Part shown: piece after piece, positions 1 to 64,000 of the stretch
Layout: each line of letters begins with the position of its first letter
How positions within the stretch are numbered: position 1 is the first letter of the stretch
Assembly: GCA_965197725.1 (NCBI GenBank)
Contig: CBDANQ010000052.1
Location: 1 to 64,000, forward strand
Reading direction: 5' to 3'
Origin: Longimicrobiales bacterium
Lineage (GTDB): Bacteria > Gemmatimonadota > Gemmatimonadetes > Longimicrobiales > Gaopeijiaceae
DNA length: 64,000 nucleotides
Notes under the pieces: model-generated
Told to the model about the DNA's origin: nothing
The model's database searches: none
Seen by the model: the letters and a program-made list of their open reading frames with translations, nothing else
Translations under genes and position numbers: made by a program

Positions 1-282
1 CGGCTTCCACGCGGCTCGAGTCAAAATCCTCGATGGAGTACCCTACGTGATCGACATACTGCTTTTCGCCGGGCTGGAGCCCGCCGCGGAGCCAGACCTG
101 CTGCGGTGGATCACCGAATTCACCACCGAACTCGACGACAGCCACTTTGCCGTCGTCGGACACTTTCCTCATCCCCCACAGATCCACGTAATAGTCGCGG
201 ACCTTGCCGTAATCGACACTGTTATGAGAAATGTGATTCATGGCGCTCGCTCGGAATGCCTCGAAGGTGGGCCTCGGGGCTG

Positions 283-1740
283 GAAGGTGTCCCCGGCTCA
301 GTTGAAGGTGGTGACTCCGAGGCTTTCGTGATTAACCTGCCATCTTCATTTCGGCAACCGGCTCGCGGTCATCGAGGTGAGCTTTGAGCATCCAGAGTTG
401 GTCGAAGCCGACGATGCGTCGGTAGTTCTTCTCGGTCTCGACGAAGGAGGCAGCGGCCCATCTCAGTGCCATCGCTCCGTTCTTCCAGTTCGTCACCCTA
501 TAGGTCTTCTGCCTCACGCCTGCGTGGGTGCTGTCGATCAGGTTCGTGGTGCCGAGGCACTTCCTCAGCCGAGGCGGTAGCCCAAGCCGGTTGATTGTGA
601 ACATCTCACCCAGCCCCTCCCTGAGGCTCGCTGCGGCCGACGGCTGATCTCGTTCAAGCCACCGCGCGAGCTGCTCGAGTTTCTGCACGCCGTCCCTCGC
701 ATCGAGCTTCCATGCTGCGCGGATCGCGGCCTTCACCTGCGGGTGCTGATCCTTCGGTAGGTGAGCGAGCACGTTTCTGAGCTTGTGATTTCGGCATCTC
801 TGGACCGAGTGGCCCGCGCCGAACACCTGAACAATCGCCTTCCGTAACGCCTTCGAGCCATCGATCACGAACAGGCGTCGACGCTCGGGGTCCAGACCCC
901 GCTCGACCAGATCCTGCAGCAGGGCCGTCGTCACTTCGGTGTTCTCACTCGCTCCCTGCCGCATCCCCAGCACGTGCTTCTTGCCGTCCGTGTCCACGCC
1001 CACAGCCGCAAGTACGTGGTGCGCACCGAGTTGGATACCGTCCAGGTAGATCACCAACAGATCCCATGCGTCCAGCCGCCGCTCCATCAGCTCCTTCAGC
1101 ACGCGCTCCGACGCTTCGATCGTCTCGCGGCTCACCGACGACTTGCTCACCCCCACCGTGTCGGCCATCTCGCCGATCACCTGGCCGTATTTCCGGGTGC
1201 TCACACCTGCCATCAGGATCTCCAACATTCGGTCCGCCATGGCGCCCGGCCTGCGCATCGCCTCGTACGCTGGCACCTCGACCTCGCCGCCCTGGCCGCC
1301 AGTCCGCTCACGCAGCCGAGGCCGCTGGATACGGACCTTTCGGTCCGACAGGTAGACCTGACCGCCCTGGCGGCCGTACCAGACCGTCGCCCCCCTCCTC
1401 GCGTGCCTTGCCCGATTGCTTCGGGCCCGCCACACCTTCGGCGCTCATCTCGAGTACCGCCTCGATCGTCGCTCGGCCCATCACCTGGACGACTTCGTCG
1501 ATCGCGAGCTCCGTGTGCTCTACGAGCTCGACCATCGGCAGCAGGAACTGGCCTTCTCGCTTCACGAACTCAGCCATCGCACGCCTGTCCGTGTCACTCG
1601 CTACTTCGTACGTTCTCTTCATCGTGGTGGCTCCGTTTTTGGGTTTTTAGCGCACCCGATCCTATCGGATCGGGCACCCTCGGAGCCACCACTTTTCTTT
1701 TCCCTCTTCAGGGACCTTCAACTACGGCTGGGTCAGCTTC
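283..1740 (-). mobile_element. IS256-family insertion sequence, copy 1
   Basis: Imperfect ~27-bp TIRs (GAAGGTGTCCCCGGCTCAGTTGAAGGT / ACCTTCAACTACGGCTGGGTCAGCTTC). 8-bp target duplication CGGGGCTG at 275-282 and 1741-1748. Confidence 0.95.
332..1622 (-). pseudogene. IS256 (Mutator-type DDE) transposase with a +1 frameshift near 1390
   Basis: ORFs 1308-1622 and 332-1435 together match the intact 429-aa copy at 35946-37235. There is one extra C in a C-run relative to that copy. Confidence 0.9.
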
Positions 1741-2510
1741 CGGGGCTGCCTCGTAAGCTGGCTTGGAGACCATCTTCTTGCGTGAGATCTTCTATGCTCT
1801 GCGCGTTGCCACCCCCGGGGAATACTGCCACCAGTGAGGACGGTTGGAGCCTGTAGCCCTCCGGATCGTCGGTGTGAATCATTTCGGGGCCATCATAGCT
1901 GTACGGCAGGCCACGAGCCTTCAATTCGGCTTCCATGGCGTCAAGTCTAAATTTTTCAATCGAGTACGCCATGTGACCTATAGCCGGCTTCGCGTTGGGA
2001 TCCCCATTCTGGCCCAGATAGATGAGGTTCCATGGAATTCCAAATCTGAGGGCGGTCGTGCTACCGTTGTCGAACACGGCTTCCATCCCGAGGAGATCGA
2101 TGTACCAGGCGCGGGTCTTCTTTTGATCGGGAACCGAATAAGAAATGTGACCGACGGAGATCGTTTTGGAAGGGGCCGCTGCGCGGATATGATTTCAACC
2201 ATTTCATCCTCGGAAGCCCCTCCTGAGGGGCCGCAGCACCACCCTCACCCTGCTGAGCACAAGCGCCGACCGATCCAACAACAGAGGCAGCCCCTGCCGT
2301 CAGGCCAAGAGCCTGAAGCAACTGCCGCCTGTTTATCTTTCCATTTTCCCAAATTCTGAAACAAATTGGAGATCACGGGTTTCATTTATTTCTCCTCTAG
2401 AAATATCGCAATATCCGCCAATTTTGCTTGTGTTCCGCGCACGCCAACTTTTACGCGCCTAGACTTTCCTCACCTGTTATCCTGGGAACTGCCGTTTCGT
2501 CCCGCCGTGC

Positions 2511-2625
2511 TTAGTTGTAAAAGTCGGGCGCGTACTTCTTCTTCTCGTACGACGCTTGGTCGTGGGCGATCCAGATCTGCGCTCTGTAAAACGACAGCAG
2601 GTCGGCCAAGCGCTGGTACGATCAA
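2511..2625 (-). pseudogene. C-terminal remnant of an MBL-fold AHL-lactonase-like protein
   Basis: Minus strand reads LADLLSFYRAQIWIAHDQASYEKKKYAPDFYN*, resembling lactonase C-termini. No N-terminus is present. Confidence 0.45.
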
Positions 2626-3031
2626 GAAGTCCACGGGCCTGGTGCACTAGACGGCAAAGTCCATTTCCCATGAACCCAGCGACGGCGGCGGCCCTGCACT
2701 AGCACCGGCCCCTCTGCCGGGAGAAGGGGGGTAAGCAGTCGGAAACCCCATGAAAAGTGAGCGTTTCTGTAGATCAAGTGGGTAATAATTATAGGGTAAT
2801 ATTCAATAATGCTACATGTCCTAAGGGTACGTAAGTAATTGTTCTACAACCATTTAGTATATGACCACCCAACTACCACATGTAGGCACAAAGGCTACCC
2901 CGTAGCTTCCCCGTACTTCCTCGCCTTTCCCTTGTACAACCCCAGTATTCACGCCACTTCTAGCCATCGAACTGCTTGCACCGAGGCTTCGCCGCTGTTC
3001 GCTCTGATGGACCCCTCATACCATGCCGCTT

Positions 3032-3801
3032 TCATCGGCGGACGAACACGAGGTCCTCATCGCTCGACAGCTGCGGCTCGAACGTATAGCCGTCTTCTCC
3101 GAACGCCTTCAGGCCGTCCGTATCCTCGACACGTTGTTGGACGATGAAACGAGCCATCCTTCCCCTGGCCTTCTTGCAGACGAAGCCGATGGTCTTCGGC
3201 GTGCCGTCCCGCATTTCCTTGAAGTGGCACGTGACGAACGGGCCCGGCCAGCCTCTGAGGCCGGATCGCTTTTATGTATTCGGCGGAGGCAAGTGAGACG
3301 ACCGTGCGATCCTCATGAGCGGCGGTCACCTCGTTACATGCGTCGGTGAGTCGTGATCCCCAGAATGAGTAAAGGTCCTTTCCCTCGCTGCGTGGACAGC
3401 TTAGAGCCCATCTCCAGGCGATACGGCTGAATGAGGTCGAGTGGCCGCAACATACCATACAGGCCAGAAAGAATACCGAGATGTTTCTGGGCGTACGTGA
3501 GATCGTCCTTGCTCAGAGTATCCGCATCGAGTCCTACGTAGGTGTCCCCGCGGAACATGAAGACGGCTTGTTTTCCGTTATTCTGAGAGAAGGGTATGGA
3601 ATACCGCTCATAGCAGGCTTGGTTTAGTTCCGTCAGCGCGTCCGAAAGGTTCATAAGAGCTTTCAGCCGCCTCTTTCCTAGGCTTTTGACGGTAGCCACG
3701 AGCTCTTCACTGTTGTCCAACTGCTGGGGAACCGTGAAGTCACCCAACCACGGTTCGTTTTCGGTATCCAGCTTCTTCGCGGGGGAAATCAAAGCGAGCA
3801 C
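3032..3801 (-). CDS. yaaA: YaaA/UPF0246 peroxide-stress protein; two frameshifts (~3380, ~3240)
   Basis: MLALISPAKKLD, ILSGLYGMLRPLDLIQPYRLEMG, DLYSFWG, SLASAEY and KKARGRMARF are spread over three overlapping ORFs. Confidence 0.85.
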
Positions 3802-4153
3802 GTTGTCCTTGTCCCGTTGGGGGCTCCAGTTACGAGATCGGTGACGTCGATCCGACCCAAATTGAAGCTAGTTACGTGGCCGCGTCGCGCCAGCGTCCCA
3901 CCGCGTCGGTGCCTATGCCGACGGATTCCTCACGTGCAGCGGCACCAGGATGAAGTCTTGGGAGGAGGTGCGGCTGGTGCCGAAACGTCCCCTAACTGCC
4001 CGACGCTGTTCAACCCCAACAGTAGGCGAGTCCACCCATCATCATGCCGCATGTGTGATAGACCCCTAAGCCTACGATGGCGTGTCAACGGCCATCGAAA
4101 GCTGCACAGGTCTGGCCATCGAAAATTGCACACTTGGCGGAGGTGACGAGCCT

Positions 4154-4294
4154 CTAGTTCGTCGTTTTCTCCTTTGCTCTTGCTCTCTTTCTCTTCGGGG
4201 GTGAAGGGCTCGACTCCGCAGGAGGCGAGTGGAGGATCTTGGAGAGGTCGGTGTGCTTGCGCATCCGGTAGCTGCTGCCGCGGATGTTGACGAT
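4154..4294 (-). pseudogene. istB: Detached 3' end of istB
   Basis: Reads IVNIRGSSYRMRKHTDLSK...TTN*, the conserved IstB C-terminus. It is in frame with the 5' part when joined at the ATGTTGACGAT repeat. Confidence 0.92.
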
Positions 4295-4632
4295 GTGTCT
4301 ACTCTGGATATAGCGTAAACAGCCACCATTATTGATGTTACGGGGTGTACACAGGATTGGCTTACCTCATTCCTTACCCCTTCCCGAACGGGAATCCAAT
4401 CGACCGCATCGGAGGACTTTGGACCCGAGGACGGGTTCCGGTCGATCACCGTCGTAGGGGGGCGGGCGCGTCTTCGTACCGCCTCGGCCATGTCCGCTTG
4501 GGTCCTCCCGCGGTGTTGGGATCGCGCCGGCGCACCCCCAAGTGGTGATACATTCATGGCATTGCGTCAAGCGCCCGAGGGGAGGCGTGTTGGCCCATGT
4601 GAACCGCGAAGCGCAAGCGGAGAGTCGTTGAG

Positions 4633-7485
4633 GTGATCGCGAACGAGTTCATTGCGAAGTGGCACGCGTCGGAGTTGAAGGAGCGCTCGGCGGCGCAGGA
4701 GCACTTCATCGACCTGTGCCGGCTGCTCGGGGAACCGACCCCTGCGGAGGCGGACCCCAAGGGGGACCGCTACTGCTTCGAGCGCGGCGCGCTGAAGGAC
4801 TCCGGCGGCGGGGGCTGGGCGGATGTGTGGAAGCGCCACTGCTTCGCCTGGGAGTACAAGGGGAAGCACGCGAACCTCGACGCCGCGTTCGACCAGTTGC
4901 GGTAGTACGCGCTCGCGCTGGAGAACCCGCCGTTGCTGATCGTCTCGGACATGAGACGGTTCCGGATCCGGACGAACTGGACCAACTCGGTCAGCAAGAC
5001 GCACGAGTTCGCGCTTGACGATCTCGTGGACGGCGCGGTACGCGACAAGCTCAAGTGGGCCATGTCCGACCCTGAGCGGCTGCGGCCGGGCGAGACCCGT
5101 CAGACGCTGACGGAACGGGCTGCCAAGCACTTCGCGCGGCTCGCGCAGTCGCTCAGGGACCAAGGCCACGGCCCCGAGGACGTGGCGCACTTCGTGAACC
5201 GCCTCGTGTTCTGCATGTTCGCCGAGGACGTGGGCCTGCTCCCCAACGACATGTTCACCCGCATGCTGAGGCGGGCGCGCCGGGAGCCGGAGAAGTTCGC
5301 GGACTTGGCGCGGAAGCTGTTCGGCGCGATGTCCACGGGGGGCGAGGTCGGGTTCGAGGACGTGGATTGGTTCAACGGCGGGCTGTTCGAGGACGATGCC
5401 GCCCTCCCCATGGACAAGGGGCAGATCGAGACGACGCTGGCGGCCTCCGGACTGGACTGGTCCAGCATCGATCCCTCGATCCTGGGCACGCTGTTCGAGC
5501 GGGGCCTTGACCCCGACAAGCGTTCGCAACTCGGGGCGCACTACACGGACCGGGACAAGATCATGCGGATCATCGATCCGGTGATCGTTCGCCCCCTGCT
5601 GGCCGAGTGGAAGACCGCGAAAGCTGGGATTGCCAAGAGGATCAAGCGCGCGAACTCCGCGAAGTCAAAGGGTGCGGAGACGCGGAACCGCAGGCAGGCG
5701 GAGAACGCGCTCGGCACGTTTCTGGAACGGCTGCGCAACTTCACCGTGCTCGACCCGGCCTGCGGCTCGGGCAACTTCCTCTACCTCGCGCTCCACGCTC
5801 TCCACGACATGGAGCACCAAGTCCAGTTGGAGGCCGAGGCGCTGGGTCTCCAGCGCGGCTTCCCTTCGGTCGGCCCCGCCAACGTGAAGGGGATCGAGTT
5901 GAACGCCTACGCGGCGGAACTGGCGCGGGTGTCGGTGTGGATCGGCGAGATCCAGTGGATGCGGAGGAACGGGTTTCCGGGCGCGCGGGAGCCGATCCTC
6001 GACCCATTGGAAACGATCGAGTGCCGCGACGCGATACTGACGGCCGACGGCGGGGAACCGGAGTGGCCCGAGGCGGATGTGGTCATCGGCAACCCGCCCT
6101 TCCTTGGCGGCAAGCTCCTCATCTCGAACCTCGGCGAGGAATACGTATCGACCCTGTTCCGGGTGTACGAGCGCCGGGTGCCCCGCGAGGCCGATCTGGT
6201 CTGCTACTGGTTCGTGAAGGCCGGTGAACGCTTGGGCGGCAAGACCTCGAAGCGGGTCGGCTTGGTCGCGACCAACTCGATCAGGGGCGGCGCGAACCGC
6301 CGGGCGCTCGAACGGGCAGCGCACGGTCGGCCGATCGTCGACGCGTGGAGCGACGAGCCGTGGGTGATCGACGGTGCCGCCGTCCGCGTCTCGCTGGTGT
6401 GCTTCTCGGAGGCGGACGGCGAACTCGCGCCGGACCGCCGCCTCGACGGCGAGACCGTTGACGAGATCTACACGGACCTCACGGCCCGACGAGGAGGCGC
6501 AGGCATCGACCTGACCAAGGCGAGGCGGCTCGCCCGGAACGCGGGCGTGGCCTTCATGGGCGACACCAAGGGCGGGCCGTTCGACGTTCCCGGAGACTTG
6601 GCGCGCGAGTGGCTGCGGGAGCCCGCGAACCCCAACGGCCGCCCCAACTCGGACGTGCTCAAGCCGTGGATGAATGGCATGGCCGTTACCCGGCGGCCCG
6701 CCGACAAATGGATCGTCGATTTCGGGTGGGAGATGGAGGAGGGAGACGCCACCCTGTACGAGTCTCCGTTCCAGCACATTCGCGAACACGTCCACCCGAT
6801 GCGGCAGAGAAACCGGATCGAAGAACACCGTCTCCGGTGGTGGCGGCATCTTCGACCGAGGCAGGAACTTCGAGAGGCGCTTGGCGGCCTGTCCCGCTAC
6901 ATCGCCACGCCGCGCGTGTCCAAACACCGCCTCTTCGTCTGGTTCGACATCCGGATCTGCCCCGACAGCGCCCTGATCGCCATCGCCCGCGAGGACGACG
7001 CCACGTTCGGCATCCTGCACAGCCGGTTCCACGAGGCTTGGTCGCTACGCATGGGCACTTGGCTTGGCAAGGGCAACGATCCGCGCTACACGCCCACGAC
7101 CACCTTCGAGACCTTCCCCTTCCCGGATGGACTCTCGCCCGACATCCCCGCCAGCGATTACAAGGCCGCTCCACGCGCCCGGGCCATTGCCTCGGCGGCT
7201 CGGCGGCTCGTCGAACTCCGAGACCGCTGGCTCAACCCGCCCGAGTGGGTCGAATGGGTCGCGGAACCCGTCCGAGGCTATCCCCCGCGCCCGATCCCGC
7301 GCGACAAGAAGGCGGCGACCGCGCTCAAGAAGCGGACGCTGACCAACCTCTACAACGCGCGACCGCAATGGCTCGCCGATGCGCATGCCCAACTCGACGC
7401 CGCCGTGGCCGCCGCCTACGGCTGGTCCGGCGACATCACCGACGACGTGGCGCTACGCGAACTGCTCGCACGGAACCGGCGCTGA
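4633..7485 (+). pseudogene. MmeI/YeeA-like Type IIG/IIL restriction-modification enzyme (N6-adenine MTase) with an in-frame TAG at 4903-4905
   Basis: N-terminal WADVW...WEYK nuclease-like motif, SILGTLFE, GAHYT, DPACGSGNFL (motif I), GNPPF (motif IV) and a C-terminal TRD. ORFs 4633-4905 and 4933-7485 are in the same frame, separated by one TAG. Confidence 0.85.
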
Positions 7486-7985
7486 TCTCGCCATCGAGAG
7501 CCAGCCGCCGGGGGCGGTCCAACGCGGAGGGCGACGTGTGCCGTCCGCCCCACGAACCGAGCCCCAAGCTCGGAATAGAAGGGGGGTTCGAAGGGGGGAG
7601 CGGAGCCACCCCTCGCCAGCCCCGTGTACCCACACGGGGTATGCTGGCTTAGCCACCTAAGAGTGGCTCAAGCCAGCCCTGCGGACGCCTCCGCAACGCC
7701 TGTCCGGGCACCGCCCGGAACAACGCCCGCCGAGCCGTCGCGGGCAAGCTCCTCCGCCTCTCGGTCGTCAGCCTCACGGACGGGGAGGGCGACGGGGGAC
7801 CCGTCAACTCCTTGGCGATGGCCGCGCCCTTTGCCGCGCCGCCGCTTTCCGCCCTACCCGTACCCCTCGGGGACCGGCGATCGTCGATCCTCGGCCATCC
7901 TACGGCCCGTAGGATAACCCGAAATGCCCCTGAGCCGCCCCGAAACGGCCTCTGAGCCCGTCGCGGAGGCGGAGGCACGTAAAGG

Positions 7986-9209
7986 TCAGGTCTCGGTGCC
8001 CGCTCTCCGGCCCGCGCGATACTCCGCCCAGTCATCCATGAGCCGACGACGCCGCTCGAACAGGTCCGTGCGCCGGTACGCGGCCTCCACCTTGTTCTGG
8101 ACGACGTGCGCCAGCGCCGCCTCGACCACCTCGCGGGGATGGTCCGTTTCCTCGGCGGCCCAATCCCGGAACGAAGACCGGAAGCCGTGCGGGACGGCCG
8201 CGATCTCCTGCTGCTGGAGCAGTTGGCGCAGCTGCCGGTCGGCGAGCGGCTGGCCGCCCTTCCGCGTGAAGACCAACGAACCGGACCTATCGTCCCGCTT
8301 CCGCGTCCCTTCGAGAAGCTCCAACGCCCGGCGGCACAACGGCACGCGGTGCTCCCGCTTCGCCTTCATGCGCGCTTCTGGAACCGTCCACACTCCCTCC
8401 GCCAAGTCGATCTCCGACCACTCGGCCCAACGGACCTCGCCCCATCTCGCCGCCGTCAGCACCAGGAACTCGAACGCCAGCTTGGAAACCGGCATCGCAT
8501 GCGAGGCCCACACCTTGTCCAGCGCCGACGCCACCTCGCGATGCGGCAAGGCTCGCATGTGCCGCACCATCGTCTCCTGCGACCCGAGGAACGACGCCAC
8601 GCGGTCGGCGGGGTTGTCGGTCCGGAACTCCATCGCCACGGCCCACTCCAGTACCGTGCGGATGCGCTGGCGCAGCACGCGGGCCGTGGGTGCCCTCGTG
8701 TGCCAGATCGGACCGAGGATCTCGAGCATGTCGCCGCTCGTCACCTCCGTGATGAGCGTCCGACCGATGCGCGGGAATGCGTAGCGCCTCAGGCTCGCCA
8801 TCCAGTCATGGGCCTGCCTCGGGTTGCGCCAACCGGACCGCTTCTGCTCCACGACGCGCTCGGCGGCTTCGGCAAACGTCGGCATCCCTTGGGCGCGGCG
8901 CTTCTCGGCGAGCGGATCGCCGCCCTCGCGGGCCAGCTTGCGGTTCGCCCGCGCCTTCTCCCGTGCTTCGGCGAGCGAGACCAGAGCCACGCCTCCGAGT
9001 CCGAAGTCCCGCCGCCGTCCGCGGATGACGAGCCGCTGGACCCAGCTTCGGGCTCCGCTCGGCTGGACGAAGAGGTAGAGCCCGTTGCCGTCGCAATATC
9101 TGCCCGGCGGTGCGGAGGGCACGAACGCGGCCGAGAGCCGCTTGTGCGGATGGCGGCCCTTGGGCTTGGTCTTGCGGCGCGGAGCGGGTGCGTGGCTTAC
9201 TTCATTCAT
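7986..9209 (-). CDS. P4-like tyrosine integrase with N-terminal arm-binding domain
   Basis: DGNGLYL...SWVQR...GLG arm domain. Catalytic residues all present: R (TAARWGE), K (MKAKREH), HxxR (HGFRSSFRDW), H (LAH), Y (AAYRR). Start at ATG 9209 is inferred. Confidence 0.93.
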   Translation of the reverse strand: MNEVSHAPAPRRKTKPKGRHPHKRLSAAFVPSAPPGRYCDGNGLYLFVQPSGARSWVQRLVIRGRRRDFGLGGVALVSLAEAREKARANRKLAREGGDPLAEKRRAQGMPTFAEAAERVVEQKRSGWRNPRQAHDWMASLRRYAFPRIGRTLITEVTSGDMLEILGPIWHTRAPTARVLRQRIRTVLEWAVAMEFRTDNPADRVASFLGSQETMVRHMRALPHREVASALDKVWASHAMPVSKLAFEFLVLTAARWGEVRWAEWSEIDLAEGVWTVPEARMKAKREHRVPLCRRALELLEGTRKRDDRSGSLVFTRKGGQPLADRQLRQLLQQQEIAAVPHGFRSSFRDWAAEETDHPREVVEAALAHVVQNKVEAAYRRTDLFERRRRLMDDWAEYRAGRRAGTET

Positions 9210-9346
9210 TCCATCATAATATGGAGGATGCCACGGGATTTCAAGGGACCGTGCCGGGAACGGAAGACAGGTTATGATAGGCATAACCCTATGTTATACA
9301 ACGATATTAGAGACTATAGGGGATGTCCTTGGACGCTGGTGGACTT

Positions 9347-10066
9347 CTAGTGTATGTTGACGATATGGCAGTGATGCAGCAGGCGATCGATGAGCGCAGC
9401 GGCCATGACCTCGTCGCCCAAGATCTGGCCCCACTCCTCGAAGCCTTTATTGGAGGTCAGCACAGTGGATGCGCGCTCATAGCGCCGGTTGATGAGTTGG
9501 AAGAAGAGCATTGCGCCGGTCTGGCTGACCGGCAGGTAGCCGATCTCGTCGATGACCAGGAGCGAAGGATAGGTGAGGATCTTGAGGCGGCGTCCCAGCT
9601 GGCCGGTGGTCTTGGCTTCTTCGAGCGAGGTGATGAGGTCGGCCAGAGCGCCGTAGTAGACTCTGCGCCCGCTCTGAGCCGCGGCAATGGCGAGGCTGAT
9701 CGCGAGATGCGTCTTGCCGACGCCCGGAGGGCCGAGGAAGATCACGTTCTCCTTACGCTCCAAGAAGCCGAGCTCGTGGAGCGAGTCGATCTGCTCGCGC
9801 TTGATCGAGGGCTGGAAGCTGAAGTCGAAGTCGTCGAGGGTCTTGATGCCCGGTAGCCGGCTCGAGCGCATCGCAGCCTGAAGGCGGCGGTTGTTGCGCA
9901 GCGTGATCTGGGCACCGAGGAGTTGCTCGATGGCCTCCGAGGCCGTCACGCCTCCGCCATCGACCCCGGTGAGGACGTCGTCGATGGCCTCCAGCGCACC
10001 GGGCATCTTGAGATCGGCGAGCTGGGCTCGGATCCGGTCACGGCGAGAGCGAGCGGCAGCCTTCAT
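9347..10066 (-). pseudogene. istB: IS21 helper ATPase IstB, 5' part (truncated by the insertion)
   Basis: Walker A GPPGVGKT, LLVIDEIGY, LTSNK, IDRLLHH. Ends abruptly at HIVNIH*. Confidence 0.93.
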
Positions 10067-11091
10067 CGGTCCCCTCCCGCGATCTGGGCATAGGCCGTGA
10101 GGGGACGTCGCTCGACGTGGATGGCCGGCAAGGACGTCGTGCCGGGTGAGGAGCGATCCGGAGGCAGGACGAGGGGGTGATACGGGCGAGTCGCCAAGGG
10201 CTCGAGGAGCAGTCGTTCACGCTCGAAGCGATCGAGGGGCCGCTCCTTCAGCGTTCCGTGGCTGCGCACATTGGCTTCCGTCTCAAGCCAATGAAGGGCC
10301 TGCGCGTTGAGATCGTCGTCCGACGTGAAGGTGCGCCCGTAGAAGAAGCTCTCCCTGAGGTAGCGGATCGGCCGCTCCACCTTGCCCTTGGTCTGAGCCC
10401 GATAGGGTCGGCACGCTCGGATCCTGAAGTTCCAGTGGTAGGCGTAGCGCATGAACTCCGGGTTCTCGACGAGGGCACCATCGTCGTATCGACCGTCCTC
10501 GATGACGACCGCCTTCATTTGGTCGAACAGAAGCTCTGAGGGCACGCCGCCGAAGTAGGAAAACGAAGACTCCAGGCCATGCATCAGGGCCTTCATGGTC
10601 TGCCGGGTGTAGAACTGAACCCACAGCAGCCTCGAGTAGCCCAGCACGACGATTAGTGCGTAACGCTTGCCCCACGGTAGCCGGAAGTGGGCGAAGTCCA
10701 CCTGGCCCTGACGCCCAGGCGCCGTCTCGAAGCGCACGACCGGCTCCTCTGGGGGTCGAGGCCGGACCTTGCGTACATAGCGCTTCACTTGGTTGTAACT
10801 GCCCGGGTAGCCAGCGGCCCGGACCTCCTTGAAGAGCCGTACAGCCGTGAGCTTCGGGTACTCCTTGAGACGCGTGTCGATCAACGGCTTGTACGGATCC
10901 AGCTTCGACGGCATCAGACATCTCGGACCGTACCCGACACGCTCTTCGTCCAACTCCCGGTCCAGTTGACCGGTCTCTATCCAGTGGTACACGGTACGGC
11001 GACTGACCCCCAGATCCCGGGCGATCACCGCCTTGTTCATCCCCTGCTCGAGGTAATGACGGAGCAGCACGCGCTTCTCCCTTCCGATCAT
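10063..11091 (-). CDS. istA: IS21 transposase IstA
   Basis: HTH, RFETAPGRQGQVDF, LGYSR, FGGVP, KGKVER. Overlaps istB by 4 nt. Confidence 0.95.
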   Translation of the reverse strand: MIGREKRVLLRHYLEQGMNKAVIARDLGVSRRTVYHWIETGQLDRELDEERVGYGPRCLMPSKLDPYKPLIDTRLKEYPKLTAVRLFKEVRAAGYPGSYNQVKRYVRKVRPRPPEEPVVRFETAPGRQGQVDFAHFRLPWGKRYALIVVLGYSRLLWVQFYTRQTMKALMHGLESSFSYFGGVPSELLFDQMKAVVIEDGRYDDGALVENPEFMRYAYHWNFRIRACRPYRAQTKGKVERPIRYLRESFFYGRTFTSDDDLNAQALHWLETEANVRSHGTLKERPLDRFERERLLLEPLATRPYHPLVLPPDRSSPGTTSLPAIHVERRPLTAYAQIAGGDR

Positions 11092-11250
11092 TGCACCTCC
11101 ACGTTCTCGGTGGAGGCGCCAAGTGAGTGGATCGGCCGGAAGATCGCTCGGGGTGGTGCCTACATCCCCACTCTCCCGCCCGCTAGGTCAAAGCGCCAAG
11201 TGTGCAATTTTCGATGGCCACATGTGTGCAATATTGGAAGGCCGCTAACA

Positions 11251-11420
11251 CATTCTGCCGGTACTGTGTAGAGAACGTACTGGAGCTTGACTGCCCCAAT
11301 TGCGGAGGCGGATTCGTGCCTCGGCCCATTCGACCGGCGACGCTGCTCTCCAAGTTTTCGGCCTCGACGAGGCGCGTGTTGCGGGAAGACGGCTGCGAGA
11401 CGTCAGAAGTCGTGGCGTAG
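11251..11420 (+). pseudogene. DUF1272-family protein, 5'-truncated by the IS21 end
   Basis: FCRYCVENVLELDCPNCGGGFVPRPIRP begins immediately at the IS end. The N-terminal half is absent. Confidence 0.7.
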
Positions 11421-11531
11421 CTCGCAAGGTCGACTTCAAGTCGCGGAAGGACCTGGTGGCTCGCGGTTTACTGACCTGCGCCGCATCTTGAGCGCATGGA
11501 CGCCATCACCAACGCAGCCCTGGGACCTCCC

Positions 11532-12741
11532 ATGCCCACACTACATCACCTCACCGCCGGCCTTATTCTCCTCGCCGCCGCATCCTCCGCCGAGGCACAG
11601 ATCCCGAGTCAGGAGCCGGATTCCGCCGGGGTCTACGAGTCCGCTCGGCACAACTTCCAGGTCGTCACCGTGGTGGAGGGTCTGGAGTACCCATGGTCGA
11701 TGGCGTGGCTGCCGACTGGTGAGATGCTCGTCGTGGAGCGGCCGGGCCGCCTCCGCATCGTTCGCGATGGGGTGCTAGACCCGAATCCCGTCAGCGGATT
11801 CCCAGCCGTGTATCGTCAGCGCGGACAGGGCGGCTTCATGGACGTTGTCCTACACCCCGACTTCGCGCAGAACCGGCTAGTCTACCTGACCTATGGGAAG
11901 CCGGACGAAGACGACTCGATGGGCACCACCACCGTGGTGCGAGGCCGTTTCGAGGATGACCGCGTCGTCGGCGTCGAGGAGATCTTCGAATCCGTTGCCT
12001 GGCATGGAAACAACAACCACTTCTCGGGGCGCATGACCTTCGACCACGAGGGATACCTGTACGTGGCGGTCGGCGACCGCTTGGCACCGCCGGACCTGCT
12101 CGCGGACCACCCAGCCCAGGATCTCACCAACCACATGGGCACGATCGTGCGCCTGCACGACGACGGGCGTGTGCCGTCGGACAACCCGTTCATCGGCCAT
12201 GCCACAGCCCTTCCGGAGATTTGGAGCTATGGCCACCGCAACATGCAGGGACTCGCGACCGATCCCATCTCGGGCGTGGTCTGGGTCGAACGAGCACGGT
12301 CCCCGAGGTGGTGATGAGCTGAATCTGATCCTGCCTGGCCGCAACTACGGCTGGCCGGTCGTCTCCCACGGCATCAACTATGACGGCTCGGTATTCACAC
12401 TCGAGGAGCACGTACCATGGATGGAAGCCCCGCGCTTCGTGTGGACCCCATCGATCGGGACCTCGGGCATGACGATCTACTCTGGCGATCGCTTCCCCTG
12501 GTGGCGGGGCAGCGCCCTGGTCGCGGGCATGAGGGGGGAGCGGCTCGTTCGCGTCTCTCTCATCGGCCGAGACGCGGTGAGCGAAGAGACGCTCCTCCAC
12601 CGACAGCTCGGCCGCATACGGGACGTGCGTGAGGGGCCCGACGGACTGATCTACCTAGCGCTCGAAGATGCGGACGGAGGCCTGACTCCGATCGTTCGGC
12701 TGGAGCCGGTCGACGGAGAGGTTGCGCCGCCGCGTCGCTGA
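11532..12741 (+). CDS. PQQ-dependent sugar dehydrogenase (YliI/Asd-like), frameshift near 12283
   Basis: Signal peptide, GLEYPWSMAWLP, GQGGFMDV, EIWSYGHRNMQG. Continues in another frame as NEHGPRGGDELN...NYGWP...GRIRDV. Confidence 0.88.
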
Positions 12742-12882
12742 CCATTCGGAGCGGGGGAAGGAGTCCCCGAGAGCGTGGCTCCGCCTAACACCATTAAGAA
12801 GGACAGGGTCAAGAGGATGCAGTGATCCTGAGAGCGGCGGGCAAAGCACGTCGCCTTTTTGTAGTGGGTTCAGAGGCGCAGA

Positions 12883-13537
12883 TCATCCGAGGCGCGTGCG
12901 CAGCAGGTCACGGCCCGATGGGAATCGCTGGATGTCTCCGACGAACGAGACGAGCGCCGTCGCGGTGAGGACGCCGATACCGGGCACGGTCATGAGAAGC
13001 TTGGCATCAGGCAGCTGCTTGGTCAGGTGCTCGAGCGAACGCTGCAGACTCTTGGCCTTCTCACGCAGCATCTCGATCTCGTCTAGAACATCTTGGAGTG
13101 CGTGGCGCAGGTAGGCCGGGACCACCTCATCGTCGAGCGCTCGGCGTGCATGCGGGATCACCTGCTTTGCCCCAACCGGGATCGTGACCCCGAACTCGCG
13201 CAGGTGCCCGCGCACGGCGTTCACCCGTGCGGTGCGGGTTTCCAAGTAGCCTGAGCGCAGACGATGAAGCGCAGCGATTGCCTGCTGGTCGACCGATTTG
13301 ACGGGGACCGGATCGATCGCATCGTTACGGGCCGCCTCGAGCAGTGCCTTGGCGTCCTCACGATCGGTCTTGTTCCCGTCCCGGTAGCGACTCACGTCAC
13401 CGGGCGGAAGCAGCGAGACTCGATGTCCCATCGCCTCGAAACAGACGATGCCGCTCATGCACATGGCCCGGCTGGTGCGACACCGCCACCTCGAACACCG
13501 ACTTTGCGAGATCCACCGCAACTTGCGTAGTCTTCAT
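12883..13537 (-). pseudogene. Degenerate IS110/IS1111-family transposase
   Basis: MKTTQVAVDLAKSVFEVAV start, NKTDREDA, LMTVPGIGVLTA. Internal deletion and C-terminal truncation. Confidence 0.85.
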
Positions 13538-13660
13538 CTCGGACTTCCTCCTCCATGTGTGGCCTTCGGGGCCGTTTCTTGTGTGCGGGGGGGTGGCCCA
13601 GCAGAATCACAATCCGGTAGGCGGCTCCTCGCGAGCGACCGGATCCGAAGGAGGACCTGC

Positions 13661-14296
13661 ATGAGCTCAGACGAGAGACCCAGCATCGAGCCGATGCCCG
13701 ACGGGCCCTACCTGGTGAAGAACCTGCAGCACTTCTCCAACCGGAAGGGAGCCATCGAAACCCGTGCCACCCTGGCGCTGTGTCGCTGCGGCGGATCAGC
13801 CAACAAGCCGTTCTGCGATAGGACGCATGCAAGGATTGGATTCTCCTCTGTCAAACTCGAGGACCGTGTACCGAACAAGCGAGAAGACTACGAGGCTGAA
13901 AGGATCACCATTCACGACGACCGCGGTATTTGCGCTCATGCTGGGCGTTGCACCGATGGACTCTCCTCGGTGTTCCGCTCGAAGCAGGAGCCCTGGATCG
14001 ATCCGCAAGGGGCACCCCCGGAGGAGATCATCGAGACGATCCGGAAATGCCCGTCGGGGGCGCTCAGCTACACGGTCGATGGCGTAGAGCACCGCGACCG
14101 GGAGGGCCCTGCGGCGATCTTCGTCTCCCCGAACGGCCCCTATGTGGTCACGGGTGGACCGCAGCTGCTCGACACGCCGTGCGGAGAAGGTGCTTCAACG
14201 GAGCATTTCACACTGTGCCGCTGCGGTGGATCGAAGAACAAGCCGTTCTGTGACGGCTCGCACGGGTATAACAACTTCAATGACGACAAGAACTGA
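13661..14296 (+). CDS. CDGSH iron-sulfur domain protein (two CDGSH motifs flanking a divergent 4Fe-4S domain)
   Basis: LCRCGGSANKPFCDRTH, CAHAGRC...CPSGAL, LCRCGGSKNKPFCDGSH. RBS GGAGG. Confidence 0.92.
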   Translation: MSSDERPSIEPMPDGPYLVKNLQHFSNRKGAIETRATLALCRCGGSANKPFCDRTHARIGFSSVKLEDRVPNKREDYEAERITIHDDRGICAHAGRCTDGLSSVFRSKQEPWIDPQGAPPEEIIETIRKCPSGALSYTVDGVEHRDREGPAAIFVSPNGPYVVTGGPQLLDTPCGEGASTEHFTLCRCGGSKNKPFCDGSHGYNNFNDDKN

Positions 14297-14569
14297 GCCA
14301 ACGATTCGGGAAGGAGCCGCGACAGGGTCAAGAGGATGCAGTGATCCGGGGAGCGGCGGGCGAACGTTGCGGGAACCGAGTTCGACGCTGTGTCGACCGT
14401 GTACTTCACATGCTTCGAGACAACGAGTCGCGTCGCGCCGTGCTCGGAACTTGTGCATCGGCGACCCCTCAGTCCTGAAACGGCCGTACCAACGGTGGCG
14501 GCCTAGGTCGATTGACTCCATTCGAGTCGTGCCGCAGACGCGGTGGCCCCGGGTGGCACGGGTTTCGGC

Positions 14570-14893
14570 ATGAAGGTCTTGCGCACCGCGGTGAGGTTCG
14601 CCAAGTGGATGGGTTACCTCAGCTTGGCGTGCGGTGTGCTCTACTCGTTCGGCGGTCTCGTTGTCGATCTGCTCACGATCGGCCTGAACTGGGGCACGGT
14701 GTTGGCGTTCGGGGCGCTCGTCGGAATGCCAGTCATCTTTGCTACGTTCGGCTTCCTCCTCTGCGCGCTCATCGGCCTCATCGCCCAGGGCGTCGGCGCC
14801 GTGCTCGACCGGATGGGGGGGGGGGAGGCACCTGAGAAGCGGAAGGTAGGAGCTCCTACCCTTGCCAGGATGAACAGGAAACAACATGGGTAA
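14570..14893 (+). CDS. Small hypothetical membrane protein
   Basis: Two to three hydrophobic segments. The C-terminus after a long G-run (~14815-14825) is uncertain. Confidence 0.6.
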   Translation: MKVLRTAVRFAKWMGYLSLACGVLYSFGGLVVDLLTIGLNWGTVLAFGALVGMPVIFATFGFLLCALIGLIAQGVGAVLDRMGGGEAPEKRKVGAPTLARMNRKQHG

Positions 14894-15248
14894 CACCCAG
14901 TGAAGGGACATGGGTGACAGTCGTGGAGGCTAAGAAGGTGAGTTGAACGTCCTCCCGCCGATGGAGTCAGAAGCGTACGCTGCGGAGGATGGTGTGCCCA
15001 TTCCAGGCAATAGGAACGCTGGAGCGTTTCACTAGCGGGCGTTCATTATGACCGGCATGCCGAATCTCCATGTGCTCCAAAGATCAGCGTTCTCGATGAG
15101 CTCAACTATGAAGTGAGCGACATTTGCACGGGCGATAGGGCGGCCCGTGAAGATACCTGTGGTCGGGGACGGTTCTAGGTCATAGGGAGAGATCTCAGCG
15201 TTGATCAACAAGTCTGGACGAACACTGCACCACTCCACGTGCTTACTT

Positions 15249-16705
15249 GAAGCTGTCCCAACCGTAGTTGAAGGTCCCTGATAGGGGAGAAAGAAAAGTG
15301 GTGGCTCCGGGGGTCCCGGGCCGATAGGCTCGGGTAGGCAAAAACCCCAACACGGAGCCACCACGATGAAGAGAACGTACGAGGTAAGGGATCGGGCGGA
15401 CAAGCGAGCGATCAGGGAGTTCCTGAAGCGGGAGGGGCAGTTTCTGCTTCCGATGCTTGAGCTCGTGGAGCAGACGGAGGTCGCGATCGACGAAGTCATC
15501 CAGGTGATGGGACGAGCGACGATCGAAGCGGTGCTGGAGATGAGCGCCGAGGGTGTGGCAGGCGTGAAGCAGGCAGGTCGGTCACGAGCGGAAGACGACA
15601 CGGTGTGGTATGGCCGGCAGGGTGGTGTGGTTTACCTGTTGGACCGGAAGGTGCGTGTGGAGCGGCCACGGCTCAGGCGCCGGGGCGCCGGGGAGGGTGG
15701 CGAGGTCGAGGTGCCGGCGTACGCAGCGATGCGGAGACCGGGCGCCGTGGCGGATCGGATGCTCGAGGTCCTGATGGCGGGGGTGAGCACGCGAAAGTAC
15801 GGCCGTGTGATCGGTGAGATGGCCGACACGGTCGGGGTGAGCAAGTCGGCGGTGAGCCGTGAGACGGTCGAGGCCTCGGAGCGCGTGCTGAAGGAGCTGA
15901 TGGAGCGCCGGCTGGATGCGTGGGACCTCCTGGTGATCTACCTGGACGGGATCCAGATGGGCTCGCACCACGTGCTTGCTGCGGTAGGCGTGGACTCAGA
16001 CGGAAAGAAGCACGTGCTGGGCGTGAGGGAAGGAGCGAGTGAGAACGCCGAGGTGACCAGCGCGCTCCTAGAGGATCTGGTCGAGCGCGGCCTGGACCCG
16101 GGCAGGCGGCGGCTGTTCGTGATCGATGGCTCGAAAGCGCTCAGGAAGGCGATCGAGAAGGTGTTCGGCCAACGTCACCCCATCCAGCGCTGCCGCAACC
16201 ACAAGCTCCGCAACGTGCTGGGTCATCTGCCGAAGGATCAGCATCCTCAGGTGAAGGCGGCGTTCCGGGCGGCGATGAAGCTGGACGCGAAGCAGGGCGA
16301 GCAGAAGCTCGAGCAGCTCGCCCGATGGCTCGAGCGCGACCACCCCTCGGCCGCAGCCAGCCTGCGCGAAGGCCTCAGCGAGATGTTCACCATAAACCGG
16401 CTCGGCCTCCCACCGCGGCTGAGGAAGTGCCTGGGCTCGACCAACCTGATCGACAGCACCCACTCGGGCGTAAGACGGAAGACCCGCAGGGTGACTAACT
16501 GGAAGAACGGAGCGATGGCCTTGCGCTGGGCTGCGGCCTCGTTCGTGGAAACCGAGAAGAGCTACCGGAGGATCATCGGCTACGACCAGCTCTGGATGCT
16601 CAGGGCCCACCTCGACGACCATGAACCGGTTGCCGAAATGAGAAAGACAGGCTAACCAAGAGACTCTCCGGCGCCACCACCTTCAACTGTCAGCGGGACA
16701 CCATC
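15249..16705 (+). mobile_element. IS256-family insertion sequence, copy 2 (diverged)
   Basis: TIRs related to copy 1. 8-bp TSD GCTTACTT at 15241-15248 and 16706-16713. Confidence 0.95.
15366..16655 (+). CDS. IS256 transposase (intact, 429 aa)
   Basis: GVSTRK, IYLDG, FVIDGSKAL, QRCRNHK, STNLIDS. Confidence 0.95.
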   Translation: MKRTYEVRDRADKRAIREFLKREGQFLLPMLELVEQTEVAIDEVIQVMGRATIEAVLEMSAEGVAGVKQAGRSRAEDDTVWYGRQGGVVYLLDRKVRVERPRLRRRGAGEGGEVEVPAYAAMRRPGAVADRMLEVLMAGVSTRKYGRVIGEMADTVGVSKSAVSRETVEASERVLKELMERRLDAWDLLVIYLDGIQMGSHHVLAAVGVDSDGKKHVLGVREGASENAEVTSALLEDLVERGLDPGRRRLFVIDGSKALRKAIEKVFGQRHPIQRCRNHKLRNVLGHLPKDQHPQVKAAFRAAMKLDAKQGEQKLEQLARWLERDHPSAAASLREGLSEMFTINRLGLPPRLRKCLGSTNLIDSTHSGVRRKTRRVTNWKNGAMALRWAAASFVETEKSYRRIIGYDQLWMLRAHLDDHEPVAEMRKTG

Positions 16706-17422
16706 GCTTACTTCCCTTGCCCACGCTCTGATGGAGATGCTCTGCCGCAGTTTCGTTATCGCGATGCGGAGGCACGGTGTGACGCAAGACGGCCAGGAGC
16801 CACTGCTCAAACCAGGCTCTCTTCTCTTCGAGGTCGGGATTCCGGACCCCCACCGTGTTCATGAGAATGAACTTGGTGGGTCTGGTGGGTCGGTTCTCTT
16901 CAATGGCGTTGCACAGGCGCCGAGCCGCGTCCGTGCACAGTCTTCGCGGCTCTCCGAACAGCCCCTTTAGGTCCATGACATGTCCCAAGCAGGAGACCAC
17001 GGCATCACAATCCCTTACATGTTCTGCCATCTCCTCATCGGTCAAGTCGAGCACACTCGCTTCAATGACGGTGGAGTTTGGGTGATCCAGAACCTCGGCA
17101 GGGAGTTTGCGAGGCGAGCGCACGACGGCGCGAACCGTGTGACCCTTGCTCAGCAACTGCGCGACTAGGGCCCGCCCCGTCATGCCTGTCGCTCCAACCA
17201 CTAGTATCGTCATGGGCGTGCTCATCCGTTGGCCGGTGTTTCAGGAGCTGCTCTCGGGTTCGGCCTTTCTCTCACGCGGCCCGTCGCGTAATCGTTTGGG
17301 AGGCGAAGGTAACACGGACAAGGTGGCGAGCGGCAAGCGACCGGAGTACCACCTTGTATGACGACGAATAGGTAGTTTCGTTGGGTACACAGGGTCGGTA
17401 GCCCGTCCCGCCTAGGGTCCTA

Positions 17423-18620
<1,198 letters not shown>

Positions 18621-18626
<6 letters not shown>

Positions 18627-19376
18627 AGCTCCCGCTCCCGGGCGGAGGTGCGATTGCACTTTGGGGCTGCGACTGTGCCAGAGGCTGACTTCAGACTCGT
18701 CAGCCAGGCTATTGAGCGCGTCGGACCAGGCGGCCAGATCTCGCCGTCCCTTTGGCGAGAGGTCGTAGTAGCCGGTCTTAACGCGATCGAACCACCCGTA
18801 GTGATTGTCTCGCAGGATCGGTCCGGCTCGTGAGACTCCGGTGCGCTCACGGAGAGCGCTGACCTTGAGGACGCCCGCATCGGTCAGTTCCCGGGCGCAC
18901 CGAAGAGCGTCCTGCCGATACGCGGTGAGTCGTTGGCGGGAGGATGAGCCCCCAGCCTCCGGATCCCCGACTCGCTCCGCGAACTCTTTGAGCAAGCGTC
19001 CGCGGCGTCGAGCGTTAGGCTTGGGGCGATACGGCGCGGGATCCAACACCGGCACGACGTTCCCGCGCCCAGAGACCGTGAGGAGGCCCACGCCGAGGCG
19101 GCGAAGGAGGCTCTTCACGTGCTTCCTCCGCGAACGCCATGAGGCGCTGTGACCTTTCCCGATGCGGAACGCTACGTAGACAGCGTGAGAGACGGTGAGC
19201 CGGTCGACGGCTTGAAGGACGAGCGCGAGGTTCAGTCGCTCTTTGAGCTCGACTACGACCGGGTCTTCGTCGCCTCGCACCGCCACGATGTCGCATGGCC
19301 CGATCTCTCCCTTCACGATATAGCCCTGAGCCTCCAGGAACCGCTTGATCGGGCCGTAGAGATCGGCCTCAGGCAT
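18621..19376 (-). CDS. DUF2161-family putative PD-(D/E)XK protein (cassette-like)
   Basis: EADLYGPIK, VKGEIGPCD, VVELK, LQAVDR, LTAYRQDAL, ILRDNHYGWF. Lies between two attC-like sites. Confidence 0.85.
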
Positions 19377-19506
19377 TGAATGCCACCGCGCTGCGCCTCC
19401 TCTGGCTTCCCCACCGCGCGGAGCTGCCCGCACGATCAACGCCTGATTATACCGTGGTGGGGAGAGTGCAGGCCAGGCTGGTGTGGTGCGCCAAACGCGG
19501 CCATCT

Positions 19507-19802
19507 AACACTTATCAGGCCCCCGGAGTCAAGAGCGCGCATGTCCCCCGGCGCGTCGCGGAGCGGCGCGTAATGAAGTGAGCGTCGGTCGTCGAGTCCT
19601 CTGACTTGGTTTCCGTCAACAGGTGCGAGCACTTCCGAGCTCTGCACCAAACACTTATCAGGCCCCCGGAGTCAAGAGCGCGCATGTCCCCCGGCGCGTC
19701 GCGGAGCGGCGCGTAATGAAGTGAGCGTCGGTCGTCGAGTCCTCTGACTTGGTTTCCGTCAACAGGTGCGAGCACTTCCGAGCTCTGCACCAAACACTTA
19801 TC
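19507..19802 (+). repeat. Perfect tandem duplication of a 143-bp unit at the IS1111 end
   Basis: Units 19507-19649 and 19650-19792. AACACTTATC recurs at 19507, 19650 and 19793. Confidence 0.95.
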
Positions 19803-21250
19803 GAGGTTCAACCGCCGGGTGCCCTTCGAGGCGAGCTCGAAGGAGCGGCGGAGCAGGAGCCTGCTGTGGGCTCCTACGACCTAGAAATTCATCTGTGCCC
19901 TCGTGCCGTCCGACTCCATTCAAGGTGAGCAGGCTCGGGCCGTGAGGCGCCGGACCAGTTAGCTCCGGGCTCGGGTGAGGGGCAGAGTCCTGAGTTAGAC
20001 CGACTTCGATGTGTGGGGAGCGGGAGGAGGCGTCCAATCAAGCGAGGCGGCTGTCAGGCATCCGGTGCCCGCTCGAGTTAGAAATCGGGGCTCGCGACCT
20101 CCCCTCCCCGTCAGGTGCGTGTATAGAAGCGTTCGGTGTGGAATGCCTCCCCGTTCTTGAGCATGAAGTAGGTGGCGCGACCGATGCGAGCCGCGAGGAT
20201 GCTGAGCGCCTTGCCCTTGCCGTGGCGGCGCGCGAGCCTCTTGAGATGGCCCTGGCCGCGGACGTTGTCGCGTAGGAAGAGGACGGCAGCCTCGCTGAAC
20301 GCCCACTTGAGGTGTGCGTTACCGATCTTGGCTCCTCCGCTGCCGACCCGCTTGCCTGCACTGCGGTGCTCGGGCTTGGCGAGTCGACAGTAGGAGCTGA
20401 AGCGCTGCACTGTGCTGAAGCGAGCGATGTCGTGGATCTCATAGAGCAGCGTGAGCGCCAGGATCCGACCGATGCCGGGGATGGTTCGGAGCCGCTCCAG
20501 CGTGTCGGAGTCGTGGACACGGGCTTCTTCTTCGACCGTACGCTCGAGTTCTCGGATCACGGGGTCGTAGCGATCGGCCAGGGCGAGGTCCGCCTCAATG
20601 GTCCTCTGGATCATGGGATCGTCGAACGCCTGGGCCAGTCCCTCTCGGTTCTTCTTGTAGAGGAGCTGACCCGGGGGCCGAGGCAGGTTGTACTGATGAA
20701 AGGTGTTGCGGACGTGGGCGAGGAGCTCGCCGCGCTTGCGCACGAAGTAGAGTCGGCGCCGGAGCACATCGCGCGTGGCTCGCATCTGGGGAGGATAGAC
20801 GTAGGCCACCGGGAACGCACCACCACGCAGCAAGACCGCCGTCTTGTGCGAGTCGATGTGGTCGTTCTTGGCCTTGGCCCCGTGGATCGCCTTCATGTAG
20901 AGCGCATGGCCGAGCACGAAGTGGATCTGCTCACGAGCACATAGATCGGCGAGCCAGTACCAGCAGAAGATGCACTCGCTGCCCACCACGAGGTCCAAAC
21001 GGTAGGGCTCGAGGGCGCGAAGCAGTGCCTCGCGCTCACAGCGTAGCCTCTTGTGCAGTCGTATCTTGCCCTGGCCGTCCAGAACGCAGAGGTAGAGCGT
21101 GCGAGCGTGAAGGTCGATGCCACAGTAGTATCGATGCTGGCCGGTGTAGAAGCGCATGGTTCCCCTCCTGGGTTGGATGGATCGAGCGTCGCGCTCTGAT
21201 CATTCCGTCCTCTCTGTGAGAGGTCCAGGAGGGGGCCTGCATGAGTATCA
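19511..21250 (-). mobile_element. IS1111-type IS110 element inserted in attC-like site 2
   Basis: Sub-terminal IRs CAGGCCCCC / GGGGGCCTG. CA at both junctions. Long non-coding region 3' of tnp. Removal restores ATCTAACAAGGGCTTGAACC. Confidence 0.82.
20111..21157 (-). CDS. IS110/IS1111-family transposase
   Basis: CGIDLH, KAKNDHIDS, TIPGIG, HRSAGK, GNAHLKWAF. Confidence 0.95.
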   Translation of the reverse strand: MRFYTGQHRYYCGIDLHARTLYLCVLDGQGKIRLHKRLRCEREALLRALEPYRLDLVVGSECIFCWYWLADLCAREQIHFVLGHALYMKAIHGAKAKNDHIDSHKTAVLLRGGAFPVAYVYPPQMRATRDVLRRRLYFVRKRGELLAHVRNTFHQYNLPRPPGQLLYKKNREGLAQAFDDPMIQRTIEADLALADRYDPVIRELERTVEEEARVHDSDTLERLRTIPGIGRILALTLLYEIHDIARFSTVQRFSSYCRLAKPEHRSAGKRVGSGGAKIGNAHLKWAFSEAAVLFLRDNVRGQGHLKRLARRHGKGKALSILAARIGRATYFMLKNGEAFHTERFYTRT

Positions 21251-21353
21251 AGGGCTTGAACCTGTCCGGGTAAGCTGCGCGGGTCCGAAGCGCACGAACG
21301 TGCGCTTCGGGTAGACATCGTGCTCCGGGAGGTTAAGCCCAAAGACGTTAGAA
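21250..21353 (+). repeat. Integron attC-like site 2 (R'' box displaced to 19503-19509 by the IS)
   Basis: AAGGGCTT(G)AACCT ... AGGTTAAGCCCAAAGAC-GTTAGAA. Homologous to site 1 with compensatory stem changes. Confidence 0.8.
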
Positions 21354-21357
21354 AGCC

Positions 21358-21765
21358 CTAGATTTTCCCAGAAGTGGGCTGGGTTCTGGACCGAATCCAT
21401 TCGGTGAGATGGGGTTCGTCGAGGCCGCTTGACGCGAGCGCCAACATCGTCTCAATCACTTCGTCCCGGGGCGCCACGAAGTCGAGTCCGTTGAGGCCGA
21501 GAAAGATCACGGCTGCGAGAAACGCAGTTAGCTTGTTTCCGTCTCGGAACGGGTGACTCGAGCAGATCCCGAAAGCGTAGTCCGCGGCCAGTCGCGCCAG
21601 GTCGACGTCGTTCTCGTAGCTCCACCGCTGCCTCGCACGGGCGAGCGCAGACTCGAGCGCGTTGTCGTCGCGGACGCCGATCAGCCCTCCATGCTCTCGT
21701 ATCTGATCGAGGTGCACCGCTTCGACCACGAGTCGCGGAACCCAGCGCGGTTCCGCCACCGTCAC
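21358..21765 (-). CDS. doc: Doc/Fic-family toxin (death-on-curing)
   Basis: HGGLIGVRD, LESALAR, HPFRDGNKLTA Fic/Doc motif. Confidence 0.9.
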   Translation of the reverse strand: MTVAEPRWVPRLVVEAVHLDQIREHGGLIGVRDDNALESALARARQRWSYENDVDLARLAADYAFGICSSHPFRDGNKLTAFLAAVIFLGLNGLDFVAPRDEVIETMLALASSGLDEPHLTEWIRSRTQPTSGKI

Positions 21766-21989
21766 TTCGCTAGTTCCCTCAGGGCACTCTGGTACCGCTT
21801 CTGTGCCTCCGCTCCAATGGCAAGTCCTTCCTCAACGTCCGCATCATAGGAAGTTAGCAGAATCCCGTGGGCAGTCTCAACCGCCAAGACCTCGTCGCCG
21901 GCCTCAAGATGAAACCGCTCCGCGAAGTCTCTTGGCAGAGTTGCCCCGACTGAGCCGCCCATCTTTCGAAGTGTGACAGACCTAACCAT
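21762..21989 (-). CDS. AbrB/MazE-type antitoxin
   Basis: LRKMGGSVGATLP and C-terminal YQSALRELAK. Overlaps doc by 4 nt. Confidence 0.9.
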   Translation of the reverse strand: MVRSVTLRKMGGSVGATLPRDFAERFHLEAGDEVLAVETAHGILLTSYDADVEEGLAIGAEAQKRYQSALRELAK

Positions 21990-22113
21990 TTGGGCCCCCT
22001 AGTAGCACCGTAATGCTACCAGAACCGAGGCTTTATAACAAGCGGTCGTATCGCTCAGCTAGTGCCGATTTCAGTCGCTTGAATTGTTCGGTCATGGCCG
22101 TCCAAGATGGGCG

Positions 22114-23181
22114 CTACTCCGCAGCCGCCGCCTCCTTCTCGTCCCCAACGCTCCGGGCGACCTGCGCGAGGTCACGCACCTCTCCCGGCAGCCGGTCGTC
22201 CCCGAGTGCGCCCATCCACGCGGGATACCCTAAGGGGATCCTGCTCACTTCGTCGAGTTGGGTCACCTCGTTGTCGCTGAGTGTCACCTCCACAGATCCG
22301 AGGTTGTCCTCCAGCTGATCCATCCGCTTTGCCCCTATGATCACGCTCGTCACGGCTTGCTTGTGGAGCAGCCAGGCAAGCGCGATCTGGGCTACCGACG
22401 CGTCGTGGGCCTCCGCAATGGGCCGCATGGCGTCCACGATGTCGAAGCCCTGTTCCTTATTGACCGGGGGGAAGTCAAACGTGGCTCGTCGCGTGCCGTC
22501 CGGGCTCTCACCACGCGTGAATTTTCCGGAAAGGAATCCTCCGGCGAGCGGACTCCAAACCAGGAGGCCGAGCCCCTGGTTCTGGATGAGCGGAATGGTC
22601 TGCTGCTCCAGCTCTCGTCCGACGAGCGAGTAATAGGACTGCGTGCACTTGAACGCCTCGAGGCTCCGCTGCCCCGAAATTCCCAGCGCCTGCATCAGCT
22701 CCCACGCCTCCATGTTGGAGCACCCGATGTAGAGGACCTTTCCAGCCCGGACGAGATCGGTCAGCGCGACGAGCGTCTCTTCAATGTCGGTTTCAGGATC
22801 GGTGCGATGGATCTGATAGAGGTCGATGTAGTCGGTGCCGAGACGTTTCAGGCTCGCTTCAGCGGCCTGAATGATATGCAGCCGCGAGAGCCCGACCTCA
22901 TTCGCGCCTGGCCCTATGCGGCCACGCACCTTGGTCCCTATCACCACGTCCTGACGCCTGCCCTTCAACGCCCGACCGAGAATCTCTTCGGACTCACCGG
23001 ATGAGTAGATATCGGCCGTGTCGAAGAAGTTCACCCCCTCGTCGAGCGAGCGATGCACGAGCGCGTCGGCGTCTTTCTGACCGAGAGCGCCGATCATCTC
23101 CCACTGGCTGCCGAAGGTCATGGCACCGAGGCAGAGCTCCGATACGAAGACACCGGTGTTGGCGAGGGGGCGGTATTTCAT
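22114..23181 (-). CDS. Aldo/keto reductase
   Basis: VSELCLGAMTFG, FFDTADIY, SLKRLGTDYIDLYQIH, WSPLAGG. Confidence 0.95.
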   Translation of the reverse strand: MKYRPLANTGVFVSELCLGAMTFGSQWEMIGALGQKDADALVHRSLDEGVNFFDTADIYSSGESEEILGRALKGRRQDVVIGTKVRGRIGPGANEVGLSRLHIIQAAEASLKRLGTDYIDLYQIHRTDPETDIEETLVALTDLVRAGKVLYIGCSNMEAWELMQALGISGQRSLEAFKCTQSYYSLVGRELEQQTIPLIQNQGLGLLVWSPLAGGFLSGKFTRGESPDGTRRATFDFPPVNKEQGFDIVDAMRPIAEAHDASVAQIALAWLLHKQAVTSVIIGAKRMDQLEDNLGSVEVTLSDNEVTQLDEVSRIPLGYPAWMGALGDDRLPGEVRDLAQVARSVGDEKEAAAAE

Positions 23182-23535
23182 GGGATCACGTCTCCGAAAC
23201 CGCGGATGTGGGGTCGGGCAGGCACGCGGCGGGGCTAAGTATATCGGGTGCCGCGGCTGTGGTCTATGAATGCAAGCGGCGTGGGTGCATGGCTCCAAGT
23301 TGAAGACAGATTCTCGATCCCCCGGGTCGGGATCACGCCACTCGGTAGCTGTCCGGCATCCCAAGCAGAGCCATCGTTTTGAGGATCTTGCTGGCCAGCT
23401 GTTCCTTTGCTTCTCGGTTCCTTTGCTTCTCGGCCTGCTTCCGCGCATTCTTCTCCGCGGCGGCAGGCCCCGGATTCGATCCATAGCGAGGCCGAAGCCT
23501 ACGCCCAACGACGTCACAATATCGGAGGAGCTGTC

Positions 23536-24534
23536 ATGGTCCAGAGCCGCAGAGAATTCGTCAAGAGTACGGGCTTGGTCGGTATTGGAGCGCTGGCCGG
23601 CGTCCCCTCAGGTGTCCGCTCACGCGCCCCGACCCGTGACCGTCAGGAGGTACAGATGGTCCAAACCCCTGTGCTCAACATCGCATACGAAGACAGCGGC
23701 GACAGCGAGGGCTTCCCGATCATCCTCCTTCACGGCTTCCCTTACGATGTTCGAGCTTGGGATGAAGTGGTGCCGCCCCTGGTCGACGCCGGATACCGTG
23801 TGCTGGTTCCGTACCTGCGGGGCTACGGGCCCACGCGGTTCCGCGATCCCTCGGCGCCGCGTGTAGCACAGCAAGCCGCTATCGGCCAGGATGTGATCGA
23901 CCTTGCCGACGCGCTGGGATTGGACCAGTTCGCAACCGCCGGCTTCGACTGGGGGAACCGTGCCGCGTGCATCACATCAATCCTTCACCCAGAACGGGTG
24001 CGCGCCCAGGTCGCCGTCGGCGGGTATTCAGTGCAGAACACCGTGACTGCGTCGCGCCCTGCCTCGGCCGAAAACGAGGCACGGCTCTGGTATCAGTGGT
24101 ACTTCAACACCGAGCGTGGGCGGGCGGGGCTCGAGGCGAATCGACGCGGGATCTGCAGGTACTTGTGGGAAACGTGGTCGCCCGGTTGGCGGTTCAGCGA
24201 CGAGACGTTCGAGCGCACGGCAGTGTCGTTCGACAGCCCAGAGTTCGTCGACGTGGTGATCCACTCCTACCGACACCGTCACCGGAACGCTCCGGGTGAG
24301 GAGCGCTTCATGGGGGTGGAGCGACTGCTGGCAGAGCAGCGACCCATTCAAGTCCCTGCAATTGTACTGCGTGGGGCAGCCAGAGGGATCGGCCGAACAG
24401 TGCCGGACCCCTCGGCGGATCGCGCGCGGTTCACCTCTCTGGTAGCGCGCCGCATCATCGACGGTGCGGGACACGATCTGCCGGCGCAAACGCCGGACGC
24501 GGTGTCGTCCGCACTGCTAGAGCTCTTGGCGTAG
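23536..24534 (+). CDS. Tat-exported alpha/beta hydrolase (epoxide-hydrolase-like)
   Basis: SRREFVK Tat motif, HGFP, GFDWG nucleophile motif, GAGH. RBS GGAGG. Confidence 0.9.
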   Translation: MVQSRREFVKSTGLVGIGALAGVPSGVRSRAPTRDRQEVQMVQTPVLNIAYEDSGDSEGFPIILLHGFPYDVRAWDEVVPPLVDAGYRVLVPYLRGYGPTRFRDPSAPRVAQQAAIGQDVIDLADALGLDQFATAGFDWGNRAACITSILHPERVRAQVAVGGYSVQNTVTASRPASAENEARLWYQWYFNTERGRAGLEANRRGICRYLWETWSPGWRFSDETFERTAVSFDSPEFVDVVIHSYRHRHRNAPGEERFMGVERLLAEQRPIQVPAIVLRGAARGIGRTVPDPSADRARFTSLVARRIIDGAGHDLPAQTPDAVSSALLELLA

Positions 24535-24621
24535 GTCCCGAACGGACCCGTGGCGACTCGACGCGACTTCCTGTCCGGCTCTCTGGGCGCATACCCGTCG
24601 CCCCCCCAAGGGGGGCTTGCG

Positions 24622-26262
24622 TCAGAACCAGCGTCGGAGCCACCATTTTTCGAACGCGACCTTGCCCCAATGCCACAGGCGGCTGGGTCGGACGATCCTG
24701 ACACGGGGTTCGGGGTCGCTATAGAACCTTCCGGCGGCGAAGCCCGCCCGGCCGTCCCCGGTCTCGATCCAGCAGTAGCCTTTGCCGTCGAACCTGGCTT
24801 GGCGCCCCCGGCCCCTGATTTCGTACGCGATCTGACGTGCGACCACCTCGGCCTCGTTGTGGGCAAACACGCCCGCCTTCGGCAGTGACTTGCCGCTGGG
24901 TAGCCTGATCGCCGTGACGTCACCGATGGCGAACACCGCTCCGTGCTCCGTGCGGAGCGTCTCCGGGTCGACGTGGATCCAGCCCGACACGCCCAAGAGG
25001 CCAGACGATCGCACGACCTCAGGCGCCTGGTGGGGCGGAACCGCGATCAGGAGATCGACCCGTTCGGCGTGCCCGTCGGCCGTGACGATCTCCCGCGTCT
25101 CTGGACGCATCTTCTCGAACGTGAAGAGGCGGTGAAAGTGAATGCCGCGGTCACGGAGCATCTCCGCGATGGCCTCGCCCAGCGCCGCCTCGGCGACCGG
25201 CATGGGCTGATGCTCAGGCGTGTACAGGTGGATCTCCGAGCGGTCCCGTACGCCTCTGTCTCGGAGAAACGACTCCACAAGGAGCGCGGCTTCGTATGGA
25301 GCCGCTGGGCACTTGAACGGCATCGACGTAACCAGGACGCCCACTTTCCCGCCCGTGAAGGTGTCAAGCGCTTTCTGGATGTCTAGGCAACCCTCGACAC
25401 TGTAGAGATCGTGGGCCATCTCGGAGAAGCCCTCGATCGACTCCGGGATGGTCTGGGCGCCGAGCGCGACGATCAGATAATCGAAGTCGAGCCCGCTTTC
25501 GCGCGTCCGCACGCGTCTGCGCTCGAGGTCGATTTCCAACACCTCGTCGCGCAGGAACTCGATTCCTTTTCGGGTCAGTCGCTCCAGCGGCCGCCGGATC
25601 TGATCCTCTCGACGGTCTCCGACCATGAGCCAGAGCAGGGAAGACTGGAACAGGTGGTCCGGAGAACGGTCTAGGACGACGATGCGGTGATCCGCTCCCA
25701 GTCGCTTTCGCAGTTTGTGTGCGGCAACGACGCCACCGGCGCCGCCCCCCAGGACGACGATGCTCGCGGTGTCGGGTGTTATCCCGGCCCTGGGTGTCGG
25801 CTGCGTGGATTCGGGGGCTGCCGGCGCAGCCTCGGTTTCCGCGTCGAAAAGTTGGGCGATCGCGACCGAAAAACCGGTCTCGTCGAACTCGTTCTCGGAA
25901 AAGAGCACGTCGCCATCCGACCCTACGAGAATGCTCCACGGCACCCAGCCGCTCGTGAGCCGCTGGAAGAGTACACCATCCTCGTCGGGAACGACCGGGA
26001 AGGTCAGGTCATACTCCTCCTTCCACTTCTTGCACGAGTCTGCGGTCTCGAAGGCGCCCACGTAGACGACCTCGAGGCCCTTTGGCCCGAACCGCTCGAA
26101 GACGCGGCGCACGACAGGAGCCTCCTGCCGGCATCCCTGTCATTGACGCTTCCAGAAGACGATGAGCGCGCCGTGACCTCCGGCGACGGGCAGGCCCAGA
26201 TCCTCCAGCATTAGCGTGGAGCCGGCCGGGACACTCTTCCCGGACTCGTCGAGAACCTTCAT
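24622..26262 (-). CDS. Probable selenoprotein: UxxC thioredoxin-fold (TlpA/AhpC-TSA-like) domain fused to a sulfide:quinone oxidoreductase-like flavoprotein
   Basis: ORFs 26140-26421 and 24622-26112 are in the same frame, joined by one TGA in LIVFWKRQ-U-QGCRQEAP. SQR features: VVLGGGAGG, FKCPAAPYE, PKAGVFA, GYCWIETG. Confidence 0.82.
26113..26141 (-). promoter_or_regulatory. Candidate bacterial SECIS hairpin
   Basis: mRNA GACAGGGAUGCC-GGCAGGA-GGCUCCUGUC can fold directly 3' of the UGA with G's at the start of the apical loop (folded by eye). Confidence 0.55.
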
Positions 26263-26508
26263 CGGTTGCCTCATTCCGTCGGGTGATTCCGCGGACGATA
26301 AACCTACCGAAACATGCTCGAGAGCCCACGTTCCGACCGTCGGGAGATTTCCGACACCAGGGAAGGGAGAATCCCGCCTTCCTCTGTTCTCACGGCGGTG
26401 ATCGTGACTTACGGAGGCCATCCAATCAGCGGTGGTCAGGCACTAGGTGGTCAGACACTAGGTTAGGTATAGGGTAGGTAGCTGTAGGGATTCCTCAGGT
26501 CACGACTT

Positions 26509-28095
26509 ATGAGACTCGGGCGCAGAACACTCTCTTCCCTTGAGATGGGGCCAGTGAGACCTGCGAGAGTCGGCTCATTCCTATTGTCCCTGCTGCTCTT
26601 GGGGCTTACGAGCTGCGGCGGTTCGGACGGTCCGGGAGGGACAGCGCCGGACACCCCGCGAGCCACGACCCTCAGCATCTCGCAGACTTCCGTCACACTG
26701 TCTTTTCTGGGCGCCACCGTCACGCTCAACGCGGCGATCCACGACCAGAACAGTCAGCCTTTCAGCGGCACCATCAGCTGGTCGACTGACAACCCCGCGG
26801 TCGTCACGGTCGACGCCGCGGGGTTGCTGACCGCGGTCAAAAACGGAACCGCGACCGTGAGCGCCACCTCGGGTAGCCTGTCCGGCACGGTGGCCGTCAC
26901 TGTGCAGGCCCAAAGCACGCTCGAGCTCGGAATGCCCATCAGTGGCATCGGGGCCGCCAAGGACGCCGAGCTGTTGTTCGCCTTCGAGCTCACCGAGGAA
27001 GACGGCTCGATCGAGTTCGCGCTCGACGGGGATCCTATTCAGAACGCGGACATCTATGTGCAGCACGGTTTCCCACCCCAACCGCCGCTAGGGTTGGACT
27101 ACGTGGATGAACCTTCCCTCGGGACGTGTAAGGGGATTACGCCGGACAGCAGCGAGTCGTGTCTCATCAACGCCGCTTTGCCCGGTACCTACCACATTCT
27201 GATCCACGCCTTCACGGCATTCTCGGGCGCCACGCTGAGCGTGACTACGGGTCTCGAGGTGCTTGCGTACAGCATCGAGCTCGAGTTCCTAACCACCCCG
27301 ACGAACGCGCAGAACGAGGCCTTCCAAGCCGCGGCCACGCACTGGGAGAGCATTATCCCCTTCGACATTACCGACATCCCGTTCGAGAACGAGCCCATCG
27401 ACGCCGACGCTTGTGTTCCAGGGCAACCCGCGATCAGTGACGTCGTAGACGACATCAGGATCTACGTCGACCTCGACTCGATCGACGGACCAGGGGAGGT
27501 TTTTGGGAGGGCATCCTTCTGTGTCTTCCGCGTCGGGACGGGGCTACCTGTGGTCGGCTTCATGCTGTTCGACACCGCCGACCTGAGCCAACTCGAACCG
27601 ACTAGTCAGCTCACGCGCGTGATCCTTCACGAGATGGGTCATGTGTTGGGCATCGGAACGTCTTGGCTGCTCGCCGAGCTGCTGCGTGACCCGTCCACCG
27701 AGAATCCCGGTGCGGACACACACTTTGCGGGCCCCCTCGCGATTGCCGCGTTCGACGCCGCCGGAGGCACTGGCTACACCGGAGGCGAAAAGGTCCCGGT
27801 CGAGAACGACGGCGTCGAGGGAAGAGCGGACGGCCATTGGAGGGAATCCGTGTTCCGTAACGAGCTCATGACGCCCACCCTGAGCTCCGGCCTTGAAAAA
27901 CTGAGCGCGATCTCGATCCAATCGCTCGCCGACGTGGGCTACCGCGTCGACGTATCTCAGGCCGATCCGTACGAAATTCCCGGCATCAGTGCGGCGTACG
28001 CGCGACGGCAGGGGCCGGTGATCGATCTGGGCAACGACATCTGGATTGGTCCAATGATGGGGGTGGATGCGCAGGGACGCGTCATTCGTCGCTGA
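26509..28095 (+). CDS. Lipoprotein with Ig-like (Big_2), pre-peptidase C-terminal-like and leishmanolysin-like zinc metalloprotease domains
   Basis: Lipobox LTSC, Ig repeat WSTDNPAVVTVDAAG, HEMGHVLGIG, HWRE, ELMT. Start codon uncertain. Confidence 0.85.
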   Translation: MRLGRRTLSSLEMGPVRPARVGSFLLSLLLLGLTSCGGSDGPGGTAPDTPRATTLSISQTSVTLSFLGATVTLNAAIHDQNSQPFSGTISWSTDNPAVVTVDAAGLLTAVKNGTATVSATSGSLSGTVAVTVQAQSTLELGMPISGIGAAKDAELLFAFELTEEDGSIEFALDGDPIQNADIYVQHGFPPQPPLGLDYVDEPSLGTCKGITPDSSESCLINAALPGTYHILIHAFTAFSGATLSVTTGLEVLAYSIELEFLTTPTNAQNEAFQAAATHWESIIPFDITDIPFENEPIDADACVPGQPAISDVVDDIRIYVDLDSIDGPGEVFGRASFCVFRVGTGLPVVGFMLFDTADLSQLEPTSQLTRVILHEMGHVLGIGTSWLLAELLRDPSTENPGADTHFAGPLAIAAFDAAGGTGYTGGEKVPVENDGVEGRADGHWRESVFRNELMTPTLSSGLEKLSAISIQSLADVGYRVDVSQADPYEIPGISAAYARRQGPVIDLGNDIWIGPMMGVDAQGRVIRR

Positions 28096-28137
28096 TCCTC
28101 GGAGGGAAGCAGCAGGCGACGCATCACTCGGGATTGC

Positions 28138-30221
28138 TCACCGTAGGACACCGATCAGGTTGCTGAAATCGTCCGTCCAAAGGACCGGGGTGGCGTGGGT
28201 AGGATCGGTCACGTTGGCGCCGTGCGGGGCCCGCGTCCCATATAGGCCGCCAGCCACATCCACGCGTTTGTGATGCCTCCGCTGTCCTCGGGCGGGGCCT
28301 GGTCCAAGCGCAGGGCCTGTAGGCCCGCGGCATCTGCTAGACCACGCACGACGCGCTCCAGGTCGACGTGGCGGTTGGTGATCTGGAATACGAGCACCCC
28401 GCCTGGGGCCAATGCACGCCGATACAGTTCGAGCGACTCGAGCGTGAGCAGGTGCACCGGAACGGCATCTCCGGAGAACGCGTCGATGACCAGGAGGTCG
28501 TACCGGGGCCCGCCGGTAGCTTCGGCCAGCTCTTGCTCGAGCATGATGCGGCCATCTCCGAGCACGATCTCGACATCTGCCTCCGCGTCGCGGAGGAACG
28601 TGAAGTGCTCGCGCGCGATACGCTCGGCGGCCGGGTTGATCTCGTAGAACCGGAAGGTGTCGTCTCGTCGGCTCCACGCTGCGAGCGTGCCCACCCCCAG
28701 ACCGATCACTCCAACGCTCAGCGCTCCCCCGGAGCGACGACGGGGATGGCTGCGAATGGCCTGTGCCGCGCCGCTTCCCGACGTGAAGTAGGCCGTCGGC
28801 CGCGCGGCGCGCTCGGCGTCCAGATATTGCGCGCCGTGGAAGATGCGGCCGTGTCGCAGAACCCGCATTTCCGATAGGATCCCGGCGGGCCGCTCCTGCA
28901 CGCGGAGCACGCCGTAGAAGTTGCGCTCGGTCGCGATCGTCCCCTCCATCGTGCGCAGTGTAGGGAGCACGAAGCCGGCGGCAGCCACGCCCCCCACCAC
29001 CAACAACGAGCCCCCGGCCACAGAGGCCGCGCGCCCGCGCAACACCGAGTCCGGATCTCTCCGCATCGCGACGAGCAGCAGCGCGTAGGCGAGCAGCACG
29101 AAGCCGGGGAACTCGTAGAAGTCCGTGAGCAGGGTGGGCGCCACGATCGCGACTGCCAGGCCACCGAGTGCCCCACCGGCTGCCATGGTGAGGTAGAACA
29201 CAGTGAGGTGTCGGGCGTGGGGGGCGGTGCGGGCCAATTCCCCGTGGCAGACCATGCACCCAGCGACCAGAACTCCGCATCCAAGCGGGATCTGAATGAG
29301 GACCGGGAGCGCGAAGCCGCCCGCCCAGAGCAAGGCGGTCGCCCCCAAGCCCAGCACCAGGAACGCGCCCCAGGTGCTCTGCCGGTACGCCCCCCGGAAC
29401 GCCAGGATGAACGTTGTCAGGTAGAGAGCGAGAGGGACCACCCAAAGCAACGGGACCGATGCGACGTCCATGGTGATCATGTTCGTGATCGCCATGAGCA
29501 GTCCGGTCCCGCAAGCGGCGAGGGCAGTCCAGAAGACTAGCTCGCTCCGGGAGGGAGCTGACGTCGATTGCCCAGACGCGGCGCGCGTCGTTGAGCTCTC
29601 GCTTGCGGTGAGCTCGGCGTCCACTGACACGTCCCCCGGTGCCCAGGCGATGCGCCAAACCAGTCCTGCGAGCCCTAGCGCGAAGCCTCCGTAGGCCCAC
29701 GACCAGCCGACCCCCTGGAATCGCACAGCCATCAGCGGCTCGACCACCGTCGGGTACGCCAGGAGCGCGAGTAGCGAGCCAGCGTTGGACACTGCGTAGA
29801 GGCGGTAGGGGGAACGGTGCGCCGCCGCTCGACCGAACCAGTCGTGCAGCAAGGGGGTGGTCCCGGCGAGCAAAAGATACGGCGCTCCGACCGAGGAGGT
29901 GAGCAGGCCGAGCAGCCGCCACGTCGGTGCTTGGGGGCCACTGGGCTTCCAGGCTTCGGCTGGCGTGACCGGAAGCATCAGGAGCGAGAGTCCCACGAGC
30001 AACATGTGTAGCGCCGCTTGCCGCCGCACTCCGAGACGTCGTCCGACGTGTGCGTACGCGTATCCACAGAAGAGCAGCGTCTGGTAGAAGAGCAGGCTCG
30101 TGGTCCACACCGACGCCGCCCCCCCGAACCACGGGAGGACGGCACGGGCCATGAGCGGCTGCACCATGAACAGCAGGAGCGCGCTCAGGAATGTGAGGAC
30201 TACGTAACTCCGCATGGGCAC
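28138..30221 (-). CDS. Fused membrane domain/spermidine-synthase-like SAM-binding protein; frameshift near 28240
   Basis: LPWFGG, YRLYAVSNAGSL, VIGLGVGTL, YEINP, DAFSGD. The family C-terminus WTDDFSNL lies in the adjacent frame ending at 28138. Confidence 0.88.
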
Positions 30222-30507
30222 GCAGAATAGGAGTGCGAGCGGTCAGTCGCTACGTAACGCCTAAACGGAGTCCACCGGCGCCGAGGATCAACGCGGCCTA
30301 CTCGGCGCAGCCGGCAGTAATAGAAAATGGCAAAAAATAAGGGAAAGCTTGCGTCGTGATTGGTCAACATTTCTAGTACTGGTCAGGGCTACGACTTCCG
30401 GTCTTTTATGGTCCATGGCTCTTAACTTGCTGAGACATGACAAGCATGCAGAGGTACCCAACAACACGATCACACGACAGCCGCCACATCCGTACGTTGA
30501 TTCTGTC

Positions 30508-31260
30508 ATGAGTGGCGCCCCTGGGGCCGCTGGGCGCTCTAGAACCGCTGAGGCCCCTGTGCCCCCCCTGCAGATCGCCATCCTCGGCAGTGGCCGTATG
30601 GGTCGGGAGGTCGAAGCAGCGGCCCGTGAGCGCTCGATCGAGGTCACGGCGTGCCTCGGGCGAAATGCGCTCGGAGACCGTGACCGAGTAGGGGCCGTGC
30701 TGCGGGACGCTGACGTCGCGATCGAATTCACGGTGCCGGACGGTGCGGTCTCCAACATCGATCTCTGTCTCGAGGCGGAATGTCCGGCGGTCGTGGGCAC
30801 AACCGGATGGTACGAGCACTTGGAGGACGTGAGCGCGCGGGTGATGCGCCGGGGCGGAGCTTTGCTCTGGGCGCCGAACTTCTCCTTGGGAGTGGCCCTC
30901 ATGAAGGCACTCTGCGCGCGAGCGGGGGAGTTCCTGGGCGGTATGGACGGCTTCGACGTCCATCTCACGGAGACGCACCATGTCGCGAAGAAGGACGCGC
31001 CCTCGGGGACGGCCCTCGTCTTGCACGACATACTCGGTGGCGCGGTGGGGCGGGAGGTCGAAGTCACGTCGATCCGGACCGGTCACGTGCCGGGGCGACA
31101 CGAGGTGTGGATCGATGGGCCGCACGAGCAAGTCATCCTGACCCACGAGGCTCGAAGCCGGCGCGTCTTCGCCGACGGGGCCTTGAGCGCTGCCGCGTGG
31201 CTGCGAGGACGCGAGGGAGTGTTTACGATGGATGATGTCATCAGTCTGGAGGAGCCATGA
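30508..31260 (+). CDS. dapB: 4-hydroxy-tetrahydrodipicolinate reductase
   Basis: GSGRMG, VVGTTGW, APNFSLG, ETHH..KKDAPSGTA. Confidence 0.95.
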   Translation: MSGAPGAAGRSRTAEAPVPPLQIAILGSGRMGREVEAAARERSIEVTACLGRNALGDRDRVGAVLRDADVAIEFTVPDGAVSNIDLCLEAECPAVVGTTGWYEHLEDVSARVMRRGGALLWAPNFSLGVALMKALCARAGEFLGGMDGFDVHLTETHHVAKKDAPSGTALVLHDILGGAVGREVEVTSIRTGHVPGRHEVWIDGPHEQVILTHEARSRRVFADGALSAAAWLRGREGVFTMDDVISLEEP

Positions 31261-32165
31261 GTGAGAAGTCGCTTTGCGGATGTGGAACCGCCCTGGTGAC
31301 GCCATTCGAGGCGGATGGGAGCCTCGATGAGGCGGCCTTGCGGGCGCTGGTTGAGTGGCAGATCGAGGAAGGGATCCACTTTCTCGTGCCCTGCGGGTCC
31401 ACGGGCGAAGCCGCGACCCTGTCTCTCGACGAGCACCTCCGCGTTGTCGAGATCACAGCTGAGCAGGTGGACGGGCGTGTCCCGGTTGTTGGCGGTGCGG
31501 GAAGCAACGACACGGCGGAGTGCATCCAGCTGTGTCGAGCGGTCGCGGCGCGCGGCGCTACTCATCTTCTCGTGGTCTCGCCTATGTACAACCGGCCTCC
31601 GCAGCGAGGGCTCATCGGTCACTTCGAGGCCGTTGCCGACGCGGTGGACGTGCCGGTCATCCTCTACAACGTGCCCGCCCGGACGGCGTGCAACATGGAA
31701 GCGGCAACTACTCTTGCGTTGGCTGAGCACCCGAGGGTGATAGGTATCAAGGAGGCTTCCGGAAATCTGGCTCAGATCACCGAAGTGCTATTGAAGCGCC
31801 CCGACGGCTTCTCGGTGCTGTCCGGTGACGACGCAATGACGTTCTCCGTCATGGCGCTTGGAGGAGAGGGCGTGGTGTCCGTCGTGAGCAACGCCGTTCC
31901 TCGGGCGATGTCGGACCTGGTGACCGCGATGGGGCAGGGTGATCTAGGACGTGCCCGGCGCCTCCAGGCGGCGCTTCACCAGCTGATGCTGGCCATCTTC
32001 GTCGAGACCAATCCGATCCCCATCAAAGCGGTGCTTGCCGAGCTCGGCCGCATCGGTGAGACGGTTCGCTTACCGCTGACGCCACTGGCGGACACCCATC
32101 GAGTTGCCCTAACAGCCGCCTTGAGAGCCGCCGTCGAGAGCGCGGAAGCGTCTGCCGCTCCGTGA
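31257..32165 (+). CDS. dapA: 4-hydroxy-tetrahydrodipicolinate synthase
   Basis: ALVTPF, GSTGE, LYNVP, GIKEASG, ETNPIPIK. Confidence 0.97.
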   Translation: MSEKSLCGCGTALVTPFEADGSLDEAALRALVEWQIEEGIHFLVPCGSTGEAATLSLDEHLRVVEITAEQVDGRVPVVGGAGSNDTAECIQLCRAVAARGATHLLVVSPMYNRPPQRGLIGHFEAVADAVDVPVILYNVPARTACNMEAATTLALAEHPRVIGIKEASGNLAQITEVLLKRPDGFSVLSGDDAMTFSVMALGGEGVVSVVSNAVPRAMSDLVTAMGQGDLGRARRLQAALHQLMLAIFVETNPIPIKAVLAELGRIGETVRLPLTPLADTHRVALTAALRAAVESAEASAAP

Positions 32166-33046
32166 CGACGGATCTTCAGGCACTCGAGGCGCAGGTGGAC
32201 GCCTTCTATGCGGCGAGTCCCGACGAAGCATCGTCCCATCGGCCCCGCGGCGCCGTGGACGCCATCGAGACGCTGATCCGCCTTCTGGAGGGCGGGCAGG
32301 TTCGAGCCGCGACACGAACTGACGACGGCACGTGGGTTGCCGTACCGTGGGTGAAGCGGGGGATTCTCCTCGCCTTCCGATTCGGAAGGGTGGTCGCCAC
32401 GACAGGCTCGGAGGGAGGGTGTGTACCGGATGGCATCGGTGCCGCGTTCTTCGACAAGGACACCCTGCCTCTGCGGCGGTTCATGGCCGAGGATCGTGTG
32501 CGCGTCGTCCCCGGCGGGTCCGCCGTGCGGAGGGGCGCGTACCTGGCACAAGGCGTTGTGTGCATGCCGCCCATGTACGTTAACGTTGGGGCCCACGTCG
32601 GCGCCGGAACGATGATCGACTCCCACGCGCTGGTCGGTTCGTGCGCTCAGGTCGGTGCGGGCGTGCACATCAGCGCTGCCGCACAGATCGGTGGCGTGCT
32701 CGAACCGGTCAATGCGGCCCCGGTCGTCGTGGAGGACGACGTCGTGGTCGGCGGAAATGCCGGCGTGTATGAGGGCACGATCGTGCGCCGACGGGCCGTG
32801 CTCGGCGCAGGTGTTGTGCTGACACGAGGCACACCGGTTTTCGACCTCGTCCGCGAAGAGGTGCATAGGGCCGACACGGACCGCCCGCTCGAGATTCCAG
32901 AGGGGGCGGTCGTGGTTGGCGGAGCACGCGCCGTTCGCTCGAGCTGGGCCGTGGAACAGGGCTTGTCGATCTATACGCCGGTGATCGTGAAGTACCGGGA
33001 CCAGAAGACGGATCTGGCGACGGCTCTCGAGGAGTTCCTCAGGTAG
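32162..33046 (+). CDS. dapD: Tetrahydrodipicolinate N-succinyltransferase
   Basis: WVKRGILL, RVVPGG, YVNVGA, VGSCAQVG, IGGVLEP. Confidence 0.95.
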   Translation: MTTDLQALEAQVDAFYAASPDEASSHRPRGAVDAIETLIRLLEGGQVRAATRTDDGTWVAVPWVKRGILLAFRFGRVVATTGSEGGCVPDGIGAAFFDKDTLPLRRFMAEDRVRVVPGGSAVRRGAYLAQGVVCMPPMYVNVGAHVGAGTMIDSHALVGSCAQVGAGVHISAAAQIGGVLEPVNAAPVVVEDDVVVGGNAGVYEGTIVRRRAVLGAGVVLTRGTPVFDLVREEVHRADTDRPLEIPEGAVVVGGARAVRSSWAVEQGLSIYTPVIVKYRDQKTDLATALEEFLR

Positions 33047-33148
33047 GGCGGTCCTCTCCTCATCGGCAGATGTCGGGACCGCTGAGTCGTGCTATCCTGG
33101 ATGGCGACTTGCGAGGCTAACACAGCGTACGGCCCAGACCCACATCAG

Positions 33149-34294
33149 ATGACCCCGCCCCAACAGCCCGGCCGACTGGTGGCCACCTACCGGCTTCGGT
33201 GTCCCACGTACGACGCTGCGACCCAGACGGCGCTGGCCATCGCGCGGGAGCAGACGCTCGAGGTGCCGCCCGGCGTGGTGGGCAGCGTGCTCGAAGAACG
33301 GCTGCTCGGCCAGGTGGACGACATCGTAGTGCTCCCTGTGGGCGGCTTCGACGCGACAATCTCCTACTCGCTCGAGGTCACGGGGACCGAGCTGTTGCAG
33401 GTCGTCAACGTAGCTTACGGCAACGTGTCGCTGATGAACGACGTGCGTCTCGTCGACTTGATCCTGCCGGCCGAAGTGCTGGAGGTGTTGCCCGGACCAC
33501 GCTACGGCATCGAGGGCCTGCGCGAGATGGTGGGGGCAGAGGGCGGCCGGCCTCTGGTCAGCGCCGCCATCAAGCCGATGGGGCGGACCTGTCAGGAGCT
33601 TGCGGACCTCGCCGCGACGTTCGCGCGCGCCGGGGTGGACGCCATCAAGGATGACCACGGACTGGTGGATCAGAGCTCGGCGCCGTTCCTCGACAGGGTG
33701 AGGGCAGTCGGCACCGCGGTGGCCGCGGCGAACGCCGACACGGGGGGACGCACCGCGTATTTTCCGAACGTCACCGGGCCCGTGGACGGACTCAAGGAGC
33801 GGCTCGACCACGCGCTTTCCGTGGGATGTTCGGGCGTCATGGTGTGCCCGAGCTTGATGGGTCTCGACGTCATGCGCACCATAGCCAGCGGCCCACGTCG
33901 GCTCGCCATCATGGCCCACCCGACGCATGGCCAGAGCGCTCCGGGCAGGGGCGAGGGAATCGCTCCCGACGTGCTCTATGGCACCGTGTATCGCGTGGCC
34001 GGCGCAGACATCGTCGTGTACGTGAACGCGGGCGGCCGCTTCGCATGGCCTGTCGAGGAGTGCGAGGCCATCAACGCGCGACTGCGTGCCCCGCTCGGTC
34101 GCCATCGCGCGGCGGCGCCAGCTCCCGCGGGCGGGGTCGACGACGCCGACGCCGGCTCGTGGTTCGAGCGGTACGGGCCGGATACCATGCTCCTCATCGG
34201 CGGAAGTCTGCTGGGCCAGGACGACCTCTTCGGAGCCACGCGCCGCCTGGTGGAAGCTGCGCTCGCCGCGACGCCGTCCGGTGCGCAATCATGA
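33149..34294 (+). CDS. RuBisCO-like protein (form IV)
   Basis: EQTLE, GNVSL, GPRYGIEGLR, IKPMG, IKDDH active-site motif, PAPAGG, LLIGG. Confidence 0.92.
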   Translation: MTPPQQPGRLVATYRLRCPTYDAATQTALAIAREQTLEVPPGVVGSVLEERLLGQVDDIVVLPVGGFDATISYSLEVTGTELLQVVNVAYGNVSLMNDVRLVDLILPAEVLEVLPGPRYGIEGLREMVGAEGGRPLVSAAIKPMGRTCQELADLAATFARAGVDAIKDDHGLVDQSSAPFLDRVRAVGTAVAAANADTGGRTAYFPNVTGPVDGLKERLDHALSVGCSGVMVCPSLMGLDVMRTIASGPRRLAIMAHPTHGQSAPGRGEGIAPDVLYGTVYRVAGADIVVYVNAGGRFAWPVEECEAINARLRAPLGRHRAAAPAPAGGVDDADAGSWFERYGPDTMLLIGGSLLGQDDLFGATRRLVEAALAATPSGAQS

Positions 34295-34707
34295 GCGGGT
34301 CTCGGGTGATCCATGCCACGCATGCTGGGTGGGCGGGCGTCGAAGCGAAGCGCTACAAGGATGGGGCTGGCCCGTTTCTCCGCGTGGTTCGCCACACGCT
34401 CCTGGGCGGCAAGACCGCCGAGCCCAACCTGGCCTTCGAGGTGAGGTACTTCGAGGTCGCGCCCGGCGGCTACTCTTCTCTCGAGCGACACGCTCATGCG
34501 CACGCCGTCATGGTGGTGAAGGGGCGCGGCACGGTGCGGCTCGGAGATCGCATCGAGGAGGTGCGTCCTTTGGACGTGGTCTACGTGGCACCCCACGAGG
34601 TGCACCGATTCGAAGCACACGAAACAGACTGTCTCGGGTTCGTGTGCGTGGTCGACCGCGAACGAGATCGCCCTGAGCCGGTGCACGAGGGACCGGTGGA
34701 AGCGTGA
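34291..34707 (+). CDS. Cupin protein, probable MTXu-5P methylsulfurylase-like
   Basis: VRYFEVAPGGYSSLERHAHAHAV...HRF...GFVCVVDRERDRP. ATGA overlap with the RLP gene. Confidence 0.8.
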   Translation: MSGSRVIHATHAGWAGVEAKRYKDGAGPFLRVVRHTLLGGKTAEPNLAFEVRYFEVAPGGYSSLERHAHAHAVMVVKGRGTVRLGDRIEEVRPLDVVYVAPHEVHRFEAHETDCLGFVCVVDRERDRPEPVHEGPVEA

Positions 34708-35810
34708 AGGTCGGCGGCGTTCCGTACCGCACGATCTTTCTGGACAAGGACGGGTGGGGTGTCCGCGTGATCGACCAGACGGTGCTTCCACACCGGTTCC
34801 AGGTCCTCCGGCTGGGGTCGGCGGACGACGTGGTGCGGGCGATCCGGACCATGGTCGTCCGCGGCGCGCCGCTCATCGGTGCAGCCGCGGCGTATGGAGT
34901 CGCACTGGCCATGCGAGCCGACCCGTCCGATGCCTCGCTCGAGGACGCCGTTGAACGGCTCGCAGCGACGCGGCCCACAGCGGTCAACCTCCGGTGGGCG
35001 TTGCATCGTGTGGGCAAGGTCGTCCGGCAACTATCCCCCGAGGGGCGTGCGGATGCGGCGTACCGATCCGCTGCATCACTGTGCGATGAGGATGTCGAGT
35101 TGAACCGGGCCATCGGCGGCCACGGTCTCGCAGTACTCCGTGAGCTCGGGGCCGGCGCGACGGGACGCCGCCTGAACATCCTCACCCACTGCAATGCCGG
35201 CTGGCTCGCCACGGTCGATTGGGGAACCGCCACGGCTCCCATGTACCGGGCCCATGACGACAGGCTGGAAGTCCACGTGTGGGTCGACGAGACGAGGCCC
35301 CGCCTCCAGGGCGCGGCGCTCACCGCATGGGAGCTCGGGCAGCACGGTGTCCCGCATACGCTGATCCCCGACAGCGCCGCCGCGCACCTCATGCGCAAGG
35401 GTGAGGTCGACGTCGTGATCGTCGGTACGGACCGAACCACCGCTTCCGGAGACGTGACGAACAAGATCGGTACGTATCCTCTGGCTCTCGCGGCAGCGGA
35501 CAACGGCGTGCCCTTCTACGTTGCGGTTCCGTCGCCGAGCCTCGACTGGCAGACCCAGGACGCCTCGCTCATCCACATCGAGCAGCGCGACGCGGCGGAG
35601 GTGATCAGCGTGCGTGGCGTGGGGGCGGACGATGTGGTTGGTGCCGTGCGGATCGCGCCGGAGCAGACCCGAGCCGCGAACTACGGTTTCGACGTCACGC
35701 CCCGGCACTTGGTGACGGGGCTGATTACCGAGCGGGGCGTGTGCACCGCCAGCCGTGAAGGACTGAGGCATCTCTTCTCGGAGGGTGCCGGCCGGCACCC
35801 AGGCAGGTAG
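34704..35810 (+). CDS. mtnA: Methylthioribose-1-phosphate isomerase
   Basis: MVVRGAPLIG, RPTAVNL, LTHCNAGWLA, DETRP, NKIGTY, FDVTP. Confidence 0.96.
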   Translation: MKVGGVPYRTIFLDKDGWGVRVIDQTVLPHRFQVLRLGSADDVVRAIRTMVVRGAPLIGAAAAYGVALAMRADPSDASLEDAVERLAATRPTAVNLRWALHRVGKVVRQLSPEGRADAAYRSAASLCDEDVELNRAIGGHGLAVLRELGAGATGRRLNILTHCNAGWLATVDWGTATAPMYRAHDDRLEVHVWVDETRPRLQGAALTAWELGQHGVPHTLIPDSAAAHLMRKGEVDVVIVGTDRTTASGDVTNKIGTYPLALAAADNGVPFYVAVPSPSLDWQTQDASLIHIEQRDAAEVISVRGVGADDVVGAVRIAPEQTRAANYGFDVTPRHLVTGLITERGVCTASREGLRHLFSEGAGRHPGR

Positions 35811-35896
35811 CGGAGCCGTGGACATCGTGCCATGGCCCCGGCTGACGCCTCTGGAGATCGGCCAACATCTGCGTGCTCGCCCTATCGCTGTTTTCC

Positions 35897-37353
35897 GAAG
35901 ATGACCCGTTTGTAGTTGGAGGTGGTGGCTCCGAGGCTTTCGTGATTAACCTGCCATCTTCATTTCGGCAACCGGCTCGCGGTCGTCGAGGTGAGCTTTG
36001 AGCATCCAGAGTTGATCGAAGCCGACGATGCGTCGGTAGTTCTTCTCGGTCTCGACGAAGGAGGCTGCGGCCCATCTCAGTGCCATCGCTCCGTTCTTCC
36101 AGTTCGTCACCCTATAGGTCTTCTGCCTCACGCCTGCGTGGGTGCTGTCGATGACGTTCGTGGTGCCGAGGCACTTCCTCAGCCGAGGCGGTAGCCCAAG
36201 CCGGTTGATCGTGAACATCTCACCCAGCCCCTCCCTGAGGCTCGCTGCGGCCGACGGCTGATCTCGTTCAAGCCACCGCGCGAGCTGCTCGAGTTTCTGC
36301 ACGCCGTCCCTCGCGTCGAGCTTCCAGGCCGCGCGGATCGCGGCCTTCACCTGCGGGTGCTGATCCTTCGGTAGGTGAGCGAGCACATTTCTGAGCTTGT
36401 GGTTTCGGCATCTCTGGACCGAGTGGCCTACGCCGAACACCTGAGTGATCGCCTTCCGTAACGCCTTCGAGCCATCGATCACGAACAGGCGTCGACGCTC
36501 GGGGTTCAGACCCCGCTCGACCAGATCCTGGAGCAGGGCCGTCGTCACCTCGGTGTTCTCACTCGCTCCCTGCCGCATCCCCAGCACATGCTTCTTGCCG
36601 TCCGTGTCCACGCCCACAGCCGCAAGTACGTGGTGCGCACCGAGTTGGATACCGTCCAGGTAGATCACCAACAGATCCCATGCGTCCAGCCGCCGCTCCA
36701 TCAGCCCCTTCAGCACCCGTTCCGACGCTTCGATCGTCTCGCGGCTCACCGCCGACTTGCTCACGCCCACCGTGTCGGCCATCGCGCCGATCACCTGGCC
36801 GTACTTCCGCGTGCTCACGCCCGCCATCAAGATCTCCAGCATCCGGTCCGCCATGGCGCCCGGCCTCCGCATCGCCGCATACGCTGGTACCTCGACCTCG
36901 TCGCCACAGCCCTCGGATCGCTGACGCAGTCGAGGCCGCTCGACACGGACCTTGCGGTCCGACAGGTAGACCTGACCCCTCTGGCGGCCGTACCAGACCG
37001 TCGCTCCCTCCTCGCGTGCCTTGCCCGATTGCTTCGGGCCCGCCACTCCTTCGGCGCTCATCCCTAGAACAGCCTCGATCGTCGCGCGGCCCATCACTTG
37101 GATGACTTCGTCGATCGCGAGCTCGGTGCGTTCCACCAGCTCGACCATCGGCAGTAGGAACTGGCCCTCCCGCTTCACGAACTCGGCGATCCCGCGCCTG
37201 TCGATCCCCTCCGCTACTTCGTACGTTCTCTTCATCGTGGTGGCTCCGTTTTTGGGTTTTTAGCGCACCCGATCCTATCGGATCGGGCACCCTCGGGGCC
37301 ACCACTTTTCTCTTCCCTCTTCAGGGACCTTCAACTACGGCTGGGTCAGCTTC
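35897..37353 (-). mobile_element. IS256-family insertion sequence, copy 3
   Basis: TIRs like copy 1. 8-bp TSD TGTTTTCC at 35889-35896 and 37354-37361. Confidence 0.95.
35946..37235 (-). CDS. IS256 transposase (intact, 429 aa)
   Basis: Closely similar to copy 1 without the frameshift. Confidence 0.95.
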   Translation of the reverse strand: MKRTYEVAEGIDRRGIAEFVKREGQFLLPMVELVERTELAIDEVIQVMGRATIEAVLGMSAEGVAGPKQSGKAREEGATVWYGRQRGQVYLSDRKVRVERPRLRQRSEGCGDEVEVPAYAAMRRPGAMADRMLEILMAGVSTRKYGQVIGAMADTVGVSKSAVSRETIEASERVLKGLMERRLDAWDLLVIYLDGIQLGAHHVLAAVGVDTDGKKHVLGMRQGASENTEVTTALLQDLVERGLNPERRRLFVIDGSKALRKAITQVFGVGHSVQRCRNHKLRNVLAHLPKDQHPQVKAAIRAAWKLDARDGVQKLEQLARWLERDQPSAAASLREGLGEMFTINRLGLPPRLRKCLGTTNVIDSTHAGVRQKTYRVTNWKNGAMALRWAAASFVETEKNYRRIVGFDQLWMLKAHLDDREPVAEMKMAG

Positions 37354-38711
37354 TGTTTTCCCTATCATATCCCGCTAAAACACGCGCATCCAGCCACGCA
37401 ATGCACACTCGATCATACACGTGTCGTCTACCTTCACACGAGTCGTTGACGATCCGTACCGTTTTCTTGACGCATCTGTGCTATCTCGCACTGCCCATCA
37501 GCCGTCCACGGCCGCCGGTCGAGGACGCAGTGGACGACGGATACAGGCACCACCCCATCAAAAACGGCTCTATTAGGGCGTCCTACCGGTAGAGCGACCG
37601 ATCGAGGAGCCCTCGGCCCGCGCATTCATGCCCCCCTCGGACCTGAAATAGAGCGCCTCAGTGGTACGGCAGCGCTGTCGAGGAGCCGCTTAGCCGTTCA
37701 TCATGAGTCTGGCTTGCCGTCAAGGCGCTGCCGCCGAGGCGGTCTCTCAGGGTCCTCCTGGTGGGATTCAGGGCGTGAAGGCCGTCATGACTTGTCGGGA
37801 AGCCGTGGCCGATTGCGCTATGTGCATGAAATGGTTGATCGTCAGGGGGTCCTTGATGTATGCTATTGGTGCGTATGGGGTCTAGCGCATCATGGTATGT
37901 TTTTATGTGTGACGGTTCCTGGTGTGATCTTGACGCCTACTAGACGGCACGAACCGGGGAGATCGAGAAGAGGAAATATTGGCCCGGGAAGTGGAGAGAA
38001 CGGGGCCGCAAGGAGGGTCGCCCAGTGCGTTACGAGTTGCGGGTTTTGGGGGGTGTGGCCTTGAAGGATGCGTCGGGAGAGGACGCCGGCGTGCCTCGCG
38101 GCAAGCCCATGGCAATGGTATCGTACCTCGCGATGAACCCGGACGGGGCGGAGCGGGACTGTCTCGCGCGGCTCCTGTGGTCAGGGGGGGATGCCTCCAA
38201 GGGGCGGCATTCCGTCCGCCAGGCGCTCTCGCGTGTTCGGCAGGCCCTGGGTTCCGAGGCGCTCATAGGCTCAGACCCGATCCGCCTCGTGCCGGGGCTG
38301 ATCACGGTGGACGTGAAGGTGCTCCGCAGGACCGTATCCTCCGGGGAGATCGATCGCGCGTTGCTGGTGTGGGGCGGCGAGCCTTTCGCCGGGCTGTCGA
38401 TCTCCGAAGAAAGTGGGTGGACGGCGTGGGTTGACCAGGTCAGGGCGGAGACGCGCGCCTTGTTGGCTGCGGGGCTCGAGGACGCCGCTGCCGCTGCCGT
38501 GAGTCGAGGTTCCCCTGAGGACGCCATCCGGTATCTGGGCAAGGCCACTGAGACCCTGCCGGGACGGGCGGAGGCATGGGCTCGCCTCGTCGAGGTGCAG
38601 ACGGACTTCGGGCGCCTCAGAGACGCGCGAACGACCCTGGCGGCGGCATGGTCCGCTCTCGAGGCGGACACCTACGAAGCCCGTCTTGGCGATCTCGAGC
38701 GGCGCGTTTCC

Positions 38712-40133
38712 CTAGCAGTCCGTGGAAGAAATAGGTTCCCAGCGGATGATGGGTGGGAGAGAAGGCAGACACGCGGGGGCTGTGTTGTTGTGCAAGAAGC
38801 GGGTTTTGGGGTCTGACGAGGCGATATTCGGCCCAAGGAAGGCGAAATAGCGCCGAATACGGCGGAAAAAGCGCGAGACGCGGGTTGTAACCTGAGTTGC
38901 GAGCGCAGCTTGTACGGTAGCGAGGCCCTGTAACGCACGGGGGGTTCCAACCCCGAACCGCTTGCGCATGAGAAGGCCGAGGTTGAAGGCCGCCGCGTGG
39001 ATCAACATCCGTTTTCGAATCTCCTCCTGGCCCCGTATGTGGACGCGACGCAGCCCTCCGGTCACAAGCAAGTGCGCAAACCCCCGCTCCACCTTCTCGC
39101 CGCGCTGGCGCAGCAGCCGCATCCCCCGGTTGCCGCGGATCCGGCGGCGGTTGTCGTAGGTCGGCGTCTGCGCGTCCCGGTTGTTCTTCCATTTCCGGCG
39201 CCCGCGGTTGGGCTCGCTCACATAGCTGCGCAGCTCCCGCTCCTTCACGCCCGTCATGGTCTTGTTCGAGTGGTAGCCTTTGTCGGCCACCACTTCCTCG
39301 GGCTCTACCTGCACTACTTCCAGCTGCCGCTCTGCCTCGTCCAGCGTGTTGGGCAGCGACGCCACATCTCCCCCGTCCATCGTCTGCACCGTCACCGCCA
39401 CAAGCGCACCGGTCTCCATGTCGACCGCCTGCTCCAACTTGTGCGCCAGGCGCGTCCTGCCGTCCTTCATCTTCGTGATCCGCGCCTCCGGGTCGTGCGG
39501 ATGCACCCAGTCCTTGTTCGAGCCCTTCTTCGGACGCTTCCGGTCCAGCGTCGTCAGATCCTTGCGCGTCGGCGTCTCGATCCCCGACGCCCGGGCCACC
39601 TGCTCCAGCCATTCATCGTAGCCCAACCCGTCGTCGCGCCGCACGATCGTGCGCATCGCCGCATTCGCCTCCAGCGTCGTCGAGTCGACGCCCAGCGTCT
39701 TGCCGCTCAGCAACCCCGACCCCTTCAGCAGCTCCAGCACCCGCCCGAACACCGCCGCGTGCGCTTCCACGCTCAGGCGCTTGCGCGTCTTCGACAGGGT
39801 CGAATGCTCCGGCGGGTTCTTCGCCCACCCGTATCCCAGAAACTCACGCAACGACAACGAGTCCCCACACCGCCAGGCAATGCCCCGCTCCGAGCCGATC
39901 CCTTCCAGGTAGCCCACCATCATCATTCGGAAATACACCCCGGGAGCAATCCCCGGCCGACCCCGATTGTCCGCGTAGAACTCACGGCATGCCTCTTCCG
40001 CGAACTCGTCAAACCCGCTTTTCGCCAGAAGCTCGTTCAAGGCCCAGTAGAACGGGTTGTCCAAGGCCCGAATCTCGCTCGCCACCACGAACATCTCGCC
40101 CTGCCGAGCCTCGGGCCGCTTGCCTACCGCCAT
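38712..40133 (-). CDS. IS1182-like DDE transposase
   Basis: GRPGIAP, SERGIAW, PEHSTLS, GVDSTTLEANA, DPEARI, VADKGY, VERGFA. Confidence 0.9.
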   Translation of the reverse strand: MAVGKRPEARQGEMFVVASEIRALDNPFYWALNELLAKSGFDEFAEEACREFYADNRGRPGIAPGVYFRMMMVGYLEGIGSERGIAWRCGDSLSLREFLGYGWAKNPPEHSTLSKTRKRLSVEAHAAVFGRVLELLKGSGLLSGKTLGVDSTTLEANAAMRTIVRRDDGLGYDEWLEQVARASGIETPTRKDLTTLDRKRPKKGSNKDWVHPHDPEARITKMKDGRTRLAHKLEQAVDMETGALVAVTVQTMDGGDVASLPNTLDEAERQLEVVQVEPEEVVADKGYHSNKTMTGVKERELRSYVSEPNRGRRKWKNNRDAQTPTYDNRRRIRGNRGMRLLRQRGEKVERGFAHLLVTGGLRRVHIRGQEEIRKRMLIHAAAFNLGLLMRKRFGVGTPRALQGLATVQAALATQVTTRVSRFFRRIRRYFAFLGPNIASSDPKTRFLHNNTAPACLPSLPPIIRWEPISSTDC

Positions 40134-40210
40134 CGCCGTCCTCGCTGCAAAAACCCTCGTGTCCTCCTGATTTAACACAACAGCGATGACCGGACTTTAT
40201 CCACGGTCTG
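38716..40210 (-). mobile_element. IS1182/IS5-like insertion sequence
   Basis: IRs CAGTCCGTGGA / TCCACGGTCTG. CTAG duplicated at 38712-38715 and 40211-40214. Confidence 0.9.
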
Positions 40211-41353
40211 CTAGGGGGCGACCCATCGAGGGCCCAGTCGGAGAACGATGTGCTGGGGCGCGAAGCGGACGTGGCGGCCGTTGCCGAGGCGTGGCGGACC
40301 TCCTTGGAGGGTTGCACGTCCGTTGTCGTGTTCCGCGCGGGTGCAGGCGGTGGGAAGACCCGGATGATGCGGGAGGCGGAGGCTCCTCTAGTGACACCGG
40401 GCGCCCACGTGATCCATATCGAGTGTCGCTCCCAGGAGGGCGGGGCGGCCGAGCCGTGGCGCACGGTTCGCGAGATCATTCGGCAGTTGTCCACGCTTCC
40501 CGGGGCCGACGACGCTATGATCGGCTCGGCAGACCGCCTGTCCGAGCTCGCGGAGCTACCCATAGGGGAGCTCATTCATCCGTTCTTGGACTTCTTAGCG
40601 AGCGTGTGTGACACCACTCCAGTCCTGCTCACGTTGGATGACGTGGAGTGGATCGACCTGGACAGTTGGGACTTGCTCAAGCGGCTCATCCGTCTGCGAC
40701 CGGCCAGTGCGATCCTGATCGTCGCCTCGCTCACCGCCGAGGGAGGTCCCGAAGGTGGTCCCGCCGGTGACATCGCCGTCTGGTGGGACAGGGGCTGGGT
40801 GACCATGCGGAGCTTGCGTCCGCTTTCAGCCGCCGAAGTCGAGGCGGCGGTGCGGTTGCGCGGCTGGCGTGGCGACGGTTTCGTGAGGTCTCTCCGGGAC
40901 GTTCTGCACATGCGATCTCAGGGCAGCCCGGCCGGAGTTTTCGGACTGCTCGACAGCATGGCGGTCGCAGGCGTCCGTCCACCTCCACCCGGGTACCCGG
41001 CATCCCAGATGCCCGAGCTGCCGCACCTGGACGAGCTGCCATTTTCGGACGGGCTGCTTCGGTTCCACAGAGGGCGCCTTGCCCAACTCGAATCCGGCGC
41101 TCCCGAGATCCTCTCTCTCTCCTCGGGACAATGGACACGGCCCAGTTGGAGACACTCTCCTACGCTGCCAATTCCGAACCCGAGACTATTCGCCGCGTAC
41201 TCTCCGAACTCGAAGGCGTGCGCTTCGTTGTCTCCAGTAGCGACGGCTACCGGCTCGCGCATCCGGACTATGCCAAGCTCGGCTCGAAGAGCAGCCCTTC
41301 GCCCTGGCCGACTGAGCCCACTTCAAGTGGAGGAGATGCACGCCCGATACGTT

Positions 41354-41562
41354 CGACACCATCGGCGCCAGCGGCGCCTTCAACACCATCGGCGCCATCA
41401 ACACCATCGGCGCCATCAACACCATCGGCGCCATCAACACCATCGGCGCCATCAACACCATCGGCGCCATCGACACCGTCGGTGCCAGCGACACCGACGG
41501 TGCCAGCGGCGCCTTCAACACCATCGGCACCATCAACACCGTCGGCGCCATCGACACCTTCA
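41354..41562 (+). repeat. Coding 18-bp tandem repeat (ACACCATCGGCGCCATCA)n encoding (TPSAPS)n
   Basis: Several perfect units at ~41383-41470 with degenerate flanking units. Confidence 0.95.
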
Positions 41563-41914
41563 TCAGCATGGGCGCCATCTCCGCCGGCTGCACCGAGACG
41601 CCTCAGCGATTCTTCGCGCCGCGTGGGCGGCTCGCTCGGATCCGCCGGTGGAGGTGGCGCGAGCGCGACTACGAGCCCCTCACGTCCTATTCTTGTACGC
41701 TCACCCGGGCTGGGCAGTCTTGATTCCGACGACCGTCTCCCCACACACGAACGCTCGATCTTCCCGCCCGGCTGGCGCCCGCAGCCGCCTGCGTACATCG
41801 CGGCAGCTCTGGTGATCGGCATCATCTGGATCATCTGGCTCGTGCTTACTCGAGGCTGAGCGTCTCCATCGGTGCTGCGCCCGATGCGTGCGGTCAACGC
41901 ATGCAGTACGTGAC

Positions 41915-42110
41915 GTTTGCCAGCCGGATGACCAGGTGATTCCTGCCGGTCAGCGTATCGGGCTGATGATCTTTTCGAGCGATCGCGAGTTCACTCTCTG
42001 GCCGCAGCCCGGTACGGAGCTCACGGTCGATCTGGAAAGTACGACGATCGAGTTGCCGGTGGTCGGCGGGTCGGCGGCCTTCGGGCGCGCGGTGAAGACG
42101 CCATTAGGTG
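41915..42110 (+). pseudogene. C-terminal remnant of an Xaa-Pro dipeptidyl-peptidase (PepX/CocE-type)
   Basis: QPDDQVIPAGQRIGLMIFSSDREFTL...ELPVVGG with no upstream catalytic domain. Confidence 0.65.
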
Positions 42111-42243
42111 ACGCGGCGCCTCCAAGCGCCAGCATGGTCTCTACGCCGCGCCACGCGCCCATTGTGATAAGTGCGCACTGCGTAGGTGTGCACTGCTATG
42201 TGTTGCGCTGCGGAAGATTGACCGACCGCCTACGTTTCGGCGG

Positions 42244-43104
42244 ATGAAGAGTGGAGTCAGGTATTGGTTGACCCCCCAGCGCGCGGCGCTGACGCTCGGA
42301 GTGGTTGCCGCGGAGCTCGTGCTCGTGCACGTGCTCGCGATGCAGGCGTACTTCAACCCAGCGCTCGGCTTGGACGAGCGCTTCGGACTGCACTACTGGC
42401 AGCTCGCCATCTTCGATCTCGACGAGGAAGAGAGTTTCGGGACTTGGTTCAGTTCTGGGATCCTGTTCCTCGCCGGCGTCCTGCTCCTGAACCAGGCGAA
42501 GGCTCTGCGCCCCAGCGGGGACAGCGAGCACAGGTGGTGGTTCGTGCTAGGCCTCGCGTTCGTCTTTCTGTCCATGGACGAGGTCGTGGGCATGCACGAG
42601 CTCATGAACACGCTCATGGAGGACACTCCGTGGACGGTTGTGGGCTTCCCCGTTCTCGCGTTCGTCGGCCTGTTGTACGTGCCGTTCCTCTGGCGTTACC
42701 GGGGGCGGACGGCGCTGCTCTTCGTCGTGGCCGGCCTGATCTATGGAGGTGGCGCGGTGGGGGTCGAGCACTTCACCGACGCTGAAGTGAACTCGCTCCA
42801 CTACAACATGTGGACGGCGCTCGAAGAGGGCATGGAGATGTACGGCGTGATCGTGCTGATCTACGCCATCCTCGACTTCACGCAGGGGAACTCTTGCCCG
42901 GGCGGTCACGGTCGAATTTGGGCCGGACGGTCGCTGAACGCACGTCCGGCAACTCCCGGCTCGCGGCAGGGGCCGGCGGATCTAGCTGAGTCTCCGGACA
43001 ATCTGTCTGGACACTATGGCCGAATCGGCCAACTTGTCCTGCAGTCACCATGCCTGCGTTTCTCGGCGTACATCTCTGTAACTCACTTCTGTATAGTGAG
43101 TTAG
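42244..43104 (+). CDS. Hypothetical integral membrane protein
   Basis: About six TM helices, LSMDEVVGMHE and LEEGMEMYG motifs. The tail after ~42890 looks non-coding-like. Confidence 0.75.
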   Translation: MKSGVRYWLTPQRAALTLGVVAAELVLVHVLAMQAYFNPALGLDERFGLHYWQLAIFDLDEEESFGTWFSSGILFLAGVLLLNQAKALRPSGDSEHRWWFVLGLAFVFLSMDEVVGMHELMNTLMEDTPWTVVGFPVLAFVGLLYVPFLWRYRGRTALLFVVAGLIYGGGAVGVEHFTDAEVNSLHYNMWTALEEGMEMYGVIVLIYAILDFTQGNSCPGGHGRIWAGRSLNARPATPGSRQGPADLAESPDNLSGHYGRIGQLVLQSPCLRFSAYISVTHFCIVS

Positions 43105-43301
43105 AGCATCCAGGCGAGTTTGGCATTGGCCTTGCCTTATGTAGGGGCCAACGAGGATGCAGACGGGTCGCGGGTCCTCCTCGGCTACGGCCGGAAGACC
43201 AGCGGAATCGAAGCGCACCCCCCCCATGGCGGGGTCCCGCACCCTGAAAGCCCCCCCGTGCGGTGGTGCCACGCCCCCCCCTTTGGAGGGTGGCTCCGCC
43301 G

Positions 43302-43336
43302 GGCCCCGTGGATCCGTCCGCGGGGTCTTTTTTTTT
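43302..43336 (+). terminator. Rho-independent terminator
   Basis: GGCCCCGTGGA-TCCG-TCCGCGGGGTC followed by T9. Confidence 0.8.
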
Positions 43337-43380
43337 GTCCGACCCATTGCGGGTGACCCGGGCGGAGGAGAGAGTGGAGC

Positions 43381-44775
43381 ATGTCCCAGCCCGACGAGCC
43401 CCCCATCTCGGTTGTGGTCGCCGACGACGCAGAAGACCAGCGAGTGCTCATCGAGCGATTCCTCCGGCACGCGGAGGGCGCGCGCCATGTCGTGACCAGC
43501 GTGGCCGACGGCCGGAGCGCGCTCACGGCGGTCCGCGAGCAGGTCTTCGACGTCGCGCTTCTCGACCTGAGCATGCCCGGCCTCGACGGTCTCGAGGTCC
43601 TGGAGGCCGTGGCCGGTGACCCCAGCCGACCGCAGGTGGTCTTCGTGTCAGGGCGAGGCACGGTTGAGACGGCGACCCGAGCGATGAAACTCGGCGCTTT
43701 CGATTTCCTCGAGAAGCCGGTCGATCCAGACCGACTGATCACGGTGATATGGAAGGCGGCGCGCGCGCAACGGGTCCTTTCGAGGACGGAGCGGTTGGAG
43801 GCGGTCGTCACCCGCGACGCCGGGGGCGTGCGCATCGTGACGGAAGACCAGCATGTGAAGGACCTGCTCCAATTGTTGGAGCGGATCGCGCCCTCCGACG
43901 TCTCGGTGCTCATCGTCGGGGAGTCGGGAACGGGGAAGGAGCTGATTGCGCGCGAACTTCACCGGCTGTCGCGACGGCACGCCGAGCCACTCGTCGCGCT
44001 CAACTGCGCGGCGGTTGCCGAGTCGCTCGCTGAGTCCGAGCTGTTCGGACACGAGAAGGGAGCCTTCACCGGTGCGGTCTCGAGGAAGGTGGGCCTGATC
44101 GAGCTCAGCCACGGTGGCACCCTCTTCCTGGACGAGGTCGGGGACCTCGAATTGTCCCTCCAGGCGAAGCTGCTGAGAGCCCTCGAGTCCAAGATGTTCC
44201 GGCGTGTCGGAGGGGTGAAGGAACTGCCTACGAACTTTCGGCTGGTGTCGGCTACGAACCGTCCTCTGCAAAGTCTGGTCGATGAAGGGGCGTTCCGAGG
44301 CGACCTCTTTTACCGGATCAACGCGATCGTGCTCGAGCTGCCTCCGCTCAGAGATCGCCCTGGCGACGTCTCGGTGCTCGCGCGTCACTTCCTCACCGAG
44401 CTCAGGCCCAGCAATGCCGAGGACTGGACGATCGCCGCTGAAGCGGCGGCCCTGTTGGAGAACTATCCGTGGCCCGGCAACGCTCGAGAGCTCCGCAACG
44501 TTATTGAGAGGGCCGCGCTATTGTGTCACAGCACGACAATCCGGGCGGCCGATCTGGGCTCCTCACTCTCGGACCCCGAAGCCGGGTCGGGCGAGGAGGC
44601 TCCTGCGGCCGCGCAACTGCCGTCGTTGAACCTCGCGCGCCTCGAAGCGGTGGCGATCGAGCGGGCGCTCGAGCGAACTGGGTGGCATCAAGGCCGCGCC
44701 TCCGAGCTACTCGGCGTTTCCGATCGCACACTGCATCGGAAGATCAAAGGACTCGGGTTGCGTCGCCCGGAATAG
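43381..44775 (+). CDS. Sigma-54-dependent response regulator (NtrC/AtoC family)
   Basis: REC domain, GESGTGKE, ELFGHEKGAFTGA, WPGNAREL, Fis-type HTH. Confidence 0.96.
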   Translation: MSQPDEPPISVVVADDAEDQRVLIERFLRHAEGARHVVTSVADGRSALTAVREQVFDVALLDLSMPGLDGLEVLEAVAGDPSRPQVVFVSGRGTVETATRAMKLGAFDFLEKPVDPDRLITVIWKAARAQRVLSRTERLEAVVTRDAGGVRIVTEDQHVKDLLQLLERIAPSDVSVLIVGESGTGKELIARELHRLSRRHAEPLVALNCAAVAESLAESELFGHEKGAFTGAVSRKVGLIELSHGGTLFLDEVGDLELSLQAKLLRALESKMFRRVGGVKELPTNFRLVSATNRPLQSLVDEGAFRGDLFYRINAIVLELPPLRDRPGDVSVLARHFLTELRPSNAEDWTIAAEAAALLENYPWPGNARELRNVIERAALLCHSTTIRAADLGSSLSDPEAGSGEEAPAAAQLPSLNLARLEAVAIERALERTGWHQGRASELLGVSDRTLHRKIKGLGLRRPE

Positions 44776-44969
44776 GGAACGAGCCTCGACATCGCGATCA
44801 TGATCGAGGACGTGATGCCCGTCACCGAGGCCGGGTACGAGCGCCTCTCCGCGAGTGCACCTCGTACGGTCGAGGAGATTGAACGAATCATGAGAGGCAG
44901 GTGAGGGTTGACTCGAACGTCCGGGCCTGCCAGGATCAGCGTTCAGGGAACTCGAATCTTCGGAACTTG

Positions 44970-45131
44970 ATGACCACGACCGTTACGCATTCGCACGTCG
45001 CCCGATTTATGGGCCTCTCCACTTCGCCGGAGAGGTGTGTGCGCACGTGTAGACCGTGACGTAGCCACCGCGCATCCGAGGCTTCGGCCCGGGGCCCTCT
45101 CCCACTCGTGGGAGCGGGCCCTTTCTTTTTC
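44970..45131 (+). promoter_or_regulatory. Attenuator-like leader of the chorismate mutase/prephenate dehydratase operon
   Basis: Short ORF from ATG 44970. GGAGAGG (45029-45035) can pair with either CCTCTCC (45014-45020 or 45096-45102). Terminator hairpin with T-tract at 45092-45131. Confidence 0.7.
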
Positions 45132-45174
45132 CCCATTCGTTTTTTCGACATTTTTCACCAAATGGAGCAGTGAA

Positions 45175-45549
45175 ATGGACACCAAGAGCATGGAGCGATC
45201 CGGGCTCATTGTGCAGGCCGGTCCCGAACCGCTGATGTCCCTACGCAAGCAGATCGATCGAGTCGACAACTACCTCGTCACAGCGTTGGCCGCTCGACTT
45301 CGTCTCGCGGAGGACGTAGGCACACTCAAGAGGAACACGGGCATGCTGCCGCTCGACCCGAGGCGCGAGGCTGAAGTGGTGCGAAAGGCATGCGACGTCG
45401 CACGCGCCGAGGGAATTCCCGAGGAGGGGGTACGCCGGATCTTCTGGGGCGTCATCGATTATTGCCGGGAAGGCGTTATCAGGCGTCGTGCGTCCACCGA
45501 TGACCGAACCGACGCACGTCCCGAGCCGGCTGGCCCTCCCGTTGCTTAG
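45175..45549 (+). CDS. Chorismate mutase (AroQ type)
   Basis: LRKQIDRVD...R...VGTLK...DPRREAEV. Confidence 0.9.
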   Translation: MDTKSMERSGLIVQAGPEPLMSLRKQIDRVDNYLVTALAARLRLAEDVGTLKRNTGMLPLDPRREAEVVRKACDVARAEGIPEEGVRRIFWGVIDYCREGVIRRRASTDDRTDARPEPAGPPVA

Positions 45550-46423
45550 CTCCAAGCGAGTGGGCTTCCAGGGTGAGCTCGGCGCCTTCAGTGAGGAGGC
45601 CGTTGACAAACTGGTGGCCGGGGCCGATCCGGTTCCGTGTCAGAGTTTCGACGCCGTCGTGCGCTCGCTCGAGCAGGGCACGGTCGAGGCCGGTGTGTTG
45701 CCCGTAGAGAACACCCTGGCAGGCACGGTGGCAGCCGCATACGACGCCTTGGCGGGTGGGGCTACCCGCGTGGTTTCCGAAGTCGCGATACCGATTCGGC
45801 ACTGCCTGCTCGGTGTTCCGGGCGCTTCGCTCCAGTCCGTGAAGGAAGTGCGCTCCCACCCCGTAGCGCTCTCCCAGTGTCGAGGCTTCTTCGCCTCACA
45901 CCCGGACATCCTGGAGCAGGCCGTGTACGACACGGCGGGCGCGGCCAAGGCGGTCGCCAGCGAAGGGGTGCCGACCGTGGCGGCGATCGCCTCGCGCGGT
46001 GCGGGCGTACGCTACGGCCTCGACATCCTACGGGCGGAGCTTCAGGACCGCGACGACAACCAGACGCGCTTCTTTCTCCTGATCTCCGAAGGCGCGGGGA
46101 ACGCCTCGATCGGCGAACGGTCGCTTGTCGACCAGGCCCCTGATCGCGTGCCGCTCAAGACCGCCTGGGTCGCTGAAGTCCCCAACCGCCCCGGTTCTCT
46201 ACACGCGCTCCTGGGTGTCTTCGTGGACCGCGGCCTGGACCTCACACACGTTGCGTCCCGACCCGCAGAGTCGCCCTGGACATATCGTTTCATTCTCGAG
46301 TTCACCCACGCAGATCCTGCGGATGCGGGCCATGCGTCAGAGGACGCGCGGCAGCTTGGGGCAGTGGTCCGCGAGCTCGGTACGTTCCCCGCGTGGCAGC
46401 CGGATGGGGCAATTAGTCCTTGA
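45500..46423 (+). CDS. pheA: Prephenate dehydratase
   Basis: FQGELGAFSE, LPVENT, SHPVALSQC, NQTRF, ACT domain. Confidence 0.93.
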   Translation: MTEPTHVPSRLALPLLSSKRVGFQGELGAFSEEAVDKLVAGADPVPCQSFDAVVRSLEQGTVEAGVLPVENTLAGTVAAAYDALAGGATRVVSEVAIPIRHCLLGVPGASLQSVKEVRSHPVALSQCRGFFASHPDILEQAVYDTAGAAKAVASEGVPTVAAIASRGAGVRYGLDILRAELQDRDDNQTRFFLLISEGAGNASIGERSLVDQAPDRVPLKTAWVAEVPNRPGSLHALLGVFVDRGLDLTHVASRPAESPWTYRFILEFTHADPADAGHASEDARQLGAVVRELGTFPAWQPDGAISP

Positions 46424-46516
46424 CTACCGTCAGCGATGTCGGTAACAATGCCGAGACTGGGTTCAGTCGACCGGTGGCCTGCAAACAGGAGTGCCGGACT
46501 ACTTTTCGGTGATCAG

Positions 46517-46621
46517 ATGATCGACATTCTGGTGTTCAGCCTCCTTTTACTCGGCTCGCTCCGACTTATCGGGCTCTTTGATGAGCTTGCTGAGAGGGCG
46601 CCAGCCGTTCGCACGGGATAG
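46517..46621 (+). CDS. leuL: Leucine-rich leader peptide
   Basis: MIDILVFSLLLLGSLRLIGLFDEL... has 9 Leu in 34 aa including a run of four, directly before the terminator and leuA. Confidence 0.75.
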   Translation: MIDILVFSLLLLGSLRLIGLFDELAERAPAVRTG

Positions 46622-46645
46622 TCAGAACCGAAAACGAACCGAGCG

Positions 46646-46687
46646 GCGGCGGGCCCTCTCCACTCAGGGGAGGGCCCGCCGCTTTTT
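46646..46687 (+). terminator. leu attenuator terminator
   Basis: 13-bp stem GCGGCGGGCCCTC/GAGGGCCCGCCGC plus T5. Antiterminator GAGAGGGC (46592-46599) is complementary to 46653-46660. Confidence 0.85.
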
Positions 46688-46709
46688 CGCACCTCAACGG
46701 AATTGACAG

Positions 46710-48266
46710 ATGGCACGCATCACGGTGTTCGACACGACGCTACGAGACGGGGAGCAGTCACCCGGCTCGACTTTGACCGCTGCGGAAAAGCTGAGGATGG
46801 CCCACGAGATCGCAGACTTGGGTGTGGACGTGATCGAGGCTGGGTTCGCGGCGAGTTCTCCAGAGGACGCCGCATCGATCCGCGCGATCGCCGCAGAGGT
46901 GCCGGGCGTGGTGATAGCCGCGCTCGCGCGCACCACGCGCGGCGACATCGAGGCGGCGGCCGAGGTGCTCGAACGGGCACAGCAGGCGCGCATCCACACC
47001 TTCATCGCGACGTCGGACATCCACCTGGATCGCAAGCTTGGGATCTCGCGCGCAGAGTGCATCGAGCGTGCCGGGGAGGCTGTCACCTACGCCCGAACGT
47101 TCATGGACGACGTGGAGTTCAGCACCGAGGATGCCACACGGACGGACATCGACTTCCTGTGCGAGGTCATCGAGGTGGCCGTGTCGGCGGGCGCTACGAC
47201 CCTCAACATCCCCGACACGGTGGGCTACGCGTTGCCATCGGAGCTGGCGCGCATATTCGGCGCCCTGCTCGAGCGCGTACCCGGGCTCGAGGATCGTGTC
47301 TTGAGTGCGCACTGCCACGACGACCTGGGCCTGGCGGTCGCGAATTCACTCGCGGCAGTCGGCGCCGGAGCCCGCCAGGTGGAGTGCACCGTGAACGGTA
47401 TCGGTGAGCGTGCGGGCAATGCTGCGCTGGAAGAGATCGTGATGGCCCTACGCGTGCGCGCGGATGGGCTCGGTCACGAAACGGCTGTGAAGACGGAGAG
47501 GCTCTACCGAACCAGCCGGCTGCTCGCCTACCTGACCGGCATCGAACCACAACCGAACAAGGCGATCGTGGGTCGCAACGCGTTCGCGCACGAGGCGGGG
47601 ATTCATCAGCATGGCATGCTGAACGATCCCAGGACGTATGAGATCATGACCCCGGAGCTGGTGGGTGCTCCCGGTACCGAACTCGTGCTCGGAAAACACT
47701 CCGGCCGGCACGGAATCGAAGCGCGCTACGAAGCGCTCGGGTACACCCTCACACGGGAAGACCTGGAACGGGTCACGGAGGACTTGAAGGCGCTGGCGGA
47801 GCGTAAGAAGACCATTCTCGACGAGGATCTGATCTCGGTCCTGCATCACGGCGTGATGGAGGACGTCAAGGAGGCATTCCGGCTCACGTCGCTCGAAGTG
47901 CACTGTGGCGGCGACGTGTCGCGGGCGAGTGTCGTCATCGAAACCGACAACGATGTTCGCTTTGAGTCGAGCGGCTCCGGTGACGGCCCCATCATGGCGG
48001 CATTTGCGGCGATGGAATCGGTGCTCGACTTCCGAGTCGTCCTGGACGATCTGACCGTCCGCTCCACGACACCCGGGCGGGACGCGGTGGGAGAGGTCTC
48101 GATTCATGCGCGGGTCGACGCGCACTCGTTCACCGGGCGCGGTGCCCATACCGACGTTGTGCGCGCGGCTGCCCAGGCATACTTGCACGCTGTCAACAAG
48201 GCAGCTGCCGCGCGCGTTCTGGAGGAAGCGCACCTGGAGAGTACCGCGAACCAATGGGGCGTTTAG
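46710..48266 (+). CDS. leuA: 2-isopropylmalate synthase
   Basis: [38 protein letters not shown], regulatory domain. Confidence 0.97.
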
Positions 48267-48297
48267 TGGACTGCCGTAGCTCGCTTGCGGTCCGATA

Positions 48298-49413
48298 GTG
48301 GCGCACGTCGACGTAGTTGCGCTGCCAGGCGACGGTATCGGACCGGAGGTCACGGAAGCCGTCATGCGGGTGCTGGCGAGCGTCGCCTCCGCGTACGGCC
48401 ATGAGCTCACCGTGCGGCCCCACGATGTTGGCTGGGCGGCGTACGAGCGGCACGGGACGCCGCTACCGGATGATACGCTTCGGGCGTGCGTGCGGGGGCC
48501 CGCGGTTTTCCTCGGCGCAGTCGGCGATCCCCAGGCTGATGGACTGCCGCCCGAGAAGCGGCCGGAGGCAGCGCTGCTTCGCTTGCGCCGCGAGCTCGGC
48601 TGCTTCGCGAACCTGAGACCTGCCAAGATCGATGAGCCACTGGTCGAGATGTCGGCGCTCAGGCCGGAGGTCGCGACGGGCACGGACCTGGTGATCCTGC
48701 GCGAGCTCACGGGGGGCATCTACTACGGCACGCCTCGAGGTGCCGAGGCCGGTTCCGATAGGACCGTGAACACGATGGTGTACACGGAGCTCGAAGTCGA
48801 GAGGATCGCACGAATCGCGTTCGAGACGGCGCGACGCCGGCGGGGTCGACTCACTTCGATCGACAAAGCCAACGTGCTCGAGGTGTCCCAGTTGTGGCGT
48901 GCCGTGGTCGAACGGGTCGCGAGTGACTATCCCGACGTTGCCCTCGACCACATGTTCGTTGATCGGGCGGCGATGGAGCTGGTCACCGCACCCACACAAT
49001 TCGACGTGGTGCTCACCAGCAACCTCTTCGGCGACATCCTGAGCGACGAAGCCGCGGCGGTGTGCGGCTCACTCGGGTTGCTCGCGTCCGCGAGCGTGGG
49101 TGGAGAGGTAGGGCTGTACGAGCCAGTTCACGGCTCGGCTCCCGACATCGCTGGTCAGGGCAGCGCCAATCCGATCGGTGGCATCCGCTCCGCTGCGCTG
49201 ATGCTCTCCCACGCGTTCGATCTTCAGGACGAGGCCGCGGCTCTGGAGGATGCGGTGACGATCGTGCTGGCTGGAGGCCTCAGAACACGCGACCTCGTCG
49301 CCGCCGAGGGCGACAGTGTGGCGACGACCCTCGACTTCGCCGATGCCGTCGCCGAGGTCGTTGCGGGTCGCGGGGCATGGGTCGGCGCCGGGGATGCGGA
49401 GGGCACGTCATGA
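48298..49413 (+). CDS. leuB: 3-isopropylmalate dehydrogenase
   Basis: [41 protein letters not shown]. Confidence 0.97.
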
Positions 49414-50837
49414 GGAACGCTGGGACTGAAAGGTTCCCTCGCACGCTGCTCGACAAGGTCTGGGCGGGCAACCTGGTGCACACCGGTGAGGGAGAGCCGG
49501 ATCTCCTGTACGTGCACTTGCACCTCGTTCACGAGGTCACTTCGCCCCAGGCCTTCGAGGGCCTCGCCGCGGCGGGACGCTCGGTGCGTCGGCCCGATCT
49601 GACGATCGCGACCGTCGATCACAACGTACCCACGACGGACCGCGCTCTTCCGGTGCTCGATCTCGTCGCCAGCCGGCAGATGGACACGCTGCGTCAAAAC
49701 GCCGACCGCTTCGCAATACGGCTGCTGGACATGGACGATCCCCGGCAGGGCATCGTGCACGTCATCGGGCCGGAGCTCGGACTCACCCGACCGGGCATGG
49801 TCATCGTCTGTGGCGACAGTCATACCTCGACTCATGGCGCGTTCGGGGCGCTGTCGTTCGGCATCGGAACGTCGGAGGTGGAGCACGTGCTCGCTACGCA
49901 GTGCATTCCGCAGCGTCGGCCCCGCTCCATGGAGGTTCGACTGGAGGGGGTGCGCCCAGACGGCGTGACCGCCAAAGACCTCATCCTCGCCATCATCGGG
50001 CGGGTTGGCGTGTCCGGCGCGGCGGGCCACGTGATCGAGTACACCGGTCCGGTCATTGCCGCGCTCTCGATGGAGGAGCGTATGACCGTCTGCAACATGT
50101 CGATCGAGGCGGGCGCGCGTGCCGGTCTGATCGCCCCGGACGACACGACGTGGCAGTACCTGAGAGGCCGCGAAATGGGCCCGCGCGACGACGAGCTCGA
50201 GGCGCTCATCCCCGAGTGGTGCGCGCTCGCTACCGATGAGGGAGCTACATTCGATCGCTCCGTGGTGCTCGACGTGAGCGGTTTCGAGCCGCAGGTAACG
50301 TGGGGCACGAATCCTGGCATGGTTGTGCCGATCTCCGGATCGGTCCCGGACCCCGAGCTGATCGAAGATGCGGACGCGCGGGAAGGGGCGTGCCGAGCGC
50401 TTGCCTACATGGACCTCGAGGCCGGAACGCCGATGGAAGCGATCAGCATCGACCGGGTCTTCATCGGATCTTGCACGAACGGCCGCGTCGAGGATCTGCG
50501 AGAGGCCGCTGCGATTCTTTCGGGGCGCCGCGTGCATGAGAGCGTGCACGCGATGGTCGTCCCCGGATCTGGCGCGGTGAAGCGACAGGCCGAGGCGGAG
50601 GGACTCGACCAGGTCTTCAGAGAGGCGGGGTTCGAGTGGCGTGAGGCCGGCTGCTCGATGTGCTTGGGCATGAATCCGGATACGCTGGATCCAGGGCAGC
50701 GCTGCGCCTCGACATCGAACCGCAACTTCGAGGGCCGTCAGGGCAGGGGCGGTCGCACGCACCTCGTCGGCCCAGCGATGGCGGCGGCCGCCGCCATCGC
50801 TGGCCACCTCACCGACCCCCGGAACTGGATCGCTTGA
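49410..50837 (+). CDS. leuC: 3-isopropylmalate dehydratase large subunit
   Basis: [48 protein letters not shown]. Confidence 0.97.
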
Positions 50838-51478
50838 TGGAGCCATTCCGCACCCATACCGGAATCGTCGCACCGCTCGACCGCGCCGACATCGATACCG
50901 ACCAGATCATTCCGAAACAATTCCTGAAACGGATCGAAAGGGACGGGTACGGCCAGTTCCTCTTCAACGACTGGCGTTATTCCGAAAATGGGTCACCCCG
51001 TCCCGAGTTCGCCCTGAATCGTCCAGAGTACGCGGGGGCGTCGATTCTCGTAACGCGCCCAAACTTCGGGTGTGGATCCTCGCGCGAGCATGCCGCTTGG
51101 GCGCTGCGGGACTACGGCTTCCGGGCGGTACTCGCGCCGAGTTTTGCCGACATCTTCCGCGAGAATGCGGACCAAAACGGCATCGCCGCGATCACGCTCG
51201 GCGCTGACGCAATCGACGTGATCCTGGCGAGAGCAGCGGAGCACGCACCGTACGAGCTCACCGTGAATCTGGAGGCTCGTTCGGTGGCCGACGGAAACGA
51301 CCTGACCGCCGCGTTCGAGATCGACGACTTCCGGCGCATGTGCCTCATGGAAGGACTGGACCGAATCGGCCTTACGCTTCGATACGAGGACGACATCAGC
51401 GCATACGAGAGCGCGATGGTGAGAGCCTTGCCGCCGAACAGCCGTAAAAGCGATCGTACGGCTCCGAATCAACCATGA
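50837..51478 (+). CDS. leuD: 3-isopropylmalate dehydratase small subunit
   Basis: IDTDQIIPKQFLK, NFGCGSSREHA. Confidence 0.97.
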   Translation: MEPFRTHTGIVAPLDRADIDTDQIIPKQFLKRIERDGYGQFLFNDWRYSENGSPRPEFALNRPEYAGASILVTRPNFGCGSSREHAAWALRDYGFRAVLAPSFADIFRENADQNGIAAITLGADAIDVILARAAEHAPYELTVNLEARSVADGNDLTAAFEIDDFRRMCLMEGLDRIGLTLRYEDDISAYESAMVRALPPNSRKSDRTAPNQP

Positions 51479-52680
51479 ACCGCGTTCCAAGACTGACCAT
51501 GAGACGTTCCTTCGTACTTCTGCTTGCGGCACTGGCGCTGACCGCGGGATCCCTCCTCGCGCAGCGAGATTCCCACATGGCGAAGGCGCTGCGGGTGCTC
51601 TCTTCAACGCCTCTCATCGACGGCCACAACGACTTGCCCTGGGCGATCCGGGGGAGCGCAGTCGCCCCGCACGATGTCGAGGCCGACGCACACGACCTGC
51701 GCGCGCGCACGCCCTTCCACACGGACATCGAGCGGTTGTGGGCGGGTAGGGTCGGCGGGCAGTTCTGGTCGGTCTACATTCCCTTCGCCTCCACCGAGGA
51801 AGGCGCCGCGAAGGTACAGCTCGAGCAGATCGACATCGCGCTCCAGGTCATCGACAAGTACCCCGACGTGTTCGAGCTCGCTCTGGACGCGTCCGACGTA
51901 CAGCGCATCTTCGCGTCGGGCAAGATCGCCTCGATGCTGGGCATGGAAGGCGGCCACGCGATCGAGAATTCACTCGGCGCGCTCCGGGCGTTCTACACGC
52001 TGGGGGTGCGCTACATGACGCTCACCCACAATGGCACGCTGGATTGGGCCGACGCCGCCAACGGCGAGCAGATGCACGGTGGACTCACCGACTTTGGTCG
52101 GGAAGTCGTGCGCGAGATGAACCGCATGGGCATGCTCGTCGATCTCTCCCATACGGCGCCGACTACGATGAACGACGCGCTCGATGTGGCGAGGGCCCCT
52201 GTCATCTGGTCGCACGCGTCGGCCCGCGGTGTTTGGGACCACCCGCGCAACGTGCCTGATCAAGTTCTGCGCCGGCTGCCCGACAACGGGGGAGCCGTGA
52301 TGGTGACCTTCGTGCCGTCGTTCGTGTCCGAGGGCGATGAGGCGACGATCGCCGAAGTGGCGGACCACATCGACCACATCGCCAACCTTGCGGGCGTGGA
52401 CCACGTGGGCATCGGATCCGACTTCGATGGGATCAGCTTCACACCGGTTGGGCTCGAGGACGTCTCCACGTTCCCCGCGCTCTTCGCCGAGCTGTCGCGT
52501 CGCGGCTGGAGCGAAGAAGACCTCGCCAAACTGGCTGGTGACAACCTGCTTCGTGTGATGAACGAGGCCGAGACGGTTGCGCGGCTTATGCAACGGGAGC
52601 GCGCGCCGTCGATGGCGACGATCGAGCAGTTGGACGGGGGCGTGAATGAGGACGGGGCTTCCGGTGGCCGCGGTGAGTAG
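51475..52680 (+). CDS. Exported membrane dipeptidase (peptidase M19)
   Basis: Signal peptide, IDGHNDLP, QFWSVY, GMEGGH, VDLSH, GIGSDFDG. Confidence 0.93.
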   Translation: MNRVPRLTMRRSFVLLLAALALTAGSLLAQRDSHMAKALRVLSSTPLIDGHNDLPWAIRGSAVAPHDVEADAHDLRARTPFHTDIERLWAGRVGGQFWSVYIPFASTEEGAAKVQLEQIDIALQVIDKYPDVFELALDASDVQRIFASGKIASMLGMEGGHAIENSLGALRAFYTLGVRYMTLTHNGTLDWADAANGEQMHGGLTDFGREVVREMNRMGMLVDLSHTAPTTMNDALDVARAPVIWSHASARGVWDHPRNVPDQVLRRLPDNGGAVMVTFVPSFVSEGDEATIAEVADHIDHIANLAGVDHVGIGSDFDGISFTPVGLEDVSTFPALFAELSRRGWSEEDLAKLAGDNLLRVMNEAETVARLMQRERAPSMATIEQLDGGVNEDGASGGRGE

Positions 52681-52723
52681 CCTTCCGCGCCCCGAGGTCG
52701 CGCACCGCCGAGAAAAGCGGCGC

Positions 52724-54283
52724 ATGAATGCGAGCGATCACGTTCAGTTGATGGACACTACGCTGCGGGACGGCGAACAGACCCGCGACGTCTCGTTCTC
52801 CACCTCGGAAAAGGTCAGTATCGCCAGGGCTTTGCTCCGCTCCCTGCGGGTCGATCGGATCGAGGTTGCCTCGGCCGCCGTCTCCGCGGGTGAAAAAGAA
52901 GCTGTCACCCGGATCGCAGAGTGGGCGGCTTCCGAGGGCTGCCTGGGGCGGGTCGAGATCCTTGGGTTCGTAGACGAACGTCGCAGTGCGGACTGGATCG
53001 TATCCGCCGGCGGGCGTGTGATGAACCTGCTCACCAAGGGCAGCGATCGTCACTGCCGTATGCAGTTGCGGCGAACCCTCGAACAGCATCTAGAAGACAT
53101 TCGTCACACCGTAGAGTACGCGTGCGAGCGGGGGCTCAAAGTCAACGTGTACCTGGAGGACTGGTCGAACGGGTACCGGGACAGTCGCGACTACGTGTAC
53201 AGACTCGTGGAGGGACTGCAGGGAATGGGAGTCGCGCATCTCATGCTGCCCGACACGCTGGGCGTGATGACTCCGCATGAAGTCCAGGCGAGCTGTTCGG
53301 ACATGATCGCGAGGTTTCCCGAACAGACGTTCGACTTTCATCCGCACGACGACTACGGGCTGGCCACCGCCAACGCCATGAGGGCGGTCGAGGCCGGCAT
53401 ACGCACCGTTCACTGCACGGTCAACTGCCTTGGGGAGCGGGCGGGGAACGTGTCTCTGGCCGAAGTGGCGGTGACGCTGCGCGACAAGATGGGAATGACC
53501 CTGTCGATCGACGAGACCAAAATTCTCGCGCTGAGCCGGATGGTAGAGAACTTCTCGGGCAAGCGGGTGGCCGACAACGCGCCCGTCATCGGCGCCGACG
53601 TGTTCACCCAGACCAGCGGCATCCACGCCGACGGCGATCACAAGGGCGATCTGTATTACACGCCCTTGAGCCCGGAGCGTTTCGACCGCAAGCGCAGCTA
53701 CGCACTCGGCAAGATGAGCGGCAAGGCGTCCCTGAAGAAGAACCTGGAGGCGCTGGGCCTCAGCCTCTCGCCCAACGACCAGGCGGAAGTGCTGAAACGG
53801 ATCGTGAGCCTCGGGGACTCCAAACGCACCATCACCGTGGAGGACCTGCCGTTCATCATCGCCGACGTGTTGGAGCGCAAGGACTTCCGCCACATCGAGC
53901 TGCTGAGGTGCTCCATCACCAGTGAGCTGGACCACGCGTCGACAGTGGAAATTCGGGTCAATGTGAACGGTGAGGTCCACGAAGCGATTGGGTCGGGAAA
54001 CGGCGGATTCGACGCCTTCGTCGACGCGATCCGCAAAGTGTTGCCCACCGGATTCGAGTTCCCGGACCTGGTGGACTACGAGCTGCGCATCCCCAAGGGA
54101 GGCAGCACCAGCGCGCTGACCGAGGTGTTCATCACCTGGCGGGACGGCCCGCGCACGGTGAGAACGCGCGGCATCAGCGCCGATCAGGTGCTAGCCGGTG
54201 TCGGTGCGACCCTGCGCATGCTGAACATGAAGCTGCACCAGGCGGCGGAGCCGTCCGAGCTAAACGCTCACCGGCCTACCTAG
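52724..54283 (+). CDS. cimA: Citramalate synthase-like LeuA paralogue
   Basis: [40 protein letters not shown]; resembles Leptospira/Bacteroidota-type CimA. Confidence 0.8.
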   Translation: MNASDHVQLMDTTLRDGEQTRDVSFSTSEKVSIARALLRSLRVDRIEVASAAVSAGEKEAVTRIAEWAASEGCLGRVEILGFVDERRSADWIVSAGGRVMNLLTKGSDRHCRMQLRRTLEQHLEDIRHTVEYACERGLKVNVYLEDWSNGYRDSRDYVYRLVEGLQGMGVAHLMLPDTLGVMTPHEVQASCSDMIARFPEQTFDFHPHDDYGLATANAMRAVEAGIRTVHCTVNCLGERAGNVSLAEVAVTLRDKMGMTLSIDETKILALSRMVENFSGKRVADNAPVIGADVFTQTSGIHADGDHKGDLYYTPLSPERFDRKRSYALGKMSGKASLKKNLEALGLSLSPNDQAEVLKRIVSLGDSKRTITVEDLPFIIADVLERKDFRHIELLRCSITSELDHASTVEIRVNVNGEVHEAIGSGNGGFDAFVDAIRKVLPTGFEFPDLVDYELRIPKGGSTSALTEVFITWRDGPRTVRTRGISADQVLAGVGATLRMLNMKLHQAAEPSELNAHRPT

Positions 54284-54547
54284 CACATTGAGGAAGCTGC
54301 GAATCTAGGCCGGGTGGGCGGGTCAGGACGGGGCAGTGACCAGATTACGGTCGACGTGCCGAGGCGCTAAAGCAGACGCGGATCGCCGAGCAACTGTCGT
54401 ATTCCGACCACTGATCCCAGTCATTCTCTACGGCTTCGCGTGGGCGTTGCCACCCGTTACGGGATGTACCTCGATCTCCGGTGGCAGACCGACACGGGTT
54501 GGACAACGGAGCAGGTCACCGGTGGGGTGGGAATGGGCGCGGGCGCG

Positions 54548-54919
54548 CTAGGCACCTTCTGTCAGCCATTCGATCGCTTGTGCGCGGTTGCGGAAGGGTC
54601 GACTTGGAATCCCAGTCGAGGTGGCGAAAGCCCCCCCGGTGTCCATGAGACCGTATGCGACGTCGGACGGCGTCAGAACCGCCACGCGGGTCATGATCTC
54701 CTGTCGCTCGCCGAAGAACTCGCCGGTTCGTCTGAGGTCGTCCGGGGACTTCTTTTCGACGCCGGCGGCACCGCTCATGTCTAGCAAGACGGCCACCGGG
54801 CTCGGTACGTCGTCGGAGGCGAGCGCCCGCTCACCGACGCGACTCAATTCGCCGGGGGTGTAGTCGCCGTCGACAGTCACGACGAGCACTCCGGCCCCAA
54901 TACGCGTGAAGACCGGCAT
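54548..54919 (-). CDS. STAS/SpoIIAA-like small protein
   Basis: VLLDMS...RVAVL...AYGL...PFRNRAQAIEWL pattern. Confidence 0.65.
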   Translation of the reverse strand: MPVFTRIGAGVLVVTVDGDYTPGELSRVGERALASDDVPSPVAVLLDMSGAAGVEKKSPDDLRRTGEFFGERQEIMTRVAVLTPSDVAYGLMDTGGAFATSTGIPSRPFRNRAQAIEWLTEGA

Positions 54920-55026
54920 GGTTATCTCGCTCCCGACGATGGTGTGGTCATCTCCCCAGTCGCCCAATTGGCTATAGTCCAGTATCCCTCATCGCCCACC
55001 TGGAACGACTCAAGCCCGAATCCACG

Positions 55027-56469
55027 ATGCTCCTGAAACGCTTCTACGACGACAAGCTCGCGCAGGCGTCCTACATGATCGGTTGTCAGGTGACGGGGGA
55101 AGCTATCGTGATCGATCCCCATCGTGATACCGACATGTACCTGCGAGCCGCGCAAGACGAGGGCCTTGAGATCTCGTATGTCTCCGAGACCCATATCCAT
55201 GCCGACTACCTGTCGGGGTCGCGTCAGCTCGCGAAGCGGACGAGTGCCGAGCTCGTGCTCTCCGGAGACGGTGACGCGACATGGCAGTACGGCTTCGCGG
55301 AGGAAGACGGCGCGCGCGTCGTGCACGATGGTGATCGCATCACGCTCGGCAACGTCACGATCGAGGTCCTGCACACGCCCGGGCACACACCGGAACACAT
55401 CTCGTTCATGGTCACCGACGGTGTTGCGTCGAGCGAGCCGATGGGTCTGCTGACCGGTGACTTCATCTTCGTGGGCGACGTTGGCCGCCCCGATTTGCTC
55501 GAGACAGCCGCGGGTTTTGCCGGCACCACGGAGGCCAGTGCACGCGTGTTGTACGAGTCGTTGCAGCGGTTCAGCGAGCTGCCGGCGTACTTGCAGATCT
55601 TCCCGGGACACGGTGCTGGCTCCGCATGTGGCAAGGCGCTCGGCTCGGTGCCGTCGACCACGCTGGGATACGAGCGACTCGCGAACTGGGCGTTTCAGTG
55701 CGAGACCGAGGACGACCTCGTTGCCGAAGTGCTCCAGGGCCAGCCGGAGCCGCCGGTCTACTTCGCCGAGATGAAGCGCAGGAACCGGGAGGGTCCTGCG
55801 CTGCTCGATGAGCTCCCGGTCCCGCGGCGCATCGCCGCCGACGTGCTCGCGTCTTTGGTCGAGGACGGCGAGGTCGTGCTCGACGTACGCCCTCGGGCCC
55901 ATTTCGCGGCCGGCCACGTTCCCGGCACGATCAATGTGCCGCTCACGGACTCGTTTCCCACCTCATGCGGCTGGCTGCTGCCGTACGACCGACCAATCTA
56001 CTTAGTCGCCGACGGCGAGGAACAGGCTCGTGAGGCTGCGCGCGATCTGGCCTTCATCGGCATCGACGCCTGCGAAGGGTACTTCAACGAAGCTGCCCTG
56101 GTCGGCTGGGGCACCGAGCACGGCGGACTGGAGACGACCGTGGTCATCGACTGGGCGGACGCGGACCAGGCCGTGCTCGAAGAGAATGCGTTCCTGCTGG
56201 ACGTGCGCAACGTCACGGAGTGGAACGATGGGCATGTCCCGTCCGCACACCATCTCCACCTCGGGTATCTGCGTGATCGCAGAGACGAGATCCCCCCTGA
56301 CCGGCCGGTATTGCTCTATTGCAGCACCGGAAACCGATCGGGGATCGCAGCCAGTGTGTTGCAGGCCGAGGGCTTCAAGGACGTGCGAAATATCGACGGC
56401 GGGATGCTCGATCGGATTCGCAGAGGATTGCCCACCGCTCCCTCGCTTTCGAAGCGGGAGATGCCATAG
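55027..56469 (+). CDS. MBL-fold persulfide dioxygenase with tandem rhodanese domains (CstB/Blh-like)
   Basis: ETHIHADY, HTPGHTPEH, GDVGRPDL, PGHGAGSACGK, two rhodanese domains (CSTGNRS). Confidence 0.9.
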   Translation: MLLKRFYDDKLAQASYMIGCQVTGEAIVIDPHRDTDMYLRAAQDEGLEISYVSETHIHADYLSGSRQLAKRTSAELVLSGDGDATWQYGFAEEDGARVVHDGDRITLGNVTIEVLHTPGHTPEHISFMVTDGVASSEPMGLLTGDFIFVGDVGRPDLLETAAGFAGTTEASARVLYESLQRFSELPAYLQIFPGHGAGSACGKALGSVPSTTLGYERLANWAFQCETEDDLVAEVLQGQPEPPVYFAEMKRRNREGPALLDELPVPRRIAADVLASLVEDGEVVLDVRPRAHFAAGHVPGTINVPLTDSFPTSCGWLLPYDRPIYLVADGEEQAREAARDLAFIGIDACEGYFNEAALVGWGTEHGGLETTVVIDWADADQAVLEENAFLLDVRNVTEWNDGHVPSAHHLHLGYLRDRRDEIPPDRPVLLYCSTGNRSGIAASVLQAEGFKDVRNIDGGMLDRIRRGLPTAPSLSKREMP

Positions 56470-56513
56470 ATTGGGACGTCCCCGCCACATCGCAACATGA
56501 GCCCCAGGTCGGA

Positions 56514-57644
56514 ATGTCCGATTCGGACGAGAAAGCAGAGCTAGACGGGCTCGCGCGCTCGATCGACGCACTTTTCTCCGGTGGTGACCCCGAGCCGGTG
56601 GAATACCTACCTGCGGCGGCCGGCGTCGATGACCCGGCGGTCGATGTTCCCGGGGTTGATGTTCCCGGGGTTGATGCCGATCCCGACACGTTGGCTTCCG
56701 CGCTCGACAGGTTCCTGGCGACGCCCCAGCTCGAACGCGACCGCCAGGCGAGCGAGATCCGGGAGTTGGTCACTGCACTTCGCGAGGCGAACGCACTCGA
56801 TCCACTCGCGAACGCCGTGGAGCGCCTCGTGCTCGAGGCAGGCGACGACGAGGAGAGCCTCACTCTTGCCCAGCTCATGGTCACCCCCCGTGTCGCGAGC
56901 CGCTTCGCAGTGCTGCTGGGCTCGGAACGCAACGAAGGACGGCGTGCTCAACTCACGCGAGTGTGTAAAGCGATCGGGCTCGAAATGGCGATCGCCATCT
57001 CCGATGCGCTCTCCGACACCACCGATCGTTTTGCCCGCCGGACGCTCATGGAAGCCATGATCGCCATGGGCACCACCGGGATGGTCGTGATCGAACAGAT
57101 GATCGAAGACAGTCGCTGGTTCGTTGTGCGAAACGGCCTTGCGATCCTGGGCGAGGTCGGCGGTGACCGCGCCGTCGAGCTCGTCACCAGTTCGCTGGCC
57201 CACACAGATGCCAGGGTACGCAAGGAGGCGCTGCTCGCGCTCGCCAAGGTCGGGGGAGAGGACGCCGGCATGCTCGTGTACGGCATGCTCGAAGACCCGG
57301 ATCCGGAAGCGCGCCTGGCAGCCGCGATGGCGGCGGGCGCGCTCAAGGTGGAACGGGCGCTCAAGCCGCTTTTGCGCCTACTGGCGGACGAAGATGACGC
57401 CGACCTGACGATCGGAGTCCTGCGCGCGTTGGGTCAGCTCGGTGACCCCGGGGCGGTGAGCTTGATCGAGAAGCGTGCAGTCGGCTCGTTCTTCTCGCGG
57501 CCGCCCACCGACGTGCGCATCGTCGCGTATCGTGCGCTTTTTAGCATCGGAACGCCGCACGCGCGCGAGCTGGTCGACCAGGCGGCCGACGACAAGGACC
57601 TCGAGGTGAAGGGCGCCGTGCGGGACATGCTGGGCGAGCGGTAG
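56514..57644 (+). CDS. HEAT-repeat protein
   Basis: WFVVRN, DARVRKEALLAL and DPEARLAAA repeats. Confidence 0.85.
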   Translation: MSDSDEKAELDGLARSIDALFSGGDPEPVEYLPAAAGVDDPAVDVPGVDVPGVDADPDTLASALDRFLATPQLERDRQASEIRELVTALREANALDPLANAVERLVLEAGDDEESLTLAQLMVTPRVASRFAVLLGSERNEGRRAQLTRVCKAIGLEMAIAISDALSDTTDRFARRTLMEAMIAMGTTGMVVIEQMIEDSRWFVVRNGLAILGEVGGDRAVELVTSSLAHTDARVRKEALLALAKVGGEDAGMLVYGMLEDPDPEARLAAAMAAGALKVERALKPLLRLLADEDDADLTIGVLRALGQLGDPGAVSLIEKRAVGSFFSRPPTDVRIVAYRALFSIGTPHARELVDQAADDKDLEVKGAVRDMLGER

Positions 57645-57678
57645 CGACGCTCTGCGCCGTACGCGGGTTCCCGCGCCG

Positions 57679-58809
57679 CTACACCATGCCGAAGATCCGA
57701 CCCAGCGCGGCGAAGAGGAGCGGGATCTCGCGGATCGTCTGAATCGGAGAAGGAAACGGATCCTGCGCGGAGTGCCCGAATAGCCGTGTAACCGTCGCGT
57801 AGGATTCCGCTTGGGGGTGCAACGCCTCTCGGAGCCGGTAGCCTTCTGAGAACGGGATGAGATGGTCGAATCGCCCATGAAGGACGTGGACCGGGCACGC
57901 GACCCCGGACAGCGCCTCGCTGGGGTCCATTTGCGGCTGCACGCGCTTTCCGCCCTCTGAGAGTAGCGCCGCGAGCTTGGCGCCCTCCTCGACGTCGGGC
58001 TCCCTGTCCGAGGGTGGCGCGATCAGATCGAAGAGCTCGCGACGATCGGGCGCGAGTCCCTTACCCATCTGGACCTTGGCCCGGTCGTACTGTGGGCTCC
58101 ATGCCGGGGCTCCGGTATCACCAGCGAGGGTGGCGAGTCGCCGGAGTGTGTCGGCCACGTCAACCGCTCCCTCGTAGCCGGCGGAGTCCGTGAGGTAGTT
58201 CGAGGCCACGATCCAACGGCCGTACGGGTCAGGTCGAAGAGAGATCGTGTCGCCGTTGTGCTCGTGTTGGCCGGTCATCATGAAGTGAATCGTCCGCCCG
58301 AGGTCACAGTATCCTCCGAAGCTCACCGCGCCCGCGACGTCGGCACGGAGCGCGGGGTCTCCCGCCGCCGCCACCGTGTGGGGCGCACTAAACGAGAATC
58401 CGACCAGCCCGAATGGACCCTCATGCACATCTGGAGTTGTCTGGAGAGAATCGATTGCGCTCCGGATGGTATGAGTGGTCAAATGTGGTGCCAGGTCGAG
58501 CTGTCGCCATTCGGGTACTTCTGGAATGATCACGGCGGCGCCCGTCGAGGCGACCGCGCGCGCGAACCGAACCAACTGGGCGTGCGCCCGGCCAGCCCGT
58601 GTGATCCCATGCATGACGACCCACCCGGGCAGCGGTGAGACCGAAGTCCGCGGTCGCAGAAGGGTCGCCGGAACGGTGGTGCCGTCTCGGTCCAGCATGA
58701 CCTCGTCCTGCAACAGGTCATCGCGGCGTGTCAGCCAGGTCCGAGCGTACCGGAGCGTTCGGGGAAACGAGAGTGCCATGGCGAAAGCTACCCGCGAGCC
58801 GACTCGCAT
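57679..58809 (-). CDS. Alpha/beta-hydrolase-fold hypothetical protein
   Basis: VVMHG, VGFSFSA, LHGRFDHLIP, LFGH. Confidence 0.7.
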   Translation of the reverse strand: MRVGSRVAFAMALSFPRTLRYARTWLTRRDDLLQDEVMLDRDGTTVPATLLRPRTSVSPLPGWVVMHGITRAGRAHAQLVRFARAVASTGAAVIIPEVPEWRQLDLAPHLTTHTIRSAIDSLQTTPDVHEGPFGLVGFSFSAPHTVAAAGDPALRADVAGAVSFGGYCDLGRTIHFMMTGQHEHNGDTISLRPDPYGRWIVASNYLTDSAGYEGAVDVADTLRRLATLAGDTGAPAWSPQYDRAKVQMGKGLAPDRRELFDLIAPPSDREPDVEEGAKLAALLSEGGKRVQPQMDPSEALSGVACPVHVLHGRFDHLIPFSEGYRLREALHPQAESYATVTRLFGHSAQDPFPSPIQTIREIPLLFAALGRIFGMV

Positions 58810-58994
58810 GGCCAGCAGGCGGACGACGTAGACGGACGGGAGGGATGACGTATGCGCGCCGCGATGGTCTCATTCCGAATGGAGGGGGTGGAGTCGTTGG
58901 CGCTCCAGCGTCACCTTTCGCGCACCGACCCGGTCCGGACGCGAGTGATCGGGGAGTACGTCGCAATGGCATTCCAGCGAGGGGATAGGTCAAG

Positions 58995-61199
58995 GTGGAG
59001 ACCCCGAAGGACGAGATGCACGAGTACCGACCCCCGTACGGCGCTGCCGCGATCGCGGGCGCATGTATTCTCATCCTGTATGTGATCACTCTGGCGCCCT
59101 CGACTACCTTCTGGGACACCAGCGAGTACATCGCCACGGCCCACATCCTGGGAATCCCTCACCCACCGGGGAATCCGCTCTTCGTCGTGCTAGCCAGGAC
59201 CTGGAGCCTGCTCTTGGCGCCTCTCGGGCTTCCCGTCGCCGTACGCATCAACCTGTTCGCTGCGGTGACCAGCGCGGGGGCTTCCGGCTTCCTGTTTCTG
59301 GTCGCGCACCGCGTGCTCTCCAGCTTCTTCGACGCACGACGGTTCGCGCTTGCGGGCGCCGCTGCCGCGGCGCTCATCGGCGCCACCGCGTTCACCGTTT
59401 GGGGCCAGTCTACTGTGAACGAGAAGGTGTACACGATCAGCCTGCTCGTCATCGCGGCCGTGAGCTGGCTCGCGGTGCGCTGGCGGGATCAGAAAGACGT
59501 CGCCGGCGGCGAGCGTTACCTGCTGCTAGCGATCTTCGTGATGGCGCTCGGTTCGACGAGCCACCTCATGTCGGTGCTACCGGCACCGGCGCTCGCGATC
59601 TTCATTCTGATGACCGCGCCGAGCGTCCTGCTCCGCAAGGGGTTCTTGGCGCGTGTGGTACCGCTCCTGCTTCTCGGATTGTCGTTCAATTTTGTGCTTC
59701 CGGTGCGGGCCGCGCTCGATCCGGTGATCAACGAAGGCGCTCCGACATGTGAGTCGGTGGCTGGCGCGGCTCAAGCGATTTATACGCTCGGAAGGTCGGG
59801 CTGTCAGATGTTGGCGGACAACCTGACTCGCAAGCAGTACCAGACGCCTCCCGTCACCCAGCGGAAGGCTCCCTTCCGATCCCAAATGGCGATGTACTTG
59901 GAGTACTTCGACTGGCAGTGGGCGCGGGGCGTCGACGCCTCGGAGCTTCCCGGAACGGCGAGGGTCCCGTTTACCCTGCTCTTCGGCGCGTTGGGAGCGC
60001 TGGGTCTGTACGCTGCCTGGAAGGCGGACCGGGCCATCTTTGCCTACCTACTCGTGCTTTTGGCGACCCTGTCAATCGGGCTCGTCATCAACCTGAACTT
60101 CAAGTACGGATACTCGCTGTCACCGGAGATCACCGACTCGTTACAGCACGAGGTGCGCGAACGGGACTACTTCTATGTCGGCAGCTTCCTGCTGTGGGGA
60201 TCGTTGGCGGGCATGGGCCTGGCTTGGGTCTGGCATACGATCGCGGGCATGGCAGGTGGCGTTCGCAGGTACGCTGCCGCGGCGCCGGTTCTGCTCGTCG
60301 CGGTGATCCCACTCATCATGAATTGGAGCTGGGCGTCCCGAGCCGGGGACTACGCTGCCCGCGACTGGGCGTTCGACCTGTTGATGAGCGTCGAACCCTA
60401 CGGTGTGCTCTTCACCAATGGAGACAACGACACGTTTCCGCTTTGGTACGTGCAAGAGGTCGAGGGCATCCGTAAAGACGTGACAGTCATCGTCGGTCAA
60501 TACTTGATGACTACGTGGTACCCGAAGCAGTTGCAGGCGCTGACCCGCCCCGACCGTCAGCGGATCTTCGATGTGGACATCGTTCCGGGGCTCTTCGCGG
60601 ATCCCGGCGTGCCGTCGGAGTCCATCGTCGACCTTTCGGGCGAACAGATGGATCGGGTCGCCGCGGCGCGTCTGCAAGAGGACCTGGCGATTCCCTTCCC
60701 TGGAATCGTGGTGCGTTATCCCGCCGATATGATCCTCGACCGCGGACACCAGCTCGCGCTCTCGATCATTCACGACTCGATCGACGAGCGTCCGATCTAC
60801 TTCGCATCGGCTGGAGGGATGATGGGCGAGTTGGGTCTCGAGCGGTGGGGCGTGCGTCACGGTCTTGTAGTGAAGCTCGAGATGCGGTCCCTCGACGCGC
60901 AGACCCCCGCCAACTGGGTACAGGGCAGCGCCGACTACGGTAGCACCTGGTTCGACCTCGACCGTTCGCTCGAGCTGTATGAGAACGTCTACGAATACCG
61001 GGGCATCCGGGACCGGGCCATTTGGCAGGACCGCTCCACGCTGAATATTCCCTGGCAGTACTTCGCGATGACGCTCCAGTTGGCAGACGCCGCAAGAGTG
61101 GCGGGACGGGACGCGGAGTTGGTGCGGCGTCTGGAGGAGGACTCACTCAACTTCCAGATCGTGGCGCAGGGGGGAGTGCGGGGGACGCCGGTCCAGTAG
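58995..61199 (+). CDS. DUF2723/TMEM260-like membrane glycosyltransferase
   Basis: FWDTSEY, GIPHPPGNP, EVRERDYF, FTNGDNDTFPLWY. Confidence 0.9.
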   Translation: METPKDEMHEYRPPYGAAAIAGACILILYVITLAPSTTFWDTSEYIATAHILGIPHPPGNPLFVVLARTWSLLLAPLGLPVAVRINLFAAVTSAGASGFLFLVAHRVLSSFFDARRFALAGAAAAALIGATAFTVWGQSTVNEKVYTISLLVIAAVSWLAVRWRDQKDVAGGERYLLLAIFVMALGSTSHLMSVLPAPALAIFILMTAPSVLLRKGFLARVVPLLLLGLSFNFVLPVRAALDPVINEGAPTCESVAGAAQAIYTLGRSGCQMLADNLTRKQYQTPPVTQRKAPFRSQMAMYLEYFDWQWARGVDASELPGTARVPFTLLFGALGALGLYAAWKADRAIFAYLLVLLATLSIGLVINLNFKYGYSLSPEITDSLQHEVRERDYFYVGSFLLWGSLAGMGLAWVWHTIAGMAGGVRRYAAAAPVLLVAVIPLIMNWSWASRAGDYAARDWAFDLLMSVEPYGVLFTNGDNDTFPLWYVQEVEGIRKDVTVIVGQYLMTTWYPKQLQALTRPDRQRIFDVDIVPGLFADPGVPSESIVDLSGEQMDRVAAARLQEDLAIPFPGIVVRYPADMILDRGHQLALSIIHDSIDERPIYFASAGGMMGELGLERWGVRHGLVVKLEMRSLDAQTPANWVQGSADYGSTWFDLDRSLELYENVYEYRGIRDRAIWQDRSTLNIPWQYFAMTLQLADAARVAGRDAELVRRLEEDSLNFQIVAQGGVRGTPVQ

Positions 61200-61256
61200 C
61201 CACGGGCTGCTAGCGTGAGGGGGGAACTCCGGTCTGACGCACGGGTGCAACCCACT

Positions 61257-62423
61257 ATGAGTCGTCCCGAGCTGTCCCGCGGCGAGCTGCATCGCTATGC
61301 CAGGCACATCGCGTTGCCCGAGGTCAGCCTCGAAGGGCAGCGACAACTCAAGGCCGGGCGCGTGCTTTGTGTGGGTGCAGGGGGGTTGGGGTCACCGCTG
61401 GCACTATACTTGGCCGCCGCGGGGGTCGGCACGATCGGTATCGTCGACTTCGACGAGGTGGACACGAGCAACCTCCAGCGCCAGATCTTACACGGCACCG
61501 GAGACGTTGGAAGGCACAAGTTGGACAGCGCCGCCGATCGGCTCCACGACGTCAACCCGCACGTCGACGTCGTCGGCCACTCCGAGCGTCTCACCTCAGA
61601 GAATGCACTCGAGATCCTGAAGGGGTACGACGTCGTCGTCGACGGTACGGACAACTTCCCGACCCGCTACCTCGTCAACGACGCCTGCGTGCTTCTGGGC
61701 ACTCCCAACGTCTACGGGTCCGTCTTCCGCTGGGAGGGGCAAGTCTCGGTGTTCGCCACGGAGGGTGGGCCCTGCTATCGCTGCCTGTTTCGCGAGCCGC
61801 CGCCACCGGGGCTCGTGCCCAACTGCGCCGAGGGTGGCGTCCTGGGGGTGCTCCCGGGGATCATCGGGTCGATGCAGGCTCTGGAGACGATCAAACTCCT
61901 GCTCGGTGAAGGCGTGGGTCTTGCAGGTCGCCTGCTGATCTTCGACGCCCTCGAAATGACCTGGCGTGAGATTGCGCTTCGGCGCAATCCGGATTGTCCG
62001 GTGTGCGGCGATGTGCCCACACAGACCGGTCTGATCGACTACGAGCTGTTTTGCGGAGTCACGCGTGTCGCCGAGCGCGCGGGTGATTCGGCGCAGGGCT
62101 TCGACGAGCTCGACGCCGCGTCGGTCGCCGCGCTCTTGGATTCTGACAGCCCTCCGTACCTGATCGACGTCCGAGAGCCGTGGGAGTGGGCGGTGAGCAG
62201 CCTTGCCGAGCGAGGGGCGCGGCTGATCCCACTCGCGGAATTGGGCGATCGCTTGGGCGAGGTACCCGAGCAGACCCCATTGGTGGTGTACTGCCGGAGC
62301 GGCCAGCGAAGCCAGAGCGCGGCGCGGCAGCTGGTCGCGGCCGGCTACGGTCCCGTGACCAACCTCTCGGGGGGGCTTCTCTCCTGGGCGGAGTCGGTCG
62401 AGCCCGGCCTACCGGTCGTCTAG
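61257..62423 (+). CDS. moeB: MoeB/MoeZ adenylyltransferase with C-terminal rhodanese
   Basis: RYARH, GAGGLG, SNLQRQ, DGTDNF, CYRC, CAEGGVLG, CPVC, CRSGQRS. Confidence 0.95.
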   Translation: MSRPELSRGELHRYARHIALPEVSLEGQRQLKAGRVLCVGAGGLGSPLALYLAAAGVGTIGIVDFDEVDTSNLQRQILHGTGDVGRHKLDSAADRLHDVNPHVDVVGHSERLTSENALEILKGYDVVVDGTDNFPTRYLVNDACVLLGTPNVYGSVFRWEGQVSVFATEGGPCYRCLFREPPPPGLVPNCAEGGVLGVLPGIIGSMQALETIKLLLGEGVGLAGRLLIFDALEMTWREIALRRNPDCPVCGDVPTQTGLIDYELFCGVTRVAERAGDSAQGFDELDAASVAALLDSDSPPYLIDVREPWEWAVSSLAERGARLIPLAELGDRLGEVPEQTPLVVYCRSGQRSQSAARQLVAAGYGPVTNLSGGLLSWAESVEPGLPVV

Positions 62424-62524
62424 CCACCCTCGCGTGCACCGGCACCGCTAGGTGATTCTTGCCGGCCCAACCTCGCCGACGCACACTTGAGCAGTAACTG
62501 AACACACGTTCCCAGGACGACTCA

Positions 62525-63043
62525 ATGCGACGTATCGCGCTTCTCGCGGTTGCTTCCCTCGCGCTACCCGCCGCCGTGACCGCCCAGGCTCGCCTCATGG
62601 TGGGTGGAGGAATCAGCAGTCCGAGCGGCGATTTCGCCGCCGACGTGGACACGGGCAGGCATGGCCGGGTCGGGCTTCAGGTTGGCGTGCCGGCGTTCCC
62701 GGTCTCCGTCAGGGCCGAAGGTGAAGTCCACAGCTTCTCCGAGGCGACCGGCGGTGATAGGGCCAATTTGATCAACGGCACCATCAGCGCGGTGCTCTCT
62801 TTGGGCGGAATAGGGCTCTCGCCCTACGTCATCGCCGGTGTGGGCAGCTACCGGTTCAAAGCAAGCGCGCCAGAAGCGGTTACGAACCGAGGCATCCATG
62901 GCGGCTTCGGCGCGAGCATCGGCGGGCTGGGACTTGGGGGGTTCGCGGAGGTCCGGCTGGTGAACATCGACGGAGACGGCGACGATAACGGAGACGGCGG
63001 CGATAGCCGGTATATCGCCGGCACCCTCGGGTTTCGTTTTTAG
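62525..63043 (+). CDS. Outer-membrane beta-barrel protein
   Basis: Signal peptide, PYVIAGVG, C-terminal GFRF. Confidence 0.85.
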   Translation: MRRIALLAVASLALPAAVTAQARLMVGGGISSPSGDFAADVDTGRHGRVGLQVGVPAFPVSVRAEGEVHSFSEATGGDRANLINGTISAVLSLGGIGLSPYVIAGVGSYRFKASAPEAVTNRGIHGGFGASIGGLGLGGFAEVRLVNIDGDGDDNGDGGDSRYIAGTLGFRF

Positions 63044-63609
63044 GGAAGCGTCTTCTGCTTTTGATAATGCCTCGCTGCCTTGGCGCGGTTTCCACACGTG
63101 GCCATCGAGCACCACCGCCGCCGCCCGTTCTTGCTGGTATCGAGGAACCAGAGCCCGCATCGGTCCGACCGGCATTGTCGGATACGTCGGCGATCGACCT
63201 CTGCGAGAAGCGTCGCGGCTACGAGCGCGATCGGTGAGAGTACGGCGAGGGGGGCAGGGGCCGTGTCTCGCTCGATCAACGCCAGCCGTTCCCCGGATTG
63301 AACCAGCTGCGCGGCGAAGCGACTCGCCTCTAGAACACGGTTGAGCGCGTACAGGCTGCGTGGAGGCACCGGCTCGCCGCGGACCTGCGCCTCGACGGCG
63401 GCGCGTATCGCATCTCGAAGTCGGTGCGCCTCATCGAACAAGAGTCGCGCGGCAGGTGGGGATACTTCGACGTCCATCCCGTAGGCGTCCAGGCCGACAC
63501 GGCCGAGCCACTCGCGCAGCTGCTCCGGGGTCGAAATGAGATCGGTCCTTCGGCTTCTCACGTACTTCCGGGTGTTCAAGAAGTCGAGGGCGACATTATG
63601 TGAGTCCAC
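63040..63609 (-). CDS. ABATE/CGNR zinc-finger regulator
   Basis: ALDFLNT, C..C..FLDTSKNGRRRWCSMATCGNRAK. Confidence 0.95.
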   Translation of the reverse strand: MDSHNVALDFLNTRKYVRSRRTDLISTPEQLREWLGRVGLDAYGMDVEVSPPAARLLFDEAHRLRDAIRAAVEAQVRGEPVPPRSLYALNRVLEASRFAAQLVQSGERLALIERDTAPAPLAVLSPIALVAATLLAEVDRRRIRQCRSDRCGLWFLDTSKNGRRRWCSMATCGNRAKAARHYQKQKTLP

Positions 63610-63820
63610 GTTCCACCGATCGGTTTTGCCTCTCTACTAACCGGTCATATAAGTAAAACAAGGTTAAATATCCAAACTAACCTTTTATTATTAGTTAGTA
63701 GGTTATAGTCCCGAGGAGCGCCAGCTTCGCCGGGCTCTGCGGCGACCGCACCGTAGGTCGTGACCCGGCTCGCCGGACTGTCGTCGGGACGGGCCGTTCG
63801 AGCTTGTCGGGGGGGGGGCT

Positions 63821-64000
63821 CTAAAGGTGGGACACGTCCGTGTGCGGCTCGAAGATGACCGCGTGGATGTCGGTATCTCCGATGTTCTCGACGGTGTGCG
63901 TCCACGCCTCGTGGTGCATGACATGCCCATCAGGAATGTCGGCCTCCATCGAGTCGTCACCTTCGTAAATGCGTACCTTGCCACCCTTGATGAAGTACAC
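63821..64000 (-). CDS. Cupin-like protein, C-terminal part (runs off the right edge)
   Basis: VYFIKGGKV...PDGHVMHHEAWTHTVENIGDTDIHAVIFE...* (TAG at 63821-63823). Confidence 0.7.
   Translation of the reverse strand: MYFIKGGKVRIYEGDDSMEADIPDGHVMHHEAWTHTVENIGDTDIHAVIFEPHTDVSHL

What the first reader, a model, noticed from the sequence alone, without database searches (positions are those of the whole stretch)
4284..9364. Integrase element that uses IS21 istB as its attachment site: a mobile element parasitising a transposon
Seen: ATGTTGACGAT flanks a 5,070-bp segment. Precise excision rebuilds ...HCHIVNIRGSSYRMRK..., a full ~280-aa IstB. The integrase has all catalytic residues, and a 15-bp motif near both ends looks like arm-type sites. 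Established: P4-like integrases normally target tRNA/tmRNA or conserved housekeeping genes, and IstB is required for efficient IS21 transposition. Inference: the element targets a conserved istB codon block. It would switch its host IS off while integrated and back on when excised, and could be carried between the IS21 ends if IstB is supplied in trans. I do not know of a described family with this target.
Basis: partly seen in the sequence, partly recalled or inferred. Interest (0 to 1): 0.88.

Follow-up and report, generated by a model that had tools for sequence, protein, structure and literature searches.

The report
Integrase island inside an IS21 copy
A small two-gene mobile island driven by a site-specific integrase has landed precisely inside the helper gene of one jumping-gene copy, but its relatives land in many other genes, so this looks like one tolerated landing and not a dedicated parasite of that jumping gene.

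Summary
An 11-bp direct repeat (4284-4294, 9354-9364) brackets 5,059 bp of island DNA. Removing the island in silico gives a sequence 2099/2099 identical to an intact IS21 copy elsewhere in the genome. The island carries an intact P4-type tyrosine integrase and an MmeI-like restriction/methylase gene with an in-frame TAG.

The island is single-copy, and the 15 other IS21-borne copies of the 11-mer are empty. None of 158 homologue loci (38-76% identity) has istB upstream of the integrase. Sister clades sit at 3' ends of PQQ-dehydrogenase genes or at GTCACCGTCAC (VTVTV) codons of surface-protein genes. The three closest relatives flank an MFS gene, a BNR gene and an unassigned ORF.

Four insertions that interrupt transposase genes occur in these IS-rich Gemmatimonadota (the window, G002a, G002c, G007), but they are scattered on the integrase tree. 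In this genome IS21 carries 15 of the 17 free copies of the core; the other two lie in SDR genes (IVNI/M codons).

Most likely this is short-core site-specific integration into an abundant, harmless target. Switching and hitch-hiking are untested. An unchecked earlier scan note reports a serine-recombinase element in istB on other DNA.

The parts
4082..4139 (.). IS21 terminal inverted repeat, istB-side end of the IS
   Evidence: 58-nt arm, 83% complementary to 11194-11251. Alignments to other IS copies start at window 4081-4083.
4154..4294 (-). Displaced 3' fragment of istB (IVNIRGSSYRMRK...TTN plus stop)
   Evidence: Translation. Contiguous with the 5' part in intact copies.
4284..4294 (.). 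Left copy of the 11-bp direct repeat (core of the junction far from the integrase)
4295..9353 (.). Island-specific DNA, 5,059 bp, single copy in the genome
   Evidence: The only full-length match in the own genome is itself. Absent from the other IS21 copies. GC is 66-71% in the coding part against 57-65% in the flanks.
4358..4372 (+). Left copy of the 15-nt motif; candidate arm-type site, unproven
   Evidence: 14 of 15 identical to 9193-9207. Chance level 21 of 2000 shuffles. No equivalent pair found in 5 relatives, using provisional far ends.
4633..7485 (+). MmeI-like type IIL restriction/methyltransferase gene, broken by an in-frame TAG at 4903-4905
   Evidence: The part upstream of the stop hits MmeI_N. 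The 850-aa part from 4933 hits MmeI_hel and MmeI_Mtase, and TRD and C domains below the cut-off. Homologues L080 and L102-L104 read Leu at the stop position. In 4 metagenome runs every contig laid there reads C instead of T at 4903.
7986..9284 (-). Tyrosine integrase (P4/CP4-type architecture), 432 aa, apparently intact
   Evidence: Pfam domains. R280, K307, H366, R369, H393, Y403 invariant in 126 of 126 homologues. N-terminal domains match solved CP4-like integrase domains.
9193..9207 (+). Right copy of the 15-nt motif, inside integrase codons 26-31
9285..9353 (.). Integrase-proximal arm of the island (AT-richer, partly conserved among relatives)
   Evidence: Alignments of integrase-upstream regions.
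9354..9364 (.). Right copy of the 11-bp direct repeat (core of the integrase-proximal junction)
   Evidence: It lies 70-80 nt upstream of the integrase start. In relative L044 the repeat lies 75-91 nt upstream.
9347..10066 (-). Truncated istB (239 aa: 237 native residues plus IH, then a stop supplied by the island)
   Evidence: IstB_IS21 profile positions 2-224 of 238 are retained.
10063..11091 (-). istA transposase (HTH plus rve), 342 aa
   Evidence: Identical to other copies.
11194..11251 (.). IS21 terminal inverted repeat, istA-side end of the IS

Best explanation
A 5.06-kb integrative island entered one copy of a multi-copy IS21-family element. It did so by ordinary tyrosine-integrase site-specific recombination between its attP and an 11-bp identical core (ATCGTCAACAT on the istB strand, codons I-V-N-I).

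The island carries a P4/CP4-type tyrosine integrase and an MmeI-like restriction/methylase gene that now has a nonsense codon.

The integrase belongs to a clade that uses short cores inside protein-coding genes, not tRNA genes. Gene choice follows wherever the core sequence occurs. In this genome IS21 copies hold almost all copies of the core, and an insertion there costs the cell nothing, so it persists.

The hit IS copy now makes a 239-aa IstB lacking its last 43 residues. The other copies are untouched.

What is shown: the precise insertion, the core, the intact integrase, the target spectrum of relatives, and the distribution of the core in the genome.

What is inferred: that the integrase made the junctions, that the truncated IstB is inactive, and that neutrality explains retention.
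For: - Precise insertion: in-silico removal gives 2099/2099 identity to an intact IS copy.
- The integrase is intact, with the catalytic set conserved 126/126.
- The repeat sits where relatives have theirs. A CGTCA-type motif lies at about the same offset in the attP region of the window, L037 and L044.
- Relatives are flanked by imperfect repeats of 11-31 nt, 3.7-5.8 kb apart. The best cases are L037 (17 nt perfect, about 31 nt imperfect) and L044 (17 nt perfect, about 65 nt imperfect).
- Target spectrum of 77 scanned flanks: 23 PQQ dehydrogenase, 10 Ig-like/LRR/autotransporter surface proteins, 11 other named families, 3 integrases, 3 transposase-related (two full-length, one inside a truncated integrase gene), 27 with no Pfam hit, 0 IstB.
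- Only 1 of 79 loci has a tRNA within 600 nt upstream.
- G007 and G002b have near-identical integrases (end branches 0.013 and 0.007). They share the sequence from GCATCAACAC inward but have unrelated flanks. Gene identity therefore does not decide the site.
- The 11-mer occurs 19 times in the 3.0-Mb genome: 2 island repeats, 15 in other IS21 copies, 2 in adh_short genes.
- 7.7% of the assembly is repeats of at least 400 bp at 95% identity or more.
Against: - Only one integration event of this particular integrase is known. Its nearest relative is 74-78% identical, so its own site preference is unmeasured.
- Three other elements from the same two genera also interrupt transposase genes: G002a, G002c and G007, all in IS3-family orfB. 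G002a and G002c are diverged elements at the same IS3 nucleotide. That could mean IS genes are favoured targets and not merely tolerated ones.
- The same 11-mer is kept at the HIVNI codons of a 79%-identical IstB in another order (L045). istB could therefore be a durable attB.
- Excision, circle formation and integrase activity were not shown.
Confidence: 0.6

Rival explanations
1. Dedicated istB parasite. The element's normal attB is the conserved HIVNI codon block of IS21-family istB. It silences its host IS while integrated, restores it on excision, and can ride between the IS21 ends.
For: - Precise insertion in istB.
- The 11-mer is conserved at the same codons in a 79%-identical IstB of a Longimicrobiales MAG.
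- At least 10 full-length intact IS21 copies could supply IstB in trans.
- Other elements of the wider clade interrupt IS3 orfB.
- An unchecked earlier scan note (e1-3225026) reports a serine-recombinase element recurrently in istB in Actinobacteria.
Against: - 0 of 158 homologue loci have istB upstream of the integrase.
- The three nearest integrases are not in IS genes.
- 15 of 16 IS21-borne copies of the core in the same genome are empty.
- There is no second copy of the island or of an IS21-plus-island composite.
- In L045 a related island lies 4 kb from an intact, unoccupied istB site.
- Transposase-interrupting copies need 3 label changes on the tree; shuffled labels do as well in 52 of 500.
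- No excisionase was found.
Confidence: 0.12
2. Secondary-site event. The island's primary attB is elsewhere, for example the G-x-IVN(I/M)-S-S codons of short-chain dehydrogenase genes, a large paralogous family. istB was hit because its HIVNI codons mimic that core.
For: - The only two non-IS copies of the 11-mer in the genome lie in adh_short genes at that motif.
- One of them (G000:C60, around 69255) shares 16 contiguous nucleotides with the reconstructed attP, against 11 for istB.
- Sister clades target conserved coding motifs of multi-copy families: PQQ dehydrogenase 3' ends and VTVTV codons.
Against: - Both SDR sites are empty.
- No relative was found in an adh_short gene among 77 scanned flanks.
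- The 16-nt match was noticed after the fact. My rough estimate of chance, given two sites and two sides, is about 0.004.
Confidence: 0.15
3. Assembly artefact. The island was joined to IS21 fragments by misassembly of a repeat-rich metagenome-assembled genome.
For: The IS is present in at least 12 near-identical copies, and the genome is a 61-contig, 88.9%-complete assembly.
Against: - The two IS fragments abut exactly, with one shared 11-mer and no loss or gain.
- A contig from an independent run (X1) crosses the right junction at 9119-9402. One from X15 reaches 27 nt across the left junction.
- Relatives show the same architecture: integrase about 70-90 nt from a direct repeat.
Confidence: 0.02

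Closest known systems
P4/CP4-57-type tyrosine-integrase genomic islands
   Same: Same three-domain integrase (Arm-DNA-bind_3, Phage_int_M, Phage_integrase). The N-terminal domains match solved CP4-like integrase domains. The integrase gene sits at one end and reads away from the upstream target part. Direct repeats flank the island.
   Different: The target is a protein-coding gene of an insertion sequence, not a tRNA or tmRNA gene. The identity block is only 11 bp and the target's 3' end is not replaced, so the target gene is truncated. No AlpA/Vis/Xis-like gene was detected.
Helper-embedded PICIs: an integrase clade that repeatedly targets prophage late genes (PMC10111431; passages read)
   Same: A tyrosine-integrase element integrated inside a gene of another mobile element, with no replacement sequence in attP, so the target is disrupted ('regulated gene integrity'). 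The paper's discussion also notes one PICI (EcCIDi14) lying in an IS110 transposase gene.
   Different: There the targeting is recurrent across many genomes and is tied to helper-phage biology, with excision shown experimentally. Here there is a single event, no helper relation, and relatives sit at unrelated genes.
Mobile restriction-modification units linked to integrases (PMC2853133; only the search listing and abstract start seen)
   Same: A restriction-modification gene as the sole cargo of a small integrase-bearing unit.
   Different: Here the cargo gene carries a nonsense codon. Relatives of the island carry LRR, Sel1 or other cargo instead.
Serine-recombinase mini-element in the P-loop codons of istB
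   Same: A site-specific recombinase element inside an IS21-family istB gene.
   Different: A different recombinase class (large serine recombinase), a different site in istB, and a different phylum.
Integrative mobilizable elements of streptococci that integrate into genes of conjugative elements (recalled, from no call)
   Same: A site-specific element nested in another mobile element.
   Different: The host elements are conjugative elements, not an IS, and targeting there is recurrent.

Membership tests
Tyrosine recombinase, P4/CP4-type integrase | Arm-binding N-terminal domain, core-binding domain and catalytic domain | tested here: met
   Pfam: PF13356 8.1e-18, PF22022 1e-22, PF00589 1.9e-16. 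PDB sequence hits to CP4-like integrase N-terminal domains.
Tyrosine recombinase, P4/CP4-type integrase | Catalytic R...K...HxxR...H...Y set | tested here: met
   R280, K307, H366, R369, H393, Y403 are each invariant in 126 of 126 aligned homologues. Assignment to roles is by recalled motif order.
Tyrosine recombinase, P4/CP4-type integrase | Element bounded by direct repeats (attL/attR core), with the integrase gene next to one of them | tested here: met
   11-bp repeat. The integrase start is 70 nt from the right repeat. Precise empty site in other IS copies.
Tyrosine recombinase, P4/CP4-type integrase | Integration next to the 3' end of a tRNA or tmRNA gene (typical, not obligatory) | tested here: not met
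   0 tRNA genes in window 1-14000. 1 of 79 homologue loci has a tRNA within 600 nt upstream.
Tyrosine recombinase, P4/CP4-type integrase | Excision to a circle (attP) and an empty attB | tested here: inconclusive
   Logan contigs of 4 runs show no back-joint among the rows listed, and 205 joints were not listed. The 5,070-bp skip seen in all 4 runs is what the other IS21 copies give anyway.
IS21 family insertion sequence | istA (HTH plus DDE/rve) followed by istB (AAA+ IstB_IS21) | tested here: met
   (rve 3.8e-12; IstB_IS21 3.5e-75). Intact IstB is 280 aa in the C41 copy.
IS21 family insertion sequence | Terminal inverted repeats and multiple near-identical copies | tested here: met
   58-nt inverted repeats, 83% complementary. 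At least 10 full-length copies at 99.9-100% identity.
MmeI-like type IIL restriction-modification enzyme | MmeI_N nuclease, helical spacer, gamma-class N6-adenine methyltransferase (NPPF), TRD and C domains in one polypeptide | tested here: inconclusive
   Domains found: MmeI_N 4.8e-06, MmeI_hel 2.7e-15, MmeI_Mtase 8.5e-28, with TRD and C below the curated cut-off. NPPF is seen in the translation. The reading frame is broken by TAG at 4903-4905 where homologues have Leu.
   0 of 79 genome loci and 0 of 79 metagenome loci. 0 of 77 flank scans with an IstB domain.
   1 of 16 IS21-borne copies of the core is occupied. The island is single-copy.
Regulated gene integrity / reversible gene switch | Excision restores the target gene under some condition | not testable with these tools
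   The restored junction is identical to the 15 other IS21 copies. No directionality factor was recognised.

The most novel reading that the evidence does not exclude
The island belongs to an integrase clade in which each sublineage recognises a short core that coincides with a conserved coding motif of a multi-copy sequence family. Examples are the 3' ends of PQQ-dehydrogenase paralogues, VTVTV codons of Ig-like surface-protein genes, one fixed nucleotide of IS3 orfB, and the IVNI codons shared by IS21 istB and SDR genes. On this reading, repeated DNA, including insertion sequences, is the clade's chosen safe harbour. That would allow several island copies per genome and, for IS-borne copies, possible transport by the IS.
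Probability: 0.22. Interest if true: 0.6.

Novelty: new member of a known kind. Interest (0 to 1): 0.38.

Why it matters
If istB were a dedicated target, this would be a new kind of parasite on a transposon. The evidence points instead to an ordinary integrative island whose short core happens to be most abundant in IS21 copies.

What remains useful is a clean, base-exact example of one mobile element nested in another by site-specific recombination. There is also a clade-level pattern worth a proper study. These integrases avoid tRNA genes and use short cores in protein-coding DNA. They reach 4-5 copies per genome in some Vicinamibacterales records. In IS-rich sponge-type Gemmatimonadota they turn up repeatedly inside transposase genes.

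Such short-core integrases could also interest people who look for integrases with programmable or relaxed targets.

Tried and rejected
1. Looked for an attP circle or alternative island flanks in public data. Contigs of 4 runs were laid on 3800-9900. No back-joint appeared among the rows listed, but 205 joints and 1930 loose ends were not listed. The 5,070-bp skip is uninformative because other IS21 copies give it. No verdict.

2. Looked for a closer relative of the integrase, to measure its own site preference. The genome contigs best hit is 76% and the metagenome contigs best is 74%. Among 61 related genomes only 3, including the own genome, have a match at E <= 1e-60. None is close enough.

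3. Tried to find the far junctions of the two IS3-borne elements in G002. The IS3 remainder is not near them. One IS3 piece starting at about the right nucleotide exists at G002:C3:1752367, but its left flank does not give a clean repeat. Unresolved.

4. Looked for an excisionase. 7 small ORFs in 4295-4648 and 7416-7955 gave no Pfam hit at E <= 1e-5. Small directionality factors are easily missed.

5. Tested the 15-nt motif as a conserved arm site. No pair of 13-mers with at most 1 mismatch was found between the two ends of L095, L107, L037 or L046, and the single pair in L044 is GC-rich and looks like chance. The far ends of L046, L095 and L107 rest on short repeats and may be wrong.

6. The PDB sequence search gave only N-terminal-domain hits, so no catalytic-domain alignment came from it.

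7. The careful tree search did not finish in the time allowed. The quick IQ-TREE tree with SH-aLRT support was used. Rows with internal stops or lacking either end were dropped, leaving 77 rows.

8. Paper PMC7192596 (mapping of integrative elements) is not held. Its target-gene lists might contain transposase targets that I could not see.

9. Considered a target-site duplication made by a transposase. Rejected: the island has no transposase gene, and relatives have imperfect repeats of variable length (11-31 nt), as att sites do.
Full report
**1. What is there**

The 11-mer ATGTTGACGAT occurs exactly twice in the window, at 4284-4294 and 9354-9364. On the minus strand, 9354-10066 encodes IstB residues 1-237, ending LLHHCHIVN. 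The stretch 4157-4294 encodes IVNIRGSSYRMRK...TTN, followed by a stop. Pfam places the first part in IstB_IS21 (3.5e-75, profile positions 2-224 of 238). The gene upstream of it (10063-11091, minus) is an HTH-plus-rve IstA. Inverted repeats of 58 nt (83% complementary) at 4082-4139 and 11194-11251 close the IS.

The own genome is 3.0 Mb in 61 contigs, 88.9% complete. It holds at least 12 near-full-length copies of this IS. I removed 4295-9364 in a script. The remainder is identical in 2099 of 2099 columns, without a gap, to the copy at C41:14462-16560, and 99.9% identical to nine other full-length copies. The intact IstB is 280 aa. The interrupted one is 239 aa, ending IH*. The insertion is therefore exact: 5,059 bp of foreign DNA plus a second copy of the 11-mer.

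**2. The island**

It has two genes.

- The integrase (7986-9284, minus, 432 aa) has the Arm-DNA-bind_3, Phage_int_M and Phage_integrase domains. Its R280, K307, H366-x-x-R369, H393 and Y403 are each invariant in 126 of 126 aligned homologues. Calling these the catalytic set rests on my recall of the family. PDB sequence matches are confined to the N-terminal domains of CP4-like integrases.
- The cargo (4633-7485, plus) is an MmeI-like type IIL enzyme gene with MmeI_N, MmeI_hel and MmeI_Mtase, plus weak TRD and C domains. It has a TAG at 4903-4905 where homologues L080 and L102-L104 read Leu. In four metagenome runs, every contig laid at 4903 reads C (CAG) and not T. The stop is therefore private to this assembly. 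It is either a real nonsense mutation or an assembly error; I cannot tell which.

No excisionase-like ORF was recognised: 7 small ORFs gave no Pfam hit at E <= 1e-5. The island is single-copy in the genome. Its coding part is 66-71% GC, against 57-65% around it.

It is matched by chance in 21 of 2000 shuffles. Its right copy lies inside integrase codons 26-31. I found no equivalent pair in five relatives, whose far ends are provisional.

**3. Is the assembly right?**

The two IS pieces abut exactly. A Logan contig from run X1 crosses the right junction (9119-9402). One from X15 reaches 27 nt across the left junction (4268-4705), which is under the tool's 31-nt bridging rule. Relatives show the same layout. 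I put misassembly at about 2%.

**4. Do relatives use istB?**

- No close relative exists. The best hit is 76% in genome contigs (79 loci kept out of 423 relatives) and 74% in metagenome contigs (79 loci kept out of 571).
- Among 61 related genomes, 3 (including the own genome) have a match at E <= 1e-60.
- tblastn with IstB and IstA finds no locus with istB upstream of the integrase, 0 of 158. L045 has an intact IS21 relative 4 kb downstream, and L155 has one downstream of an integrase fragment.

I scanned the two longest ORFs overlapping the 100-500 nt upstream of the integrase in 77 loci (154 ORFs; L060 and L061 had too little flank). The results:

| Flank | Loci |
|---|---|
| PQQ dehydrogenase, same strand, ORF ending at the junction | 23 |
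| Ig-like, cadherin, CARDB, Calx-beta, LRR or autotransporter proteins | 10 |
| Other named families (MFS, BNR, pilin-type N_methyl, relaxase, M56, CesT twice, FeoB, CNNM, GNAT, ADH) | 11 |
| Another integrase, head to head | 3 |
| Transposase-related | 3 |
| No Pfam hit | 27 |
| IstB | 0 |

The transposase-related flanks are not interrupted target genes. L066 and L079 are full-length, so they are IS insertions beside the island. L111 is a weak HTH_21 hit next to a truncated integrase gene.

Only 1 of 79 loci has a tRNA within 600 nt upstream.

**5. The tree**

A quick IQ-TREE of 77 integrases (the careful search did not finish) gives:

- a PQQ clade (28 rows, 21 labelled PQQ, support 97);
- a clade of 14 rows (support 100), 12 of them labelled Ig_surface, 10 of which carry the shared junction GTCACCGTCAC(TGTAG) in the printout; that motif reads V-T-V on both strands;
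- a clade of the window with L037, L038 and L039 (support 99).

The flanks of those three are an unassigned ORF, an MFS gene and a BNR gene.

The four rows that interrupt transposase genes are the window, G002a, G002c and G007. They need 3 label changes on the tree, and shuffled labels do as well in 52 of 500 trials. Site choice is therefore conserved within the two large clades, but 'IS gene' is not a clade trait.

**6. Architecture of the site**

In relatives, repeats flank the islands:

- L037: 17 nt perfect (about 31 nt imperfect), 3,673 bp apart.
- L044: 17 nt perfect (about 65 nt imperfect), 5,460 bp apart.
- L095 (13 nt) and L107 (11 nt) are weaker cases.

I anchored the integrase-proximal arms on the shared AGCGTCCAAGG. 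On that anchor the window's repeat overlaps the position of L044's repeat. All three of window, L037 and L044 carry CGTCA there, and G007/G002b carry CATCA. The window's 11-mer thus sits at the canonical core position. Beyond the 11 bp, attP and istB share only 12 of 40 flanking positions on each side (C41 row), and attP supplies no replacement for the lost 43 codons.

**7. Why IS21?**

The 11-mer occurs 19 times in the genome: the 2 island repeats, 15 in other IS21 copies (all empty), and 2 elsewhere. Both of the latter lie in adh_short genes at the G-x-IVN(I/M)-(S/T)-S motif. One of them, at C60 around 69255, shares 16 contiguous nucleotides with attP.

IS21 thus supplies 15 of the 17 free copies of the core. 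Repeats make up 7.7% of the assembly, and an insertion in one of about 16 IS copies is harmless. That is enough to explain the location.

The same 11-mer is kept in a 79%-identical IstB of a Longimicrobiales MAG (L045), where it is unoccupied.

**8. Evidence pointing the other way**

In the same genus (G002) and family (G007), three other elements of the wider clade interrupt IS3-family orfB.

- G002a and G002c lie at the same nucleotide (position 558 of a 1,272-bp IS with at least 14 copies at 97% identity or more in G002).
- Their IS flanks are 98.3% and 99.6% identical to an intact copy. The two IS-plus-integrase stretches are only 92.0% identical to each other. This suggests two independent hits by diverged elements.
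- Their island side encodes an integrase-like tail, QEWADYLDRCAVSSS. In the own genome (C29) the same kind of element follows the real 3' end of another integrase gene. The IS3 site may therefore itself be secondary.
- I could not find the far junctions.

G007 and G002b have near-identical integrases in different genera, with unrelated flanks that meet at GCATCAACAC. This is direct evidence that a short core, not a gene, is what is recognised.

**9. Literature**

- PMC10111431 (passages read) describes an integrase clade that repeatedly targets prophage late genes without a replacement sequence. It says integrative elements can target other mobile elements, and mentions a PICI in an IS110 transposase gene.
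- My searches for an integrase element in istB or IS21 found no described case.
- PMC7192596 is not held.
- An unchecked note from this scan (e1-3225026) reports a serine-recombinase element recurrently in the P-loop codons of istB in Actinobacteria. I did not test it.

**10. Verdict**

- The element is an ordinary kind of thing, a small tyrosine-integrase island, in an unusual but not unprecedented place.
- The switch and hitch-hiking ideas are untested.
- The broader pattern, a tRNA-avoiding short-core integrase clade that favours multi-copy coding motifs and shows up in transposase genes of IS-rich genomes, is the part that may deserve follow-up.

Noticed in passing
window 4903-4905: The MmeI-like gene has an in-frame TAG where homologues read Leu. 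All contigs laid there from four metagenome runs read C at 4903, giving CAG. This is either a private nonsense mutation or an assembly error.
   Followed up: partly
L062-L101 (Vicinamibacterales loci): A subclade of the same integrase family sits at the 3' end of PQQ-dependent dehydrogenase genes: 23 of 77 scanned flanks. One chromosome record can hold 4-5 copies: OZ253664.1 and OY760734.1 have 5 loci each, OZ242323.1 has 4. The target is a paralogous gene family.
   Followed up: partly
L040-L051, L054, L095, L107: Another subclade inserts at GTCACCGTCAC(TGTAG), codons for V-T-V-T-V that read V-T-V on either strand. The sites lie in Ig-like, cadherin, CARDB or LRR surface-protein genes. Its islands (about 5.3-5.8 kb) carry LRR proteins. 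L037 carries a Sel1-repeat ORF.
   Followed up: partly
G000:C29:1-1900 (L036); L033:8796-10602 and 17512-19325: Elements of the G002a/G002c/C29 type carry, on their integrase-proximal arm, an ORF tail QEWADYLDRCAVSSS resembling an integrase C-terminus. In C29 it continues the 3' end of another integrase gene. This suggests islands that insert at the end of a resident island's integrase gene.
   Followed up: partly
L041, L088, L099, L100, L103, L104: Pairs of related integrase genes lie head to head, with tens to a few hundred nucleotides between them. Unexplained.
   Followed up: no
G000:C60 around 69255 (L220) and G000:C58 around 135282 (L221): The only non-IS copies of the 11-mer lie in short-chain dehydrogenase genes at the IVN(I/M) motif. 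The C60 site shares 16 contiguous nucleotides with the island's attP.
   Followed up: partly
L033/L034 (G002:C2:138000-168000): A 30-kb junkyard holds three full-length integrases of this family (68-72% identical to the window's), plus a C-terminal fragment and a short remnant. It also holds several IS3 copies and an MmeI-like gene fragment (89% identical to the window's protein, residues 464-590) that abuts an IS3 end.
   Followed up: partly
window 273-1743, 12883-13521, 15233-16709, 17352-18520, 19647-21257, 35914-36604, 38708-40219: The window holds several other repeated elements. These include a Mutator/IS256-type transposase gene at 332-1435 and an IS110-type fragment at 12883-13521. 7.7% of the assembly is repeats of at least 400 bp at 95% identity or more.
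   Followed up: no
L035:7057-7278 and L219:10368-10590: The same 223-bp internal IS3 piece (from about position 560 to 781) occurs at 98% identity in two genera, G007 and G002, next to integrase islands. It may be a relic of an island junction that travelled with the island.
   Followed up: no
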